From contig OY970194.1 of the NCBI GenBank assembly GCA_963708075.1, positions 701,862 through 765,861 on the forward strand: a stretch of 64,000 nt of DNA, written 5' to 3'. The DNA comes from Sedimentisphaerales bacterium (GTDB lineage: Bacteria > Planctomycetota > Phycisphaerae > Sedimentisphaerales > Anaerobacaceae). Both the position numbers and the translations under genes were made by a program. Below are positions 1 to 64,000 of this stretch, in pieces; the stretch's first letter is position 1, and every line of letters starts with the position of its first letter. The notes under the pieces were generated by a model. That model had not been told where the DNA came from and did not search any database. It saw nothing but the letters and a program-made list of their open reading frames with translations.

Positions 1-930
1 GTGAAGACGCTGCGGCGCACGCCTACGGACCGAGTTCCAATCTTTGAGCACGTAATCGATGCGCGTTTTGTCAATCACGCGATTGGCCTGGACCAGCGGA
101 GCCTGGATCTGGCCGCTGAGCCGTTTGCGCGGCTGGCCCGATATATGCACATGGATATCGTGACGATGGGCTATCGTTCCCGGGTGCCCGGCACGCGCAC
201 ACGGGAGGATCTGGCCGCGATGCGATTGGCGGACCACGCGGAATTCCTCCGCCGCGTGGACGATTTCCTGCGGATACAAAAGGAAACGGGGCTCGGTGTA
301 AATGTGTACGTGCACGGCCCCTTTGACTCTACCTACTTGTCAATGGGGTACGAGACGTTCTTTCTCAACCTTGCCGACGATATGGGCTTCATCGAAGCCA
401 TGATGGAGGTTTTCACGGAGGACGCTGTCGCCATGGTCAAAGCGCTGATCGCCAAAGGGGTGACCACGATCGAGCTCGTTGACGACATTGCCTATGCCAA
501 GGGACTCTTCATCAGGCCGGACATCTTTCGCAGGCTGTGGATGACGCGTATGGAGAAGATCCTCGAACCCATCCACAGTTCCAACACTCCGGTTTTCTTT
601 CATAGCGATGGTGACGCCCGTCAGTTCATCGACATGGTGCTCGACCTTGGCTTTCTCGGGCTCAATCCGGTCGAGCCACAGTGCAACGATATCGTCGCAT
701 TGAAGAAGGAGTACGGCGAGCGCATCACGCTGATGGGCAATCTGGAAATCGGCGGAGTGCTCGCGTCGGGGACGTGCGACGAGGTCCGAAGGGAAATGAA
801 ACGATTGTTGGAGCAGATGATGCCGGGGTATGGCTACGTCGCCATGTCGTCGAACTCCCTGGCCAATTGCGTCGTGCCGGAGAACTATGTGGCTATGGTG
901 GAGACGGTGCTGGAATTCGGCAATTATTGA
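1..930 (+). CDS. Uroporphyrinogen decarboxylase (URO-D) family protein; may be 5'-truncated by the window edge
   Basis: 309-aa ORF starting at nt 1 (GTG). The C-terminal half (FFHSDGD...LGFLGLNPVEP...ITLMGNLE...YVAMSSNS) looks like the URO-D/MtaA-type TIM barrel. Confidence 0.6.
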   Translation: MKTLRRTPTDRVPIFEHVIDARFVNHAIGLDQRSLDLAAEPFARLARYMHMDIVTMGYRSRVPGTRTREDLAAMRLADHAEFLRRVDDFLRIQKETGLGVNVYVHGPFDSTYLSMGYETFFLNLADDMGFIEAMMEVFTEDAVAMVKALIAKGVTTIELVDDIAYAKGLFIRPDIFRRLWMTRMEKILEPIHSSNTPVFFHSDGDARQFIDMVLDLGFLGLNPVEPQCNDIVALKKEYGERITLMGNLEIGGVLASGTCDEVRREMKRLLEQMMPGYGYVAMSSNSLANCVVPENYVAMVETVLEFGNY

Positions 931-971
931 CCATTAGAAGTTCGATGCCCGCAGGGTCTGGAGCGTATTAG

Positions 972-3161
972 ATGCAGTCAGGGTTGAGCCTTCTGGACAT
1001 CATCGTCCTCGTCGCGTACTTTGCAGTCATCATTGGAATCGGCGTATGGTCGTCCCGCCACGTCAGGAACCAGGAGGACTATTTCCTCGCGGGACGGCGA
1101 TTCGGCAAGCTCGTCCAAACGTTCACCTCTTTTGGAACAGGAACCAACGTTGAGAGTATCGTAGGGGTCGCCGCCACGACGTTCACGAATGGGGCCGCGG
1201 GGATTTGGAGCTCGCTCGTCTATCTCTTCGTCACTCCGGTTTACTGGCTGGTTGCCCCGTGGATGCGGCGTCTTCGCGTCCTGACCATGGCGGATTACTT
1301 AGAGGAACGGTATGGCTCTAAAGCTATCGCGGGCCTTTACACGTTGGTGGCGACCCTGGTCACAATCGCGCACTTGTCCGTAGGCTTCAACGCAGGTTCC
1401 AAGACGGTGATGGCGCTGTATCCTAAGGGCATCGAACAACTGACGGTTGCCGAGACGGAGGAGCTATCACGGGCGCAGGAATTGGAGCGGCTCCAAAAAT
1501 CGGACTATGGGATCCTGTCCGACCAGGAAAAGGACCGCCTTGACCAACTGCAGCGCGAAGCGCCCCGAAAGGCGTTCTCTCATATCGACAAGAACATATT
1601 CATCTGGATCATCTGTATCATCACGCTGATCTATGGCATCTCCGGCGGCATGGAGGCGGCTGCACTGGCGGATGTTCTGCAGGGCATGTGCATCATCTTC
1701 ATTACCCTCATCGTCTTTCCCTTCTGCTGGGCTCAGATCAACGAGGTCTATGGCGGCAGCGGCGTGATGGACGCCCTGCAGACAATGCACACGCGGCTGC
1801 CTGAGTCGTTTTTCGATATCCTTGGCTCGCCCGCTCTGATGGATTTCACATGGTTCTACATTGCCGCTCTTTCGATGATGACGATCAGCAACACGCCGGC
1901 CCAGGGCCACTTTTTGACGGGCAATGCATCGGCAAAGAACGAGTTCGCCTGCCGATTCGGATCGATATGTGGAGGCTACATCAAGCGATTCTGTGCCGTC
2001 TTGTGGGGATTCTTCGCGCTCTGCGCCCTGGCCATCTTTCACGATAAGATCAATGACCCTGACCTGATGTGGGGATATGCCTCCCGCGAGCTGCTCGGTT
2101 CCGCCGGCTTCGGCCTGCTTGGACTCATGGTCGCGGGCTTGCTGGCGGCTCTCATGTCCACCGTGAGTACGCTCATGATCACGGGCTCCAGTCTGCTGGC
2201 CCGGAACATCTACCGGCCGCTTGTCCCAAACCGTCCCGAGAAGCACTATGTCCTCGTCGGACGGATGCTGAGCGTTTTTGTTGTCGTGTCCGGCGCCCTG
2301 ATCGCAGCACAGTTCGACTCCATTCTCCAGTTGCTCAAGTTCATGTGGGAGATCAACATCATGATCGCGGCCACCTGGTGGCTCGGCATGAAGTGGCGGC
2401 GGGCCAACCGTATCGGCGCCTGGTCCTCCATGGGCTTCGCGTCGGTTTTCTTCTTCGTCCTGCCCCTTCTGCTGCCGGCGTTCGCACCTTGTCTGCGCTC
2501 CAATGAATACCTGCTCAAGACGACGCACGTGAAACCCGTGTCCCACACTTATCACGCGCACGAAATGGACGTCGAGATGCGTCAGAAGGAAATCGCCGGG
2601 TGGGAGGCAATGCCCGAGGAGCAAAGGAGCAGGGTGGCCAGGCCCTCTCCTCTGGCCGTGGGCGACGAATTCACGAAGACTGTCGCGCTTCCGGCCCAAT
2701 CGATATTCTGGACCAAGGGCTTCAAGCAGAACATCGATGGGATGCCCGTGGGTGCCGGCATGTTGAATCTCGAGCTTGTCGCCCTGGATCGACTCGGATT
2801 CGATCTCACGAACAACACCTATGCCCTGAACGAAACGACGCGTGTGCTGATCCGCACTATTCTGCCGTTCCTCATTCTCATGGTGGTGGCGCGGTTCACC
2901 CGACCGATGGAGAAGGAGCGTCTGGATCGCTTCTTTGTCAAGATGAAGACGGTGGTTCACGAGAATCGCGAGGTGGACGCTCGGGAAATGGAGCTGTCAT
3001 ACGCCAATCCGGATCGTTTCAACCACAAGAAGCTGTTTCCCAATTCCCATTGGGAGTTCGAGAAGTGGGACCGTGTGGACACAATCGGTTTCCTTCTGGC
3101 CCTGCTCACGGCCTTCGCGGTGTTGGGGTTCTTCAAGCTCCTGCTCAGCATCGGGGTCTGA
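972..3161 (+). CDS. Sodium:solute symporter (SSS) family transporter with a hydrophilic coiled-coil insertion and a long C-terminal extension
   Basis: 729-aa ORF. The N-terminus LLDIIVLVAYFAVIIGIGVWSSR...EDYFLAGRRFG is typical of SSS carriers, and there are many TM segments. Confidence 0.75.
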   Translation: MQSGLSLLDIIVLVAYFAVIIGIGVWSSRHVRNQEDYFLAGRRFGKLVQTFTSFGTGTNVESIVGVAATTFTNGAAGIWSSLVYLFVTPVYWLVAPWMRRLRVLTMADYLEERYGSKAIAGLYTLVATLVTIAHLSVGFNAGSKTVMALYPKGIEQLTVAETEELSRAQELERLQKSDYGILSDQEKDRLDQLQREAPRKAFSHIDKNIFIWIICIITLIYGISGGMEAAALADVLQGMCIIFITLIVFPFCWAQINEVYGGSGVMDALQTMHTRLPESFFDILGSPALMDFTWFYIAALSMMTISNTPAQGHFLTGNASAKNEFACRFGSICGGYIKRFCAVLWGFFALCALAIFHDKINDPDLMWGYASRELLGSAGFGLLGLMVAGLLAALMSTVSTLMITGSSLLARNIYRPLVPNRPEKHYVLVGRMLSVFVVVSGALIAAQFDSILQLLKFMWEINIMIAATWWLGMKWRRANRIGAWSSMGFASVFFFVLPLLLPAFAPCLRSNEYLLKTTHVKPVSHTYHAHEMDVEMRQKEIAGWEAMPEEQRSRVARPSPLAVGDEFTKTVALPAQSIFWTKGFKQNIDGMPVGAGMLNLELVALDRLGFDLTNNTYALNETTRVLIRTILPFLILMVVARFTRPMEKERLDRFFVKMKTVVHENREVDAREMELSYANPDRFNHKKLFPNSHWEFEKWDRVDTIGFLLALLTAFAVLGFFKLLLSIGV

Positions 3162-3235
3162 GAGCGTCAAAGCATTGCGCCCAGTCGTCGAGGATTCACG
3201 CTAGACTCCACATCGAAGCGTGAGGACAGGAGAGT

Positions 3236-4409
3236 CTACTGACTTCGCACGCTGCCTATGCTGTGCACTCTGCGATAGGCCAGGGGGCTCATTCCCTTCT
3301 CCTGGCGGAAGGGCCGGGAGATGTGTTTCTCATTGCTGAAACGCAGGACCGACGCGATTTGTGCCACCGACAGGTTTGTTTCCGTCAGGAGCAGGCAGAC
3401 CTGTTCGATGCGGACCCGCGTGATCTCGTTCAGGATGGACTGGCCGAGGACCTTGCGGAATCGTTGCTCGAGCGTGCGGCGGGACAAACCGGACGCCTCC
3501 ACCACATCCGCCACTTGCATCGGCTCGCGGGCATGCTCGTGGATGTATCGCATGGCCTGGGCTACCTCGCGGTCCTCGGTGGCGAGAATATCCGTGGACT
3601 GGCGAGTCACCACATGGGTTGGCCGGATGATCACGCTGTGGTCGCCCGGCCGCATCTTTCTCCCCGCCATCATCTTGTCCAACAACGCCGCCGCCTCATA
3701 CCCGCCTTTCTCCACGTCGAGGGCCACACTGGACAGCGGGGGATCGCATAATTCGCAGATCACGTCATCGTTCAGAACCCCCACGACGGCCACATCCTCG
3801 GGCACATGAATGCCCGTCAGCTTGCAGCCTTCGAGAACGTGCTGGCCCCGATAGTCGGTGCAGGCCATGATCCCGATCGGTTTGGGCAGGGATTTGAGCC
3901 ATGCGGCAATGCTATTCTGCTCCTTGAACCAGCGCCCCGTGGACAGCGACTCGGGCTTCTCATAGAGGCAGGTTCTCAAAACCGGCCTGCTTGACTCTCT
4001 GGGCAAAACCCTCGGCGCGCGTCTTCGACCATGGCGTATCGGAAAAGCCGCAGAAGCCGAAGTTCTTGAACCCTCGTTCCAGTAGATGCTCCGCCCCCAT
4101 TTTGCCCACCTGCAAGGAATCGACAAGGATGCAGGGAAAGCCGGGGATGGCGCCGGTGGCGCGTGGGGCGAAAATGGCGGCCAAACCTGCCGCCCGGACC
4201 TCCTCGGGTTTGATGGCATCCCCGCGAATAATGATTCCATCCGCGTCCCATTTGTGGAGCTTGGGCGACTTGCCGCGCAATCCCCGGGGCTCGCGGGAGA
4301 ACATCCAGGGACCGTAGATGCGGGAGTATCGTGTGATCCCACGGATGAGGTCCCGTCCAAACTCGTGGGATGTTTCAATCAGCAAGATGACTCTCGGGAT
4401 TCTATGCAT
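3236..4409 (-). pseudogene. XylR-like regulator (periplasmic-binding-protein-like sensor plus AraC-type HTH) split by a 1-nt frameshift near 3955-3975
   Basis: ORF 3960..4409 encodes the N-terminal sensor half (RVILLIETSHEFGRDLIRGI...). The continuation (YEKPES...LPKPIGIMACTDYRG...AraC HTH...) lies in another frame of ORF 3236..4378. Confidence 0.7.
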
Positions 4410-4707
4410 GTGTGCGCTGCCTGTGTGATGCCGGTTGACTGTATTTCAGAACTGCTGCATATCCTTCAGATCGACATTACCGCTCGTAAACGTCACGTTC
4501 AATATGGGCAGTATACCCGCTACACATGGGGCGGGGAAGGCCCTGTGCGCAAAATGGGGGTGAAAAAGGCGCAAAGTGGCGTTCGGATACTCATGCGGGT
4601 CAGCTAAGATACTATGACAAAGGATGATTCCGGGTAGCACAGGTGATCCTCGGAATGAACATCATAAATACATTCGATCTGCACGGGAGGGAGGAAGGAG
4701 TAACGCT

Positions 4708-5448
4708 GTGAGAAGGGGTCAGGGTTTCACGCTGATCGAGCTACTGGTCGTCATCGCCATCATCGCCCTGTTGATGGGGATTCTCATGCCTACCCTGCAA
4801 CGAGCCAGGAAGAGCGCCAGGAGCGTAGCCTGCCAGGCATCTTTGCGTCAATGGGGCCTCGTGCTGAAGTTGTATGCGGATGACAACGATGGCTACTTCT
4901 TCAAAGGCGGCGGCGGGGTCGACTGGTTCTCTACCCTGAAGCCCTGGTACGGCCAGCAGGAGATGACCTTCTGCATGGAAGCCAGACGTGCGCCCAGCGA
5001 ATCGACCGGGACAGCACACTTGTTTGGAAACACCTACCAATCCTGGTTGTATTCAGGACATCAGGGCAGTTATGGGGTCAACATGTGGATCTTCAATGAG
5101 TTCGGAGAGGGAAATGACGCGTGGGGTAAGCCGAAGAGATGGTGTTGGCGGACCCCGTACGTGAAAGAGGCCCAGAATATCCCGATATTCCTCGACGCCA
5201 CATGGGGTGGTACCCATCCGGATGAGTTCGACGAGCCGCCAGTCTTCGAGGGAGATCCGGAATCCAAATTTATGGGCCGCTTCTGCATCAATCGCCACAA
5301 CGGCGGCGTGAACACTGTCTTCTGCGATTTCTCCACAAGGAAGGTTGGACTCAAGGAACTCTGGCGGTTGAAATGGCATCGTCATTATGACGTCCATACG
5401 GCGGCGCCGATATGGCCGGAATGGATGAGGAGTTTCAAAGACTACTGA
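4708..5448 (+). CDS. Prepilin-type N-terminal cleavage/methylation protein, DUF1559 / HX9DG pseudopilin family
   Basis: GTG at 4708 lies behind a GGAGGAAGGAG Shine-Dalgarno. Leader VRRGQG precedes [16 protein letters not shown], and the C-terminal HNGGVNTVFCDFS is an HX9D(G)-like motif. Confidence 0.8.
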   Translation: MRRGQGFTLIELLVVIAIIALLMGILMPTLQRARKSARSVACQASLRQWGLVLKLYADDNDGYFFKGGGGVDWFSTLKPWYGQQEMTFCMEARRAPSESTGTAHLFGNTYQSWLYSGHQGSYGVNMWIFNEFGEGNDAWGKPKRWCWRTPYVKEAQNIPIFLDATWGGTHPDEFDEPPVFEGDPESKFMGRFCINRHNGGVNTVFCDFSTRKVGLKELWRLKWHRHYDVHTAAPIWPEWMRSFKDY

Positions 5449-5458
5449 TCTGTGGTAG

Positions 5459-5474
5459 ACATAATCGATTATGT
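5459..5474. promoter_or_regulatory. Perfect 16-bp palindrome ACATAATCGATTATGT between the pseudopilin and LamG genes (candidate operator)
   Basis: Read directly; the sequence equals its reverse complement. It has a central CG like LacI-type operators and sits 33 nt upstream of the ATG at 5507. Confidence 0.35.
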
Positions 5475-5506
5475 TGAGGCCCATTTTCTCGAAAACGAGG
5501 TGTGTG

Positions 5507-8428
5507 ATGCATAAGAAATCATTTCTCCTGGCATGCTCTCTGCTGTCACTGATGTGGATAGGTACGGCATCCGCGAGACTGGTTGCGCAGTATGAGTTTG
5601 AGAACAATACGAATGACACCTCGGGGTACGGGCAAAATGCCGTCGCCCACGGCGGTCCCACCTACGGGGCCGGCAAGTTCGGCAAAGCGATGCATTTCGA
5701 TGGCATCGATGACTACGTGGACATCGACCCCTTCAAGTACACCAATGACGACGGGGAGTTCACCCTGACGTTCTGGTTCAAGGTGAAAACGATTCCCGAC
5801 ACGGCCACCAACCAGAGCTTTCCGTATTTGTTCAGCCACGGCATGACGAACAGAAACAACAACATATCCGTCTATTTCCGCGCCAAGGAAGTCGATCAAA
5901 GAACGCACACGCGGCTGATGGATCTCAAGAATCCGGAGGATATCAGAGGAAGCGGAGGGCCGGTGTGGATCACCGATCTTCCCGCGGCAGAGATGGCGAA
6001 CGGACAGTGGCACATGTACACGATCTCGTCATCGGCTGTGGATGGAGGCACCATCTACATCGATGGCAAGGTCATAAGCTCCAATCCGAACTACAAGAGC
6101 GACATGGTCAACCTCAGGGATAAGATCAATCTCGGACGCAGAGGTTTCGAGGGCGAGGCCTCAAGGTACTTCGGCAGCTCGGATCCTGAGGACGGCCTGC
6201 TCGACGACGTCCGCATCTACGCTCGCGCCTTGACGGCGGAGGAGGTAGGCATCGTCATGACCGGCGCGCGTCTGGCGTTTCCGCGAGCCTGGAACCCGTC
6301 GCCGAACGGCAAGGAATTCGTGAGTGAAGACGTGGTCCTCTCCTGGTCGCCCGGCGAGGAAAACGGCAACGTCAAGCCGGTTCCGCACGACGTTTACTTT
6401 GGCACAAGCTTTGAGGAGGTAAGGACGGCGACAGGCGGCGACGATCCGGATGTCCGGTATTTTCCCATGAGCGCCAACAGCATCGATCTTCCGGACCCGC
6501 TGGTGCCGGGCACGACCTATTATTGGCGTGTTGACGCGATCTACGACGTGAACACCTACAAGGGCGACATCTGGAGCTTCACGGTACATCCTTCCGCGGT
6601 GTTCGAGCCTAGTCCATCCGACGGCACGACAGATGTGCCCGTCGATGTGACGCTGACTTGGGCGGCAGGGCAGCTCCAGGCGGCGCCTCCCGTGCAGCAT
6701 GAGCTCTACGTTGGGACTCTGTTCAACGAGGTCGATCAGGCGAGCAGCGACAGCCACCCCGGCGTGGAGTTCAAGAGCCTTGACGTGGATCAGTTCCAGC
6801 CCGGCAATCTGGGCCTGGGTACGACGTACTTCTGGCGGGTGGATGAGCGTTACGCCGGGGCCACCGTGAAAGGCGATATGTGGGCGTTCACGACGATCCC
6901 GTTCGTGGTGGTTGATGGTTTCGAGGATTACAACGACTATCCGCCGTACCGGGTGTTCGACACTTGGATCGACGGATGGGAGATCGCCGACAATGGCGCC
7001 ACGGTCGGTTATCCCGACCCTGACTTCGAGCGGGACGAGCACTTCGTGGAGGTCAAGGTCATCCATGGGGGTAAGCAGGCCATGCCGCTGGCTTACGACA
7101 ATTCAGACACAGCCCGATATTCGAAAGCCTCAGCGGATCTCAGTGCGCTGGGTGTCACCTCTGATTGGACGAAGACCAGCGCCAAGGCTTTGGTGCTGTA
7201 CTTCTATGGGGATGCGGACAATCAGATACGCGCCACGGAGCGCATGGAGATCTCCCTGGAAGATACTGCCGGCCATGTCGCCGCCGTCCCCTATGACGGC
7301 AGCATGTCCGATATACAGCAAGCGGCGTGGCATGAGTGGAACATTGATCTGCAGAAGTTCAGCGATGCCGGGGTGAATCTGAGCAGCGTGGCGAAAATAG
7401 CCATTGGGATTGGCGATCCGAAGGGGACGGTACGCGGCGGCACAGGGACGATATATGTGGATGACATACGCCTTTACGTCAGCAGGTGCCTTGCCCAGTA
7501 CCGACCGGCCGCCGACCTGAACGGAGACTGCCGCGTCGATTACAGAGACCTCCAGATCATGGCGGAGGACTGGCTGATGGCTGACCGCACCTCGGCCGGC
7601 GTGAAGGCGGAGTACCTGTTCGAAGGCAATACGGAGGACACCTCCGGCAACGGGCATCACGCTACCGCATTCGGCGGTCCCAAGTACGTCGCCTTTGATT
7701 TCGGCCAGGCAATGAGTTTCGACGGCGTCGATGACTACGTGGAAATCCAGCCGTTCAAGTACACCAACGACCTCGGGGAATTCAGCGTCAGCTTCTGGTT
7801 CAAAGTGCACGACGTGAACGCGACCCCCACGAACAACGGATTCCCGTACCTGTTCAACCACGGAATGACCAACAGGTGCAACAACATATCCATTTACTTC
7901 CTCAGTTCGGATGGAGCCCTCAGGACGCATACGAGGCTCATGAATCCCGCCAACCCGGAGGACGTCCGGGGGGGCGGGGGCGGTCCGCTGTTCACGTACG
8001 ACGTCCCCGGCCTGGCCAACGGGCAATGGTACTTCTACACGCTGACGTCCTCAGCCGGGACAGGAGGCGCCATCTACATCGACGGTCAGGTCAAGGCCGC
8101 CAACCCGAACTACAAGAGCAACATGGTGAATCTGACTGACACGATCAATTTAGGGCGCAGGGGGTACGTCGGCGAGAACACAAGGTTCTTCGGCAGTTCC
8201 GATGAGGACAACGGCCTGATCGACGATGTTCACTTCTACGATCGAGCGCTTTCTCCCGAGGAAATCGCCACAGTCATGGACGGCAAAGGGCTGGAGAGCG
8301 CAGCGTACTACCCGATTGTCTCGCCGGCCAACCTCTACGACAAGGAGCCGACTCTGTCCAAACGCATCAATTTCAAGGATTTTGCCGCCTTGGCCCAGCA
8401 GTGGCTTCAGGTGCGGCTGTGGCCGTGA
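5507..8428 (+). CDS. Secreted multidomain protein: LamG, two Ig/Fn3-like repeats, a CBM-like domain, a dockerin-like motif and a second LamG
   Basis: Signal peptide MHKKSFLLACSLLSLMWIGTASA. LamG modules at 5579-6265 and 7601-8283. Repeated ...TTY(Y/F)WRVD...G(D)(I/M)W(S/A)FT modules. Dockerin-like DLNGDCRVDYRDL. Confidence 0.8.
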   Translation: MHKKSFLLACSLLSLMWIGTASARLVAQYEFENNTNDTSGYGQNAVAHGGPTYGAGKFGKAMHFDGIDDYVDIDPFKYTNDDGEFTLTFWFKVKTIPDTATNQSFPYLFSHGMTNRNNNISVYFRAKEVDQRTHTRLMDLKNPEDIRGSGGPVWITDLPAAEMANGQWHMYTISSSAVDGGTIYIDGKVISSNPNYKSDMVNLRDKINLGRRGFEGEASRYFGSSDPEDGLLDDVRIYARALTAEEVGIVMTGARLAFPRAWNPSPNGKEFVSEDVVLSWSPGEENGNVKPVPHDVYFGTSFEEVRTATGGDDPDVRYFPMSANSIDLPDPLVPGTTYYWRVDAIYDVNTYKGDIWSFTVHPSAVFEPSPSDGTTDVPVDVTLTWAAGQLQAAPPVQHELYVGTLFNEVDQASSDSHPGVEFKSLDVDQFQPGNLGLGTTYFWRVDERYAGATVKGDMWAFTTIPFVVVDGFEDYNDYPPYRVFDTWIDGWEIADNGATVGYPDPDFERDEHFVEVKVIHGGKQAMPLAYDNSDTARYSKASADLSALGVTSDWTKTSAKALVLYFYGDADNQIRATERMEISLEDTAGHVAAVPYDGSMSDIQQAAWHEWNIDLQKFSDAGVNLSSVAKIAIGIGDPKGTVRGGTGTIYVDDIRLYVSRCLAQYRPAADLNGDCRVDYRDLQIMAEDWLMADRTSAGVKAEYLFEGNTEDTSGNGHHATAFGGPKYVAFDFGQAMSFDGVDDYVEIQPFKYTNDLGEFSVSFWFKVHDVNATPTNNGFPYLFNHGMTNRCNNISIYFLSSDGALRTHTRLMNPANPEDVRGGGGGPLFTYDVPGLANGQWYFYTLTSSAGTGGAIYIDGQVKAANPNYKSNMVNLTDTINLGRRGYVGENTRFFGSSDEDNGLIDDVHFYDRALSPEEIATVMDGKGLESAAYYPIVSPANLYDKEPTLSKRINFKDFAALAQQWLQVRLWP

Positions 8429-8518
8429 CAGAAAGACCCGTTGCATACGTGTGTGAGGTGCAGGATCATGGAAACCCACCCCAAAGAACCGGTTCTGAAT
8501 GAACCAGGAGGAAAGAGT

Positions 8519-10066
8519 ATGGTGACGAGAAGATTGTTGTGCGCAGTCGGTGTCATGCTGTTGCTCGCCTTGGTCAATGGCGCCATGGGCGACCTGGTGG
8601 CCAGGTACGGATTCGAGGGCGATGTGAACGATAGCTCGGGGAATGGGCATGTCGGAACCGCCTACGGCGGCCCCGGATACGCGCCGGGCAGGTTCGGCCT
8701 TGCGATGGATTTCGATGGGGCCGACGATTACATAGAGATCGCTCCCTTCAAATACACAGGTGACTCGGGCGAGTTCAGTCTGACGTTCTGGTTCAACGTC
8801 AAGAGTATCGCTGCGACAGCCGCCAATAATGGGTTCCCGTATTTGTTCAATCACGGCATGACGAACAGGAGCAACAACATCTCCGTGTATTTCCGCAGCG
8901 CTGAGGGCGACCAGAGGACGCACACGAGATTGCAGAATCCCGCTAAGCCCGATGATGTCCGAGGCTCGACCGGCCCGCTATTTATCGTAGATACGAAGGG
9001 CCCGGCGGGGGCAGGGATGGTGGATGGGCAGTGGCACATGTACACGCTCACTTCCTCCGCGGCCAAGGGCGGCACAGTCTACATTGACGGTGTGGCCATG
9101 GGCACAAATCCGGACTACAAGGGCAACCTGGTGAATTTGACCGACATGATCGTCCTGGGACGCAGGGGCTATCAGGGCGAGGCCACAAGATATTTCGGCG
9201 GTCCCGAACCCAATGACGGCATGCTCGATGATGTATGCCTGTGGAATGAGGCCCTGACCCCGGCGGCTGTCGGCCGGCTGTATGCGTATGGCGTCCTCGG
9301 GCCCGCCAATGTCATCGTGGTTTCGGATGCCTTCGATAAGGACGTCGATGGAGTCCAGGATGACCAGGGCCTGGTGGATTGGCTGACGGCCCAGGGCCAT
9401 ACCGTCGATTTCCGGCTCGACTACTGGAACGTGCTCGATCCCAACAAGATCGCGGAGCTTAACGCCGCCGACTTGGTCATCGTGAGCCGCTCGGCGAGTA
9501 CCGGCGATTACGATGATGGCACGGATGAGATCGCCGCATGGAACGCCCTCAAACCGCCGGTCATCTGCCTCCAGGCCTACATGGTCAGAAACAATCGGTG
9601 GAAGTGGATCAACTCCGACACGGCGACCAATAACACGACCTTGTCCCTGATGCAGGTGCTGGACCCCAATCACCCGATCTTTGCCGGCGTGACGCTGAAT
9701 TCGCTCGATCCGAACGATCCGAATAGCCCGCGCGACCTGGCGTTGGTTGTGGACCCGAACGTCGGCACGGGCATTACCTCGTTCGTCGCCGGCCTCGACA
9801 TGGGCAACGGCCGGTTGCTTGCCAAGACCGCCACGGGCGACTACGCTTGGATCGCGGAATGGCAGCCCGGCATCGAGTTCTATGCCGAGGCAGGCCAGAT
9901 CGCCGGCGGCAGGCGCCTGCTGTTCTGCGCAGGCACACAGGAAGTCGGGGCGACCCTCCAGGGCGCGTTCAACCTCACCGCCGAAGGCCAGGAGATGCTC
10001 CGCAACGCAATCGCTTATCTGCGTGCTGAGCCGGTCGAGCCTCCACAGCAAGTCAGCGAGCAGTAG
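8519..10066 (+). CDS. Secreted LamG-domain protein with a C-terminal ThuA/GATase1-like fold domain
   Basis: AGGAGG RBS then ATG at 8519. Signal peptide MVTRRLLCAVGVMLLLALVNGA. The LamG module at 8591-9292 is paralogous to the two in the upstream gene. Confidence 0.75.
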   Translation: MVTRRLLCAVGVMLLLALVNGAMGDLVARYGFEGDVNDSSGNGHVGTAYGGPGYAPGRFGLAMDFDGADDYIEIAPFKYTGDSGEFSLTFWFNVKSIAATAANNGFPYLFNHGMTNRSNNISVYFRSAEGDQRTHTRLQNPAKPDDVRGSTGPLFIVDTKGPAGAGMVDGQWHMYTLTSSAAKGGTVYIDGVAMGTNPDYKGNLVNLTDMIVLGRRGYQGEATRYFGGPEPNDGMLDDVCLWNEALTPAAVGRLYAYGVLGPANVIVVSDAFDKDVDGVQDDQGLVDWLTAQGHTVDFRLDYWNVLDPNKIAELNAADLVIVSRSASTGDYDDGTDEIAAWNALKPPVICLQAYMVRNNRWKWINSDTATNNTTLSLMQVLDPNHPIFAGVTLNSLDPNDPNSPRDLALVVDPNVGTGITSFVAGLDMGNGRLLAKTATGDYAWIAEWQPGIEFYAEAGQIAGGRRLLFCAGTQEVGATLQGAFNLTAEGQEMLRNAIAYLRAEPVEPPQQVSEQ

Positions 10067-10120
10067 TCTTGTAGTTGATAGCGCAAACGGTGATTCCAGA
10101 AACAGGATCATGTTACACAG

Positions 10121-10147
10121 CGGGGCCTGTACCAGGTACGGGCCCCG
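10121..10147 (+). terminator. GC-rich 13+1+13 inverted repeat downstream of the LamG gene (terminator-like, no U-tract)
   Basis: The arms of cggggcctgtacc-a-ggtacgggccccg pair with one G-U. Confidence 0.4.
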
Positions 10148-10173
10148 CCCTTATAGCAGCAAAGGACCCAAGA

Positions 10174-13154
10174 ATGATGTTCACCCCAAGGATGCTCGTG
10201 TGCAGCGTGCTCTCTCTCTTCTGTCTTGAGACTACCATCTTCGCCGGCAGTGCGGCCACACGCACAGCGGACCCTGCTGAGAGCGGCGGTCCCACGCGTG
10301 CCTTGGGTTTCTACAAACCCGGCCAGCCGGTCCCGCTTGAGGAAGGTTTTCGCGATCCCCCGGCGATCTCTCGCGTCCAGTGCTGGTGGCAGCCGCCCGG
10401 CAGCCCATTTACCAAGGACGAGATTACCCGTGAACTCGAGGAGTTCAAGGCGAAGGGCATGGGAGGAGTGACTATCAAGGACACGGGCGAGATGCCTCGC
10501 GATGAGCGTACGGTCCACATCAAGGACATTCCGTTCATGAGCGAACAGTGGCTGGACATGTTCGCGCATATTGTGGCCGAGTGCGGGCGTCTTGAGTTGA
10601 TCTGCCGCAGCCGGTCGAGCAGCGGATGGAACGAGGGGGGGCCGTGGATTCCACCCGAAATGTCCATCAAGACACTGGTCTTCGCCAAGTCGCAGCCGCT
10701 TCAGGGGCCGACAACGTACTCAGGACCGATTCCCCGCGAAGTCCCGGAAGCACGAAAAGCCGTCGCCCGGGCTGAGACGCCACAGGTGCCCAGTCCGACG
10801 ACCGAGCAGTTCAAAAGCGGGCAGGCCTTTGTGCTCGCCGTGTGCGAGGACGACCAGCGCGTGGTCGATCTGACCGCGAAAGTGTCGGAGACCGGCACGC
10901 TCGTGTGGAGTGTCCCGAGCGGCCGATGGAGTCTGCTGTCGTGCTATGGAAAGCCCACCGGCAAAAAGCTTGTGTCAACCAGTGTGAGCGGTGGCGGCCT
11001 GCATGCCGATAACCTCAGTGCCGCCGCGGCCGACCTTCACATCCGGGAATTCATGGAGCGGATGCGGACGAGGGTCGGCGGATTTGAGAACACGGCCTTC
11101 GATGGCTTCAACAGCGACGGCTTCGAGCTGGGCCTTCCCACCTGGACGCCGGGACTACGGCAGTTCTTCATGCAGCGGTGCGGCTACGACCCGGTTCCGT
11201 TCTTTCCTCTGCTGGCCGGCTACGATCTTGGCCAGGCCGGCCAGCGGTTCCTCTACGATTTCAGGACCACTGTCGGGGACCTCATTGTCGCGAACCACTA
11301 CAGTCACTATAGTGCCTGGTGCCGGGAGCACGGCGTCGCTTTCGATGCGCAGTGTGTCGGCGGACCAAGCCATCGGCATACGCACGATTTCCTCACCGCC
11401 TGCGGCGCCGTGGATATCCCGATGGGCGAGACCTGGATTCACGGCGCGCATATGTCAAGATGGCCTCTTCCGCAGCTCATACGTATGGCAAGCGGCTGGT
11501 CGGCCTTGAATACGGGACGCAGAAAGCCTGGTTTTACGCTCCCACGCCAGCCCTGCTGAGAATGCGGGCTGATGAATCGTTCTTGCTCGGCGCCAACTAC
11601 TTGTGCCTTCCTTGTGTAGATTATACGCCTCCCGAGGCCGGGTATCCCGGATGGGTCCATTCTCAGCCCGACCGCTTGGGCCTGGGCCAGACGTGGTGGC
11701 CGCTCTCTCGCCCACTGTTCGATTACCTCGCCCGTTGTTGTTTCCTGCTGCAGTCGGGAAAGCCTGTGGCCAGTGTCGCTGTATACAACAGTTTTCATAG
11801 CCGGGCGAACATGGTCTGGCTGTCTCCCGACGACGACAAGCTCTCCAGCCTTCCGAGGCAATATGATTTCGACTACGTCAGCGATGACCTCCTTGTGAAC
11901 CACATGCGCGTCGAGGACGGTCGGATCATGCTGCCCTCGGGCGCAACGTACGAAATCCTGTACATTCCTCCTGCCGCCGTCTACTCGGGCGGCATGGGGC
12001 CCCGGCCCACGGCTTTCACAGAGCCGCGCGTCGATATGCCGCTGGAGAGTCTGCTGAAGATCCGCGACATGGTTCGCCAAGGCGCGACGGTGGTCTGGGC
12101 GGGTGAGTTGCCGAAGCGATCTCCGAGCCTGAAGGGACAACCTGATGCCGATATGAATTATGAAGCTGCGATCAGGGAGTTGCAGGCGGACCGGCGGCTG
12201 ACGAGGCTGCCGGAGCACAACTGGAATGCACTTGTTCCGATGCTCGCCAAGAGCGCCCAACCGCCCGCGTGGCAACTCTCCGGGGATGTGCCGCTGCGGT
12301 TCGTTCATCGGCGTCTGCCGAACGCGGACCTCTTCTTCATCACTCATCGGGGAGTGCAGGATAGCTACAAGGATATGACCGACCTGCTATGGGCGAGGAA
12401 GATGGACAGCGGGGCCATCGTGCATCAGCTCTTCGCGGAGACACGTCCAGTCGAGACTTCCGTCACGTTCCGTATCAAGGGGCGCCGGCCGGAGTTCTGG
12501 TGGGCTGAATCCGGGCGGATCGAGCCGGCTCCCTGGCAGGAGACCCCCGAAGGAGTATCGGTAACGGTCAAACTGGAGCCCTATGCGTCGGTCTTCGTCG
12601 TCTTTCGCGATGCTGCGAGCAATGAGCGGCAGGCGAAGAGTGACAAGCGACAAGCGGCGGGTAACGGACAGACCATCGAAGGGCCGTGGGAGTTGAGATT
12701 CCCGGCGGGCTGGAAGACGCCTGAAAAGGTCACTCTTTCGAGCCTGAAGTCCTGGACGGAAATGGAGGACATCGAGGTCCGGCACTTCAACGGCATCGCT
12801 GCATACAGCACGACGTTCACTGTCGCTCAGGACGCCCGCGAAGGAAAGAAGGCGGAGCTGGATTTGGGCCGGGTGGCGGATATCTGTGAGGTGTGGCTCA
12901 ATGGGCAGCGTGTGGGGATCGCCTGGCAGGCCCCGTACCGCGTGGACATCACTGACGTGTTGCGCTCCGGTGAGAACCGCCTGGAAGTGCGGGTGACGGC
13001 TACATGGCACAATCGTCTCGTTCGTGATGCAGCCCTGCCGAAAGCCGAACGGGTGAGCCGCATGTACCCTGAGGCTCACTACGCCAGATTCAAGGGCCGT
13101 AGTCTCATCGAATCCGGCCTCCTGGGCCCTGTGCGGCTCGTTTTGGGCCCGTGA
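10174..13154 (+). pseudogene. GH106-like glycoside hydrolase (jelly-roll / GH2-type sugar-binding C-terminus) interrupted by a frameshift near 11440-11460
   Basis: ORF 10075..11559 ends ...IPMGETWIHGAHM. Homology continues in ORF 11319..13154 as YVKMASSAAHTYGKRLVGLE.... The C-terminus reads FNGIAAYSTTF...CEVWLNGQRVG...GENRLEVRV. Confidence 0.6.
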
Positions 13155-13419
13155 GTTGCAGGCTCACCCCTTGAGAAGTGCGTACGCTGTGAATCCGTCC
13201 GACAATCTGCCGCCCCGCGGCGGATTGGCCGTACCCGGCAGACCACGCTTGCAGGTTTGATCCGCTCTGACGTCCGCACCACAATTCGCTCTCCAATGCT
13301 ACGCGCGAGGCGGGCTTTCTCTTGGCCTACTGTGGAAACAGCCTGCCGCCGCCCGAATGAACTCGTGAAACTCGCGAGGCTCAGGGGGAGTTGTCCCGCA
13401 GTCATCAGGATTGACAGTC

Positions 13420-13449
13420 TTGACTCACGCGAGAAGAGGTCGATAGAAT
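13420..13449 (+). promoter_or_regulatory. Sigma-70-like promoter (TTGACT, 18-nt spacer, TAGAAT) for the Mo-related operon
   Basis: Hexamers read directly. About 150 nt upstream of the ATG at 13606. Confidence 0.4.
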
Positions 13450-13556
13450 GAAGGTCTTGTTGGGCATTCCGGAGATGACGCCCGACAAGACGCAACAGGT
13501 CGTGAAGTCCTACAAGATGTAGCTCAGAATGTAAAAGGCATGTTGCCTGTAAAGAC

Positions 13557-13580
13557 CGTTATGTCGGACCCGACATAACG
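13557..13580. promoter_or_regulatory. 11+2+11 perfect inverted repeat CGTTATGTCGG-AC-CCGACATAACG; ModE-operator-like
   Basis: Read directly. Sits 26 nt upstream of the ATG at 13606, and the operon encodes a ModE-type wHTH. Confidence 0.5.
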
Positions 13581-13605
13581 CTGGTGAAATAGTGAAGGAG
13601 TATCG

Positions 13606-13797
13606 ATGAAGTCGCAAGAGGAGTTGACCAAGGCGGTTCTCGAACGGTCCGGAGAGGTGAACGGTCGCCGGACCTTGACGTGCGCCCAGGCCCTGAGCCT
13701 TGCGGCCGAGCTCGGTGTGAAGCCGGTCGAGATTGGCCGCATCTGTAATCAGGAGAATGTCCGCTTGGGCAGTTGCCAATTAGGTTGTTTCTCGTAG
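13606..13797 (+). CDS. Small (63 aa) conserved-looking protein ending in CQLGCF; function unknown
   Basis: GAAGGAG RBS at 13594-13600 then ATG at 13606. Its stop overlaps the RBS (TAGGAGG) of the next gene. Confidence 0.5.
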
Positions 13798-13813
13798 GAG
13801 GCACACGAGGGCG

Positions 13814-14965
13814 GTGGAGAAGCTCAAACCAAGGTTCAAGCTGTGGCTGGATAGCGAAGACGTCCACGGCGTGTTCGGGGGCGGCAAATGCCGGCTGCTC
13901 GAAAGCATTGAGAAGACCGGCTCGCTACGTGCCACTAGCGATGCGCTGCACATCAGCTATCGCAAGGCGTGGGGTGATCTGAAGAAAGCTCAAGCTGCCC
14001 TGGGCATCGTTCTGATCGAGCAGCACCGCGGCGGTCGCCAGGGCGGCCGGACCGTGCTCACCGAGCAAGGGAAGCAGTGGGTCCAGGCCTACAGCCGGTT
14101 TCACCGAGACGTCGAGGCCGCGGTGCAGACGTCCTTCGAAAGATTCTCCCGGGAAGTTGCATCCCGGCGAGGCTTCAGTCTGATCGAGCTGCTTGTTGTC
14201 ATCTCAATCGTGGCCCTGCTCATGGCTCTCACTTTGCCGGCAATGGGGCGTGCACGGGCACTGGCAAGGCAGGCCGTCTGTCAGAACCGGCTGCACCAGT
14301 GGGGTTTGGCCTTCGCCGCGTACGCCGCAGAGAACTCCGGATACTACCCGCACGCCGATGGCAGGGACCGTTCCGGGGATGAAGAGCCTTTCACCCGCGA
14401 GGGGATCGCGGACTACTGGTTCGGATGGGTGGATGTCCTGGCGCCTCTGGTGGACGAGAAGCCCTGGCGCGAGCATACCCGAGGTGCCTATCCGGGCGTC
14501 AAGACCGTATTTCAATGTCCCTCTGCGGCGCTGGCGCCCGAGTCGCTGTACTCGTACAAACCGTTGCGGAACGGGTTCTTCTCGTATGCCATGAATTCCT
14601 GTCTGGAATTGGATGCCAACTGCTGGGCCCCTTATGGTCAGACGGGCGGCAACAACATGCCCAGCTTCCTGGATACGGCACGGATCAGGACGCCCGGGCG
14701 CGTGATCCTGCTCTTCGATCAGTTGCTGGACTCCTCGAAGGGATACGGCGGCAATGAAATCAACCGTTCGGCGGGCCGCCACTGTGGAAGTTACCCCAAG
14801 GCCTTCAGCGCCCACCACGCCAAGCCGGGGGGAACGCTCGGCGGCTTCATTCTCTATTGCGACTACCACGTTGGGTGGAAACAAACAGTCTGGAAAGCCG
14901 AGTGGCCGGCGACCCCCGATTTCGAGGCGCCGCCCCGGGACGATCCGGACTGGTATCCCTACTAA
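13814..14965 (+). CDS. Fusion protein: ModE-type N-terminal winged-helix DNA-binding domain plus prepilin cleavage/methylation motif plus HX9DG/DUF1559-like domain
   Basis: Residues 1-112 ([30 protein letters not shown]...[16 protein letters not shown]) parallel the E. coli ModE N-domain. Residues 117-140 are RRG|[19 protein letters not shown]. The ORF is one continuous 383 codons. Confidence 0.75.
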
Positions 14966-14971
14966 GAATGT

Positions 14972-14999
14972 ACGATTTATGATTTACGATTTACGATTT
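14972..14999 (+). repeat. Tandem heptad repeat (ACGATTT ATGATTT ACGATTT ACGATTT), AT-rich, directly 5' of an RBS
   Basis: Read directly. Ends at the GGAGGA RBS of the gene starting at 15014. Confidence 0.85.
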
Positions 15000-15013
15000 G
15001 GAGGATCAGAGAG

Positions 15014-16045
15014 ATGGTGCACAAGAACAAGACTTGTATGAAGGTCGTCGTTTCGGCTGTTTGCATCGCGTGTGTACTTCCGTGCCTCGCGCAAGGTGGC
15101 GTTCTGACCATTCCTGAGATTCAGTACACCGAGTCGCCTGACGGGGCCAGCCTTTACAGCGGAAAGACCGTCGATTGCCTCGGGGGCATCGTAATCGCCA
15201 AGGTGGCCGGCGGACGCCCCCGGCTGTTCCTGCAGGATCCCAACGCCCTCGACGGCTGGGGCGCCATCCAGATCAAGGGTTGGGTCAGTGACGCCTTCGC
15301 CAGTGTGAGCGTCGGGGACTGGGTCGAGATCCGGCAGACCTTCGTCGAGGAGTTTCGCGGGACGACGTTCCTGCAGTACTGGGACAAGAATCCCGACGGT
15401 TCCCAGCCGGTGCTGACGGTCGTGAGTCATGGCCATAACCTCCCCCAGCCGCTCGTTGTAGACGTGAATGAAATCAAAGCGCCCGAGTACCTGCTCACGG
15501 AAGATGCCTGGTCCGTGGCCAATCACCGGGCGGAGAGACTCGAGTCCATGCTCGTGCAGATTCGAAACGTGGTCGTGGTCGAGCAGGGCATGGGCAAGGC
15601 GCAGGACAACTACGAGCTCCAGTTGTTTCGCGAGCCGAACGATATGGGCGCCCTTTGCTGGGCGAGCGACTATGCGAACAAGGATCGAAAGAAACCCGAT
15701 CTGTACCTGCCTGGGGTTGAGACGGGCCGGCGCTTTCGAGCAGTGACCGGCGTGCTCGAGCAATACACGAACCTGGGCGAGGGCTTCGATTACTATCAGC
15801 TCCTGACGTTGAGCGAAACGAGCCTGGTGGGGCTTTGCCCGGCAGACCTGGATGAGGACGGCGACGTCGATCTTTGGGATTCCAAGCTGTTCATCGAGCA
15901 ATTGCTCTCGCCGTCTTTGCCCTTGGCAGGCGATCTGAACCATGATGGAAAGGTGGATTCAATTGATCTCGATCTGTTCAATGCGGCGTGGCAGCAGGCC
16001 GATGTGAACGGCGATGGTATCGTAGATGGCGATGACCTCGATTGA
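15014..16045 (+). CDS. Secreted protein with an OB-fold-like N-terminal domain and C-terminal dockerin/EF-hand-like repeats
   Basis: Signal peptide ...VVVSAVCIACVLPCLAQG. The C-terminus has DLDEDGDVDLWD, GDLNHDGKVDSIDL and DVNGDGIVDGDD. Confidence 0.65.
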   Translation: MVHKNKTCMKVVVSAVCIACVLPCLAQGGVLTIPEIQYTESPDGASLYSGKTVDCLGGIVIAKVAGGRPRLFLQDPNALDGWGAIQIKGWVSDAFASVSVGDWVEIRQTFVEEFRGTTFLQYWDKNPDGSQPVLTVVSHGHNLPQPLVVDVNEIKAPEYLLTEDAWSVANHRAERLESMLVQIRNVVVVEQGMGKAQDNYELQLFREPNDMGALCWASDYANKDRKKPDLYLPGVETGRRFRAVTGVLEQYTNLGEGFDYYQLLTLSETSLVGLCPADLDEDGDVDLWDSKLFIEQLLSPSLPLAGDLNHDGKVDSIDLDLFNAAWQQADVNGDGIVDGDDLD

Positions 16046-16126
16046 TGACGGATGATGGATTATTGATGATTGGCAGACACGCTGGGACACGCCTTTTCAA
16101 TCATCCATCATCAATAATCAATCATC
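16044..16126. repeat. Inverted pair of heptad arrays (GATGACG GATGATG GATTATT GATGATT ... AATCATC CATCATC AATAATC AATCATC) flanking a 27-nt GC-rich core
   Basis: Read directly. Lies between the stop at 16045 and the RBS/GTG at 16149. Confidence 0.75.
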
Positions 16127-16148
16127 AAGGATCTTAAGGAGACCGAAC

Positions 16149-16784
16149 GTGAAAAGAGAGTACATTCTGGGAGTGTTGTTCTTCGGCGGCGTGTGGGGTA
16201 TATCGGAAGCGGTGTTGGGGGGTGCTCTCTATGCCTCGCATGTGCCCTACGCATCCGTGCCGCTGACGGTCGTAGGCCTGGCGGTCCTGACCGTTGCGAG
16301 ATCGTATTTCCCGCGGAGAGGCACACCCACGCTTGTCGCGGCCTGTGCCATGCTCTACAAATTCCTGAACTCACCATTCTTCGGGTGTCATTTGGTGGGA
16401 ATCCTCATTACCGGGGCCTGCTACGACCTCGTGTTCGACGTGCTGAAGATCAGACTGAAGTCCCTTGCGGCGGCGGCGACAGTGTACCTCAGCTATGCGG
16501 CATTCGCTCTGATGATCACCTACGTGTTCCGGTACGACCACTGGGTACAAGGTGGGATCGCCAACGTGCTCCGGCACACCTTCATCGGAGGCAGCATGGC
16601 TGCGTTGGCTTGTGCCTGCATCGTCCCCCTGAGTGCAGCGGCCGGCGAGAGACTCAAGGCGTATTCCACCACGCCCTTCGGGCTGCTCCGACCCTCGATC
16701 CCCGGCGGAATCTCTGCCGTGACCCTCGGGTTATGGGCGTTTGCCGTGGCCACGTGCCTGCTGAGCAACCCCTCCATCCGATAG
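16149..16784 (+). CDS. Polytopic membrane protein (about 6 TM), unknown function
   Basis: AAGGAG RBS then GTG at 16149. Hydrophobic throughout. The next gene's start codon abuts its stop. Confidence 0.6.
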   Translation: MKREYILGVLFFGGVWGISEAVLGGALYASHVPYASVPLTVVGLAVLTVARSYFPRRGTPTLVAACAMLYKFLNSPFFGCHLVGILITGACYDLVFDVLKIRLKSLAAAATVYLSYAAFALMITYVFRYDHWVQGGIANVLRHTFIGGSMAALACACIVPLSAAAGERLKAYSTTPFGLLRPSIPGGISAVTLGLWAFAVATCLLSNPSIR

Positions 16785-17333
16785 GTGTTCCACATGATGC
16801 TTTTCCTGTGGACGGGGCCGAGGCACTGCGGCAAGACAACCGGGGCTGCGAGGCTTGCCCGTATGGCGGGGCAGTGTGGCTTCCGTGTGGCCGGACTTCT
16901 TGCACCTTCAGTCTACCGGGACGGACATCTTGTCGGATTCGATGCACTGGACTTGGCTAGTGAAGCCCGAGCCCCACTGGCCGTGCGCCGGGATGATCCG
17001 GGCGACGTCGGGTCGTTCCACTTCGTTGAAGAGGGACTGATACTCGGCAGTCATGCACTTGATGTGGCCGCGACCGAAGGGGTGGACCTTGTCGTCGTCG
17101 ATGAGTTCGGTCCGCTGGAGCTTGCATCCCGGGGCTGGCGCCGAGCTGTGGATTCGCTCGTCTACGCCGGCAGGACGCCGCTTCTCATCGTTGTTCGCCG
17201 GGAGCTGGCCGGCGCAGTCCAGGAGGTATACGCAGATGTCCCCAGCAGAGTCCTTGATGCCACTGCCCCTGAATCTGCTCATGAGGTAATTTGTATGCTG
17301 AGAGATAATCGAGCCGCAGGAGAGACAGGGTGA
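16785..17333 (+). CDS. P-loop NTPase, DUF2478/THEP1-like
   Basis: Walker A in LFLWTGPRHCGKTT and Walker B in DLVVVDEFGPLE. The start could instead be ATG 16794 or 16797. Confidence 0.6.
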   Translation: MFHMMLFLWTGPRHCGKTTGAARLARMAGQCGFRVAGLLAPSVYRDGHLVGFDALDLASEARAPLAVRRDDPGDVGSFHFVEEGLILGSHALDVAATEGVDLVVVDEFGPLELASRGWRRAVDSLVYAGRTPLLIVVRRELAGAVQEVYADVPSRVLDATAPESAHEVICMLRDNRAAGETG

Positions 17334-18469
17334 TTCGGCTTGAGAACATGCTGATGATCGGCTCCTCCGGATCCAATGTCGGCAAGACCGAGCTGGCGTG
17401 TACGCTGCTCCGACGACTTGGTGGCAATCACCGGATCGTTGGTGTCAAAGTGACTGCCATCGAGGCCACAGATGGGTCGTGTCCCCGAGGAGGGCAGGGC
17501 TGCGGCGTCTGCTCCTCGATGGATGCGGAGTATCGGATAACAGAAGAAACGGATCGCCATGTTGGCAAAGACACCGCGAGGCTTCTGGCGACGGGCGCCG
17601 ACAAGGTATACTGGCTCCGCGTCATGCGGACACATCTGTGCCAAGGCTTGAGCGCCCTGCTCGAAGCCGTGGGTCGTGACACGGTTCTGATCTGTGAATC
17701 GAACTCATTGCGGCAGGTAGTGGAACCGGGGCTCTTTCTCATTGTCGATCGCACGGATCGCAGGTCCTGGAAGCCCTCTGCACAACAGGTAAGACAGCAC
17801 GCCGATAAGATCGTGCTCTCTGACGGCAGTCGTTTCCATCTCGACCTCGGACGCATTCAGCTCGCGGGGCCCCGATGGCTGCTGACGGAGGACGCGACCG
17901 CCATCGTGCTGGCCGGAGGACACAGCCGACGAATGGGCGCAGACAAGAGCATGCTCCCGATCAATGGCCGACCGATGATCGAGCATATCTGCCGGCAACT
18001 CCGCGGCACATTTGCCAGGGTGCTCATCAGCGCCAATGACACGGAGAAGTTCTCCTTCCTCGGCCTGGAGGTCATTCCTGACAGGATACCCGACCAGGGG
18101 CCGCTGATGGCGGTCGCCTCGGCCCTGGAAGCCTCCAGCACCGAGTTCAACCTAGTCGTAGGCTGTGACATTCCGCGGATCCGATTGCCCGTCGTCAGAC
18201 GAATGCTCGCCGAAGCCGCCGAAGCCGACGCAGTCATTCCGGTAACCGAGGATGGGAAGGAGCAACCTTTGTTTGCCGTCTACCGCAGGAGCATTCGCCG
18301 GGCCATGAATGAGGTCCTCGAATTGGGCGGCCGGCGACTCAGTCAGATCTACGATTCCTGCAAGGTGCGTTTCATGGCTCTCGATGATCAGAACTGGTTC
18401 GCAAACCTGAACACGATGGCCGACTATGAGCGATTCCGGAGCGGATACAATGCTCGCAAGCCCTTATAG
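17330..18469 (+). CDS. mobA: Molybdenum cofactor guanylyltransferase MobA fused to an N-terminal P-loop (GSSGSNVGKT) domain
   Basis: The C-terminal half (AIVLAGGHSRRMGADKSMLPINGRPMIEH...LVVGCDIP) is MobA-like. The N-terminal 175 aa carry a deviant Walker A. GTGA overlap with the upstream gene. Confidence 0.75.
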   Translation: MIRLENMLMIGSSGSNVGKTELACTLLRRLGGNHRIVGVKVTAIEATDGSCPRGGQGCGVCSSMDAEYRITEETDRHVGKDTARLLATGADKVYWLRVMRTHLCQGLSALLEAVGRDTVLICESNSLRQVVEPGLFLIVDRTDRRSWKPSAQQVRQHADKIVLSDGSRFHLDLGRIQLAGPRWLLTEDATAIVLAGGHSRRMGADKSMLPINGRPMIEHICRQLRGTFARVLISANDTEKFSFLGLEVIPDRIPDQGPLMAVASALEASSTEFNLVVGCDIPRIRLPVVRRMLAEAAEADAVIPVTEDGKEQPLFAVYRRSIRRAMNEVLELGGRRLSQIYDSCKVRFMALDDQNWFANLNTMADYERFRSGYNARKPL

Positions 18470-18479
18470 GGCAATGACT

Positions 18480-18550
18480 TGGAGACGAAGGGAATCGAAC
18501 CCTCATTCCGGCATTGCGAACGCCGTGTGCTCCCGTTACACCACGTCCCC
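18480..18550 (-). tRNA. tRNA-Ala (anticodon CGC), no encoded CCA
   Basis: Cloverleaf folded by hand: acceptor GGGGACG/CGTCTCC with G3:U70, anticodon loop TTCGCAA, T-loop GGGTTCGATTCCC. Confidence 0.9.
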
Positions 18551-18569
18551 AGGAACCACTTTCACCCGT

Positions 18570-18597
18570 ATTTTAAGGCTTGCCGACGCAAAGTCAA
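18570..18597 (-). promoter_or_regulatory. Sigma-70-like promoter for tRNA-Ala (TTGACT, 16-nt spacer, TAAAAT)
   Basis: Hexamers read on the minus strand. The -10 ends 19 nt before the tRNA 5' end. Confidence 0.45.
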
Positions 18598-18637
18598 CGG
18601 TCATTCAAATTCTTCTGCGGAAATCACTCAGGGTCTC

Positions 18638-19150
18638 TCAGAACTGCCAGGTCTCGAAACTGGCGATCTGCTCAATGGGTTCGCGCCTGGGCTGCCTGGG
18701 CGTGTCCGCGGGGTAACCTAGCGCCAGCAATTCAACGATCATCACATCCTCGGGGATGCCGACGATCTGCTTGATCTTGTCCGGGTAAAATGAGCCGATC
18801 CAGCAGGTCGCCAGCCCTAACTCCGTGGCCTGCAAGCACATATGTTCGAGCGCGATGGCCACGTCGATAGGCCCGACGGCTTGGCCGCAGCGCATCACGT
18901 GGTCGCTGACTGTGCACGCCACGACAATCGCGCCGGCAGTCTCCAGGAATGTCTGATTGTTTGCAGCCGCGGCCAGCTTCTTCTTCGTCTGCCCATCCGT
19001 GACGACCACGAAACGCCAATCCTGCAGATTCTTGGCGGACGGGGCGAGCCTTGCCGCTTCGAGGACTGCACGCAACTTGTCCTGTTCCAACGGCTTGCTG
19101 CTGTAGTTTCGGCACGAGTATCGGCTGCGAATGGCCTGTGCAACGTCCAT
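18638..19150 (-). CDS. Nitroreductase family protein
   Basis: MDVAQAIRSRYSCRNY...LEAARLAPSAKNLQDWRFVVV...ATCWIG, the typical nitroreductase fold signature. Confidence 0.8.
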   Translation of the reverse strand: MDVAQAIRSRYSCRNYSSKPLEQDKLRAVLEAARLAPSAKNLQDWRFVVVTDGQTKKKLAAAANNQTFLETAGAIVVACTVSDHVMRCGQAVGPIDVAIALEHMCLQATELGLATCWIGSFYPDKIKQIVGIPEDVMIVELLALGYPADTPRQPRREPIEQIASFETWQF

Positions 19151-19251
19151 GGTCTCACCCCTCAAAATACATCGCCGCAGCATCTCATCTGGTTGCGGCC
19201 GCTACAAATATAAGGACTACAACATATCGACGCAAGAGGCCTTTGCAGTTA

Positions 19252-20274
19252 TCACGGTTGAATCCAGATGCCTTGGAAATGCTTCTCTTGGGGTACGGCA
19301 CCGCCATCATCGGGATGGCCGGTCAGAAGCAGCAGCCTGCGTGAATTCTCGAAGGGAACAAGCGTTATGTCAATCGGCCCGTTGTCCATGAAGCTGGGTC
19401 GGCAGACCTGCTCCGGGGGATTGGCTTTCATGCCGGACCAACGATATAGAATGCAGGGACCGGCATTATCGTGTGGCTGTGCCGTAATGAAATACATCCC
19501 GTGAATAGGCGAGTACTCGAGGCCGGTGATTCCCAATCCGTCGAAATCCCAGAGCATCGCCTCGCCGAAGATTGGCTCAGCGCCCTTGTCCACCACGTCG
19601 GCGGCATTGTTCAGCGGCATCATGAGGGCGTGGGGCCTGCCCGTCATGACCCGCACCGGACGAGGATTGCGGAAACCGATGAAGAGAATATCCGTGTGCG
19701 GATCGGCACAGAGGGCCCCGATGTTGAGACCCTCTTTCGTCGGGGCCAGTCTCTGCCGCTGCTTCTCGGACAGTTCCTCCCGAAGTCGCATGGCTTTGTC
19801 CAGTCTCAGGGTGCTGACAGTGTTGAGGCCCGGCAGTTTATCCAACAACGTCGTGCAGGGCTTGCCGACGGGCTCTATAACGAACTTGCCATTCTCTTCC
19901 TTTATTGCCGTAGCGAAGAAACGATACTTGCCGTGTCTGATCTGCCCATGTTCGTCCCGGCTGTGGGAGGCAATCCAATAAACGCGGTCTGCGAACCTGG
20001 CAGCCCCCTGGACGTCTGCTGGCTCGCCGTTGAGGCCGAGGAATGCGGAGATATCGAAGCGTGCGATAGGGGCGGGGGAATCCGTGAGCCGGTAGACTCT
20101 CAGTATGTTATCCTGGCTGCTGGCGGCGATGAACGCATCTTCCGTCAGGGCTACCGCCGCTGAGACACGGTTCATTCCTTCATAGTTGTGCTTTTGCGGA
20201 ACGGCATCCGCAGCAAAGCAGGCGACAGACCACAGGGTGGTGAGACACACTGCGATCATAACTATTGGCTTCAT
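19252..20274 (-). CDS. Secreted hypothetical protein (DUF3616-like)
   Basis: Signal peptide MKPIVMIAVCLTTLWSVACFA. The family assignment is from memory of the motif pattern and is weak. Confidence 0.45.
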   Translation of the reverse strand: MKPIVMIAVCLTTLWSVACFAADAVPQKHNYEGMNRVSAAVALTEDAFIAASSQDNILRVYRLTDSPAPIARFDISAFLGLNGEPADVQGAARFADRVYWIASHSRDEHGQIRHGKYRFFATAIKEENGKFVIEPVGKPCTTLLDKLPGLNTVSTLRLDKAMRLREELSEKQRQRLAPTKEGLNIGALCADPHTDILFIGFRNPRPVRVMTGRPHALMMPLNNAADVVDKGAEPIFGEAMLWDFDGLGITGLEYSPIHGMYFITAQPHDNAGPCILYRWSGMKANPPEQVCRPSFMDNGPIDITLVPFENSRRLLLLTGHPDDGGAVPQEKHFQGIWIQP

Positions 20275-20309
20275 TCCTGTCTCCGTGGGCCCTGCGATGC
20301 TTGCGATCG

Positions 20310-22169
20310 TCACCTGGTGAGCACGAATTCTGTAAGGTCGGCGATTTGCTCCTCGGTCAGTCCCGAGGTCTTGCCGTGCTTATTATCCGGGTTGCACACT
20401 GCCAACACGTCCCGGATTGTGGCCGCCCGTCCGTCGTGCAGGTATGGCGCTGTTCGCCAAACCTCGATAAGCGTCGGGGTATCAAACGCCTCGGTGGTCT
20501 CGGAGCCTGATCCGGTGCCCACGCTATATAGCTTCCCGTTCGTGTAGAGCGGCCCATTGTGGCAGGAGGCGCAGCCGGCCTCTTGAAAGACCTGCTGGCC
20601 TCGCAAGGCCGCCGGTCCCGGCTTTCCATCGACCCAATGCGGGCTTGGAATCGGTTGGAGCGATTCGAGGTACCGATCGATGGCGACGGCGTCACTTTCC
20701 GGCCGCACGGCAAACTGGATGTATCGGATGCCGGCGCGTACGGCAACTTCGGCATTCTCGCGGACGCCCAGACTCATCGAGGGGGGCGTGCGATGCGCCA
20801 GGAGAAGGCTCTTGGTATTCTTGGGATTGCCGATGCCGTCATTGAGCAGGTCCCAGTTCAGAACATCCGCCCGCCCGGAGCCCGGATGGCAGCTTGCGCA
20901 GCTCTGCCACTGCTGGAAGCACAAATCGGCATCGTGGAAGAGCATCTCGCCTCGACGCACCTCGCTGAGGGGCACTGTCGGCTGCAAAGGCACCGACCTT
21001 GCCTTTGCCGGGACTGCCGCCGCCAGATCGACCACCCCCAGGCTATCCGTGAAGTACTCCGCGGCGAACGCCTTCGTTCCAACCACGGCCAGTCCACGCG
21101 GCCCCTTTCCCAATAGCGGCACCCGCTGTTTCAGGCCGACCAGAAAGGAAAGGTCGTTGGGCACATCATCGGGTGTCCTCGCCACCGGCGTGATCTGCTC
21201 GCCCGCGGCCACTTTCGATAATCTGGTGTGGAGTCCCTCCCGGTCGATCAGGCATAGCTCATGTGTGCCGGATAGTGTAATAACCAGATGTTTGCCGTTT
21301 ACGGTGCACGTAACACCCCAGGGATTGGCGGCGCCAAGGTCCACGTCATCGAGAAGGACTGTGTTGAGCCATTTCCTATTCTTCACGTCGATCACACTCA
21401 GGGCGTTTGTGTTGATCCAGCCCCGTTCGACCTGCGTTGTAGGAAGATGGTGGCGCCCGAGGACATGTGTTGTGTACGCGTACGCTCCGTCAGGAGACAG
21501 GCACAGGCCCTGCAAGCCGGTCGAGCCATTGGGCAACTCGATGGTGGCTATGGCCTTTCTCGTCTGCATGTCGAGCAGGGAAATTGTCGCAGCGATGCGC
21601 TCCCCGTCCGATCTGCCCGCGGGCAGATGATTGGCGACCACGAGCGTGGAGCCATCCGGCGTGAGTGCCGCCGCGACCGGCTCCCGTTGTACCGGGATTC
21701 GCTCCAGCATCTTGCCGGAGAGAGCATCGACAACGGAGACATCGTTGGTGAAGCGATTACAGACGTAGAGCGTCTTCCCATCAGGGCTCAGCACGGGGGA
21801 ATTGGGCGTGTGCCCGGCTTTGGCGAGCAGCTTCGCTTGCCGCGTGGCCATATCCAGGGCGTACACTTCACCGGCGGGTGAGGCCGCTGTGACGTAAAGC
21901 TGCGAGGCATCCGGCGACAGTGCCATTCCACTCGGCAGGCAGGGCAGTGTGATTTCACCGAGGGGCTTCTCCGCGTTAGGATCGAAAATGATCAGCTTCT
22001 TGGACGTGGCGGTTGCCACGTACAGAGTGTTCCCTTTCCCGCCCACGAGGACGTGCGGCGAAAGATATTCTCCTGCCGGCTCCTCACCCGCCCACAGCAA
22101 GCAGGAGAGAAAGCACAGTCCCACAATACCCGCAATCGCGAACTTCATACAACAATCCTTATGCTTCAT
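20310..22169 (-). CDS. YncE/YVTN-type beta-propeller fused to a di-heme cytochrome c peroxidase (CCP/MauG-like) domain
   Basis: Signal peptide; repeated ...SPDG..LYV... blades; two CxxCH motifs (CASCHPG, CASCHNG). ATGA overlap with the upstream gene stop. Confidence 0.75.
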   Translation of the reverse strand: MKHKDCCMKFAIAGIVGLCFLSCLLWAGEEPAGEYLSPHVLVGGKGNTLYVATATSKKLIIFDPNAEKPLGEITLPCLPSGMALSPDASQLYVTAASPAGEVYALDMATRQAKLLAKAGHTPNSPVLSPDGKTLYVCNRFTNDVSVVDALSGKMLERIPVQREPVAAALTPDGSTLVVANHLPAGRSDGERIAATISLLDMQTRKAIATIELPNGSTGLQGLCLSPDGAYAYTTHVLGRHHLPTTQVERGWINTNALSVIDVKNRKWLNTVLLDDVDLGAANPWGVTCTVNGKHLVITLSGTHELCLIDREGLHTRLSKVAAGEQITPVARTPDDVPNDLSFLVGLKQRVPLLGKGPRGLAVVGTKAFAAEYFTDSLGVVDLAAAVPAKARSVPLQPTVPLSEVRRGEMLFHDADLCFQQWQSCASCHPGSGRADVLNWDLLNDGIGNPKNTKSLLLAHRTPPSMSLGVRENAEVAVRAGIRYIQFAVRPESDAVAIDRYLESLQPIPSPHWVDGKPGPAALRGQQVFQEAGCASCHNGPLYTNGKLYSVGTGSGSETTEAFDTPTLIEVWRTAPYLHDGRAATIRDVLAVCNPDNKHGKTSGLTEEQIADLTEFVLTR

Positions 22170-25100
22170 GGTTCCGAGCCCGGTTGATTCTGCGTATTTG
22201 CGTTCAGGATTCGCTCCTGCGGTCTTTCCGCGGCGAATCGTGGAGAATCATCCGCCTCGATGATAATGCGGAAACCCACATTGTACACCTTCTGCCAAGC
22301 CGGGTAGCTCAGTCGAAATGCCGACCGGCATCGCTTGGGACGGTCATACCAGGAGCCGCCGCGGACGATTTTGTGGCTGCTCTCATCCATCTCATTTCTC
22401 CCATCGTTGGCCCGGTACGGATAGGCGGCATACGCGGATCGCGTCCATTCCCAGGCGTTGCCGTGCATGTCATGCAGGCCCCATGCATTCGGGCGGTAGC
22501 TGCCCACCTGGGTCGTCACCAGCTCGCCGTCGTCGAATCGATCATCACGCGGGACAATATCCGGTGGAAGCTGGTCGCGGGCGTCATACGCCATGTCTCG
22601 CATCGTCACGTCAGCCATGTTCGCATATTCAGAGAAGTCCGTATTCAGGTCTCCATAGGACAGGTCGCTGTCCGCGCCGGCACGGCAGGCCCATTCCCAC
22701 TGGGCCTCCGTCGGCAGGGTGACTTGCTCACCTGTTTGCCTGGACAGCCAGCGGCAGAACGTCACGGCCTCCTTCCAGGACACGCGCACGACAGGCTGCC
22801 TGGGCTGATTCAGCGGCCAGCCGAGGTCCCACTCATTGAACATCCAGCTTCCCTTGTCCTGGAACCGGCTGTCGTGGCTCCGATCGAACTGCGAGAACTG
22901 CTCGTTGGTGATCTCAAACTGGCTCATCCAGAAGGGTTTGTCGATCCTGACGCGCGCCGCCGGTCTCTCGTCGCGCTCGCCGCGAGGATCGCCCATCACG
23001 AACTCGCCCGCGGGAACGTAGACAAGCTTCAGTTCCATGCCTTCGCCCAGCTTGATCGCGCGATGAATCTCCCCAAGCTTGGCCTGGCGGCTCTTGGCTT
23101 CATCTGCCCCAAAGGGCCAGCCGGGGACTTCGATGCGTTCGCCGGACGCTTTGGGCTCAGGTTCCGGGCGAACGGGCTCTATCGGCTGCTGGTGCATGGC
23201 CGGGTAGACTTCCGGGTCCTCCGCATCACCGCCGTAGATGCGCCGCAGCTCGATGCGCCGCCTGTGATCGCTCTGCATTTTCTCCTGGCCGACGACTTCT
23301 CGCCACGTGCCGTGACACGGCGCGTTGAGATCGATCCAGATGCAGATTCGTTCCCAGGCCTCTCTGTCGAGCCGGACGCCGTAATGGCCCTTCTTGAGCA
23401 TTTGGACGAGCTCGCTCGTGTCGGCGTGGAACTCGCCCGGCGCCAGCAGGCGAAGATCGCTCTCCAGACCTCCGACCCTCACCAGACGGCGAAGGGCGAT
23501 ATAGGAGGGAGAAAAAACCCCGCCGTACTGCTTGACCAACTGCTCGCGGGGGACATCGGAGATGATCCTGGCCCGAGGGTCACCATTCTTGTAGGCGATG
23601 AATCGACCCTGATCGCGGCGCAGGTCGGGCTCTGCTTCGCCGTCTCCTCTCGTCCCGTTGTGACAAGAGACACAGTATTTGTCGAGGACGGGCTGCACCT
23701 CGCGCTCGAAGCTGAACCCGCGGACCGGCCCGCGCCAGAGCTCGATTTCCACCGGTTTCTGCCGGCTGGCGATGGTCCTGCGGTTCGGAGGACCGGAATT
23801 CTGCTGCTCGTGGCAACCGACGCACGAGACAACCTCACCGGGCATAGCCGTAGTCCAGCTTCGCATAAGCTGCAGCGCGCGTCCCTGCTCGTCGAGCGGT
23901 TGAATGGAGATGGGTGTATTCGCCGGCACGCGAAAGAACGCCGACCCATCCGCCTCGACTGGAACGGTCCCGAGGACGCGCTTGGGCTCCCACGGGCCGT
24001 CTGTTCCGACGCGATGGTTGATCCCTGCGACTCCATGGTATGAGAATTGATACGTAAACAGGCGGAGTTGTTTGACCGCTCCTTGCGGGACTCCTTCCAG
24101 TCCAGGGCCGGCATAGATGTTCTCCATGTAGATCAATGCGTCTTTGCGGTCCAGGTCGACGCGGTCTGCAATCACCGGCGGTCTTGCGGTCCTGCGCAGT
24201 GGAATCGGTTCGAGCAGGGCATATCCTTCGATCTCCTTGATGAGCGTGATGTTGTCGAAGATGTCCGCCAGGTAGATGCCCCACAGGTCGTCCGGCCGGG
24301 GTTTGCAGGAGACGAGGAAGTACTTGTCGCTCAGCGGCCAGGGATGGAGGAACTTGGGCCAGCTATCGAGGGTCAGCTTATCCTCGATGATCGGCTCGAC
24401 TTTACGGCCGCGACCGGGGATGCGCTGCACGACTCCATCGGTGGACACCCGACCCAGTGCGGGGTCGAAGAGGGTCAACTCGCCGACCCGCCCGACGTGA
24501 TGGCCGGTGACGATCCCGACGACCTCCGTCGGATGGTTCGGTATCGGCCGGGTGTAGAAGATCGAGTTCGGCCAGTAGCCGCCGCTGCCGTAGAACTCCC
24601 GCTGGCCTGTGCCGTCCGGGTTCATGGTGAACAGGAATCTCGCCCACACGTGCGGGATATCGGTGTACTCCCAACGCAGGTAGAGGATGCGTCCATCGTT
24701 CATGACGGTGGGGCAGAAGTTGTGGTCCTGCTCGAAACAGATCTGCCGAACGTTCTTACCGTCCGCGTCCATGATATAGCTCATGCCCACGTTCACACCG
24801 GTATTGCATGGGACGCCCTGGAAGGGCGCCGTGGAGATGAAGGCGATCCTTCCGTTGGGCAGATAGCACGAGTCGAAGTTGTGGACGTCGGGCTGGTCGG
24901 TGGGCGAAATCTGACGCAGCTTCCCCGTGGCGACATCGATCTCGAAGATCTGCCAGAGGTTGCGGCCATCCGGCATGGAGAACATCAGTTTGCCGGCGTC
25001 GAAATGCAGGTCCATCTCGCTGACCAGCCGTCCCTGTGGCGGCCTGTAGAGCGTTGGCAACTCGCCCTCTGGCCGGACCGGCGAAAGGACCGCGATCTCA

Positions 25101-25612
25101 TTGTCCCAACCATCCGTGTTCGTCATCGTGTGAAGCTGCCACGAGCTTTGCTGAGGCAGCCCGAGGAATTGGCCCAGGCTCTTGTCGTTCTCTTCATCCC
25201 CCTTGGCCCGCCGGGGATCGGAGAGCGGCTTCCGCTTGAGCAGCAGCAGGCGGTCGAAATCGAGCAGGGGATTCGACAGCAGGGCCTTTCGCTCCAAGGC
25301 AACGATCTGCCGGACCTGCTCGATGGCGGCTGCGTCACGGCGGCGAAGACCCTCACGGAGCTCAGGCAGCCGCCGCTCGAAATCCTGGGCCGCACGCAGG
25401 TATTCACCGCCTTGTGAGTAGTGATTCGGGAAGCTCTGCGTGAGATCCTGAATGGCCATCTTCAATGCGGGGAAGTTGACCCGTTCCAAGTCGCCTTGCG
25501 CCTTGATGAATGGGTCCGTCCCCGTGTCGCCGCGCACGGACGCGCCCAGGCACAATGCAGCCAGCATGACGCCCACTGGCACTGCGTCTCTCAGCGTTAA
25601 GGATCGCGACAT
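22166..25612 (-). CDS. 1148-aa secreted protein: beta-propeller (TolB/PD40-like) region, two CxxCH heme-binding motifs and a C-terminal FGE/SUMF1-EgtB family domain
   Basis: Start taken at MSRSLTLRDAVPVGVMLAALCLGASVRG. Heme motifs CVGCHEQ and CVSCHNG. The C-terminal ...WGLHDMHGNAWEWT...RGGSWYD... is the FGE-sulfatase signature. Confidence 0.7.
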   Translation of the reverse strand: MSRSLTLRDAVPVGVMLAALCLGASVRGDTGTDPFIKAQGDLERVNFPALKMAIQDLTQSFPNHYSQGGEYLRAAQDFERRLPELREGLRRRDAAAIEQVRQIVALERKALLSNPLLDFDRLLLLKRKPLSDPRRAKGDEENDKSLGQFLGLPQQSSWQLHTMTNTDGWDNEIAVLSPVRPEGELPTLYRPPQGRLVSEMDLHFDAGKLMFSMPDGRNLWQIFEIDVATGKLRQISPTDQPDVHNFDSCYLPNGRIAFISTAPFQGVPCNTGVNVGMSYIMDADGKNVRQICFEQDHNFCPTVMNDGRILYLRWEYTDIPHVWARFLFTMNPDGTGQREFYGSGGYWPNSIFYTRPIPNHPTEVVGIVTGHHVGRVGELTLFDPALGRVSTDGVVQRIPGRGRKVEPIIEDKLTLDSWPKFLHPWPLSDKYFLVSCKPRPDDLWGIYLADIFDNITLIKEIEGYALLEPIPLRRTARPPVIADRVDLDRKDALIYMENIYAGPGLEGVPQGAVKQLRLFTYQFSYHGVAGINHRVGTDGPWEPKRVLGTVPVEADGSAFFRVPANTPISIQPLDEQGRALQLMRSWTTAMPGEVVSCVGCHEQQNSGPPNRRTIASRQKPVEIELWRGPVRGFSFEREVQPVLDKYCVSCHNGTRGDGEAEPDLRRDQGRFIAYKNGDPRARIISDVPREQLVKQYGGVFSPSYIALRRLVRVGGLESDLRLLAPGEFHADTSELVQMLKKGHYGVRLDREAWERICIWIDLNAPCHGTWREVVGQEKMQSDHRRRIELRRIYGGDAEDPEVYPAMHQQPIEPVRPEPEPKASGERIEVPGWPFGADEAKSRQAKLGEIHRAIKLGEGMELKLVYVPAGEFVMGDPRGERDERPAARVRIDKPFWMSQFEITNEQFSQFDRSHDSRFQDKGSWMFNEWDLGWPLNQPRQPVVRVSWKEAVTFCRWLSRQTGEQVTLPTEAQWEWACRAGADSDLSYGDLNTDFSEYANMADVTMRDMAYDARDQLPPDIVPRDDRFDDGELVTTQVGSYRPNAWGLHDMHGNAWEWTRSAYAAYPYRANDGRNEMDESSHKIVRGGSWYDRPKRCRSAFRLSYPAWQKVYNVGFRIIIEADDSPRFAAERPQERILNANTQNQPGSEP

Positions 25613-25885
25613 GTCAGCTATCACCTCCCGAAAGGATCTGGTTGATACCTGTCGAAGCTTGCGTCCGAACGCAAGGAAGTCCGCAGCCCATTGTGAGAAT
25701 GCGGCAATATACGCAGACAGTCTACACGTATCCGGATTATAGCTGATTGCGGGAAGTATGCAAAGGGGCCTGCTTAGTAGCCATGTCAATAGCCGGTTTT
25801 CTGACGGGAAATTGAAGCGGTGTGTGGTAAGATACTGTGATTCCAGATGACAGGATTGTGAAGGTTTCGTTGATGGAGGTCGAGA

Positions 25886-26734
25886 ATGTCGGACCGAAGC
25901 ATGCCCACAGGCAGGATCGGCAATGTCACGATCAGCCGGCTGATCATCGGAGGAAATCAATTCAGCGGCTGGTCACACAGCCGAGACCTGAAGTATCTGC
26001 GGGAGCTGTTCAAAGCCTACGCCACGGAAGCGAAGATCATGGATACCCTCCAGTTGGCGGAGGAGAACGGGATAAACACGATCATCACATCCTCCTCAGG
26101 CTACCTGAGCAAGTACTGGAAAGAGCGGGGCGGGCGGATTCAGTGGATTGCCCAGGTTCATCCAAAGACGGACGACGTGACGAGCGATATCAAGAGGGCC
26201 ATCGATGGCGGAGCCGTAGGCGCCTACGTGCAGGGTGGCGTGGGGGACAGCTTCGTCAAGGGCGGCCGCGTGGACCTTCTTGGCAAGGCGGTCGAGTTCA
26301 TCAAAGAAAATCACCTGATCGCCGGGATCGGTGGGCACTCCATCGAAGTCCCGATAGCCGTTGAGAAGGCCTCGATCCGGCCTGATTTCTACATGAAGAC
26401 CTTACACCACGACAACTACTGGTCCGCGACACCCAAAGAGGAAAGGGTCGAATTCAACGTGGATAGCAACGGGCCCAACGATCATGACAATATCTGGTCC
26501 GTCACACCGGAGAAGACCATTGAGTTCATGAAGGGTGTGCCCAAGTCGTGGATTGCCTTTAAGGTTTTGGCGGCGGGGGCGATTCATCCCAGGGACGGAT
26601 TCAAATATGCCTTCGCCAATGGAGCAGATTTCATCTGCGTAGGCATGTTCGATTTCCAGGTCCGCGAGAATACCATCATTGTCAGGGACGCAATTGCCGG
26701 CGCCCAGAGCAGGCCGCGTCCTTGGCGAGCATAG
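25886..26734 (+). CDS. Hypothetical protein (282 aa), no family recognised
   Basis: GGAGG RBS then ATG. Clean ORF with coding-like composition. Confidence 0.5.
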   Translation: MSDRSMPTGRIGNVTISRLIIGGNQFSGWSHSRDLKYLRELFKAYATEAKIMDTLQLAEENGINTIITSSSGYLSKYWKERGGRIQWIAQVHPKTDDVTSDIKRAIDGGAVGAYVQGGVGDSFVKGGRVDLLGKAVEFIKENHLIAGIGGHSIEVPIAVEKASIRPDFYMKTLHHDNYWSATPKEERVEFNVDSNGPNDHDNIWSVTPEKTIEFMKGVPKSWIAFKVLAAGAIHPRDGFKYAFANGADFICVGMFDFQVRENTIIVRDAIAGAQSRPRPWRA

Positions 26735-26750
26735 TGACGGAGCAACTAAA

Positions 26751-26789
26751 GACGGGCCCACATTCCGGATCGTCCGGTGTGGGCCCGTC
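26751..26789. terminator. Bidirectional terminator-like hairpin (12-bp perfect stem gacgggcccaca/tgtgggcccgtc)
   Basis: Read directly. Lies between convergent genes ending at 26734 and 26814. Confidence 0.5.
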
Positions 26790-26813
26790 CAGATGATCTA
26801 TGCTCCGGGTGGC

Positions 26814-27137
26814 TTAGACCATGTCTTTCAGGCTCTTCATGGCGCGAATCTTCACGACATTCCGCGCCGGCTTGGCCTTGAACATGGTTTTTTCGCCGGT
26901 GAAGGGATTGATGCCCTCGCGGGCTTTGGTCGCAGGTTTGCGAATCACCAGCAGCTTCATCAAGCCCGGGACCGTGTACGAGCCGGGACCGTTGCGGCCG
27001 AGGCCCTTTTTGATCTGGCCCGCCATCGCCTCAAACACAGAGGCCACTTGTTTCTTCGTCAATCCGGTCGCATCGGCGATACCGGAAACGATCTCGCTCT
27101 TGGTCATTGGTTTTGTGCCTGGCTTCTCTTTTGCCAT
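26814..27137 (-). CDS. HU/IHF family DNA-binding protein
   Basis: MTKSEIVSGIADATGLTKKQV...GINPFTGEKTMFKAKPARNVVKIRAMKSLKD. AGGAGG RBS. Confidence 0.85.
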   Translation of the reverse strand: MAKEKPGTKPMTKSEIVSGIADATGLTKKQVASVFEAMAGQIKKGLGRNGPGSYTVPGLMKLLVIRKPATKAREGINPFTGEKTMFKAKPARNVVKIRAMKSLKDMV

Positions 27138-27227
27138 AACTCATGGCCTCCTTACACTAAGTAGAACACGAAAACTATCCCGATACACGTCACGGACTCC
27201 ACTGACTCACTGCGGGAATCCTCATCA

Positions 27228-27256
27228 TGCATATGCGCTTTTGCCGCGTCTGTCAA
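27228..27256 (-). promoter_or_regulatory. Sigma-70-like promoter for the HU gene (TTGACA, 17-nt spacer, TATGCA)
   Basis: Hexamers read on the minus strand, about 90 nt upstream of the ATG at 27137. Confidence 0.4.
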
Positions 27257-27323
27257 GCAAGAATATGCTGCGAAATATACGATTTTCTCGGGAATTTTAA
27301 CTAATGTGACCTCAGGGGGCGGC

Positions 27324-30077
27324 TCATTGGTCCCTCAGCCAGACGCTGGAGCTGACAGAACGGCGGCCGCGACGGTCGGGACTGGCGGTTGGACCGCCGC
27401 CCTCTGAACTGCCGGACGCTGCGGAGTCACGGTTGGTCCGCGCATAGTTGGGGATCGCCGTCAATGGAGATCCGTCGGCCCAGGCGCCCTTGATGACGAG
27501 CACTCCGCCGAGCAAATCTCCCTTCCACTCAGTAGTCAGGGCAGATTTGGGATCAAGGACCTTGGTAATATCCTGGTCAACCTGCTCGGCGCTGTAAATC
27601 AACGGGCCGTACCGCAGGGCCACACGGCCGCTCGTGGCGGCGATCTTGTCGCTGGCCTTGATTCTCTGAACTTTCATCGGCAGCACCAGATCGATCTTGT
27701 CGCCGGCTTTCCAGTTCCGGGTGATTACGGCGTAGCCTTTTTCAACGGTTGGTGTGATCGAGGAGCCGTTGACGGAGATCGAACTGATTCCGTTGGATTC
27801 GGGCGTGCCGGTGTAGAGCTCGCTGACACTGCGGTCCGGGACGCGGATCCTGATGCTGAAGCTCTTCTGGGCGGCAGGATTGACGGTGATGGACACGTTG
27901 CTGCTCCAGGGATAATCCGTCTTCTGAGTTATCTGCACGTCCGTGCCGGCGACTTTCTCTACGGTCATCGTGCTGCCGATGAAGAGATTGACGTAGATCC
28001 CGTCATCGCTCTTGACATACGTCCAGGTGGGCAGCATCAGCAATGTCCGGGGAATATTGCCGACGCAGCAGGGGCACGCGTGCCACGGGTATCGAGGGCT
28101 GCGCGAATCAAGCGGGTTCTGGTAATAGAAATTCTCGCCTTCCAGATCGACCGAGCCCAGCAGTGCATTGTACAGCGACTCCTCGTAAAGATCCGCGTAC
28201 TTGGCGTCATGGTAGGCTATGTTCATCTTGTACTGGAAGAAGATCAGGCCGCACGTCGAACACGATTCGCAGTAGGCATCGTGTCGCAGCGAGTAGTCGG
28301 GGCCGAAACCTTCGGAGGTTTCGCCGCTGCCGATACCCCCGGTGACGTAGTATTTCCTGTTCACCATACTGTCCCACAGGCTCATCACGGCGCTCTGATA
28401 ATCCGCATCGTGCGTCTCTGCGGCCACATCCGCCATGGCCGAGTAACTGTAAGCAGCGCGTACGGCGTGGCCCACTGCCTCGTATTGCTGCTGTGGTGGC
28501 ACGTGGCTCTGATCGTATTCGCTGCCGTCGCGGCGGCAATCGAGCAGGAACTTGGCCAGCTTGATGTAGCTGTCGCCATGGCTGCCCGAGCCTTCCATGT
28601 CGTTCACAAATCGCCCGAATCGCACGAGGGCCTGCTCCATCTCCTGGTGTCCATCGTACCAGTCTTTCTTCCCGGGGCCGAGATTGGCGACCCAGCAGTC
28701 GGCCAGCTTCTTGGCCGCGTCGTACAGCCGCTTGTCCGTGCCGTTGGTCAGCGTGTAGTGGTTGATCGCCGACTCGATGAAGTAGCCGGCGACATACCCT
28801 TCGTGGTCGCCTCGATTACGCGGAGACCATCGCTCGGGCCAGTGGTTGCGGTCAGCCAACGTGTAGGCTGTCTGCAGATAGCCATCGGGCTCCTGGGCGG
28901 CCAGGATCTTGGGAATCCAGTCCTCCAGTGTTGCCTTCATCCGTTCCTGGGCCTTGATGATGTCACGATCGCCTTTGGGATCGACCATCAGCGCGATACT
29001 CATCGACTCGATCGTCTGGTGGACCCAGGCATTAGAGAACACGTAGCCTTTGTGCGGGCCATGCGCTTCGCCGCGAAGTGCCTTGGCCGCCTCGGTGAAA
29101 TTGTCAATACCACCGGCGCCGCCGTCACGCGGTATATCCGTTCTGTTGATCTGATCGATGCAGTGGGGGATCCAGTTCACGATCAGTGCCTTGGCTCTCG
29201 CGTTCCACAGCGGGTTGTCAATCGTGTATTTCTTCGTATAGACCACGTCCAGACGATCCTTTGGCGGCGGCAGAACCACCTTGACAGCCAGCGTGGAAGA
29301 ATCGCTCAGCGAGGCCTTGCCCGCCGTCAGCTTGAGGACGTATTCGCCCACGGCGGAGAAGGTCGCTGTCGTCGTCGGCTCGCCGGCATTTGCGAACGCG
29401 ACCTCGCCGGGGCCGGATTCCTTGCTCCAGACCACGGTCGGGGATGTCCCGCCTTTGCCGGCCAGTGTCTTCATCGTTCCGTTCAGGTAAGTCTTTCCCC
29501 CGAGCACAACGCAGCGGTCGATGCCCGCCGTAACCATCGGGGGAAACTCGGGCGACTTGCCCGAATCATAGACCTTCCATTCCAGAACACCGGTCGAGAA
29601 GGTGTCGTTGGAGTCGATCTCCAGCCGGAGCTTGGACGTGGCGGTTTCATCGAACGTCGTGGTGTTGTACTGGTTTCTCGCCACCCCCAAGCCGGATGGA
29701 TTGGCCACGGGAACGAACGCGCTGCCGTCCCACCGCAGCAGTCGGCATGCCTTCGGCACGTTGACGCCCTGGCCATCCGCCCACCAGTACACATCGATCT
29801 TGCTAGTGCTGATGGGCTGGCTCCAATCGTACTGCACCCACTGGGTGCCTCTTCTGGGCCAGTTGCCGTACGAGCCCCGGCGGGCGTCACGCGAACTCCG
29901 CGGATCGTAGCCATCGTTGAGGGCCGTGGTCCGCGTGTCGCCGGACACATACGAGCTGGACGGCTGCGCCACGGCGGCCAGGTTCACACCCGCGGATTCA
30001 GCCGCGGGCTTCTCCCGTGCAGAAGCCGTGCAGAAGAAGACCACGCCCACGAACACCGACACTGACGTTACTCTCAT
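27324..30077 (-). CDS. Glycoside hydrolase family 127 (DUF1680, beta-L-arabinofuranosidase-like) with N-terminal discoidin/F5-8-type domains
   Basis: Signal peptide MRVTSVSVFVGVVFFCTASA. Cys motifs CESCSTCG and WHACPCCVGN match the GH127 zinc/catalytic Cys motifs. Confidence 0.8.
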   Translation of the reverse strand: MRVTSVSVFVGVVFFCTASAREKPAAESAGVNLAAVAQPSSSYVSGDTRTTALNDGYDPRSSRDARRGSYGNWPRRGTQWVQYDWSQPISTSKIDVYWWADGQGVNVPKACRLLRWDGSAFVPVANPSGLGVARNQYNTTTFDETATSKLRLEIDSNDTFSTGVLEWKVYDSGKSPEFPPMVTAGIDRCVVLGGKTYLNGTMKTLAGKGGTSPTVVWSKESGPGEVAFANAGEPTTTATFSAVGEYVLKLTAGKASLSDSSTLAVKVVLPPPKDRLDVVYTKKYTIDNPLWNARAKALIVNWIPHCIDQINRTDIPRDGGAGGIDNFTEAAKALRGEAHGPHKGYVFSNAWVHQTIESMSIALMVDPKGDRDIIKAQERMKATLEDWIPKILAAQEPDGYLQTAYTLADRNHWPERWSPRNRGDHEGYVAGYFIESAINHYTLTNGTDKRLYDAAKKLADCWVANLGPGKKDWYDGHQEMEQALVRFGRFVNDMEGSGSHGDSYIKLAKFLLDCRRDGSEYDQSHVPPQQQYEAVGHAVRAAYSYSAMADVAAETHDADYQSAVMSLWDSMVNRKYYVTGGIGSGETSEGFGPDYSLRHDAYCESCSTCGLIFFQYKMNIAYHDAKYADLYEESLYNALLGSVDLEGENFYYQNPLDSRSPRYPWHACPCCVGNIPRTLLMLPTWTYVKSDDGIYVNLFIGSTMTVEKVAGTDVQITQKTDYPWSSNVSITVNPAAQKSFSIRIRVPDRSVSELYTGTPESNGISSISVNGSSITPTVEKGYAVITRNWKAGDKIDLVLPMKVQRIKASDKIAATSGRVALRYGPLIYSAEQVDQDITKVLDPKSALTTEWKGDLLGGVLVIKGAWADGSPLTAIPNYARTNRDSAASGSSEGGGPTASPDRRGRRSVSSSVWLRDQ

Positions 30078-30118
30078 TTGGAAATCTCCTCTGTCTGTCA
30101 TGCTAATCGGGGAAGACT

Positions 30119-32583
30119 CTATCGTTCCGCGTCGGCGCGGATCATGCGGATGCCAAACACGGCGGCGATCTCATTTCCGTTGGTGGCCTGGAACCGTACG
30201 GTCACCTTCTGCTTGTCCTTGACCAGTTCCGCCGGTACGGGGTATTCGACGTCGAAGAACCGCACCGGCCCGCCTCTCTCAATCGTCTGCTCGCCCACGC
30301 GCTGCCCGTCGACGAGAATGTCAAAGGTGCGCCTGCGCCACTCGTCGCTGTAGTAGGTCACGACAAGAGCCATGGGCTGGCCGGGCTCCACGGGAAGATC
30401 GAAGGAGAACCATTTTGTGCCGCGACGCGCAGGCCGGCCCATCACGCGGTCGGGCGAACTGTCCTCGCCCTGGTAGTTGAAGTCCCGCTCGGGCTGCATC
30501 TCGCCCGGCTGCACGAAGGCCACCGTGGCTGCTTCGAGCTTGCGCTGCCGCTCCCGTTCGGCGGCAATTTCGGCGGCTCTCTTCTCCCATTCGGCGGGCG
30601 TGAGCAAATCCCAGTACACGCCGTAGGTGCGCCGATGCAGACGGTAAAAGGGTACGAAATCCACGTCGTTTTCACGCCCGACGCCGTCGGTGCGGAACTG
30701 GCCCGGCTTGTCGGCTACCGGTTTGAGCCACTCGGTCACTGGTCGCTCCGCCGCGACGAAGACCGGCACTCTCGGCTGCTCTGCGCGGCGCCTCGGCCTC
30801 GTCTCTGAACCTCGGGACCCAGGTCGCCGGCCAATACCAGCGGGCCCCACAGGATCGCGACGCGACGCGGGTTGTCGGGCAACGGCTCCAGTCGCAGTGT
30901 CTTGGGCAGGGTCAGCTCCACGACATCACCACTCTTCCAGGTTCGTTTCAGCTCGACGTACGAGCTGATCGGGGCAAATGACTGCTCCACTCTGCGGCGG
31001 CTGTCTCGCTCACGGCCTGGATCGCCGGCAGGGGGGGCCCGTCCGGCCGGATCTTCCACTGTTTCGCCATTGACTTTGACCGCATACCCTTCCCCGGCCC
31101 ACCAGGGCCGACGCAGGGCCAGTGTGAATTCCCTGGGCGATTCAAGCGTCAGCGTGAGCTTCGCCGACTCGCCTTCCGGAAAATCGGTGTCCATCGCCAG
31201 TTTTACACCCGCGGCGGTCCAGTCCGCCGTGGAGGGCGCATACAGATTCACCCAGAGTCTGTCGCCGGATTCATAGTAGATCCCATCTCCGTGCAGTGCG
31301 TGGCTCTCCATGCCCGAGCCGACGCAGCAGGTGAAGGAGCGGAACATGTCCTGGTACTCGTGCTGCACGCCCCGGCCGACGGGCACCATGTAGCAGGTCC
31401 GGCCGTCGTTGGGGTCGATGGAGGCCAGAATGTGGTTGAACAGGGCTCGCTCGTGGAAATCGGCGTAGTGGGCATCTGGCCGTAGCGAGAACATCCGGCG
31501 GGTCAGCTTGAGCATGTTGTAGACGTTGCAGGTCTCGGCCGTGCGGCCGTCCACACGATCGCTCATCATATCGGCTTTGCCGAAGTATTCATCCTTGCCG
31601 TGGCCGCCTGTGGCGAAGCTGTGATGCTGCACGACACGATCCCAGAAGAATCCTGCCGCCATGATGTCCGCAGCTTCGCCCGTATAGGCAAAACGATCCG
31701 CTGAGCCGATGAGCTTGGGCACCTGTGTGTTGCCGTGCTTGCCTTCGAGGTTGTCCTGGTGACGCTGCAGCGGGTCGATAAAGGAGCGATGCTCAAATTC
31801 ATACGAAAGGTCCAGCCAGCGTTTGTCGCCCGTATCGGCGTACAGGTCGGCGAAGATCTCGTTCATGCCGCCGAACTCGGTGCTGAGCATCCGTTGAACC
31901 TGAGCGTCACTGAGCTTGGAGACGATCCCTTCGGCCCACGCCGCGAACTTGATCTCGACGTCCAACGCGGTCTTGTTGCCCGTGTAACGCCAGGCGTCGC
32001 GCAGGCCCGCGTAGGTCTTGTGCAGGGTGTACCACGGGGACCACATGCCGTTGAGGTCGAAGCCGCCGGAGCGGATGTTGCCCTGCGATACCTGCTGAAA
32101 GAGCGTCTCACCGTCGGTGCCCTGGCTGTCCGTCAGGGCGCCGCAGTAACCATTGCCTCGCTTATCCTGAGCCTCTTTCATTTCTTTGACGAGGTAATCC
32201 GCGCGTTCCTTGAATCGGGCGTCGCCCGTGGCGGCATACATCAGACTGATGGCGGAGAGATAGTGTCCCGCGATGTGGCCCGTCAGTTGCTTGCCGTTGA
32301 CCGAGTCCCACCCGCCGTAGCCCTCGGCCTTCGGTTGCAGCCCGGCACGGATGCGATAACCCGCCATCATCCGGTCGGGTTCGAGCTTGAGTAGATACTC
32401 GGCAGTCACATCCTGAGCCCGCTTGAGAGGTCCGCCGAGCAGCCGCACATGACTTATATCCACGGGGCGGGCCTGAAGCAGCGTCTTCTCAAAGCCGGCA
32501 ACGCCCGGATCCGTCGCCTCCGCATGGACCTGACTGCAAACCATCAAAGCAAGAAGGATGGAACTCAGAGTAGCTTTCTTCAT
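30119..32583 (-). pseudogene. Second DUF1680/GH127-type hydrolase, frameshifted near 30770-30800
   Basis: ORF 30736..32637 (signal peptide MKKATLSSILLALMVCSQVHA; FTCCVGSGMESH) ends in Arg/Ser-rich junk. The conserved C-terminal domain continues in ORF 30119..30850 from ...QPRVPVFVAAERPVTEWLKPV. Confidence 0.7.
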
Positions 32584-32857
32584 GTGATTTCCCTTACTGC
32601 CACGCCGCCGCGTCTTGAGTCGCAACAAGCTGAACAACTGCGCTGCATTATGGATAGCTCGCCATCATGAGACAATGCACAATTGCGTCTTTCTTTCGCC
32701 ACTTTGCGACAGGGCTCTCATATGTGGACCGATGTCCGGGATGCGCCGTGCTGAAACGGCAACAGTCTTCCACGATCTTCTTGCAAAGCTGCCACACTTT
32801 ATGTAAGGTAAGTGCGAGTGTTGTCGCTATGAGTTCTTTTTCGGATCATAGGACCAC

Positions 32858-32931
32858 GGGCGGTTAGCTCAGTTGGCCAGAGCGCCTGCCTTACACGCAG
32901 GATGTCGCAGGTTCAAATCCTGCACCGCCCA
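32858..32931 (+). tRNA. tRNA-Val (anticodon TAC), no encoded CCA
   Basis: Acceptor GGGCGGT/ACCGCCC, D-arm TAGCTCAGTTGGCCAGAGC, anticodon loop CTTACAC, T-arm GCAGGTTCAAATCCTGC. Confidence 0.9.
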
Positions 32932-32968
32932 TTCACCAGGCCGTGGAGACCGAGGATTCACGGCGAAA

Positions 32969-34588
32969 TCACCGGCCCCGCCATTCGCCGACCATGCGCT
33001 TGAGACGATGCAGGATGCCGTCACGCGCCAGCTCGACCGGGGCGGTCGCGGAGGCGCGCAGCTTCTCCAGCGACGCGGCATTTTCCCGGGCGCGGGCCGC
33101 CGCCAATTCCGAGAGCGCCTGCGGAATCTCCTCCCGCAGCGACAGCAGGTGGGCGAAGGTGCCGCGGTCGAATTCGAGCAATTCGCAGTGCGTGGCGGCC
33201 GTCATGGTCGCGCTCCTCGGCAAGCCGGTCAGAAGGCTCATCTCGCCGAACAGCGCCCCGGGCTTAAGTTCGAATTCGATGGGGCGGGCGGTGTCATTCG
33301 CAATGGTGCCTTGGACTTTTCCCTGCACCAGGATATAGAACGACTCCCCGTCGTCGCCTTGGCGCATCAGGACCTCGCCATGGGTGAACCGGATACGTTT
33401 CACGCCTCTGGCCACGGTCTTCAACTCGTCGCGGCTGAGCATGCAGACGCCGTCGGGGCCGGCCATGAGCTTGCGCCCGAAATCGCTGCGGATCAGGTCA
33501 TCCGCACTTCGCTCGATCTCCGAGGCCAGCGGCTTCTCAAATCGCTGGGCATGGACCGCCTGCATGAAGTTGTCGAGCAGGCGGCCGCTCATGGGAAACG
33601 GGATCTCGATCCCGCGGCGCGTGAATTTGTACCAGATCATCCGCATCACGTGGCCTTCGATCATCGTGCGACGCTCGTACTGCATCGACCAGAAACGCAG
33701 CACGTACTCGATGCAGAAATCCTTGAAACCGGTCACGTAAGCGTCCGGCGCCGGCTCTTTCTCGACCATGGGCACACTTTGCGCGGCCTCGACCAATGCG
33801 GCGATGACATCGCCCGGCGCATCGCCGTAACTGGCCGACACCGGCACATCGTGCCGGCGCAGGCTCGTGGGGGAGGAAAGATTGCGGAGGGTCGCGTCCG
33901 CCATTTTGCCGTTGGGGACGATGACGATATGACCGCCGAGGGTGCGCAGTCGTGTCTCACGCCAGTTGACCAGAGTCACCTGCCCAATCGTTCCGTCCAC
34001 CTCGATCCAGTCACCCACGGCCATGGAGCGGCAGGCGTGCAGGGACATGCCCGCCAGCAGATTGCCCAGCACTCCCTGCATGGCGAAGCCGATGACGCCG
34101 GTGACGATCGCCGTCGAGGTAAGCAGCACGCCGATCTTGTGGTCCAGTTGGTATCGGATCAGCAGGAAGGCGACGCCGAGCATGATCGCCGGCCGCAGCA
34201 GGTTGCGAGTGAGCCGGCTGAGCGGACAGGGCCGCCCCATCTGCACGAACGTCTCGACCAGGAGCCCTTCGACAAGCCTTACAAGGGCGTAAACGCCCCA
34301 GAACGACAGCCACGCTTGATGGTACTTCGTCCAAGTCCGCGACTGGTCCATGCGATCGAGCCAGTAGATCAGCGGAAGGGAAAGCACCAGCACCAGCAGG
34401 GAGAACGCCACATAGTTCAGCACCGCGCCGATGAACTGGCGGCCGGAGCGATGTCCCGGCTCGACGCCGTCACAGGAGGCGTAGCGCCGACGCAGCGGGA
34501 TCGTCAACAGATAGGCAATAAACAGCACTCCCAACGCCAGGGCGACGTTCTGGATGTGGGGCAGTATCGGTTCAAGCCGGTCCAGCAT
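32969..34588 (-). CDS. MscS-family mechanosensitive channel with a C-terminal cyclic-nucleotide-binding domain (bCNG-type)
   Basis: MscS core ...GNLLAGMSLHACRSMAVGDWIEVDGTIGQV...IVIVPNGKM. The CNB domain reads ...FYILVQGKV...GALFGEMSLLTGLPRSATM. Confidence 0.8.
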   Translation of the reverse strand: MLDRLEPILPHIQNVALALGVLFIAYLLTIPLRRRYASCDGVEPGHRSGRQFIGAVLNYVAFSLLVLVLSLPLIYWLDRMDQSRTWTKYHQAWLSFWGVYALVRLVEGLLVETFVQMGRPCPLSRLTRNLLRPAIMLGVAFLLIRYQLDHKIGVLLTSTAIVTGVIGFAMQGVLGNLLAGMSLHACRSMAVGDWIEVDGTIGQVTLVNWRETRLRTLGGHIVIVPNGKMADATLRNLSSPTSLRRHDVPVSASYGDAPGDVIAALVEAAQSVPMVEKEPAPDAYVTGFKDFCIEYVLRFWSMQYERRTMIEGHVMRMIWYKFTRRGIEIPFPMSGRLLDNFMQAVHAQRFEKPLASEIERSADDLIRSDFGRKLMAGPDGVCMLSRDELKTVARGVKRIRFTHGEVLMRQGDDGESFYILVQGKVQGTIANDTARPIEFELKPGALFGEMSLLTGLPRSATMTAATHCELLEFDRGTFAHLLSLREEIPQALSELAAARARENAASLEKLRASATAPVELARDGILHRLKRMVGEWRGR

Positions 34589-34597
34589 GATTGTTCC

Positions 34598-35440
34598 TCA
34601 GCCACCTATCTCTAACCATTGTCCAGCCCGCGCAAGCATGCTACCGGGCGAGCGTTTCTTCACCTGCTGTTCCAGGGTGTGCAATGCCTTGTCGTCCGCA
34701 TTCGGGTCATGATGGCCAAGGAGCACTCGCTTCACACCCGTGGACTCGGCAATGTCTATGCCATCCTCCCAGGAGCTGTGCCCCCAGCCGGCAAACGCTT
34801 TCACATTGGCCCGGGGAATGTGCGCATCGATGGCGAGCACATCGGCCGGCTGCGGCTGGCGGCACATCGTCATGAATGCCTCCTCCTGCTCGCTCGTCCG
34901 ATTCTGCCATTCGAGATCCGTGGCGAACACGAACGAGTTGCCGGCGCTCGTATCATCGATGCGATAGGCCATACAGCCGCCGGGATGCGGGACCGAACAG
35001 CCTCGCACGCGCAACTGTCCAGCCTGGATTCCACCCGTTGCGAACTCGGCAAATTCGAGTCGTGCGCTCATCCGCTCCACGGGCAGCGGCCAGTAGGGCG
35101 GCGAAAGCAACCGCGTCACGGCGTCACGCACGCCGCCATCGGCAAAAGTCGGTCCGAGGAGCCTGAACGACCAGCCCGGCTGGTAGAACAGGGGATTCAT
35201 CGTCAGCCCCACCATGTGATCGAGATGGTAATGCGAGAACAGTACAGTCACCTCGCCCGGCCCCGCATCGGCCAGTTGCCTGGCCACGGCGTGCATGCCG
35301 GTCCCGGCGTCGAGCACGAGTCGCTCGCCATGAGACCCGACGAGAAGCAGGGAGGTCGTGTCACCGCCATATTCCGCGAAGGCGGCCCCCGTGACCGGCC
35401 GGCTCCCGCGCATCCCGCCAATGAAGAGTCGCAAGTTCAT
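34598..35440 (-). CDS. Metallo-beta-lactamase-fold hydrolase with an HYHLDHMVG motif (class II cNMP phosphodiesterase-like)
   Basis: Start MNLRLF overlaps the cyclase stop (ATGA at 35437-35440). HxHLDH motif; late ...LGHHDP. Confidence 0.65.
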   Translation of the reverse strand: MNLRLFIGGMRGSRPVTGAAFAEYGGDTTSLLLVGSHGERLVLDAGTGMHAVARQLADAGPGEVTVLFSHYHLDHMVGLTMNPLFYQPGWSFRLLGPTFADGGVRDAVTRLLSPPYWPLPVERMSARLEFAEFATGGIQAGQLRVRGCSVPHPGGCMAYRIDDTSAGNSFVFATDLEWQNRTSEQEEAFMTMCRQPQPADVLAIDAHIPRANVKAFAGWGHSSWEDGIDIAESTGVKRVLLGHHDPNADDKALHTLEQQVKKRSPGSMLARAGQWLEIGG

Positions 35441-37563
35441 TTTTCCGTCAGTCCCCATACGCCGTCCCAGGATGCCGGAGGCTGGGCACACAGCTCCGTA
35501 CATCGCTTCAAATATCGCTGCGCCGCCGGATCGTCAGGCAGTCGCTCGAAAACCTCCTTCGCCCCGGCAAAATTGCCCTCGCGGAAATGAGTCAGTCCGG
35601 CGGCAAACGCGTCCCAACCGATCGGCGCAGCGTCCCCTGCGAATCCCGTCAGTTCATACACCGCCACGGCGGTCTTGCGGCCAACTACTCGCAGATCCGC
35701 CAGTTTGCGGCCGCAGAACTCGGAGGACGCCAATTGCCAGGTGTTCCCGGAAACCATAGTCTCCGTCCCGAACGCTTTGTTCGCGCCTTCCAGGCGAGAG
35801 GCGAGATTTGCCGCGTCCCCGAGAATCGTGTAATTGAAGCGTTTGCGGGAGCCCATGTTGCCCACCACGACCTGACCAGTGTTGAGCCCCACCCTCATCC
35901 GCAGCATTGCCCCGGTGCGCTGCTGGAACATCTCCCGGAGTTCAGTCAACCGCCGCTGGCAGCGCAGCGCCGCACGGCAGGCACGCACGGCATGGTCCGG
36001 CTGCTCCAGCGGCGCATTCCAGAACGCGATAATCGCGTCACCCTCGTATTTGTCGAGCGTGCCGCCTTCCTCCAGGATAATGTCCGTCATCTCGCTAAGG
36101 TAATCATTGAGCAACGTTGTCAGCTCGACTGGGCCAAGTCGCTCGGAGAACGTGGAGAAGCCGGCGAGGTCCGTGAACATGATCGTCAGCTCGCGTTTCT
36201 CGCCGCCCAATTGCAGATGCTTTGGGTCGCGAATGATCTTCTCAATCACTTCGCCGCTCAGATAGTGCCGGAACGCCTGCTTGATGAACGCCTTCTGGCG
36301 TCCCTCGGTCCAGTAGTTGACGGCCAGAGCGCCGACCAGCCCTAGCGCCGAGCCCATTTCGTGCGCAGCGACCGGCCACCACTGTCCCTGGGCGTACGCG
36401 GCAAAGCCGACACCCATTGGTACTCCCAGCCACACGATGGAAAGCGGCCCCGCCTGCCACCATTTGCCCCCATAGGTCAGGGAGACGGCAGCGGCAATGG
36501 CCGTCGCCAGCACGCCCAGAATCACGGCGGGTGCGGGCGCCTCGGCGATGAAGGAATTCGTGAGCAGGTTGTCGACGAACGTCGTGTGCAGGACGACTCC
36601 GGGACATTTGGAGTTGACCGGGGCCGGCCGCAGATCCAGCAGACCCGGCGCGCTGCAACCGACGAAGACGTAGCAGTCCTTGAAGGTTTCGGGCGACAGG
36701 GAAGGGGTTTCGCCTTCGCTCAACCGCAGCTCGGATTGGATGACCGCCGCGGCGGAAACTGCTTCAGGCAGACCGCCTCGACCCTTGAAACGCAGAATCG
36801 CCTGGCCGTTCCGGTCGAGAGGAATGCTTTGCCCTCCCACCTGCAATTGCCTGCCCGACGCTGTGACAGGGGTCGATTCCGCACGCGCGGTCAACCACGC
36901 TGCCAAGCCGAGCGCCGGGATATCGACCCCGCCAAAACGACAGAATGGCGAAATCCGCCGGAATACACCATCGGCGTCCGGTGTGCCCGCGACGTGTCCT
37001 GCGGCAGCAGCCCCGGCGGCCACCTCTTGCACCGGGAACAGCAGATCTGCAGACTCTGCCACAGCGAGCGTGTCGATCTTTGGGTTCGGGCGCGGCATGT
37101 ACTCCGGCCACGCATTCGCTCTGCCTCCCGACAAGACAGGTAGAACCGCCGGCGGACCCGCCCGCAGAGCTTGCCCCATCGCTTCGTCGTCCGGCACCCC
37201 ATAGACAGACGGCTCGGTGAACAGCAGGTCCAGAGAGAGCACCCGGGCCCCACCTCGCTTGCAGAACGCCGCGATTTTCCCGTACACCTCGCGCGGCCAC
37301 GGCCAGCTCAAACTGTTCTCCTGCTGCGCCCAATCCAGGCTGGCCTGGTCCAACAGGATCAGTTTGATCTCCGGCGAAGGGACCTCTCGCTGCGAGAAGA
37401 ACCGGGCCCGCCACGTCCACGTCGGCGCCTCCAGGGATTCGAGCCAGCCCAGATGCCACGCGAATAACGCTGTTGCCCCGGCGACCAGGCCGATTGCCGG
37501 GCCACGTAGACACTTGCCACCGAGCTTAACCATGCCGCACTTCCCCCTGCAGGACAGACGCAA
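35437..37563 (-). CDS. CHASE2-sensor class III adenylate/guanylate cyclase
   Basis: N-terminal CHASE2-like region plus TM cluster. Catalytic domain ELTIMFTDLAGFSTF...KYEGDAIIAFWNAP...VGLNTGQVVVGNMGS...YTILGDAANLASRLEG. Confidence 0.8.
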   Translation of the reverse strand: MRLSCRGKCGMVKLGGKCLRGPAIGLVAGATALFAWHLGWLESLEAPTWTWRARFFSQREVPSPEIKLILLDQASLDWAQQENSLSWPWPREVYGKIAAFCKRGGARVLSLDLLFTEPSVYGVPDDEAMGQALRAGPPAVLPVLSGGRANAWPEYMPRPNPKIDTLAVAESADLLFPVQEVAAGAAAAGHVAGTPDADGVFRRISPFCRFGGVDIPALGLAAWLTARAESTPVTASGRQLQVGGQSIPLDRNGQAILRFKGRGGLPEAVSAAAVIQSELRLSEGETPSLSPETFKDCYVFVGCSAPGLLDLRPAPVNSKCPGVVLHTTFVDNLLTNSFIAEAPAPAVILGVLATAIAAAVSLTYGGKWWQAGPLSIVWLGVPMGVGFAAYAQGQWWPVAAHEMGSALGLVGALAVNYWTEGRQKAFIKQAFRHYLSGEVIEKIIRDPKHLQLGGEKRELTIMFTDLAGFSTFSERLGPVELTTLLNDYLSEMTDIILEEGGTLDKYEGDAIIAFWNAPLEQPDHAVRACRAALRCQRRLTELREMFQQRTGAMLRMRVGLNTGQVVVGNMGSRKRFNYTILGDAANLASRLEGANKAFGTETMVSGNTWQLASSEFCGRKLADLRVVGRKTAVAVYELTGFAGDAAPIGWDAFAAGLTHFREGNFAGAKEVFERLPDDPAAQRYLKRCTELCAQPPASWDGVWGLTEK

Positions 37564-37575
37564 GAGTCTGCGTCT

Positions 37576-38559
37576 CTACTTGCCCGCGACGACCGGCTGT
37601 ATGGCTGCAGAGAAACGTTGCTGCCGGACAGGATCGGGAACGAATCCCGCATCCGAGATCGTCGCCCGAATCGCGTCCGCACGGCTCCTGGCCGACGGAT
37701 GCGTCTTGGCGAACCCGAGGCCTCCCGCATCGGCCAGCCGCTCGTCCATGCGCTCCAGCATGGCGATCATCGCCGTTGCCGGGTAGCCGGAACGCTGAAG
37801 AAGTCCCACCGCGGCGGCATCGGCGCTGCGCTCCTGCTTGCGAGAGTAGCCGCTGGTCGTGAGGGTCGAAACCACGTCGCCCACCGACCCCTCGAATGCC
37901 TCCGTCAGACTCGCCAACTCCTGGCCGCCCATCTGCTTGGCGGACTCTGCGGCGATAATCGTGAACGCGTCAGTCAATCGGCTCTGCTTGATCGCGCTGA
38001 GTCCATGTTTCTGCTCGACATGGCAAATCTCGTGCGCCAACACCGCCGCCAGCTCATCCTCGCTCTGGCAGCATCGCAGCATTCCGCGACTCACCAGGAT
38101 CAGCCCGCCCGGCGCGGCGAATGCGTTGATTTCGTCGGAATCGAGCAGTAGGAAATGGTAGCCGCCGAAGGTCTCGGGACGCTCGGAGAAGATGGCCAGC
38201 GACTGGCCGAGCAGATTCAGATATTCATTCGCCTGGGACCGATCCAGCGGCGGATAGCTTTGGAGCACCTGCGCCGCCACGGCGCGCCCGACGTAGTACT
38301 CCTGTTCCGGGGTCAAGTCCTGCCACGACTTTTCCACCGCCTGGGCGCCGCGTGTGATCGACTGCGCCTCATCGGAGGAGATCACGCCGGCCGCCGCCGC
38401 AATCCCGGCTCCCGCCTCAGAAACCTCCGCACAGCCGCAGAACAGCACCCCGGCCACGGACCCCAGCAGGAGGATCGTGCAAATTCCGATGTGCAACTTT
38501 CGACCGGCTGCCGGGACAGCAAATGGCAAATCGTAAATCATAAATCGTAAATCTCTCAT
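37576..38559 (-). CDS. M48 family zinc metalloprotease (HEICH), probable lipoprotein
   Basis: AVLAHEICHVEQKH. Lipobox-like LLGSVAGVLFCGC. The ATG at 38559 overlaps the upstream stop (ATGA). An alternative TTG start at 38496 would put the heptad repeat in the 5' leader. Confidence 0.75.
   Translation of the reverse strand: MRDLRFMIYDLPFAVPAAGRKLHIGICTILLLGSVAGVLFCGCAEVSEAGAGIAAAAGVISSDEAQSITRGAQAVEKSWQDLTPEQEYYVGRAVAAQVLQSYPPLDRSQANEYLNLLGQSLAIFSERPETFGGYHFLLLDSDEINAFAAPGGLILVSRGMLRCCQSEDELAAVLAHEICHVEQKHGLSAIKQSRLTDAFTIIAAESAKQMGGQELASLTEAFEGSVGDVVSTLTTSGYSRKQERSADAAAVGLLQRSGYPATAMIAMLERMDERLADAGGLGFAKTHPSARSRADAIRATISDAGFVPDPVRQQRFSAAIQPVVAGK
38528..38553 (-). repeat. Heptad repeat copy (minus strand: GATTT ACGATTT ATGATTT ACGATTT), shares a 22-mer with the 14972 locus
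   Basis: Read directly. Encodes RDLRFMIYDL if the ATG at 38559 is used. Confidence 0.85.
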
Positions 38560-39020
38560 TGGACGCCTCCCGGCAGACGGCCCTGCATCCGGAACTTCAT
38601 GATCTGGTCCGCACCGGCGTTGAACGTCGCCATCCGGTCCACCCAGGTGTAATCGAGTTTTCCCTCGCTCCTGAGCTTCTTCTCTACCTGCTCGTTGAAG
38701 CCCTTGCCCGCGAGAGCGACTTCATCGGACGAGACCCCGGTGGCTGCGTCACTGGTGCCCGCGCGCATGGCGATCGGCTTTCTGGAGAGTGCCGACTCGT
38801 GGACCCAGCCGGTCTTGCCATCCGCCGTAGTCACTGGATACCAACCCTTTTGCGGCGTCCCGGCCTGGACCACGGCGCCGTAATCCACCATGGCTACGGT
38901 ACTGCCCAGTTGTGACGGGGTCGCTCGCACCCTGCAGTTCCGCACTTGGACGCTCATCGGCCCTGCGAGTGCCGCACCAGCAGAAATCACGAGCAGCACC
39001 ACAAGAACTCGGATCTTCAT
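38556..39020 (-). CDS. Secreted SH3b-domain protein
   Basis: Signal peptide MKIRVLVVLLVISAGAALA. Bacterial SH3-like ...VRATPSQLGSTVAMVDYGAVVQ...GWYPVTTADGKTGWVH. Confidence 0.6.
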   Translation of the reverse strand: MKIRVLVVLLVISAGAALAGPMSVQVRNCRVRATPSQLGSTVAMVDYGAVVQAGTPQKGWYPVTTADGKTGWVHESALSRKPIAMRAGTSDAATGVSSDEVALAGKGFNEQVEKKLRSEGKLDYTWVDRMATFNAGADQIMKFRMQGRLPGGVQ

Positions 39021-39321
39021 GGCATCTGCCTCCCATTGAATCGTATTCCGTTGTTACTGTCTGAAGCCAACCACGTGCACCAGACACCGCCGGACACCAT
39101 AATATCTGTCGCCAGCGCGAAAGCAAGCGGTGAGATGCCGAAGCCCGGCAGGAATCCGTCAGTTCGGCCTGATCGACGACTTCTGCATTTACCGCCGCTC
39201 CACTAGGCCGTAAGGCCGATACTGGTCCTTCTTGGGACAGGTGCCGGCGGTTACCGGCTTCTGTGCCTCCGGCCTTCCCGGCACCCTGTCTACCGCCTAT
39301 GGTTCCATAATATATTCATTC

Positions 39322-39350
39322 TTGACGCAGGACCGGCAACGTAGTATACT
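39322..39350 (+). promoter_or_regulatory. Strong sigma-70-like promoter (TTGACG, 17-nt spacer, TATACT) upstream of the giant exoprotein gene
   Basis: Hexamers read directly in an AT-rich patch, about 120 nt upstream of the ATG at 39469. Confidence 0.5.
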
Positions 39351-39487
39351 AAATTACTTAGAGCCCGGGATTCGGCTTGGCAGCACCAGTTACCACACCA
39401 CGGACTTGGTAATACAGCCTTTCAGATGCAATCTTCCCGCCGGCGCGGCAGGAAGGAGGAGGAGGAACATGACCGCATTATCGATGT

Positions 39488-42400
39488 GTGCAATCGTTCT
39501 GGCTTCGCTGGGCGTTGTTCCTGGAGAGAACCAATGGGTGGGGCAGTGGCGAGGTTGTGTTCCGGGCCTGGGTGAGGACCAGCGAGCATCAAGAGGTCTA
39601 CCCCGTCTGTGCCGGTCAGTATACGGCCGAAGTGGTCATCGAAGGGGTCCTTGACGATCCCGGGGACGTGCTGGAGTACGTGACCAAAGTCGACCTCTGC
39701 TACAACAGCCGGTTGAATCTGGCTGTCGGCGACTCCGTCGAAGTGAGAGGCACCTATCATAATGGCGCCTGCCCCTTCGCATTCTGCGGCCGAGTGGAAG
39801 CATTGTCTGTGGAGAAGGTGGCCGACTGGGTGCAGCCACCGACGCCGGAGGAGCCGAACGATATCGAATCGCCTTCGGTGAGCACCGACTCCGCTGAAGC
39901 CACGGAGACTACCGTGACGTTCGTGGCGACCCTTGAGAGCGACGGCGGCCAGCCCAGCAGGGCCAGATTCGCCTACAAGACCATTGACGGTCCCTGGTGG
40001 ACAACCGAGTGGCAGGAAGGTCTGACTACCGACGCGACCTTCAGCCAGAAGGTTGCCGCGTTGGCCCCGGGCACCCGCTACTACTATTACGTCGAGGCGG
40101 AGAACTCGGCGGGCTGGAGCGGCGGACGCCAGGGGATCTTCTTCACGCTTCCGGAGACAGTTCCTCCCATTCCCCACCCGGCGGTGTGGGTGTCCGGACC
40201 CGGTCAGATCGACACCACCTCCATCGCCATGGTGGCTGATATCGAGCGTGACGTGGCGTCGCCCGAAGAGTACGCCTTCGATTTCGTCGCCAGCCCCACG
40301 GGTGGCGCCGGCGGCTCGGACTCCGTCTGGCAGTTCAGCCCGATGTACACTGACGTAGGACTGAATGCCAACCATCAGTACGGCTATCGCGTTAAAGCCA
40401 AAGACGGCCTTGGCAATGAGACCGCCTACTCCCCGGTGCGATACGAGTATACCGATATCGAGACACCCGAAGGGATCTCGTTCGGGCAGATTACGACGAC
40501 CAGCATTCAGGCCAAATCAAGCAGCGCCCTATCGGGTCTGTCCCGCGGATTGTCGGGCCTGAAGCTCGAAAACACCACGTCCGGCCATGTCTCTGCCTGG
40601 CAACAGGACAACGCGTTCTGGACGAATGACGGACTGCTGCCGAACACCCAGTATGTGTTTCGGGCACAGGCCCGCAATGGCGATGGCGACCTCACCCCGT
40701 TCAGCCGGGAGGCACACGTCTATACCCTGGCCATTGCCCCTACGGCAGCTACCTTTGCGAATGTGATGACCAACCAGATCTCCGTCTTCTGGAGCTCCAA
40801 CGGCAATCCTGCGGGCACACAATACTGGTGCCAGAATACCGTCAGTAATGCGGATTCAGGCTGGACCACCGGCATGCAGTGGCTCGATACGAGCGTGTCC
40901 CCCAATGTCAAGTACACCTACCGTGTCAAGGCTCGCAACGGGGACGGCGTGGAAACGGTATTCTCCGCCACGGCCTCGATCTACTCGGCTATCGAGTCAC
41001 CCACCGGGATTGTCCTGGGGACCATCACATCGAACAGTGTCCAGATGCAGTCAAGGAACACCCCGTCCCACCTGGATCAGGGAGAATCGGGCCTGTGGTT
41101 TGAGAACATGACCACGGGTCAGACGTCCTCCTGGCGCCGGGACAATGGTTTCTGGACGAGTGATGGGCTCCTGCCCAATCGCAGCTATGCCTTGCGGGTC
41201 CGGGCCCGCAACGGCGACACGGTGCAGACCGCTTACAGTGAGACAGTTTACGTTTATACCCGCGCCAATGTGCCGGGCTCGGCCGCCTTCACCGGGATCA
41301 CTCCCGTCAGTATCCAGGTCCAATGGGGGACCAACGGAAATCCCGCGGGCACGTTGTACCTCTGTGAAAATGTGACGGCCGGCATGAATTCCGGCTGGAC
41401 GACGGATCCCGCTTGGCACAACACCGGGTTGACGCCCAACACGTCCTATACCTATCGCGTCAAGGCCCGTAATGGCGATGGTGTGGAGACTACCTGGACA
41501 AACCTGGGCATACAGTCCACGGAGTACCGCTCCTTAACGATCAGTGCCCCTGTGGGGGGCACGGTGGGCTCACCCGGGCAGGGTGTCTTCCGGTTCGCGC
41601 CCGGCGCAACGGTCAATCTCGTCGCTACACCGGTCGGTGGATACCACTTCCTGCGTTGGACCGGAAGCGCCGTGGATGCCGGGCGAGTCGCGGACCCCAA
41701 CGCGGCACAGACTACCGTCCTGGCTGATGCTCATTACACGCTTACGGCCAACTTCCTGCGCACACGGATCTACGTGGATAAGCGGGCGACCGGCACCAAG
41801 AGTGGCTCGAGCTGGAAGAACGCATTTGTGTCCCTCCAGGATGCTCTGGATGCTGCCCAGGTGGGAAATGAGATTCGGATTGCCCAGGGCATGTACAAGC
41901 CTGACGTTGGGACAAATGTGCTTGCGGAGGATCGCATTGCCTCCTTTGAGCTCAAGAGCGGCATCGCTCTCAAGGGCGGCTACGCGGGTATAGTGTACAC
42001 GGATCCGAACGCCCGAGACATCGCTGCCTATGAGACGATTCTGAGCGGCGACCTGAAGGGTAACGACAGGGCGGTGTCGGAATCGTACGATCTCTACAGC
42101 GATATCACGCGAATCGACAACAGCTTCCACGTGGTGGTCGCCTACGACGTGGACAACACGACCGTGCTCGAAGGCGTCACCATCACGGGGGGCAACGGGA
42201 TCGACGGGGCGGGCATCTGTCTGATCCGCAGTGATCCGACTATCTCTCAATGCGTCATCGTCGCCAATCGCGCGGGCCAGCTCTCCGGCGATGGTCTGGA
42301 GGGCTGGGGCGAGGGGGCCGGAGTCTCCTGTTACCAGTCTATGCCTGTGTTTTCCAAGTGTCTGTTCCAAAAGAACTGGGCCGGTGGGCAGGGGGCAGGC

Positions 42401-43303
42401 GTGTTCAGCGTAGAAAGCGCCCCCATTCTGACCGGCTGCACATTCCAGGGCAATGAAGCGGGCCTCCAGGGCGGTGGCATGTACGGCGAGGACAGCAACT
42501 CCGTGTGGGTCAATTGCACATTCCACGGCAACTGGTCCGGAGACGGAGGAGCCATTTGTACCACCGAAACCAGCGATTCTCGCATGACCGGTTGCCGCTT
42601 CCTCGGCAACGCGGGACGAGGCTTGGGCGGAGCCGTCTTTGATGCGGGCCGGAGTCTGGAGATCACCAACAGTGTCTTCAGCGGGAACCTGGCAACCATT
42701 GACGGCGGGGCCGTGGGCCTGGCACAGGGTGTCGGCGTGTTGACCAACTGCACGTTCAATCGCAACATCTCGGAAGGCAAGAGAACGGGACAAGCTCTGA
42801 CCGTGCGCAATGCCGCGGCCTTGCTGACCAACTGCATCCTCTGGGATCACGTGGACGCCACTCAGGGACAGATCGCCCTGGCAGGCACAGCCGGGAAGAT
42901 TACCGAGCTGGTTGTGTCCTACTGCGACGTGATGGCAGGTGAGACCGGGGTCATACGCAACGGAGCGGGGACGATCACGTGGGGCAAGAAGAATATCGAT
43001 GCCGACCCGCAATTCCGGAACCCGCTGGGCGCCGATCGTGTCGCGGGCACGGCGGATGACGATCTGCACGTACGGCCCGGGTCGCCCTGCGTTGATGCGG
43101 GCGACAACACAGCAGTGCCTGCCGACGCCGATGACCTGAACTCGAACGGCAATCGCCTCGAACGCGTGCCCTTCGACCTGGACGGTCAGCCTCGCTTTGT
43201 GAACCGTGCCGACACGCAGGATACCGGCGTGGCGGATGCTCCTCTCTACCCATCCGTCGTGGATCTTGGAGCGTATGAGTTGAGCACCACAGCAACCCCA
43301 TGA
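39488..43303 (+). CDS. Giant exoprotein: multiple Fn3-like domains, an InlB-B-repeat-like domain and right-handed beta-helix (PbH1) repeats; the 5' end is uncertain
   Basis: 1271-aa ORF. Repeated ...Y.YRVKARNGDGVET... Fn3 modules. ...GGYHFLRWTG.... The beta-helix repeats read GGA(I/V)...N(C/S)(T/I)F.GN. A better RBS plus ATG at 39469 lies in another frame. Confidence 0.75.
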   Translation: MQSFWLRWALFLERTNGWGSGEVVFRAWVRTSEHQEVYPVCAGQYTAEVVIEGVLDDPGDVLEYVTKVDLCYNSRLNLAVGDSVEVRGTYHNGACPFAFCGRVEALSVEKVADWVQPPTPEEPNDIESPSVSTDSAEATETTVTFVATLESDGGQPSRARFAYKTIDGPWWTTEWQEGLTTDATFSQKVAALAPGTRYYYYVEAENSAGWSGGRQGIFFTLPETVPPIPHPAVWVSGPGQIDTTSIAMVADIERDVASPEEYAFDFVASPTGGAGGSDSVWQFSPMYTDVGLNANHQYGYRVKAKDGLGNETAYSPVRYEYTDIETPEGISFGQITTTSIQAKSSSALSGLSRGLSGLKLENTTSGHVSAWQQDNAFWTNDGLLPNTQYVFRAQARNGDGDLTPFSREAHVYTLAIAPTAATFANVMTNQISVFWSSNGNPAGTQYWCQNTVSNADSGWTTGMQWLDTSVSPNVKYTYRVKARNGDGVETVFSATASIYSAIESPTGIVLGTITSNSVQMQSRNTPSHLDQGESGLWFENMTTGQTSSWRRDNGFWTSDGLLPNRSYALRVRARNGDTVQTAYSETVYVYTRANVPGSAAFTGITPVSIQVQWGTNGNPAGTLYLCENVTAGMNSGWTTDPAWHNTGLTPNTSYTYRVKARNGDGVETTWTNLGIQSTEYRSLTISAPVGGTVGSPGQGVFRFAPGATVNLVATPVGGYHFLRWTGSAVDAGRVADPNAAQTTVLADAHYTLTANFLRTRIYVDKRATGTKSGSSWKNAFVSLQDALDAAQVGNEIRIAQGMYKPDVGTNVLAEDRIASFELKSGIALKGGYAGIVYTDPNARDIAAYETILSGDLKGNDRAVSESYDLYSDITRIDNSFHVVVAYDVDNTTVLEGVTITGGNGIDGAGICLIRSDPTISQCVIVANRAGQLSGDGLEGWGEGAGVSCYQSMPVFSKCLFQKNWAGGQGAGVFSVESAPILTGCTFQGNEAGLQGGGMYGEDSNSVWVNCTFHGNWSGDGGAICTTETSDSRMTGCRFLGNAGRGLGGAVFDAGRSLEITNSVFSGNLATIDGGAVGLAQGVGVLTNCTFNRNISEGKRTGQALTVRNAAALLTNCILWDHVDATQGQIALAGTAGKITELVVSYCDVMAGETGVIRNGAGTITWGKKNIDADPQFRNPLGADRVAGTADDDLHVRPGSPCVDAGDNTAVPADADDLNSNGNRLERVPFDLDGQPRFVNRADTQDTGVADAPLYPSVVDLGAYELSTTATP

Positions 43304-43700
43304 TACCGGGCATGTGACGCCCGGCCTGGATGGCCGGTATCAGTCCCGGCCATCGCCGGCCGGCATGCTACTGAGCGGAAAAAACGAAGATTTCTGCAGA
43401 TTCTCATCTGTGGGAAGACGCTGCTATTGGTCGCCCTTCCTCCTGCACGAAAGGTGTCTGGTCACGCTGTTTGTTCTGTTCGGGGTTCTCATATGTGAGA
43501 GACTTTGGCCGGTCTACGGGCTTGCCTTGCTCTGCGAGAGGCGGCATTCCTTGAACGGTCCGCCGTGATTCGATAGTATGAAAGATCCAGGGTGGGGCAT
43601 GAGATGGTGACCGCGCAAGAGGCGGTCCGATTTGCATAATGGATGGAGACTCGTGTCGGTGACTTTCACGAGTCCCCATCATGCGACCGTGGAAGCATGA

Positions 43701-45059
43701 ATGAGCACGCAGCGACCCACTGAGGGGAACGATCTGAGGCAGCGCACCTTCTGGCTGATCCGGCTTCGGTGGCTTGCCGCCGCCGCCGTGGCACTCGGCA
43801 CGTTTGTGTGTGCTCGCATCTTTCACATGCCGGTGCAGGAAACGCTGCTGTACACAATCTCCGCATTGCTTTTTCTCTACAATGCCGCCATTCTTACCCT
43901 TTTGAGGCGTTTTGGTGACGCGGAGCACGGCGGGCGGGAGGTGAAATGGGTGATCGACTTCCAGATCTCCACGGATCTCGTCATCCTTACGCTCCTGCTG
44001 CACTCTTCGGGTGGCCCGGAGAATCCGCTCGTATTCTTCTTCATCTTTCACATGATCATTGCGAGCGTCCTTCTGTCGGTGTGGGAGAGCTACTTGCAGG
44101 CGACCCTGGCCGTGCTGCTTTTCGGTCTCCTGCTGCTGTCCGAATCTACCGGGCTCGTCTCTCACCATTGCCTGAAGGGATTCATCAAGCATTGCCGCTA
44201 CGAGGAGGGAGCCTATCTCGGGGCCATGTTTGTCGCTTTTGCGATCACCATCTACCTAGTCGTGTACATGGCGAGTTATGTCGCCGTGAGACTCAAACGG
44301 GCGGAAGAGGCGCAGAAGATCGCAAACGAACGGCTTCGCGAAAAGGATCGCATCAAGGATGAGTACGTTGCGCACCTGACACATGATATCAAAGGCCACC
44401 TCGCGGCCATACAGAGTTGTCTCAGTGTCGCAGTCACGGATTCGCTCTCGCCCCCGGCCGCCGAGTTTGTTCACCGGGCGTACGGCCGGACACAGAAACT
44501 GACCGGCTTTGTTCGCATGCTCCTGAGATTGACGCGGTTGAAGCTCGACGGGAGGCTGGAGATGGAGGCTTTCTCCGTGCCTGAGGCTGTTCGAGAAGCC
44601 ACCGAGGCGGTTCGGCCCACAATGGAGCAGAAGTTCCTGCGTCTCGAATGCTCGCTCATCCCGGAGGCGACTGCCTCCGGGCACGCGGGCTCCTTCAAAG
44701 AAGCCATCGCTAACCTGCTGCTCAATGCCATCCGGTATACCCCCGAGCACGGCACCGTCTCCGTGCGGGTGGACGTGCAGGCGGAGTCCGTTGTTGTGGA
44801 AATCACCGATACGGGGATAGGAATCCCGCAAGACGAGCAACCTCATATTTTCGAGGAGTTTTACCGGGCGAGCAATGCCAGGCAGATGGAACACGAGGGT
44901 GACGGCCTGGGATTATCCCTGGTGAAACGTGTCGTCGATCTGCACGGGGGAACGATCAATTTCTGCAGCCAGCCCGGCTGCGGCACGACCTTTCACATCA
45001 TGCTCCCGGTCGTGGCGGAAAAGAGCATTCCAGAAGCGGTCGGAACCGCTGTCTCTTGA
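43701..45059 (+). CDS. Membrane sensor histidine kinase (HisKA plus HATPase_c); no adjacent response regulator
   Basis: H-box EYVAHLTHDIKGHL; N/G boxes LLLNAIRYTP and DTGIGIP...GDGLGLSLV; about 5-6 N-terminal TM segments. Confidence 0.8.
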   Translation: MSTQRPTEGNDLRQRTFWLIRLRWLAAAAVALGTFVCARIFHMPVQETLLYTISALLFLYNAAILTLLRRFGDAEHGGREVKWVIDFQISTDLVILTLLLHSSGGPENPLVFFFIFHMIIASVLLSVWESYLQATLAVLLFGLLLLSESTGLVSHHCLKGFIKHCRYEEGAYLGAMFVAFAITIYLVVYMASYVAVRLKRAEEAQKIANERLREKDRIKDEYVAHLTHDIKGHLAAIQSCLSVAVTDSLSPPAAEFVHRAYGRTQKLTGFVRMLLRLTRLKLDGRLEMEAFSVPEAVREATEAVRPTMEQKFLRLECSLIPEATASGHAGSFKEAIANLLLNAIRYTPEHGTVSVRVDVQAESVVVEITDTGIGIPQDEQPHIFEEFYRASNARQMEHEGDGLGLSLVKRVVDLHGGTINFCSQPGCGTTFHIMLPVVAEKSIPEAVGTAVS

Positions 45060-45143
45060 TTCGCCGTGTGAGCCAGGTGCTTTGCTTCGCTCAGCATGAC
45101 AAACAGAGGGCTGTTCGACCACGAAACGTAGTCGCACACGGCC

Positions 45144-45725
45144 GTGTTTCAAGCATCGAATGGCGTGGCATTCTCCGGGGCGATAGCCTATAATGCGCCG
45201 GCAGTGTTCGGTCTGATATTGTCTGGTTCATGCTGGAGGCCCGTCGTGATTGGTCCATTGTCCGGTGAGTGGTGGTTTCTTGTGGTCCTGGGTCTTTGCG
45301 CGGGTGTGGTCAGCGGCACGCTGGGACTGGGCAGCGGGATCGTGGTCATTCCGGCCCTTGTCCTGCTCGGCGGGTTCGAACAGAAATCCGCGCAAGGTAC
45401 GGCTTTGGCGGTGATGGTGCCGATGGCCCTTGTTGGAGCGATTCGGTACTGGAGAAACCCGCAGGTTGAGCTCAGCGGCATCGTGATTCTGCTGCTGGTG
45501 TTGGGAGCTGTGGCCGGTACGCTGGCAGGAACGGAATTGGCCGGCCGATTGCCTGCCGGCACTCTACGAAAGATTTTTGCCCTGGTTTTGATGATCGTAG
45601 CGATAAGGATGTTCACCGCCTCACCGCGGCCCGTGAACATGCATCAGGAGGAAGGTCCGACCAACCAGTCGAGTCCGGAAGCGGCTGAACGTGGAGGTAT
45701 CAATGACTCAGCAACACAACGGTAA
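45144..45725 (+). CDS. Short TauE/SafE-family (sulfite-exporter-like) membrane protein; start uncertain
   Basis: GVVSGTLGLGSGIVVIPALVLLGG...SAQGTALAVMVPMALVGAIRYW is typical of TauE repeats. Only about 4 TM segments. Confidence 0.55.
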   Translation: MFQASNGVAFSGAIAYNAPAVFGLILSGSCWRPVVIGPLSGEWWFLVVLGLCAGVVSGTLGLGSGIVVIPALVLLGGFEQKSAQGTALAVMVPMALVGAIRYWRNPQVELSGIVILLLVLGAVAGTLAGTELAGRLPAGTLRKIFALVLMIVAIRMFTASPRPVNMHQEEGPTNQSSPEAAERGGINDSATQR

Positions 45726-46461
45726 CGGACTTGTGCGAATTTTCAGTGCCCGGGCATGTGCGGCGCCGCTGGAAAAGGCCGCCAAGCTCTTCGAGCAACA
45801 GACCGGCATCACAGTGGAGATCAGCGTGTGCAGCCGTCACTGTGCCAAACCCGTGGCTGAAGAGGCGACGGGCGAGACCGGTGGCGACGATTTCCTCCTT
45901 GAGATCGCCGATGGAGGCATTCACGATCTGGCCATAGGCGGCGCGGAATACCTCCTCGACGATGGTGAGGTTAGAGGGATCGTGCAGAGGCGCAAACGCA
46001 GGACCATCGGTTATCGCACATCGGCAATCCTCGTGCCTGCCGGCAATCCGAAGAATATCCGTTCCGTGCAGGACATGGCCCGGCCCGGCGTGCGGATCGC
46101 CGTTTCCGTGATCGATTGCCTCAAAGGGCTGTGGGAGGATGTCTGTGGCCGGCTGGGACTCGTTGAGCCGATCCGCAACAACATATGCTATTATGCGAAC
46201 GGCTGCGTCGCCATTGTGGAGGCAGTGGCCACGAAGCAGGTGGATGCGGCGTTCGGCTGGACATCCTTCCGCCATCTGGAGTCCGACCGGATCGAGGTCA
46301 TCGAGATGCCGAAAGATCAGCAGGTGGCGAGGGGGACGTGCGTGGGGATGCTGTCCTTTGCCCATCAACCCGCCTTGGCCGAGCGGTTCATGAATTTCCT
46401 GGCCTCGCCCGAGTCCCGGCGATTCTACAAGGAATACGGCTGGGTCGTCCCCGCTGAGTAG
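45703..46461 (+). CDS. ModA/WtpA-like periplasmic-binding-protein-fold protein lacking a signal peptide, Cys-rich
   Basis: VRIFSARACAAPLEKAAKLFEQQTGITVEIS...ILVPAGNPKNIRSVQDM...VDAAFGWTS resembles molybdate/tungstate binding proteins. No hydrophobic N-terminus. Confidence 0.55.
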   Translation: MTQQHNGNGLVRIFSARACAAPLEKAAKLFEQQTGITVEISVCSRHCAKPVAEEATGETGGDDFLLEIADGGIHDLAIGGAEYLLDDGEVRGIVQRRKRRTIGYRTSAILVPAGNPKNIRSVQDMARPGVRIAVSVIDCLKGLWEDVCGRLGLVEPIRNNICYYANGCVAIVEAVATKQVDAAFGWTSFRHLESDRIEVIEMPKDQQVARGTCVGMLSFAHQPALAERFMNFLASPESRRFYKEYGWVVPAE

Positions 46462-46476
46462 ACCGCCGCACAGGCA

Positions 46477-46794
46477 TTACGAGGTAGTGAGTGCGTTCCT
46501 GGCCCACTGCAGCGCCGCCGAGGCCCGAGGAAAGCCGATCGTCGTGATCAACAGCAGGATCGCCTGGTAGACCTCCTCGTGCGTGGCCCCCGCCTGGACC
46601 GCCATCACGGCATGTCGCTGCAGGGCGGTAATCTGGTTGGCCGCCCCGGAAATGCCCACTTTGATCAGCTCCCGCGTCTTGCGGTCGAGCGGCCCGGACT
46701 CCGCACAGGCTTCACTCAGCCTCTGATGGGCCTCCCACACATCCGGGTATTCCTTGACGAAACTCTGAAAATGCTCCGGTAAGGTCTCTTTCAT
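46477..46794 (-). CDS. Carboxymuconolactone decarboxylase (AhpD-like) family protein
   Basis: ...LDRKTRELIKVGISGAANQITALQRHAVMAVQAGATHEEVYQAI.... ATGA overlap with the upstream gene. Confidence 0.7.
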   Translation of the reverse strand: MKETLPEHFQSFVKEYPDVWEAHQRLSEACAESGPLDRKTRELIKVGISGAANQITALQRHAVMAVQAGATHEEVYQAILLLITTIGFPRASAALQWARNALTTS

Positions 46795-47534
46795 CGTTCA
46801 ACTCCGTCAGTGTCTCTGAACATCAAAGCCACAGCCAGCTCGCGGGCTTTCTGCGTTCTGAATGTGCGTTCGACAAACCCTCTGGCCTCGACGGCATCAA
46901 TGCCACTGCCGCGTTCACCGACTCTCGCCAGCCACTCTGCATCCCAGAGAATCTTCGATTCCATGCTGTCCTCGACCTCTCCCCGGCAATGAGTCTCGAT
47001 GATTCGACAGATGTGATCCGCCGGTTCAGCGTCCACACCACATCGGGTGAGGATCCCCTTCACGGTGACTGAATTCTCCTCCGTCAGTGGAACTTCCCGG
47101 GCGGGGCATGGGCCGCCGATCGCGTGGAGAATCGCGGCCGCATTGACGGCACGAGCGTCGCCTCCCTCGCAGGACAGGATTTCCTGGGCGTTCCTGAAGA
47201 CGGCAAGGGCGTGATCGATCGTCCGCTCATCCCGGCCGAAATGGCCTTTCATCTCCTTGATGAGTTTCTTGCAGAGGATGCTCTGCGGGTCCATCACCGC
47301 GCCAAGGCATTGCTCCGCATGCTGGCACCATTGGGCACAGCCGAGGTCCAGGCGGGGATTGACGATGACCTTTCGGCAGTGGGGGCACTTGACGCTCGGC
47401 TCGTCCTTCCAGAACTCTACCGCGGTCGCACAGTGCGGGCACTGGGCGTCAAAGATATCACCTGACTTCCAGAACCTCAGGTCCTGGCCCGGACATCTGA
47501 CCATTTCACGGTCCTCCTGCGACACAACGATCAC
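46791..47534 (-). CDS. Cys-rich zinc-ribbon plus HD-like domain protein
   Basis: CPHC...CPHC pairs at the N-terminus. HD-like ...DHALAV...AAILHAIGG (Asp of the HD pair not obvious). Confidence 0.5.
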   Translation of the reverse strand: MIVVSQEDREMVRCPGQDLRFWKSGDIFDAQCPHCATAVEFWKDEPSVKCPHCRKVIVNPRLDLGCAQWCQHAEQCLGAVMDPQSILCKKLIKEMKGHFGRDERTIDHALAVFRNAQEILSCEGGDARAVNAAAILHAIGGPCPAREVPLTEENSVTVKGILTRCGVDAEPADHICRIIETHCRGEVEDSMESKILWDAEWLARVGERGSGIDAVEARGFVERTFRTQKARELAVALMFRDTDGVER

Positions 47535-47620
47535 TCTGTCTGTCGGCTACTCATCACGTGCTTACTTGTACGCAGGTGACCGATGCTTGTTTGGCAATGT
47601 TGCCTCAAGTCGCCTGTCGC

Positions 47621-48649
47621 TCAGGATTTCGACAGTGCGGGCGCTGGGGCCGGCTTGCGGGGTTTCTGATTTTCCGCACAGAACCTGGCCATCAGCTCCT
47701 TGGCGATGCGAGTTCGTTCCGGCGAGCCGTCCATTTTGATAAACGCGTCTGCCAACTCCAGCAGTCCGGGATCGGCGGGATCGTCGCCGTAGTGCAACGC
47801 CGGATTGACAAACCCGGCATCCATGCCGCACTCGATCGCTCTCGCTGCATAGGCCCGGCACACACCGATAGCCCGGCCGGGGAGCTCGCCGGCGGCTGCA
47901 TCGATTCTAAGAAGACAGTGGGATCGTTTCGTGGTTGGATCGGTCCGGAGTCTTCTCATCGTCTCGAACGCACTGTACGTGCGTCCGCGACCGCCGGCGA
48001 GCGTCGGCTCGTCCTTAACCAACGGCACGGCCACCGGATCAAAGAAGATTTGCCCGGGGCCGAAGCCATGTTGATTGACAGCTTTCTCGAAGAGTTGTCT
48101 GGCGGCATCACAGGCGTCATCTACGCCGGAGATACCGCTGATTGGGTCGCCAAGCAGGGCGACGAAGTTGAAGTCGTGCTCTCCCTTGAGAGCCATCAGC
48201 CTGTCGGCTGTCCTGGCCCGAATGGAGCTCAATAGTGGCGTTCTGACTGGCTGATTCGTGTTGTACCATTCCTTCAGGCCCGCGATCAGGGCGTCGTCAA
48301 AGCGGCTGTCAATGCACACCGGCACCCCGCGACCGCATTGGCGGACCAGGCGGACGTACTGCTTCATCATCTTGACGGCCAGTTGTCCTTCCTGGTCGCT
48401 GATCGCATCGACGTTCACGGCGATGTAGTCCGCCCCGTCGTCGGCCTGGCTCTGGATCAACGCTTTGATATAGCCCATGGGACCGGCAGATTGGTGGAAC
48501 GCCGCTTCACCCAAATCGAGGATCTCTTTCATTACTTTGCCCGTCTTCGGATTCGAGGCGTTGACCTGATCGCCAATCGAGATCAGAGGGCTCTTCTTCG
48601 TATGATCCCTGCTGAACAGGTAGTTGAGGATAGACGACGTGTGCCGCAA
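47621..48649 (-). CDS. acsE: Pterin-binding methyltransferase, AcsE/MeTr-like (methyl-THF:corrinoid protein methyltransferase)
   Basis: LISIGDQVNAS (compare IGERIN), ...YIAVNVD..., ...VPVCIDS..., ...FFDPV.... Wood-Ljungdahl context. Only a TTG start is available, and it overlaps the upstream ORF by 143 nt. Confidence 0.65.
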   Translation of the reverse strand: MRHTSSILNYLFSRDHTKKSPLISIGDQVNASNPKTGKVMKEILDLGEAAFHQSAGPMGYIKALIQSQADDGADYIAVNVDAISDQEGQLAVKMMKQYVRLVRQCGRGVPVCIDSRFDDALIAGLKEWYNTNQPVRTPLLSSIRARTADRLMALKGEHDFNFVALLGDPISGISGVDDACDAARQLFEKAVNQHGFGPGQIFFDPVAVPLVKDEPTLAGGRGRTYSAFETMRRLRTDPTTKRSHCLLRIDAAAGELPGRAIGVCRAYAARAIECGMDAGFVNPALHYGDDPADPGLLELADAFIKMDGSPERTRIAKELMARFCAENQKPRKPAPAPALSKS

Positions 48650-50093
48650 CTCCGGGTTCTCGCGGCCGGTTGATTGTTCCTCTCAGACGCTGTATGCCGT
48701 CATGCTCGGCGACGGCGGCATCGTAGATCTTCTCGCCTATACAAATCTTGTCAAAGTTGTTTCCGCAGCGTCCATCGATCGTGGAGTCGCCGCAGGGGGC
48801 GTTGCTCAATCCTTTCTCACAGCCACCCATCGTGCAGCATCCGAAGTTCTCCGGCAGGTAGCAATCGCCGCAGTCCTGGCACTCGAAAGCCGCGTACTTG
48901 ATCGCTTTCTCCATCATGGCGAACGATCTGTATGCGAAGCCCGTTCCTTTTCCGGCCCCCACCAGGTGCATGAGGCCGCGACCCGCTTTGAAGCCTCCGT
49001 GCTCCGGGTCGAGGATCAGGCGGTGTGTCAGGTTGAAGCATCGCTGTGCGAGGCGTTTCTTTCGTTTGCCGGGACTCGTTCGGCGGCCCGCCTCATCGTA
49101 GAGGTAGAAGCGATCCGCCCCGGGCCAGCAGAGATTGTCTTTGTATTTCTCCCAATCGCCACCGATTTGCTCGGCTCGGCGAAGAATCTTCAGAAATGTG
49201 TCAAAATCGAGCAATCCGCCGACGTCGGCGCCCGCCGCCCCGATGGCCTTATACATCGCCACCTGTTGCGCCGCTCGCTCGATGTGGTCCTCGATCTTCT
49301 CTCGCTGCAACTGAGCGAGCAGATCGTCGCTGACGAAGCAACCGGGGAGCTTGCCGTCATGCATCAAGCGAGGCGCAGGAGTCAGCGTCGTGAGCAGATA
49401 CACGTTTCCCAGGACAGGGATGTCGATGTGAGTCTCCTGGAGGTACTGCATCAGCTCCAGGGACTTTCGCCAGTCGTAGCCAAGCTGCGTGATGAGGCAT
49501 CTGGCTCCGGCGGCGGTCTTCTTTTCCATTTTATAGTACTGCTGCATCTGTGAGGCTTCGGAGTACTTGAAGGGCGACACGGCAGCGGCGGGGAAGAACT
49601 GGGTGACGCTGTTCCACTGTCCCGGGCTCGCTTTCAGGTATGCGGCGTCATTCATCCGCTGGATGAGCTGCAGCAGGCCGACGGACTCGACCTCGAAGAC
49701 GCCCTGGGACCGGACCGGCTTGTCCCCGGTCAGGGCGAGTACGGACTCGACTCCGCGAGCGCGGAACGTGACAAGCGAGCTGGTGATCGCGTCGCTGTTG
49801 TGGTCTTTGCAACTCACGTGGGGAATGAAATCCAGCGGTCCCAGGAGGTCCGCCGCTTTGATTCGCGTGAGCACGTCCGCCGGCTCCAGATTGGCCACAC
49901 CGCCCGGGCTCTGCGGCGCCGTGACGCCAACGAAATCGAAGCTCTGAGGAATGCTGTCCGCGCCCGCCTCCTTCGCGGCCTTCAGAAACTTCTCGATGGG
50001 GGCGAAATTGAACCCGGGACCGGCGGCCAACTCCGCCACGATGACGAATTTTGATCTGTCGGTCAGACTTTTTGCCAGACTTTTAGCCTGCAT
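48507..50093 (-). CDS. metF: Methylenetetrahydrofolate reductase fused to a MetV-type Cys-rich C-terminal domain (MTHFR_C)
   Basis: The N-terminal MTHFR barrel has ...VSCKDHNSDAI...VLALTGD.... C-terminal FECQDCGDCYLPENFGCCTMGGCEKGLSNAPCGD. The 3' end is uncertain. Confidence 0.75.
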   Translation of the reverse strand: MQAKSLAKSLTDRSKFVIVAELAAGPGFNFAPIEKFLKAAKEAGADSIPQSFDFVGVTAPQSPGGVANLEPADVLTRIKAADLLGPLDFIPHVSCKDHNSDAITSSLVTFRARGVESVLALTGDKPVRSQGVFEVESVGLLQLIQRMNDAAYLKASPGQWNSVTQFFPAAAVSPFKYSEASQMQQYYKMEKKTAAGARCLITQLGYDWRKSLELMQYLQETHIDIPVLGNVYLLTTLTPAPRLMHDGKLPGCFVSDDLLAQLQREKIEDHIERAAQQVAMYKAIGAAGADVGGLLDFDTFLKILRRAEQIGGDWEKYKDNLCWPGADRFYLYDEAGRRTSPGKRKKRLAQRCFNLTHRLILDPEHGGFKAGRGLMHLVGAGKGTGFAYRSFAMMEKAIKYAAFECQDCGDCYLPENFGCCTMGGCEKGLSNAPCGDSTIDGRCGNNFDKICIGEKIYDAAVAEHDGIQRLRGTINRPREPGVAAHVVYPQLPVQQGSYEEEPSDLDWRSGQRLESEDGQSNERDPRFG

Positions 50094-50919
50094 GTGTGTA
50101 CCTCCCGTTATTGTCGATCCGAATCCTCGTAGGGTCTGTATAGATGTTGATCTTCCCGTTCCGGACGAATCCGCAAAGGGTGATATTCCACTTCTTGGCG
50201 GCGGTGATCGCGTAGGATGAGACGCCTGAGACGGCGACGATCAACTCGATGCCGGCGCGGGCGGCCTTGGTCACGATTTCCAGACTGACTCGCCCGGAGA
50301 GCACGAGGCCGCAGCCTCGCATCTCGCGTTTCATCAACAGGCACTTGCCGATGGCCTTGTCGAGCGCGTTGTGCCGGCCGATGTCCTCGGCGAACGAAAG
50401 AATGGCGCCGTCGCGGTCGAACAGGGCCGCCGCGTGTGAGCTGCCCGTCAGCGCGAACGTTGCTTGCATCGGCCGGAGGTTCTCGACGGTTTCAAGGAGC
50501 AGCCCCTCGGACACTTCCAGTGTATGCGGGCATGCGGGCACGTCCGACAGCATCTTCTGAATGTTGCGGACGCCGCACATGCCGCAGGAACTCGCCACGA
50601 TGAGATTCCTTGCAATGTCGAGTTGAACGGGCCTCTGGATCTCGATCCCGACGACATTCGGCAGATCATCCTTTGTCGCAATGGCCGTGATCTCATCGGC
50701 GCTGCGGATCATGCCCTCGGAGAAGATGAACCCTACAGCCAGCGCCTCGACATCGGACGGCGTGCACATCACGGTGAAGCTGCCGACGGTGTGAATCATG
50801 ATAGTCAGCGGCTCCTCGACGATGACATAGTCGGCCACCGTTTCTACATGCGAGGCCTGATGGACGCGATGGATATCCACACGGTTCGTCGCTCGGCGCG
50901 TCATTAGCAGATCTTTCAT
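50083..50919 (-). CDS. fdhD: Formate dehydrogenase accessory sulfurtransferase FdhD
   Basis: ...IVEEPLTI...ASSCGMCGVRNI...GSSHAAALF...DIGRHNALDK.... ATGA overlap with the fdhA stop. Confidence 0.85.
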   Translation of the reverse strand: MKDLLMTRRATNRVDIHRVHQASHVETVADYVIVEEPLTIMIHTVGSFTVMCTPSDVEALAVGFIFSEGMIRSADEITAIATKDDLPNVVGIEIQRPVQLDIARNLIVASSCGMCGVRNIQKMLSDVPACPHTLEVSEGLLLETVENLRPMQATFALTGSSHAAALFDRDGAILSFAEDIGRHNALDKAIGKCLLMKREMRGCGLVLSGRVSLEIVTKAARAGIELIVAVSGVSSYAITAAKKWNITLCGFVRNGKINIYTDPTRIRIDNNGRYTHAG

Positions 50920-53621
50920 GGCACCGCCTTTATCTGTGCAGCGCATACCTTGTACTCGGGAATCTTTGCAATGGGATCCAGCGCATCGTGCGTGAGCGCG
51001 TTCGCCGGGCCCTCCTGAAAATGGAACGGCATGAATAGCCAACCTCTCTCGATTTTCGTCGTCACCCTGGCCCGGGTCGTCACCTGTCCTCGACGGGTGG
51101 TCACCTCAACCATCTGGTCGTTGGCGATGCCGAAGCGCTCCGCGTCATGGGCATGAATCTCCACATACCCGGTCGGCGAAACCTGATGGATCGCGCGGCT
51201 TTTACGCGTCATAGTGCCCGTGTGGAACTGGTAGAGCTGTCGGCCCGTGGACAAGACAAACGGGAATCCTTCACGAGGCATCTCCGCCGGGCTTTTGAAC
51301 TCGACGGCGTGAAATTTGCCCTTGCCTCTCGTGAAGCGGTCCGCGTGGAGGTACTTCGTACCGGGATGCTGCCGGTCGGGGCAGGGCCATTGCAGGCCCT
51401 CTTTGTCGAGTCGCTCGAACGATATGCCTCCATAGATGGGCGTGACCGAAGCGATCTCCTCGGTGATCCGGGATGCCGATTCGTAGGCCATCGGATACCC
51501 CATCTTTGAGGCGACTTCGCAAATGATCTCCCAATCGTTGTGTGCCCGGCCGGGCGCCGTGACGGCCTTTCGTACTCGCTGCACTCTGCGCTCCGTGTTG
51601 GTGAAGGTGCCGTCCTTCTCCGCGAAACAGGCCGAAGGGAGCACCACGTCCGCATATTCCGCTGTCTCCGTCAGGAAGATGTCCTGCACGACCAGGAACT
51701 CGACGTCCTGCATCGCTTTTCGCGTGCGATTCAGGTTCGGGTCGGACAGGGCGGGATTCTCACCCATGATGTACAGGGCCTTGATCTTGTCGTGCTCGAC
51801 GGCGTGCATCATCTCGATGACGGTCAGTCCTTTGCGATCCGGCAGGTCCACACCCCACGCCTGCTGAAACTTCTTGCGTGCCTGTGCATCCTCCGCCGAC
51901 TGGTAGCCCGGATACACGTTCGGCAGGGCCCCCATGTCGCACGCGCCCTGCACGTTGTTCTGCCCCCGCAGAGGATTGACGCCGGCCGATTCCTTGCCCA
52001 AGTTGCCCGTCAACATCGCGAGATTCGCCAGTGTCAGCACGTTATCCGTGCCAGTCGTATGCTGCGTGATCCCCATGCTGTAGATGATGCTCGCCGGCGA
52101 GGTGGTGGCGTACAAGCGTGCGGCTCGGCGGATCGCCTCTGCCGGGACAGTCGTGATTGTTTCCGCGTCTTCGGGTGTGAAGTCTCTGATCGTCTCGGCC
52201 AGCGCCGCAAAGTCCTCCGTACGCTCCCGAATGAACGGCTCGTTATGCAGTTTCTCAGCCACGATTACGTTCATCATGGCGTTGATCATCGCCACGTCGG
52301 TGCCCGGCTTGTGGGCCAGGTGCACCGCAGCGAAGCGGACCAGGTCGATGCCCCGTGGGTCGGCCACGATGAGTTTCGCCCCATTCCAGACGACCGCCTC
52401 CTTGATGGCCAAGCCAATCACAGGGTGCGCCTCGGTCGTGTTCGAGCCGATGACGAAAATGCATCGGGCGTGTTTGATCTCCTCGATGGAGTTGGTCATG
52501 GCGCCGGAGCCGAACGCCTTGGCCAGACCGGCGACCGTGGAGGCGTGACACAACCTGGCGCAGTGGTCCACGTTGTTCGTGCCGACAGCCGCCCGCATGA
52601 ATTTCTGGAAGACGTAATTCTCCTCGTTCGTGCACTTGGCCGAAGAGAGCCCGCCGATGCTGTCGGGACCGAAGGTTGCCTTGATTTCCTTGAGCCGGCT
52701 GGCAATGAGCCCAATCGCCTCGTCCCACGAGGCCTTCTCGAACGTTCCATTTCGCCTGATCAGAGGAGTCGTCAGTCGCTTGTCGCTCTTGACGAACTCC
52801 ATCCCGAACCGGCCCTTGACACACAGATTGCCGTTGTTGGGGACCACTCCCGTGGGGCTGGTCACGCGCACGATTTCATTTTTGCCGTTGACGTTCAGAT
52901 CGATTTGACATCCCACGCCGCAATAGACGCAGGTCGTCCGCGTTCGCGTGAGGTCCCTGGCTTGCCCTTTGCTTTCTGCCGCCCGTTCGTACAATGCGCC
53001 GGTCGGGCAGGTCGAGATGCACTGGCCGCAGAGCTCGCACGTCGAATCGTTCAAGGGCATCCCGAAGGCCGTGGACACTTCGACCCAGGCCGCCCGGTCT
53101 TTGAATGTCAAGGCGCTGTCCATTTGCACTTCCTGGCAGATCCGGATGCAGCGGCCACATCGAATGCACTTCTCCGGCCGATAGCGAATCGCCTCGTTGC
53201 CGGTGGTGTAGTTCTCCACAGCTTCGCCGGGCCCGGGTGCAGCAAAAGCTGCATCGGCAATCTGGTACTCATAGCCGTACTTCTGCAGCAGGCAATCGCC
53301 ATTCCTGTCGCAGGTGGCGCACACGCCGCGATGCTCCGCAAACAGAAGCTCCAGAACGGTCCTTCGCAGCGCACGAATCTCGTCGGTATTCGTCTGGACG
53401 ACCATTCCGTCGGCGATTGCGAACGTGCACGCGGTTACGGGCCCCCGTTGTCCCGCGACCGCCACCAGGCATAGTCTGCACGCGCCGGCGGGCTTGAGCC
53501 TCGGATCGTGGCACAGATTCGGGATCTCGATGCCATTCGCCTGGGCAACATTGAGAATGGTCTGACCGGCTTGGCCGGCCAGTTGGATTCCATCAATTGT
53601 AATTTTGATTTCCGACATCAC
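50916..53621 (-). CDS. fdhA: Formate dehydrogenase catalytic (alpha) subunit, Mo/W-bis-MGD, Cys-type, with N-terminal 2Fe-2S and 4Fe-4S domains
   Basis: N-terminal ...CHDPRLKPAGACRLCLV...; ferredoxin motifs CIRCGRCIRIC and CELCGQCISTC; MGD domain with VDHCARLCHASTVAGL (Cys at the Sec/Cys position). Confidence 0.9.
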   Translation of the reverse strand: MMSEIKITIDGIQLAGQAGQTILNVAQANGIEIPNLCHDPRLKPAGACRLCLVAVAGQRGPVTACTFAIADGMVVQTNTDEIRALRRTVLELLFAEHRGVCATCDRNGDCLLQKYGYEYQIADAAFAAPGPGEAVENYTTGNEAIRYRPEKCIRCGRCIRICQEVQMDSALTFKDRAAWVEVSTAFGMPLNDSTCELCGQCISTCPTGALYERAAESKGQARDLTRTRTTCVYCGVGCQIDLNVNGKNEIVRVTSPTGVVPNNGNLCVKGRFGMEFVKSDKRLTTPLIRRNGTFEKASWDEAIGLIASRLKEIKATFGPDSIGGLSSAKCTNEENYVFQKFMRAAVGTNNVDHCARLCHASTVAGLAKAFGSGAMTNSIEEIKHARCIFVIGSNTTEAHPVIGLAIKEAVVWNGAKLIVADPRGIDLVRFAAVHLAHKPGTDVAMINAMMNVIVAEKLHNEPFIRERTEDFAALAETIRDFTPEDAETITTVPAEAIRRAARLYATTSPASIIYSMGITQHTTGTDNVLTLANLAMLTGNLGKESAGVNPLRGQNNVQGACDMGALPNVYPGYQSAEDAQARKKFQQAWGVDLPDRKGLTVIEMMHAVEHDKIKALYIMGENPALSDPNLNRTRKAMQDVEFLVVQDIFLTETAEYADVVLPSACFAEKDGTFTNTERRVQRVRKAVTAPGRAHNDWEIICEVASKMGYPMAYESASRITEEIASVTPIYGGISFERLDKEGLQWPCPDRQHPGTKYLHADRFTRGKGKFHAVEFKSPAEMPREGFPFVLSTGRQLYQFHTGTMTRKSRAIHQVSPTGYVEIHAHDAERFGIANDQMVEVTTRRGQVTTRARVTTKIERGWLFMPFHFQEGPANALTHDALDPIAKIPEYKVCAAQIKAVP

Positions 53622-53627
53622 TTCTCG

Positions 53628-56600
53628 TCACGCTCTTTCGAGGTCACATCGCAGGCACCTGCCCGCCTCGACGATAGCCTGTTCCCGGTCCAGCCCCAGC
53701 ACGACCTCCGCAAAGCCGCGTTTGCGTTTACTCAAGGGGATCATCTTTTCCTCGGCTCGGCCGTTGGTATCGGTGGGCGTTTCACGCACTTGCGCCAGAG
53801 CGACGCCGATGTCCTGCGGCAGGAGCCCCTTGCCGCCCAGCATCCGGTCGATATTTACGGCCGCCTTTTGACCGGCCGCGATCGCCGAGATGACCGACGC
53901 GGCGCCTGTCACGCAGTCCCCGCCGGCGAAGATCTCCGGCCGGGAGGTTCTGTGCGTCAAAGGATCGGTCCGTATCGTGCCCCACTCGGTTAGTTCAGGT
54001 CCTCCCTCAAAGCCGACCACCTCACAGGACGGTACCTGCCCGATCGCCGGGATCACAATCTCGCATTCGATCACGGTTTCACTGCCCTCGATGGCCACGG
54101 CCTTGCGCCTGCCGTCTTTCTCCGTTTTGCCCAGTTCGGCTCGGAGGGACTCAATGCCGACGACCCGGCCCGCCGTCCCCACGATGCGCCTGGGGATCGC
54201 CAGCACAATCACTTCCGCGCCTTCGGCAATCGCCCCGCGAATCTCTTCCTCGTAGGCGGGCATCTCCTCGCGGGTCCTCCGGTACATCACTGTCACTTTG
54301 TCTGCGCCCAACCGGATCGCCGATCTCGCCGCATCGATGGCTGCGTTGCCGCCGCCGAGCACGACGACTCGTTTGCCTGCGCAGTCGATCCCTTTGCCAA
54401 GGGCACGATCCCGCAGGAAGCCTATCGCGTCGACGACGCCTTCGAGATCGCTTCCCTCGATGTCGATGGTCTTGCCCCTCTGCGCGCCTGTGGCCACGAA
54501 TACCGCTCTGAAACCTTGCTTGACCAGGGTGCTCGTATCGGCCACCGGAGTCGAGGTATGCAGTTCCACGCCGTGAGAGAGAATGAAGGCGATTTCCCTG
54601 TTCAACGTGTCCTTCGGGAGCCGGTATTCGGGAATTCCCAGCGCGAGCATTCCACCGGGGATGGGCTGTGCTTCGAACATCACCGAGCGTCTGCCCATCA
54701 GGGCCAGAAAGTATCCGCAGGCGAGGCCGGCGGGTCCTGAGCCGATGATCGCTGCGGCCGGCTTGTGATTGGATGCGCGGACGAGAGGCTTGTCATGATC
54801 GTCGAGATTGTCCGCGATGTACCGCTTCAAGGCGCGAATCGCGAGAGGCTGATCGATCTCGCTTCGCCGGCATTTGCCTTCGCAGGGATGATCGCACACG
54901 CGCCCGCAGACGGAAATGAGCGGATTGCGTCGCCGGATCACGTCCGCCGCCTCGTGCAGCCTGCCTTCGCCCGCCAGCGCGAGATACTCAGGCACATTGA
55001 CGCCTGCCGGACACGCGTGCTGGCAGGGGACCCGGACCAGCCCTTCGCAGACGGAGGCCCGACATGTCTTCAGGACGATGTGCTCGATGTACTCCTCGCG
55101 GAAATGCCGCAGTGTCGATAGGACCGGGTTCGGAGCCGTCTGTCCAAGCCCGCAGAGCGAGGCTCTTCTTGATATGCGAGCCGAGGGTCTCCAGTCGGTC
55201 AAGGTCGGCCAATGTGGCCTGGCCGCGCGTGATAGCTTGCAGGATTTCGAGCATCTTCCTGGTGCCGACACGGCAGGGGGTGCACTTGCCGCACGACTCC
55301 GCCTGGACGAATTCCAGAAAGTACCTGGCGACGTCCACCATGCAGGTGTTCTCGTCCATCACGATCAGGCCACCCGAGCCCATGATGGCGCCGATAGCCT
55401 GAACGCTGTCGTAGTCGAGCTCGGTGTCGAGATATGCCGCCGGCACACACCCGCCGGAGGGCCCGCCGAGCTGAGCAGCCTTGAACTTCCGGCCCTTGCC
55501 GATGCCGCCGCCAATGTCGAACACGATCTCCCGCATGGTCGCGCCCATCGGAACTTCGACCAACCCGGTGTTCCTGACCCGACCGGCCAAGGCGAAGATC
55601 TTCGTGCCCTTACTCTTTTCCGTTCCGAAGGCGCTGTACCACCTTGCCCCGTTCTTCATCACGAGCGGGACATTCCCGAAGGTCTCGACGTTGTTGATGT
55701 TGGTCGGCCGTCGCATGTAGCCGCTTTGTGCCGGGAAGGGCGGACGCGGGTTCGGCATGCCCCGCAGACCTTCCAGCGAGGCGATCAGCGCGGTTTCCTC
55801 ACCGCAGACAAAGGCGCCCGCCCCCATTCGCACCTTGATGTCAAAGTCGAAGCCGGTCCCGGCGATATCCTTGCCCAGAAGGCCTCTTTCCCTCGCTTGC
55901 TCCAGTGCGATGCCTACGTGCTCGACCGCAATAGGGTACTCGGCGCGGACATAGACGATTCCCGTCGCTGCCCCAATGGCGTATGCAGCAATGATCATGC
56001 CTTCGATGACGCGGTGTGGGTCGCCTTCCAGCAGGGCACGATCCATGAATGCACCCGGATCGCCCTCATCGGCATTGCAGATCAGGTACTTTTCGTCGCC
56101 CGGCGCCTGCCGGCAGAACTTCCATTTCAGCCCGGTCGAGAAGCCCGCGCCTCCCCGACCTCTCAGGCCGGAAGCGATCATCTCGTCGATAACTTCCTGG
56201 GGCGTCCGCTCGGCTAAGACTTTCACGGCTGTGACGTATGTGCCGCGCTCGATGGCGCGTTCAATCTCCCTCGGATCGATGCGCCCGCAGTTCTCCAGGA
56301 CCAGCCTTCGCTGCTTGTTGTAGAAACTGACGTCTTCGATCCTGGGCTGCGGCTGCCCATTTTGCACTACGGCGAGCCTCTCCACGGGCAAATGGTTGCG
56401 GATCGTGCGCTCTATGATCTCGTCAACATCGTCGGGTGTGACACCGCCGTACAGGAAGTTGTCGGGCTCGATGAGCATGACCGGCGCCTTGGCGCACAGG
56501 CCGATACAGCCGGTATGCACTATGGCGACTTCGTCGGCAAGCCCCAGGACCTCGAGTCTTTCGCGAAACTTCGCCGCCACGTCCGCCGCTCCGAGCGCCC

Positions 56601-56712
56601 TGCACCCGGTCATGCAGATCAGGACTCTCGTGGTGTGTTTCCGCGCTTCGTCCTGGAGTCGGCTGTGTAGTTGCTCGATGGCCTTCAGAGATCGGATCTT
56701 GGGCTGTGACAT
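53628..56712 (-). pseudogene. NuoF-like (FMN/NAD(H), 51-kDa type) fused to a GltD-like NAD(P)H-FAD oxidoreductase, split by a single-base frameshift near 55150-55180
   Basis: ORF 54988..56712 carries the NuoF motifs but loses homology after ...LGSHIKK. The expected SLCGLGQTAPNPV...F..EY continues in ORF 53628..55271, followed by the GltD Fe-S and Rossmann motifs (AIIGSGPAGLACG). Confidence 0.75.
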
Positions 56713-56715
56713 TCG

Positions 56716-57222
56716 CTATTTGTACCTGTCCAGTATCCCCCGGACTCTGGCCGTGGTCATGTTGCCGTAGTAGTCGTTGTCCACCATCATCACCGGCGCC
56801 AGGAAACAGGTGCCGAGACAGGCGACGGTCTCAAACGTGAAACGCATGTCCTCCGTGGTCTGGCCCTCGGTGATTCCCAATTCGCGGCTGATGGCCTGGA
56901 TCATGCCATGCCCGCCTTTCACGTGGCAGGCGGTGCCTCGACAGCAGCGGACTGTGTGTCTTCCGTGCGGCTCAAGATGAAACTGCTCGTAGAAGGTTGC
57001 CACCCCGTAGACTTGGCTCGCGGGAATGCCCGTCCGCCGGCTCATCTCCAGCAGCACTCGGGGCGGCAGATACCCGTACCCGGCCTGGATCTCCTGAAGG
57101 AGGGGGCTCAGGTCCGTCGCTGTGACCCGGGGTCGTGTGGCCAGAATCCGTTCCAGCACTCCCATGTCCACGCAAGTATCGATACCCGGTTTCACCATAG
57201 ACACATCCTGTCTCCCAACCAT
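56716..57222 (-). CDS. NuoE/HoxE-like thioredoxin-fold 2Fe-2S subunit
   Basis: ...LLQEIQAGYGYLP...TVRCCRGTACHVKG...VACLGTCFLAPVMMVD.... The start could be 57204 or 57198. Confidence 0.8.
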   Translation of the reverse strand: MVGRQDVSMVKPGIDTCVDMGVLERILATRPRVTATDLSPLLQEIQAGYGYLPPRVLLEMSRRTGIPASQVYGVATFYEQFHLEPHGRHTVRCCRGTACHVKGGHGMIQAISRELGITEGQTTEDMRFTFETVACLGTCFLAPVMMVDNDYYGNMTTARVRGILDRYK

Positions 57223-57251
57223 TCTGAATTTAGGAAAACTATGAGGGCGAG

Positions 57252-57274
57252 ACTATTGTGGAAAGTACGTACAT
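57252..57274 (-). promoter_or_regulatory. 23-nt conserved box (ATGTACGTACTTTCCACAATAGT on the minus strand) upstream of the FDH/methyl-branch operon
   Basis: 21/23 identical to the box at 58196-58218, in the same orientation relative to its operon. Confidence 0.5.
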
Positions 57275-57495
57275 GGGCAGTTCGGCGCGAATCTTCATCA
57301 TTTTTGTTGCGCTTGGCGCAGGCGGTGCTCAGGGGACGCCGCTCATATGATTTGCAGGTGAATGTGACGATCTCGAGTTGGGGGCCCATTCCAGTACTTG
57401 GGGATGACGCGGTGTCAGTGCTCGACTATGATGAGGTATGCCCGTGCTTGCGATTACAACGCGGGGCCTTGTCGCGATTTCGGGAGAATCGTAGC

Positions 57496-58101
57496 GTGCA
57501 CGAACAACTATGGGAACAACTTGCCAGGCTCGACCGCATGGAAACCGCAAGGAGAGCCAGGTGCCGATACCTGGCCGAATGCGATTCTTTCGCGATTTTC
57601 CTGCTGAATCGTGAATATGTGGTCGATGTGGCTCACAGGACGATCCGTGGCATGACTGAGCCACTTGACGCCCGGCCCGCCGGTTATCTGGAGCATCTCT
57701 GCATCCTTGCTTATCTCGTCAACGCGAGGGACCTGCCTCCGGCAGGCAAGCTCGTCAGCGTGGATGGACTGGATCGCGGGGGCTTCTTCTTCCGTGGCTC
57801 GCACAGGCTTCCTGTGGAGAAATTGACGGATGTGTTCGGAGCGGACCCGCAGTTGCTGGACAAGGTTGCGCAGGGTTTGAACGCTGTCTCGCAGGCTTTT
57901 GGGGATGCAGCGATTGAATTATCAGTACTTCCGCGTATATCGCTCGTAATCATCATCTGGGGGGCAGATGACGAATTTGAAGCTCGGGCCTCAATTCTTT
58001 TCGATCAGGGTGTGTCGGCACAGTTGCCCTTGGACGCCCTTTTTGCAGTCGCGATCCTGACGATCAATACCGTTGTAAGTGCCGCAAGTACAACAGGTTA
58101 G
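57496..58101 (+). CDS. DUF3786-like protein (family commonly linked to CODH/ACS clusters); start uncertain
   Basis: GGGAGA RBS then GTG at 57496. ...LWEQLARLD...AIFLLNREYVVD...YLEHLCILAYLV...SLVIIIWGADDEF.... The family call is from memory. Confidence 0.55.
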   Translation: MHEQLWEQLARLDRMETARRARCRYLAECDSFAIFLLNREYVVDVAHRTIRGMTEPLDARPAGYLEHLCILAYLVNARDLPPAGKLVSVDGLDRGGFFFRGSHRLPVEKLTDVFGADPQLLDKVAQGLNAVSQAFGDAAIELSVLPRISLVIIIWGADDEFEARASILFDQGVSAQLPLDALFAVAILTINTVVSAASTTG

Positions 58102-58195
58102 CTGCTTGATAGCGTATGGGAGGATCATCGACAGCGAGGTCCTCGCGGCGATTGGGGCCATCGTCACGCAGCCGAACGAACCAGTACGAAAACGG

Positions 58196-58218
58196 ATATA
58201 CGTAGTTTCCACAATAGT
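58196..58218 (+). promoter_or_regulatory. 23-nt conserved box (ATATACGTAGTTTCCACAATAGT) upstream of the cooC-cooS-acsB-acsC operon
   Basis: Second copy of the box. About 255 nt upstream of the cooC ATG. Confidence 0.5.
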
Positions 58219-58473
58219 GGTATGCCCGTTGACGTGACTATTATGCTGCTTGGGCGCTCCGCTGTATGCAGTCTCATGACCGCTTGGAGGCATGGGAATA
58301 TCTGCAGACAGACCTTGATTTTGATTGCGTCAGGTGGAAACTACTGTATTTTTCGCTGACATCGGGTCGGGATTGGGCGGGGACCAGTAGTCCTACGTAT
58401 ACAGGCTCGGATGTCGTGTCTGTTTGCGACACCCGGAAACGATTAGATCAGGACGGCCGCATTGCAGTTGGGC

Positions 58474-59256
58474 ATGAAGATTGCGATTGGTGGAAAGGGA
58501 GGAGTAGGCAAGACGACGGTCTGTGCAGTCTGGGCCCAGCTTTTCGCCAATGAGGGCCATGATGTCCTGGCCATCGATGCGGATCCAAGCCTGAGCCTCG
58601 GCGCCGCGTTTGGCCTGCCCACAGAGCAAAGCCCCCGGCCACTCATTGAGATGAAAGACTTGATCGCCGAGCGGACCGGCACGAAGAGAGATGCCGCGAG
58701 CGCCTACTTCCGGCTGAATCCCTCCGTGAGCGACCTTCCCGAGGAGCATTGGCTGCGAGTGGGCAACGTGAAGCTGCTCGTGCTCGGGGCCGTAACGCGG
58801 GCCGGCGGCGGATGTGCCTGTCCGGAAGGGGCATTTCTCAAAGCCATGCTGACGCATACGATCCTCCAGAGGGACGAGCTTGTCCTGGTCGATCTGGCCG
58901 CGGGGGTGGAGTTCATGGGCAGGGCGAGCGTCCAGGGGATTGACGCCTTTGCCGTAGTCGTTGAGCCCGGCAGCCGCAGCATCGAAACCGCAAGAAACAT
59001 CGCCGCAATGGCCAGCGATTTGGGAATCGGCTGCGTCGGAGCAATCGCCAACAAGATAACGGAGCCAAGCCAGGTCGAGACAATCCGCTCGCAACTCAAT
59101 GGCATTGCCCTGTTGGGCGCTATGCCGTACAGCAGGTTGGTTCAGGACGCCGATTTGAGGCGCTCGGCCGTGATGGAGGCTGATGCGGCCATCGTGCAGG
59201 AGTTGGATAGAGCAAGGCAACGCCTTGTGGAACTCGCTGCGAGTGTGAAGATTTAA
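58474..59256 (+). CDS. cooC: CooC/AcsF-type Ni-insertion ATPase for CODH/ACS
   Basis: MKIAIGGKGGVGKTTV deviant Walker A; CxC motif GGGCACPEG. Confidence 0.85.
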   Translation: MKIAIGGKGGVGKTTVCAVWAQLFANEGHDVLAIDADPSLSLGAAFGLPTEQSPRPLIEMKDLIAERTGTKRDAASAYFRLNPSVSDLPEEHWLRVGNVKLLVLGAVTRAGGGCACPEGAFLKAMLTHTILQRDELVLVDLAAGVEFMGRASVQGIDAFAVVVEPGSRSIETARNIAAMASDLGIGCVGAIANKITEPSQVETIRSQLNGIALLGAMPYSRLVQDADLRRSAVMEADAAIVQELDRARQRLVELAASVKI

Positions 59257-59340
59257 GCGGGAAACGCAGGTGCTGTGGGTCCTGCAGGACTCATAACTCC
59301 TGTTCTCCCATAGGATTACACGGGTCGATGAGGAATCTGC

Positions 59341-61275
59341 ATGGAGCCAAGTAAACGCAGCACAGACAAGGCCGCTCAGGAAATGATCAGCCGCATGGCC
59401 GAGCTGGGCCAGCAGAACGCATGGGACAGGCTTGATGCCCAATTGCCGCAATGCGGATTCGGCAAGCAGGGGATTTGCTGCCGCATCTGCAGCATGGGAC
59501 CTTGTCGCATCTCGAAGAAGGCGGCGGTTGGCGTCTGCGGCGCCGATGCCGATACCATCGTGGCGAGGAACTTCCTGCGAATCGTTGCCGCCGGCGTCAG
59601 TGCCCACAGCGATCACGGGCGCACGGTTGCCGAGGTATTTCTTGCTGCGGCCAAGGGCGAGGCGCCCGATTACCGGATCAAGGATACCGCGAAACTGAAC
59701 AAGCTGGCCAAGGAGTTCGGCGTGGAAACCGCCGGACGCTCGCCTCAGGACATTGCGGTCGATGTGGGCGAGATCGCGTTGGCCGAGTTTGGCAAGCCGA
59801 GGGGGACCCAGTTGATGGCCCGCCGGGCGCCAAAGCCACGTCAGGAACTCTGGCAGAAGCTCGGGGTCACGCCCCGCGCGATCGACCGTGAAGTGGCCGA
59901 ATCGATGCACCGTAGTGCGATGGGCGTGGATCAGGACTACCGCAATGTGCTGCGACAGGCCAGCCGGGCGGCGCTTGCCGATGGCTGGGGCGGCGCGATG
60001 CTGGCGACGGAACTGCAGGATATTCTCTTCGGGACACCTTCTCCGGGTCGCGGAGAAGTGAACATGGGCGTGCTCAAGACCGACGCGGTGAACATCATCG
60101 TGCACGGGCACGAGCCGATTCTGTCGGAGATGATTGTCGCGGCGTCTCAGGATAAGGAGTTGCTGGCCGAGGCTGCGAAGGTCGGGGCCAAGGGAATCAA
60201 CGTGGCCGGGACCTGCTGCACTGCCAACGAGCTGCTGATGCGGCACGGCATCCCCATTGCGGGCAACTTCCTCAACCAGGAGCTGGTCGTCGCCACCGGC
60301 GCCGTCGAGCTGATGGCGGTGGACGTCCAGTGCGTGATGCAGGGATTGGCCCAGGTGGCCAAGTGCTACCATACCAAGCTGATCACCACGGCCGACAAGG
60401 CGCGGATTGCCGGCGTCGAGCACGTCTCCATTGAAGAGAAGACAGCGCTGAAGACCGCCAAAGAGCTTGTCAGGATGGCCATCGCCAACTACAAGAACCG
60501 CGGCGAAGTGTTCATCCCGGCGAGCAAGGAAAAGGCAGTCGGCGGCTTCAGTTTCGAGTCGATCAATTACATGCTGGGCGGCCGGTTCCGGGCGAGTTTC
60601 CGCCCGCTCAATGACAACATCATCAATGGCCGAATCCGCGGCGTGGTTGGCATCGTCGGCTGCACAAATCCAAAGGTGCCGCAGGATTACACACACACGA
60701 CCCTAGCCCGTGAGTTGATCAAACGCGACATCCTCGTGCTGACTACAGGTTGCGCGACGATTGCCTGCGGCAAGCAGGGGCTCGCCAATCCGAAGACAGC
60801 GCTCGATTACGCGGGACCGGGCCTTCGGGAAGTGTGTGAGGCTGTCGGTATTCCGCCCATCCTGGCCTGCGGCAGTTGCGTGGACAACAGCCGGCTGCTG
60901 GTGTCCTGCAGCGAATTGGTGCGTGAAGGCGGCCTGGGCGAGGACCTCTCGGATCTGCCGATAGCCGGCGCGTGCCTAGAGTCGATGCACGAGAAAGCAA
61001 TTGCAATCGGCCAGTATTTCGTGGCCAGCGGGGCTCTGGTGGTCTTCGCCGAAGACATCCTGCCGATCGCGGGCAGCACGAACGTCAGTGAGTATCTGTA
61101 CGGCGGGATCGAGAAGGAGTTTGGCGGCCGCTGGGCGGTCGAGTCTGATCCGGTCAAAGCGGCCGAGCTGATCCTCGCGCACATCGAAAGCAAGCGTGAC
61201 GCCCTGGGCATCAACAAGACCAAGGAGCGTAAGCTGTACGACATGGCCGACCGGCGGGCATTGGCTGTGGAGTAG
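59341..61275 (+). CDS. cooS: Anaerobic Ni-Fe carbon monoxide dehydrogenase catalytic subunit
   Basis: ...CGFGKQGICCRICSMGPCRI...; ...HGHEP...; ...GTCCTANE...; ...ACGSCVDNSR..., the typical C-cluster/B-cluster ligands. Confidence 0.9.
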   Translation: MEPSKRSTDKAAQEMISRMAELGQQNAWDRLDAQLPQCGFGKQGICCRICSMGPCRISKKAAVGVCGADADTIVARNFLRIVAAGVSAHSDHGRTVAEVFLAAAKGEAPDYRIKDTAKLNKLAKEFGVETAGRSPQDIAVDVGEIALAEFGKPRGTQLMARRAPKPRQELWQKLGVTPRAIDREVAESMHRSAMGVDQDYRNVLRQASRAALADGWGGAMLATELQDILFGTPSPGRGEVNMGVLKTDAVNIIVHGHEPILSEMIVAASQDKELLAEAAKVGAKGINVAGTCCTANELLMRHGIPIAGNFLNQELVVATGAVELMAVDVQCVMQGLAQVAKCYHTKLITTADKARIAGVEHVSIEEKTALKTAKELVRMAIANYKNRGEVFIPASKEKAVGGFSFESINYMLGGRFRASFRPLNDNIINGRIRGVVGIVGCTNPKVPQDYTHTTLARELIKRDILVLTTGCATIACGKQGLANPKTALDYAGPGLREVCEAVGIPPILACGSCVDNSRLLVSCSELVREGGLGEDLSDLPIAGACLESMHEKAIAIGQYFVASGALVVFAEDILPIAGSTNVSEYLYGGIEKEFGGRWAVESDPVKAAELILAHIESKRDALGINKTKERKLYDMADRRALAVE

Positions 61276-61330
61276 CAGGGACGTTATCGGCATTAAGGGC
61301 GGCTGAAAAGGATAGTGAAAGGTTGGTTGA

Positions 61331-63517
61331 ATGTCGAGACTGATTGCATCCTCGGCGATACGCGGTGCACATAAGATAGCAAAGCAGGCGGAAGAGCTCT
61401 TGGCCCGGGCGATTCAGGCCAAGGGCAGGGATTCGAAGGTCGAATTCCCGAACACGGGCTACTATCTGCCGATCATCTACTCGATGACCGGCCGGACGGT
61501 GGAGACATTGGCCGATCTCGATGCGGTGATGGAAGAGGTTCGCGGCCTGCTGCCGCCGTTTGTCGATGAGGACTTCTGGATTCCGTACCTCGGTCCGGCC
61601 CTTGACGCGGGCATGGCCACCCTGTTTGCCGAAGAGGTAATCGAGGCATGCAAGTATCTGATCGGGCCGAACCCCGTGCAGGACATCTGGCTGGGTGCGG
61701 CCGATGATGTCATCCTTCGCGAACGCGGCATTCAGTTCGTCGACGGCACCGCTCCGGGCTTCGCCGCCATCGTCGGCGCCGCGCCCGATGTCGAGACGGC
61801 CGTGACGATCGCCCGCAAGCTCCAGGAGCGAAGCCTCTACGTGTTCATGTGTGCCCACAACAACGGGACCAGCTTCGCCGAGCAGCTCGTGGAAGGCGGT
61901 GTGCAACTGGGCTGGGAGACACGGCTGGTGCCGTTCGGACGCGACATTACCGCCGCGATCTACTCGCTCGGCTTTGCCAGCCGGGCGGCCCTGAGCTTCG
62001 GCGGTGTGCAAGCGGGCGATTTCCGCCGCAACCTGCTCTACAACAAGAACCGGATCTTCGCGTTCGTCATGGCGCTGGGCAAGGTGACGGACGAGTGGTA
62101 CGCCACCGCGGCAGGCGCCATCAACTACGGTTTCCCCGTCATCGCCGACAGCGACATCCCCGAAATCCTGCCGACCGGCGTCTGCACGTACGAGCACGTC
62201 GTATCCAGGATTCCCCACGACAAGATCGTGGAGAAGGCTGTCGAAGTCCGCGGCCTGAAGGTCAAGGTGGCAAAGATCCCGGTCCCGGTGCCGGTCAGCC
62301 CGGCGTTCGAGGGCGAGCGAATCCGCAAGGAGGACATGCACAGCGAATTCGGCGGGCAGAGGACGCCTGCATTCGAGTGGCTGCGCATGCGGGAGCTCGA
62401 TGAGGTCGAGGACGGCCTTGTTCAGGTGGAAGGACCCGACATCGACACCCTCGCGCCTGGCGGGAAGCTGCCGCTGGGAATCGTGATCGAGGTGGCGGGC
62501 AGGAAGATGCAGGCCGACTTCGAGCCCGTGCTCGAGCGGCAGGTGCACACCTTCATCAACGAGGCCCAGGGCATTTGGCACATGGGCCAGCGTGACATCA
62601 ACTGGGTGCGGATCAGCAACGGCGCGTTCAAGGCGGGATTCCGGCTCGAGCATATTGGTAAGCTGCTGCACGCCAAGTACCACGATGAGTATTCCAACAT
62701 TCTGGACAAGGTCCAGATCACTCTTTACACGACGGAAGAGAGGGTGGTTGCGTTGCGCCGGCAGGCACAGGGCGTCTACGCGGAGCGCGATGCCCGGCTG
62801 GCCGGCATGACGGATGATGACGTGGAGACGTTTTACTCCTGTCTGCTGTGTCAGAGCTTCGCGCCGAGCCACGTGTGCGTCGTCTCCCCCGAGCGGCCCG
62901 GGTTGTGCGGCGCGTATAGCTGGCTCGATTGCCGAGCCTCCCACGAGATCACGCCGTCCGGGCCGAATCAGCCGATTCCCAAGGGCACTTGCGTGGAACC
63001 GAAGATCGGCCAGTGGGACAGGGTCAACGCATTCGTCGTCTCCTCCAGCGGCGGCAAGATCGAGCGAATGAGCCAGTACAGCATGATCGTCGATCCGATG
63101 ACCTCCTGCGGCTGCTTCGAGTGCATCGCCGCGATTTTGCCCATGACCGGCGGCATCATGATCGTCAACCGGGAGTTCCCCGAGATGACTCCGAGCGGCA
63201 TGAAGTTCTCCACGCTCGCCGGCACCGTCGGCGGCGGCCAGCAGACCCCGGGCTTCATCGGCCACTCCAAACACTACATCGGCTCGAAAAAGTTTATCGC
63301 CGCCGAGGGCGGTATCCGGCGCATCGTATGGATGCCGACGGCGCTCAAGCAGGAGCTTCGCGACGTGCTCACCACGAGGGCGGAAGAACTCGGGCTCGGG
63401 GGCGAAGAGTTCCTGGCCAAGATCGCCGATGAGACAACGGCTACGACGGAAGAGCAGGTCCTGGAGTTCATTACCAGCGCGGGCCATCCCGTCACGACAA
63501 TGGACCCGATGTTCTAG
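61331..63517 (+). CDS. acsB: Acetyl-CoA synthase (CO-methylating), A-cluster subunit
   Basis: ...FPNTGYYLPIIY...; A-cluster motifs CLLCQSFAPSHVCVVSPERPGLCG and MTSCGCFECI. Confidence 0.9.
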   Translation: MSRLIASSAIRGAHKIAKQAEELLARAIQAKGRDSKVEFPNTGYYLPIIYSMTGRTVETLADLDAVMEEVRGLLPPFVDEDFWIPYLGPALDAGMATLFAEEVIEACKYLIGPNPVQDIWLGAADDVILRERGIQFVDGTAPGFAAIVGAAPDVETAVTIARKLQERSLYVFMCAHNNGTSFAEQLVEGGVQLGWETRLVPFGRDITAAIYSLGFASRAALSFGGVQAGDFRRNLLYNKNRIFAFVMALGKVTDEWYATAAGAINYGFPVIADSDIPEILPTGVCTYEHVVSRIPHDKIVEKAVEVRGLKVKVAKIPVPVPVSPAFEGERIRKEDMHSEFGGQRTPAFEWLRMRELDEVEDGLVQVEGPDIDTLAPGGKLPLGIVIEVAGRKMQADFEPVLERQVHTFINEAQGIWHMGQRDINWVRISNGAFKAGFRLEHIGKLLHAKYHDEYSNILDKVQITLYTTEERVVALRRQAQGVYAERDARLAGMTDDDVETFYSCLLCQSFAPSHVCVVSPERPGLCGAYSWLDCRASHEITPSGPNQPIPKGTCVEPKIGQWDRVNAFVVSSSGGKIERMSQYSMIVDPMTSCGCFECIAAILPMTGGIMIVNREFPEMTPSGMKFSTLAGTVGGGQQTPGFIGHSKHYIGSKKFIAAEGGIRRIVWMPTALKQELRDVLTTRAEELGLGGEEFLAKIADETTATTEEQVLEFITSAGHPVTTMDPMF

Positions 63518-63523
63518 GAAAGT

Positions 63524-63579
63524 GTGAAGTGTGATTTTCGATTTGTGAAGTCTGATGTATGAATCAAAACTCACACTTC
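63524..63579. repeat. Heptad-periodic AT-rich stretch forming an imperfect hairpin (gaagtgtgatttt ... aaaactcacacttc) between acsB and acsC
   Basis: Units gTGAagT gTGAttT tCGAttT gTGAagT cTGAtgT aTGAatC read directly. The arms pair with one bulge. Confidence 0.6.
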
Positions 63580-63607
63580 ATAAATCTGACTTTGACGTGA
63601 GGACACT

Positions 63608-64000
63608 ATGGCTTTGACAGGTTTGGATATCTTCAAGTTACTGCCGAAGACGAACTGCAAGAAGTGCGGCATGCCCACGTGCCTGGCGTTTGCCATGCAG
63701 CTTGCCCAGAAACGCGCCAAGCTGGACGCCTGTCCGGAGGTCTCCGAGGAGGCGAAGCAGAAGCTGGCAGCGGCGGCGGCGCCTCCCATGCGCAGGGTCG
63801 CGTTCGGCGCCGGCGACGCACAAGTCGCGGTCGGGCAGGAAACCGTGCTGTTCCGGCACGATGAGAAGTTCCACAATTCCACCGTGGTGGCTGTGACGGT
63901 CTCGGACAAGCTGTCCGGGCAGGCACTGCAGGAACGCATCCGGGCGGTCAACGCGCTTCAGTTCGAGCGGGTCGGGACGCACATTGGGATCAGGGCCGTC
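63608..64000 (+). CDS. acsC: Corrinoid iron-sulfur protein large subunit, 5' part (runs off the window)
   Basis: I translated this myself; it is not in the ORF track. MALTGLDIFKLLPKTNCKKCGMPTCLAFAMQLAQKRAKLDACPEV..., the N-terminal 4Fe-4S motif of AcsC/CdhE. Open to nt 64000. Confidence 0.85.
   Translation, partial: MALTGLDIFKLLPKTNCKKCGMPTCLAFAMQLAQKRAKLDACPEVSEEAKQKLAAAAAPPMRRVAFGAGDAQVAVGQETVLFRHDEKFHNSTVVAVTVSDKLSGQALQERIRAVNALQFERVGTHIGIRAV

Follow-up and report, generated by a model that had tools for sequence, protein, structure and literature searches.

A ModE-type winged helix fused in frame to a prepilin-like protein in a molybdenum-linked gene cassette of Phycisphaerae

A seven-gene cassette with a Mo/W neighbourhood

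The 64-kb stretch of DNA analysed here (the window) carries a forward-strand cassette that runs in the order 63-aa Cys-rich protein, winged helix-turn-helix (wHTH) protein, pseudopilin, secreted dockerin protein, membrane protein, NTPase and MobB/MobA protein. In the window genes 2 and 3 of this order are the partners of a gene fusion. The cassette is present in more than 50 Phycisphaerae species. Its first gene (13606..13797, + strand) has a strong Shine-Dalgarno sequence, AAGGAG, before the ATG and encodes a product that ends in ...CQLGCF(S). This small ORF is conserved in position at 55 of 87 loci. Searches of Pfam, NCBIfam and PDB gave no match to its product (a PDB sequence search returned chance-level hits only), and all 42 homologues that were found are unnamed or annotated as 'hypothetical'. 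The gene that follows the fusion (15014..16045, +) specifies a protein of 343 aa; its N-terminal segment is hydrophobic and signal-like, and it carries dockerin/FG-GAP motifs (Dockerin_1, E=1.2e-9). A gene for 307-351 aa occupies the syntenic position in L001, L003, L004, L005, L088 and L091. Next lies the gene for a 211-aa polytopic membrane protein (16149..16784, +), syntenic at every locus inspected. No Pfam, NCBIfam or PDB match was obtained for this protein (chance-level PDB matches only), and its 468 homologues are nearly all labelled 'hypothetical', with a single JGI label of 'thiamin/HMP transport permease'. The sixth gene (16785..17333, +), also syntenic, encodes an NTPase_1/DUF2478 P-loop NTPase (PF03266, E=1.4e-19; PF10649, E=5.8e-8). 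The last gene (17330..18469, +) encodes a MobB-like P-loop domain fused to MobA (PF12804, E=3.5e-39), the molybdenum cofactor guanylyltransferase; the MobA model TIGR02665 scored 135.5 bits (E=2.1e-39) against a cut-off of 151.85.

In anaerobic Phycisphaerae the cassette has Mo/W enzymes and molybdenum cofactor (Moco) genes as neighbours; genes for formate dehydrogenase (FDH), FdhD, MoeA, a Psr-like oxidoreductase and CODH/ACS lie nearby. Because MobA is encoded inside the cassette and genes for Mo/W enzymes and Moco adjoin it, we link the cassette to molybdenum.

A candidate operator upstream of the cassette

A perfect 24-bp palindrome, CGTTATGTC-N6-GACATAACG, was found at 13557..13580, its end 25 nt ahead of the 63-aa ORF, and is the sole match in the 64-kb window. 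The first-pass annotation had named it as the DNA on which binding by the wHTH should be tested. A related site with the consensus CGATATGTCGA-N5-TGCATAACC/G precedes the orthologous small ORF by ~25-30 nt at about 40 of 55 loci, among them the fused loci L001, L003, L007, L010 and L011. The consensus for E. coli ModE is ATCGNTATATA-N6-TATATANCGAT (PMC545781). The window palindrome shares the 9+6+9 geometry of the E. coli ModE box and differs from it in the core of the half-site, which is TATGT/GCATA in the window and TATATA in E. coli. With this geometry and with conservation at about 40 loci, the palindrome is, on comparative sequence grounds, a very good candidate for a ModE-box-type operator. 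No further Mo-boxes with three or fewer mismatches were detected in the window, including the regions before the FDH genes and the ModA-like gene. A consensus scan also placed a sigma-70-like promoter candidate (TTGACT-18-TAGAAT) ahead of the cassette (13420..13449, +; 10 of 12 matches), in a scan that is weak, having returned two sites where 1.5 were expected from shuffled sequences. The candidate operator lies about 100 nt downstream of this promoter-like match and does not overlap it.

The N-terminal part is a ModE-type winged helix without Mop domains

The fusion ORF (13814..14965, +) starts with GTG and encodes 383 aa followed by a stop codon. It had been described as a single open frame of 383 codons, and no interruption was found. 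Three parts can be distinguished in the product: a winged helix at residues 22-110, a prepilin motif with G120|F121 and E125, and a divergent DUF1559-type pseudopilin body. Residues 1-120 (13814..14173, +) comprise the ModE-N-type wHTH with a long C-terminal helix (84-117), as judged from TIGR00637, phmmer, Foldseek and alignment with split orthologues. These residues would form the 'leader' if the fusion protein were cleaved.

The wHTH is of the ModE/LysR type in both Pfam and NCBIfam. TIGR00637 (ModE_repress) matched residues 22-110 (E=3.4e-19, 68.7 bits) below its curated cut-off of 98.5, and Pfam HTH_1 matched residues 27-87 with 26.7 bits (gathering score 26.6). In the PDB, phmmer found its best sequence match in 2ijl, a stand-alone ModE of A. 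tumefaciens (E=1.8e-7, residues 21-105), and the wHTH also matched E. coli ModE (1o7l/1b9m, E=4.7e-5). The same ModE structures, 1b9m, 1o7l and 2ijl, led the Foldseek matches of the AF2 model containing the wHTH (pLDDT 87). Pfam and NCBIfam scans revealed no Mop/TOBE domains in the fusion protein, in which residues 117-383 are pseudopilin. The profile match, the phmmer and Foldseek results and the absent TOBE/Mop match thus confirm the earlier assignment of a ModE-N-type wHTH lacking Mop domains. Compared with E. coli ModE (1b9m, 1o7l), the N-terminal winged-helix/dimerisation domain is alike in sequence and fold, and the context of Mo cofactor and enzyme genes recurs here. The window protein differs in having no Mop/TOBE domains, in its TIGR00637 score below the cut-off and in its C-terminal partner, a membrane pseudopilin.

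Residues 1-120 align along their full length with the wHTH proteins that L004, L005 and L091 encode separately. A HMMER search with residues 1-150, covering 1.84 billion representatives, returned 499 representatives at E<=1e-10, nearly all of them 100-150 aa long, and none of the best 150 had a wHTH that extended into the pilin segment. Where members of this subfamily among the matches do not stand alone, their partners are MobA, MobB, HD or YqeC-like domains; P0162 is a natural fusion of the same subfamily to a MobB-MobA protein. Stand-alone ModE N-domain genes without Mop domains have been noted in Desulfovibrio (PMC545781). Proteins of this class have ~110-135 aa, a size shared by the split orthologues (116 aa in L004, 115 aa in L005 and 119 aa in L091) and exceeded by the 383-aa window ORF, so that the window wHTH would fit the class only after cleavage. 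It is a 2ijl-like protein of precisely this kind, with 115-119 aa, that represents the ancestral form here, whereas the window domain is covalently joined to the product of the next gene.

A conserved prepilin motif precedes a divergent pseudopilin body

The predicted prepilin-peptidase site, G120|F121, maps to 14171..14176 (+), with GGC at 14171-14173 and TTC at 14174-14176 as in the first-pass annotation, and rests on N_methyl, TIGR02532, conservation and a hinge in the AF2 model. N_methyl (PF07963) covers residues 117-140 with 28.7 bits (cut-off 21.2), and TIGR02532 scores 29.8 bits in the pilin part (cut-off 16.3). Across 117 homologues, fused and split and with all fused ones included, position -1 is G or A, F+1 is found in at least 90% and E+5 (E125) is invariant. 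The description of the site as canonical therefore stands, with two profiles above their cut-offs and the motif conserved across this set. In the AF2 model a non-helical hinge at 118-122 separates helix 84-117 from helix 123-173. The window protein has the prepilin motif followed by a hydrophobic alpha1-N helix that defines the pilin superfamily; in place of a short basic leader it has 120 residues upstream of the cleavage site. The leaders of the split orthologues are ordinary, at 15-29 aa.

The mature pseudopilin (14174..14962, +; 263 aa) would consist of the hydrophobic alpha1-N helix and a highly conserved head domain rich in Cys, His and Asp. An alignment of 105 pseudopilin sequences has about 47 invariant columns, and the invariant residues of the head include H180, D182, H335, D350, H352 and four Cys. 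This body had at first been described as a DUF1559/HX9DG-like domain. DUF1559 (PF07596) was recovered as a partial match, with 27.8 bits against a gathering score of 23.3, limited to residues 146-227 and to profile positions 2-74 of 268. The HX9DG half of the description failed in the HMM test: neither the mature protein nor its last 103 residues matched the NCBIfam model TIGR04294 at E<=10, and the local C-terminal sequence has no His at D-10 and has DY in place of DG. HX9DG membership was rejected on these grounds. An ordinary DUF1559 pilin encoded at 4624-5445 gave a weak TIGR04294 match of 16 bits. No fold relative of the mature pseudopilin (AF2, pLDDT 83) was found in the PDB (best E ~5); this result speaks neither for nor against a ModA-like periplasmic-binding fold of the head, an idea prompted by the Pfam name SBP_bac_10. 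Pfam scans of 30 large ORFs detected no prepilin peptidase gene in the window.

With GspG, PilA, ComGC and the Planctomycete DUF1559 proteins the window protein shares the G|FxxxE motif, the alpha1-N helix with a globular head and a partial DUF1559 match. It departs from these pilins and pseudopilins in that the leader is a folded 120-aa DNA-binding domain and the head is without a solved relative or an HX9DG signature. Furthermore, the gene lies in a Moco cassette, unlike those in T2SS/T4P or polysaccharide-utilisation clusters.

The junction is genuine and shared by independent assemblies

A missed stop codon or an indel, introduced during sequencing or assembly, could have joined two genes artificially. 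The contig does have frameshift-like breaks elsewhere, such as a GH106 gene split at 10075-13154, and the sister assembly L087 has breaks of its own. However, a search for orthologous fusions with the same architecture found them at 56-85% identity. The identical junction, ...|FSLIE, is present in L087 (a second assembly of the same species), in L088-L090 (Illumina metagenomes), in the MAG locus L007 and in NCBI RPJ29305.1, and the exact fusion protein is on record on a 7.5-Mb contig. Five or more assemblies besides that of the window share this junction, and three of these are Illumina assemblies; the 36-nt in-frame deletion that forms it is present in six independent assemblies, with nucleotide divergence around the deletion. 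Its occurrence in independent assemblies, short-read ones included, argues against an artefact, and a clean 36-nt deletion is unlike a homopolymer-type error. The concordant junction effectively refutes an artefact, whose probability we consider negligible, and bears out the earlier view that an assembly indel was an unlikely cause. ORF 13814-14965 is a genuine, evolutionarily recent gene fusion.

The two parts had also been said not to have been described together. Literature searches on DUF1559 with pilin, on prepilin peptidase with transcription factor and on ModE with pseudopilin, limited by the collision of 'ModE' with 'mode', returned no description of this architecture. The fusion architecture is real but undescribed.

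Separate genes are ancestral and have been fused repeatedly

Most related Phycisphaerae/Sedimentisphaerales genomes carry two separate genes, abutting or overlapping, for ~115 aa and ~276 aa. In L004, L009 and L091 the TAG stop codon of the wHTH gene is directly followed by the pilin ATG, and an ATGA overlap between the two genes is seen in L005 and some 40 further loci. By regex classification, 85 loci fell into 47 with split genes, 9 with fused genes, 25 in which no wHTH was detected and 4 that lie at contig ends, while tblastn detected the wHTH in 70 of 91 loci. The fused state is found in a minority, about 5 of 80 species representatives. These comparisons indicate that two separate, translationally coupled genes are the ancestral and majority state.

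The fusions arose in several ways. In the window clade the 36-nt deletion took the wHTH stop, the pilin start and most of the pilin leader. A stop codon became a sense codon in L010, L011, P0005, P0007 and P0008, with full length kept; L013 and P0011 were fused by a frame-changing join; and separate deletions account for P0015, P0032, P0035 and P0037. In the deletion-type fusions only 3-4 residues lie between the long wHTH helix and the scissile bond. The fused forms are scattered over separate places of the pilin tree, and besides the window lineage at least four further lineages have fused the same two genes independently. The fusion in the window clade is young, because the two genes remain separate in its nearest relatives (L091, with a pilin identity of at least 90%).

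The rarity of the fusions and the youth of this event could be read as signs of a neutral or mildly deleterious accident that is heading for decay and leaves no working regulator and/or pilin. Fusion has nevertheless left the operator, the recognition helix and the prepilin motif intact, and diverged members of several clades are still fused. Both halves are under purifying selection: within the fused clades dN/dS is 0.17-0.30 (wHTH) and 0.07-0.20 (pilin), well under 1 at dS 0.36-0.90. We therefore regard decay as very improbable.

Cleavage could regenerate the two ancestral products

A one-component sensor or switch by design, as the first-pass annotation had speculated, was not borne out, since the split genes are ancestral and in the majority. 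This state implies that the wHTH normally works as a free 115-aa protein, and the split ancestry favours cleavage into two ancestral products over a ToxR/CadC-like sensor. A regulated-proteolysis switch would be a speculative addition to this reading. The model that we propose, and to which we give roughly an even chance, is a genuine fusion by 36-nt deletion with prepilin-peptidase cleavage that regenerates both of these products. The precursor would insert in the membrane N-in, as any prepilin does, and a housekeeping prepilin peptidase would cut at G120|F121. One product would be a soluble wHTH of ~120 aa that dimerises, binds the palindrome at 13557-13580 and controls the cassette, its own gene included. 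The other would be the mature pseudopilin with an N-terminal Phe. The regulator would now serve as a 120-residue class III signal peptide, and the fusion would be tolerated and recurrent because prepilins lose their leader in any case. As a side effect, regulator release and pseudopilin production would be coupled strictly 1:1, in a way that depends on membrane insertion and on the peptidase.

Known prepilin leaders do not exceed ~30 residues, and we know of no natural prepilin leader made of a folded 120-aa domain. The short spacer of the deletion-type fusions might hinder the peptidase. The predicted hinge at 118-122 may be counted in favour of accessibility to cleavage. Work on pneumococcal pilins has found that the prepilin peptidase accepts Ala at -1 and that the folded cytoplasmic domains T18/T25, placed on the pilin N terminus, give working membrane proteins (PMC8727766).

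Alternatively, the fused protein might remain uncleaved as a membrane-tethered one-component regulator, with the pilin helix as the anchor, the periplasmic head in place of Mop as a sensor of Mo/W or of the envelope, and a tethered ModE-N dimer bound to the operator. The layout of a cytoplasmic wHTH, a single TM helix and a conserved extracytoplasmic domain is consistent with this, and the invariant His, Asp and Cys residues of the head could bind a ligand. The fusion has recurred at least five times, and three fusions shorten the linker instead of keeping the leader. Full-length ModE (1b9m/1o7l) hangs its sensor domains from the same C-terminal end of the N-domain, so tethering need not block DNA binding. 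Under tethering, the repeated fusion would count as Rosetta-stone evidence for an interaction of the wHTH with the N terminus of the pseudopilin that exists already in the split systems. However, the free 115-aa wHTH is ancestral and in the majority, and a tether is thus unnecessary for function. The G/A-1, F+1, E+5 signature has been kept in every fused lineage, which one would not expect of an anchor alone. Members of this wHTH subfamily are also joined to cytoplasmic MobA, MobB and HD domains, fusion to a downstream gene being common, and the head has no detectable likeness to solved ligand-binding folds. Tethering without cleavage is unlikely in our judgement.

The pilin could also be made separately. 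An in-frame GTG (V104; 14123..14125, +) is a candidate internal start, behind the GAGG at 14114-14117, as had been reported, at a spacing of 5 nt (GAGG-N5-GTG, 14114-14125). Initiation at this or another near-cognate codon would yield an ordinary prepilin with a ~17-aa leader, and the full-length protein would be the regulator, tethered or cleaved. The 17-aa leader would be of typical length and carry a net positive charge; each of the six fused loci in the alignment has GTG at this codon; and the stop-to-sense fusions L010, L011, P0007 and P0008 keep the old pilin ATG in frame. The same codon, however, specifies a conserved Val/Met of the wHTH in split loci too (GTA in L004, ATG in L009), and Val is often encoded by GTG in a GC-rich genome such as this one. 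There is no Met near the motif in P0005, the P0015 clade, P0037 or the window clade, and the fate of the full-length product would still need explaining. We consider internal initiation quite improbable.

If cleavage does occur, the peptidase would release a transcription factor and so wire the pilin envelope apparatus to the Mo/W-cofactor cassette; beyond this, the whole cassette might be a hitherto unrecognised pilin-dependent system for Mo/W acquisition or for Mo-enzyme export/maturation. We offer this extension as a doubtful one.

Relation to known regulators and significance

ToxR, CadC and TcpP have the same layout, a cytoplasmic N-terminal winged helix, one TM helix and an extracytoplasmic domain. 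Their wHTH is of the OmpR type and they have no prepilin motif, whereas the window protein combines a ModE/LysR-type wHTH with such a motif. Furthermore, the DNA-binding domain is not known to occur as a separate protein in ToxR/CadC/TcpP orthologues, whereas this is the usual state in the orthologues of the window protein. Proteolysis releases membrane-tethered regulators in the pro-sigma-K/SpoIVFB system, in RIP of anti-sigma factors and in SREBP/Notch. The window precursor, if cleaved, would likewise release a DNA-binding protein through an intramembrane or juxtamembrane aspartyl-type protease. Unlike in these systems, cleavage at a class III signal-peptide site would fall to the prepilin peptidase, a constitutive enzyme, the released part would be the 'leader' and the membrane part would itself be a functional product.

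Cleavage would make this, to our knowledge, the first natural example of a prepilin peptidase that takes off an entire folded protein, here a transcription factor, instead of a short leader. It would widen the substrate range of prepilin peptidases and provide a new coupling of envelope assembly to gene control. An uncleaved protein would be a new kind of membrane-bound ModE. Cleaved or not, the repeated joining of a ModE-type regulator to a DUF1559-type pseudopilin provides strong 'Rosetta-stone' evidence that the two act together. The fusion also exposes a conserved cassette that has a candidate Mo-box and has genes for formate dehydrogenase, CODH/ACS and Moco as neighbours; no function is known for four of its seven genes. 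Few protein families of Planctomycetes are as expanded and as poorly understood as the DUF1559-type pseudopilins, and the cassette gives one of them a defined Mo/W context.

An inner-membrane pool of pilin is linked to gene regulation through PilA-PilS in P. aeruginosa and PilA-PleC in Caulobacter. In those systems a separate kinase senses the pilin, whereas in the window the regulator is encoded within the prepilin. As a separate observation, the window encodes a PilS-like 6TM kinase at 43701-45056, and a 42%-identical one lies directly behind the cassette in L004.

A ModE-type winged helix and a prepilin share one reading frame

The ORF at 13814–14965 (+) starts with GTG and runs uninterrupted for 383 residues, as the first-pass annotation had described it. 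HMM scans located a ModE-type N-terminal winged helix (wHTH) at residues 22–110 (TIGR00637, E = 3.4e-19; the score of 68.7 bits is under the curated cut-off of 98.5), where Pfam HTH_1 was marginally over its gathering score (26.7 bits on the ORF), and a prepilin cleavage/methylation motif at residues 117–141 (PF07963 and TIGR02532, each over its cut-off). The codons claimed for the cleavage site, G120 (GGC, 14171–14173) and F121 (TTC, 14174–14176), were confirmed, and the scans bore out the absence of a Mop/TOBE domain. The HX9DG label of the pseudopilin had to be dropped: TIGR04294 gave no match even at E≤10, unlike in the ordinary DUF1559 pilin of the same window, which it matched weakly. 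The DUF1559 match of the fusion ORF is partial (PF07596, limited to residues 146–227).

The closest solved structure by sequence was a stand-alone 'putative ModE' from Agrobacterium (2ijl, E = 1.8e-7); E. coli ModE (1o7l/1b9m) also ranked among the best matches, as did a Geobacter pilin, matched by the pilin helix. The AlphaFold2 model of the whole protein (pLDDT 87.2) comprises the wHTH (11–82), a long helix (84–117), a short hinge (118–122) and the pilin helix (123–173), and ModE structures ranked top when it was used in Foldseek. About 47 residues of the pseudopilin head are invariant, among them four Cys, three His and several Asp; no structural relative of the head was found among solved structures. 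The literature search found no description of a ModE-N/pseudopilin fusion, and public records carry automatic labels alone, for example 'molybdate transport system regulatory protein' or 'prepilin-type ... protein'. The architecture is a new combination built from two known kinds.

Recurrence of the junction and selection on both halves

The same junction recurs in independent assemblies, which upholds the earlier view that the fusion is in frame and real; that it is an artefact of indels is hardly conceivable. The identical ...|FSLIE junction was found in another assembly of this species (L087), whose frameshifts lie elsewhere, in three Illumina metagenome contigs (L088–L090), in MAG locus L007 and in NCBI RPJ29305.1, and a public record places exactly the fusion protein of the window on a 7.5-Mb contig. 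Searching 5.8 billion protein clusters brought up 12 more full-length clusters with the fused architecture (377–397 aa, 56–85% identity), among which linker length varies. Within fused clades (dS 0.36–0.90), dN/dS was 0.17–0.30 for the wHTH half and 0.07–0.20 for the pilin half. Both halves are under purifying selection, and we consider it very improbable that the fused gene is a decaying accident.

Split genes are ancestral and were fused repeatedly

A species scan (one genome per GTDB species) yielded 80 loci, all in Planctomycetota MAGs and mostly in Phycisphaerae/Sedimentisphaerales. The scan and the neighbourhoods showed that the usual arrangement is two genes, a 115–119-aa wHTH followed directly by a prepilin of ~276 aa with a leader of 15–29 aa; most loci have an overlap of the two codons, ATGA, where the wHTH ends and the prepilin begins. 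In the closest relatives of the window (L004, 7997–8003; L009; L091, 2998–3003) the wHTH TAG abuts the ATG of the pilin gene, with both in one frame, so that any read-through would likewise give a full-length fusion protein. Of 85 loci classified, 47 were split and 9 fused (the window and duplicate loci included); no wHTH was detected in 25, and 4 lay at contig ends. For several loci where none had been detected, a tblastn recheck picked up an upstream wHTH of more distant type, bringing the wHTH to 70 of 91 loci; pilin copies without any wHTH account for ~20 of the 91. MAG CAYHAJ01 holds both the fused L007 and a second pseudopilin paralogue (L012, 79% identical) that lacks an upstream wHTH. 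These comparisons show that split genes are the ancestral state.

Nucleotide alignment with the split L004 and L009 showed that the fusion of the window clade is a clean in-frame 36-nt deletion, which took out ...GG TAG ATG... plus most of the pilin leader. Elsewhere the stop became a sense codon with full length kept (L010, L011 and proteins P0005, P0007 and P0008), the genes were joined by a change of frame (L013, P0011), or two further deletions occurred (P0015/P0032/P0035; P0037). A tree built on the mature pilin domain places fused forms at scattered positions among split ones. Because the junctions differ and the tree positions are separate, the fusion arose independently at least four to five times. 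All 117 homologues compared, fused and split alike, have E at +5 and G or A at −1; F occupies +1 in at least 90% of them. Fusion was shown to leave the pilin motif, the recognition helix and the candidate operator in place.

With residues 1–150 as query, 499 relatives were retrieved from 1.84 billion representatives at E≤1e-10, nearly all of them stand-alone proteins of 100–150 aa; among the best 150 of the 499, none extended into a pilin segment. In the few longer relatives the same wHTH is joined to MobB-MobA, MobB or MobA, or else to an HD domain or a YqeC-like P-loop protein (P0162, P0173, P0200, P0156 and P0222 are such fusions in other organisms). These relatives tie the wHTH subfamily to Moco genes and indicate that it readily joins the downstream gene. 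The ModE-N subfamily comprises sensor-less regulators that have repeatedly taken up a Moco-pathway protein at the C terminus. ModE-N proteins lacking Mop domains have also been noted in Desulfovibrio (PMC545781).

A candidate operator and a conserved cassette

The perfect palindrome CGTTATGTC-N6-GACATAACG (13557–13580) is the sole such site in the 64-kb window. It has the 9+6+9 layout of the E. coli ModE consensus ATCGNTATATA-N6-TATATANCGAT and resembles the Geobacter site ATCGTTATgTc... (PMC545781). A related palindrome lies 25–30 nt 5' of a small ORF in ~40 of 55 loci, among them fused ones. This ORF (63 aa, Cys-rich; 13606–13797, +) heads a cassette of conserved order in which wHTH and pseudopilin are genes two and three. 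It has 4–5 Cys and an invariant C-terminal CQLGCF, has orthologues in L001, L003–L005, L007–L011 and other loci, and always stands first after the Mo-box-like palindrome, directly 5' of the wHTH gene. It matched nothing in family, structure and name resources; its product might act alongside the sensor-less ModE-N regulator and sense a metal or a cofactor for it.

The cassette continues with a secreted 343-aa dockerin/FG-GAP protein (15014–16045, +), a 211-aa membrane protein (16149–16784, +) to which no known family was assigned and which one JGI label calls thiamin/HMP permease-like, an NTPase_1/DUF2478 protein (16785–17333, +) and a MobB-like/MobA protein (17330–18469, +). This part (15014–18469) may represent an undescribed Mo/W-related envelope system. 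The cassette adjoins formate dehydrogenase in L001 and L004, FdhD in L004, a Psr-like molybdopterin oxidoreductase and MoeA in L088, and CODH/ACS in L003 and L005. In the window, an FDH alpha subunit, a Nuo51-like subunit, MTHFR, DUF3786 and a ModA-fold binding protein are found 30–40 kb off.

Proposed release of the regulator

When a prepilin enters the membrane, its N terminus stays in the cytoplasm, and cleavage takes place on that side. A regulator ahead of the prepilin motif would therefore sit in the cytoplasm, and the housekeeping prepilin peptidase would cut the wHTH off the fusion precursor. Cleavage would give exactly the two ancestral products, which would account for the repeated tolerance of fusion. 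The freed wHTH would then bind the palindrome and control the cassette, including its own gene. We judge this mechanism about evenly balanced; a broader proposal, in which the prepilin peptidase sets a transcription factor free within a new pilin-based Mo/W system, is tentative and on the unlikely side. Prepilin peptidases accept Ala or Gly at −1, and pilins with folded T18/T25 domains fused to the N terminus are functional membrane proteins (PMC8727766), both of which we count as indirect support for cleavage. The hinge predicted at the cleavage site by AlphaFold2 likewise supports it indirectly.

An uncleaved, ToxR-like tethered regulator with the conserved periplasmic head as sensor would fit the geometry of ModE, whose sensor domains hang from the same end; however, the cleavage/assembly signature is intact in the fusion and the ancestral regulator was free-standing, and we regard this reading as unlikely. 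Internal initiation might additionally give a normal prepilin. The in-frame GTG at 14123, 5 nt after GAGG, is indeed present and conserved, but its position is a conserved Val/Met codon in split orthologues too, and we think such initiation quite doubtful. Release by the peptidase remains our preferred reading.

Other features of the window

Downstream of a PilS-like histidine kinase with six TM segments (43701–45056, +) come a TauE-like permease fragment and a binding protein of the SBP_bac_11 type with the ModA fold (to 46458); in L004 a PilS-like kinase 42% identical to the one in the window (13256–14623) lies directly after the cassette and FdhD. Pseudomonas PilS-type kinases sense pilins within the membrane, and by analogy a link between the kinase and the cassette pseudopilin is conceivable.

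A second regulator-pilin neighbourhood occupies 3239–10063. An AraC-type regulator with a periplasmic-binding-protein-like domain (3239–4378, −) diverges from a DUF1559 pseudopilin of the ordinary kind, whose leader is normal (4624–5445), after which come two large LamG-domain proteins and a GH106 alpha-L-rhamnosidase-like gene. This gene order suggests that pseudopilins commonly head secreted-protein operons in this organism. The GH106 gene (10075–13154, +) is broken into overlapping ORFs (10075–11559 and 11319–13154); in L087 it is broken elsewhere (266 + 727 aa) and the dockerin gene is split too. These breaks look like assembly indel errors and not biology. Finally, a 1264-aa protein (22169–25960, −) has both a hydrazine-synthase-alpha middle domain (HZS_alpha) and an FGE-sulfatase domain, and adjoins a beta-propeller/di-haem cytochrome c peroxidase-like protein (20313–22169).
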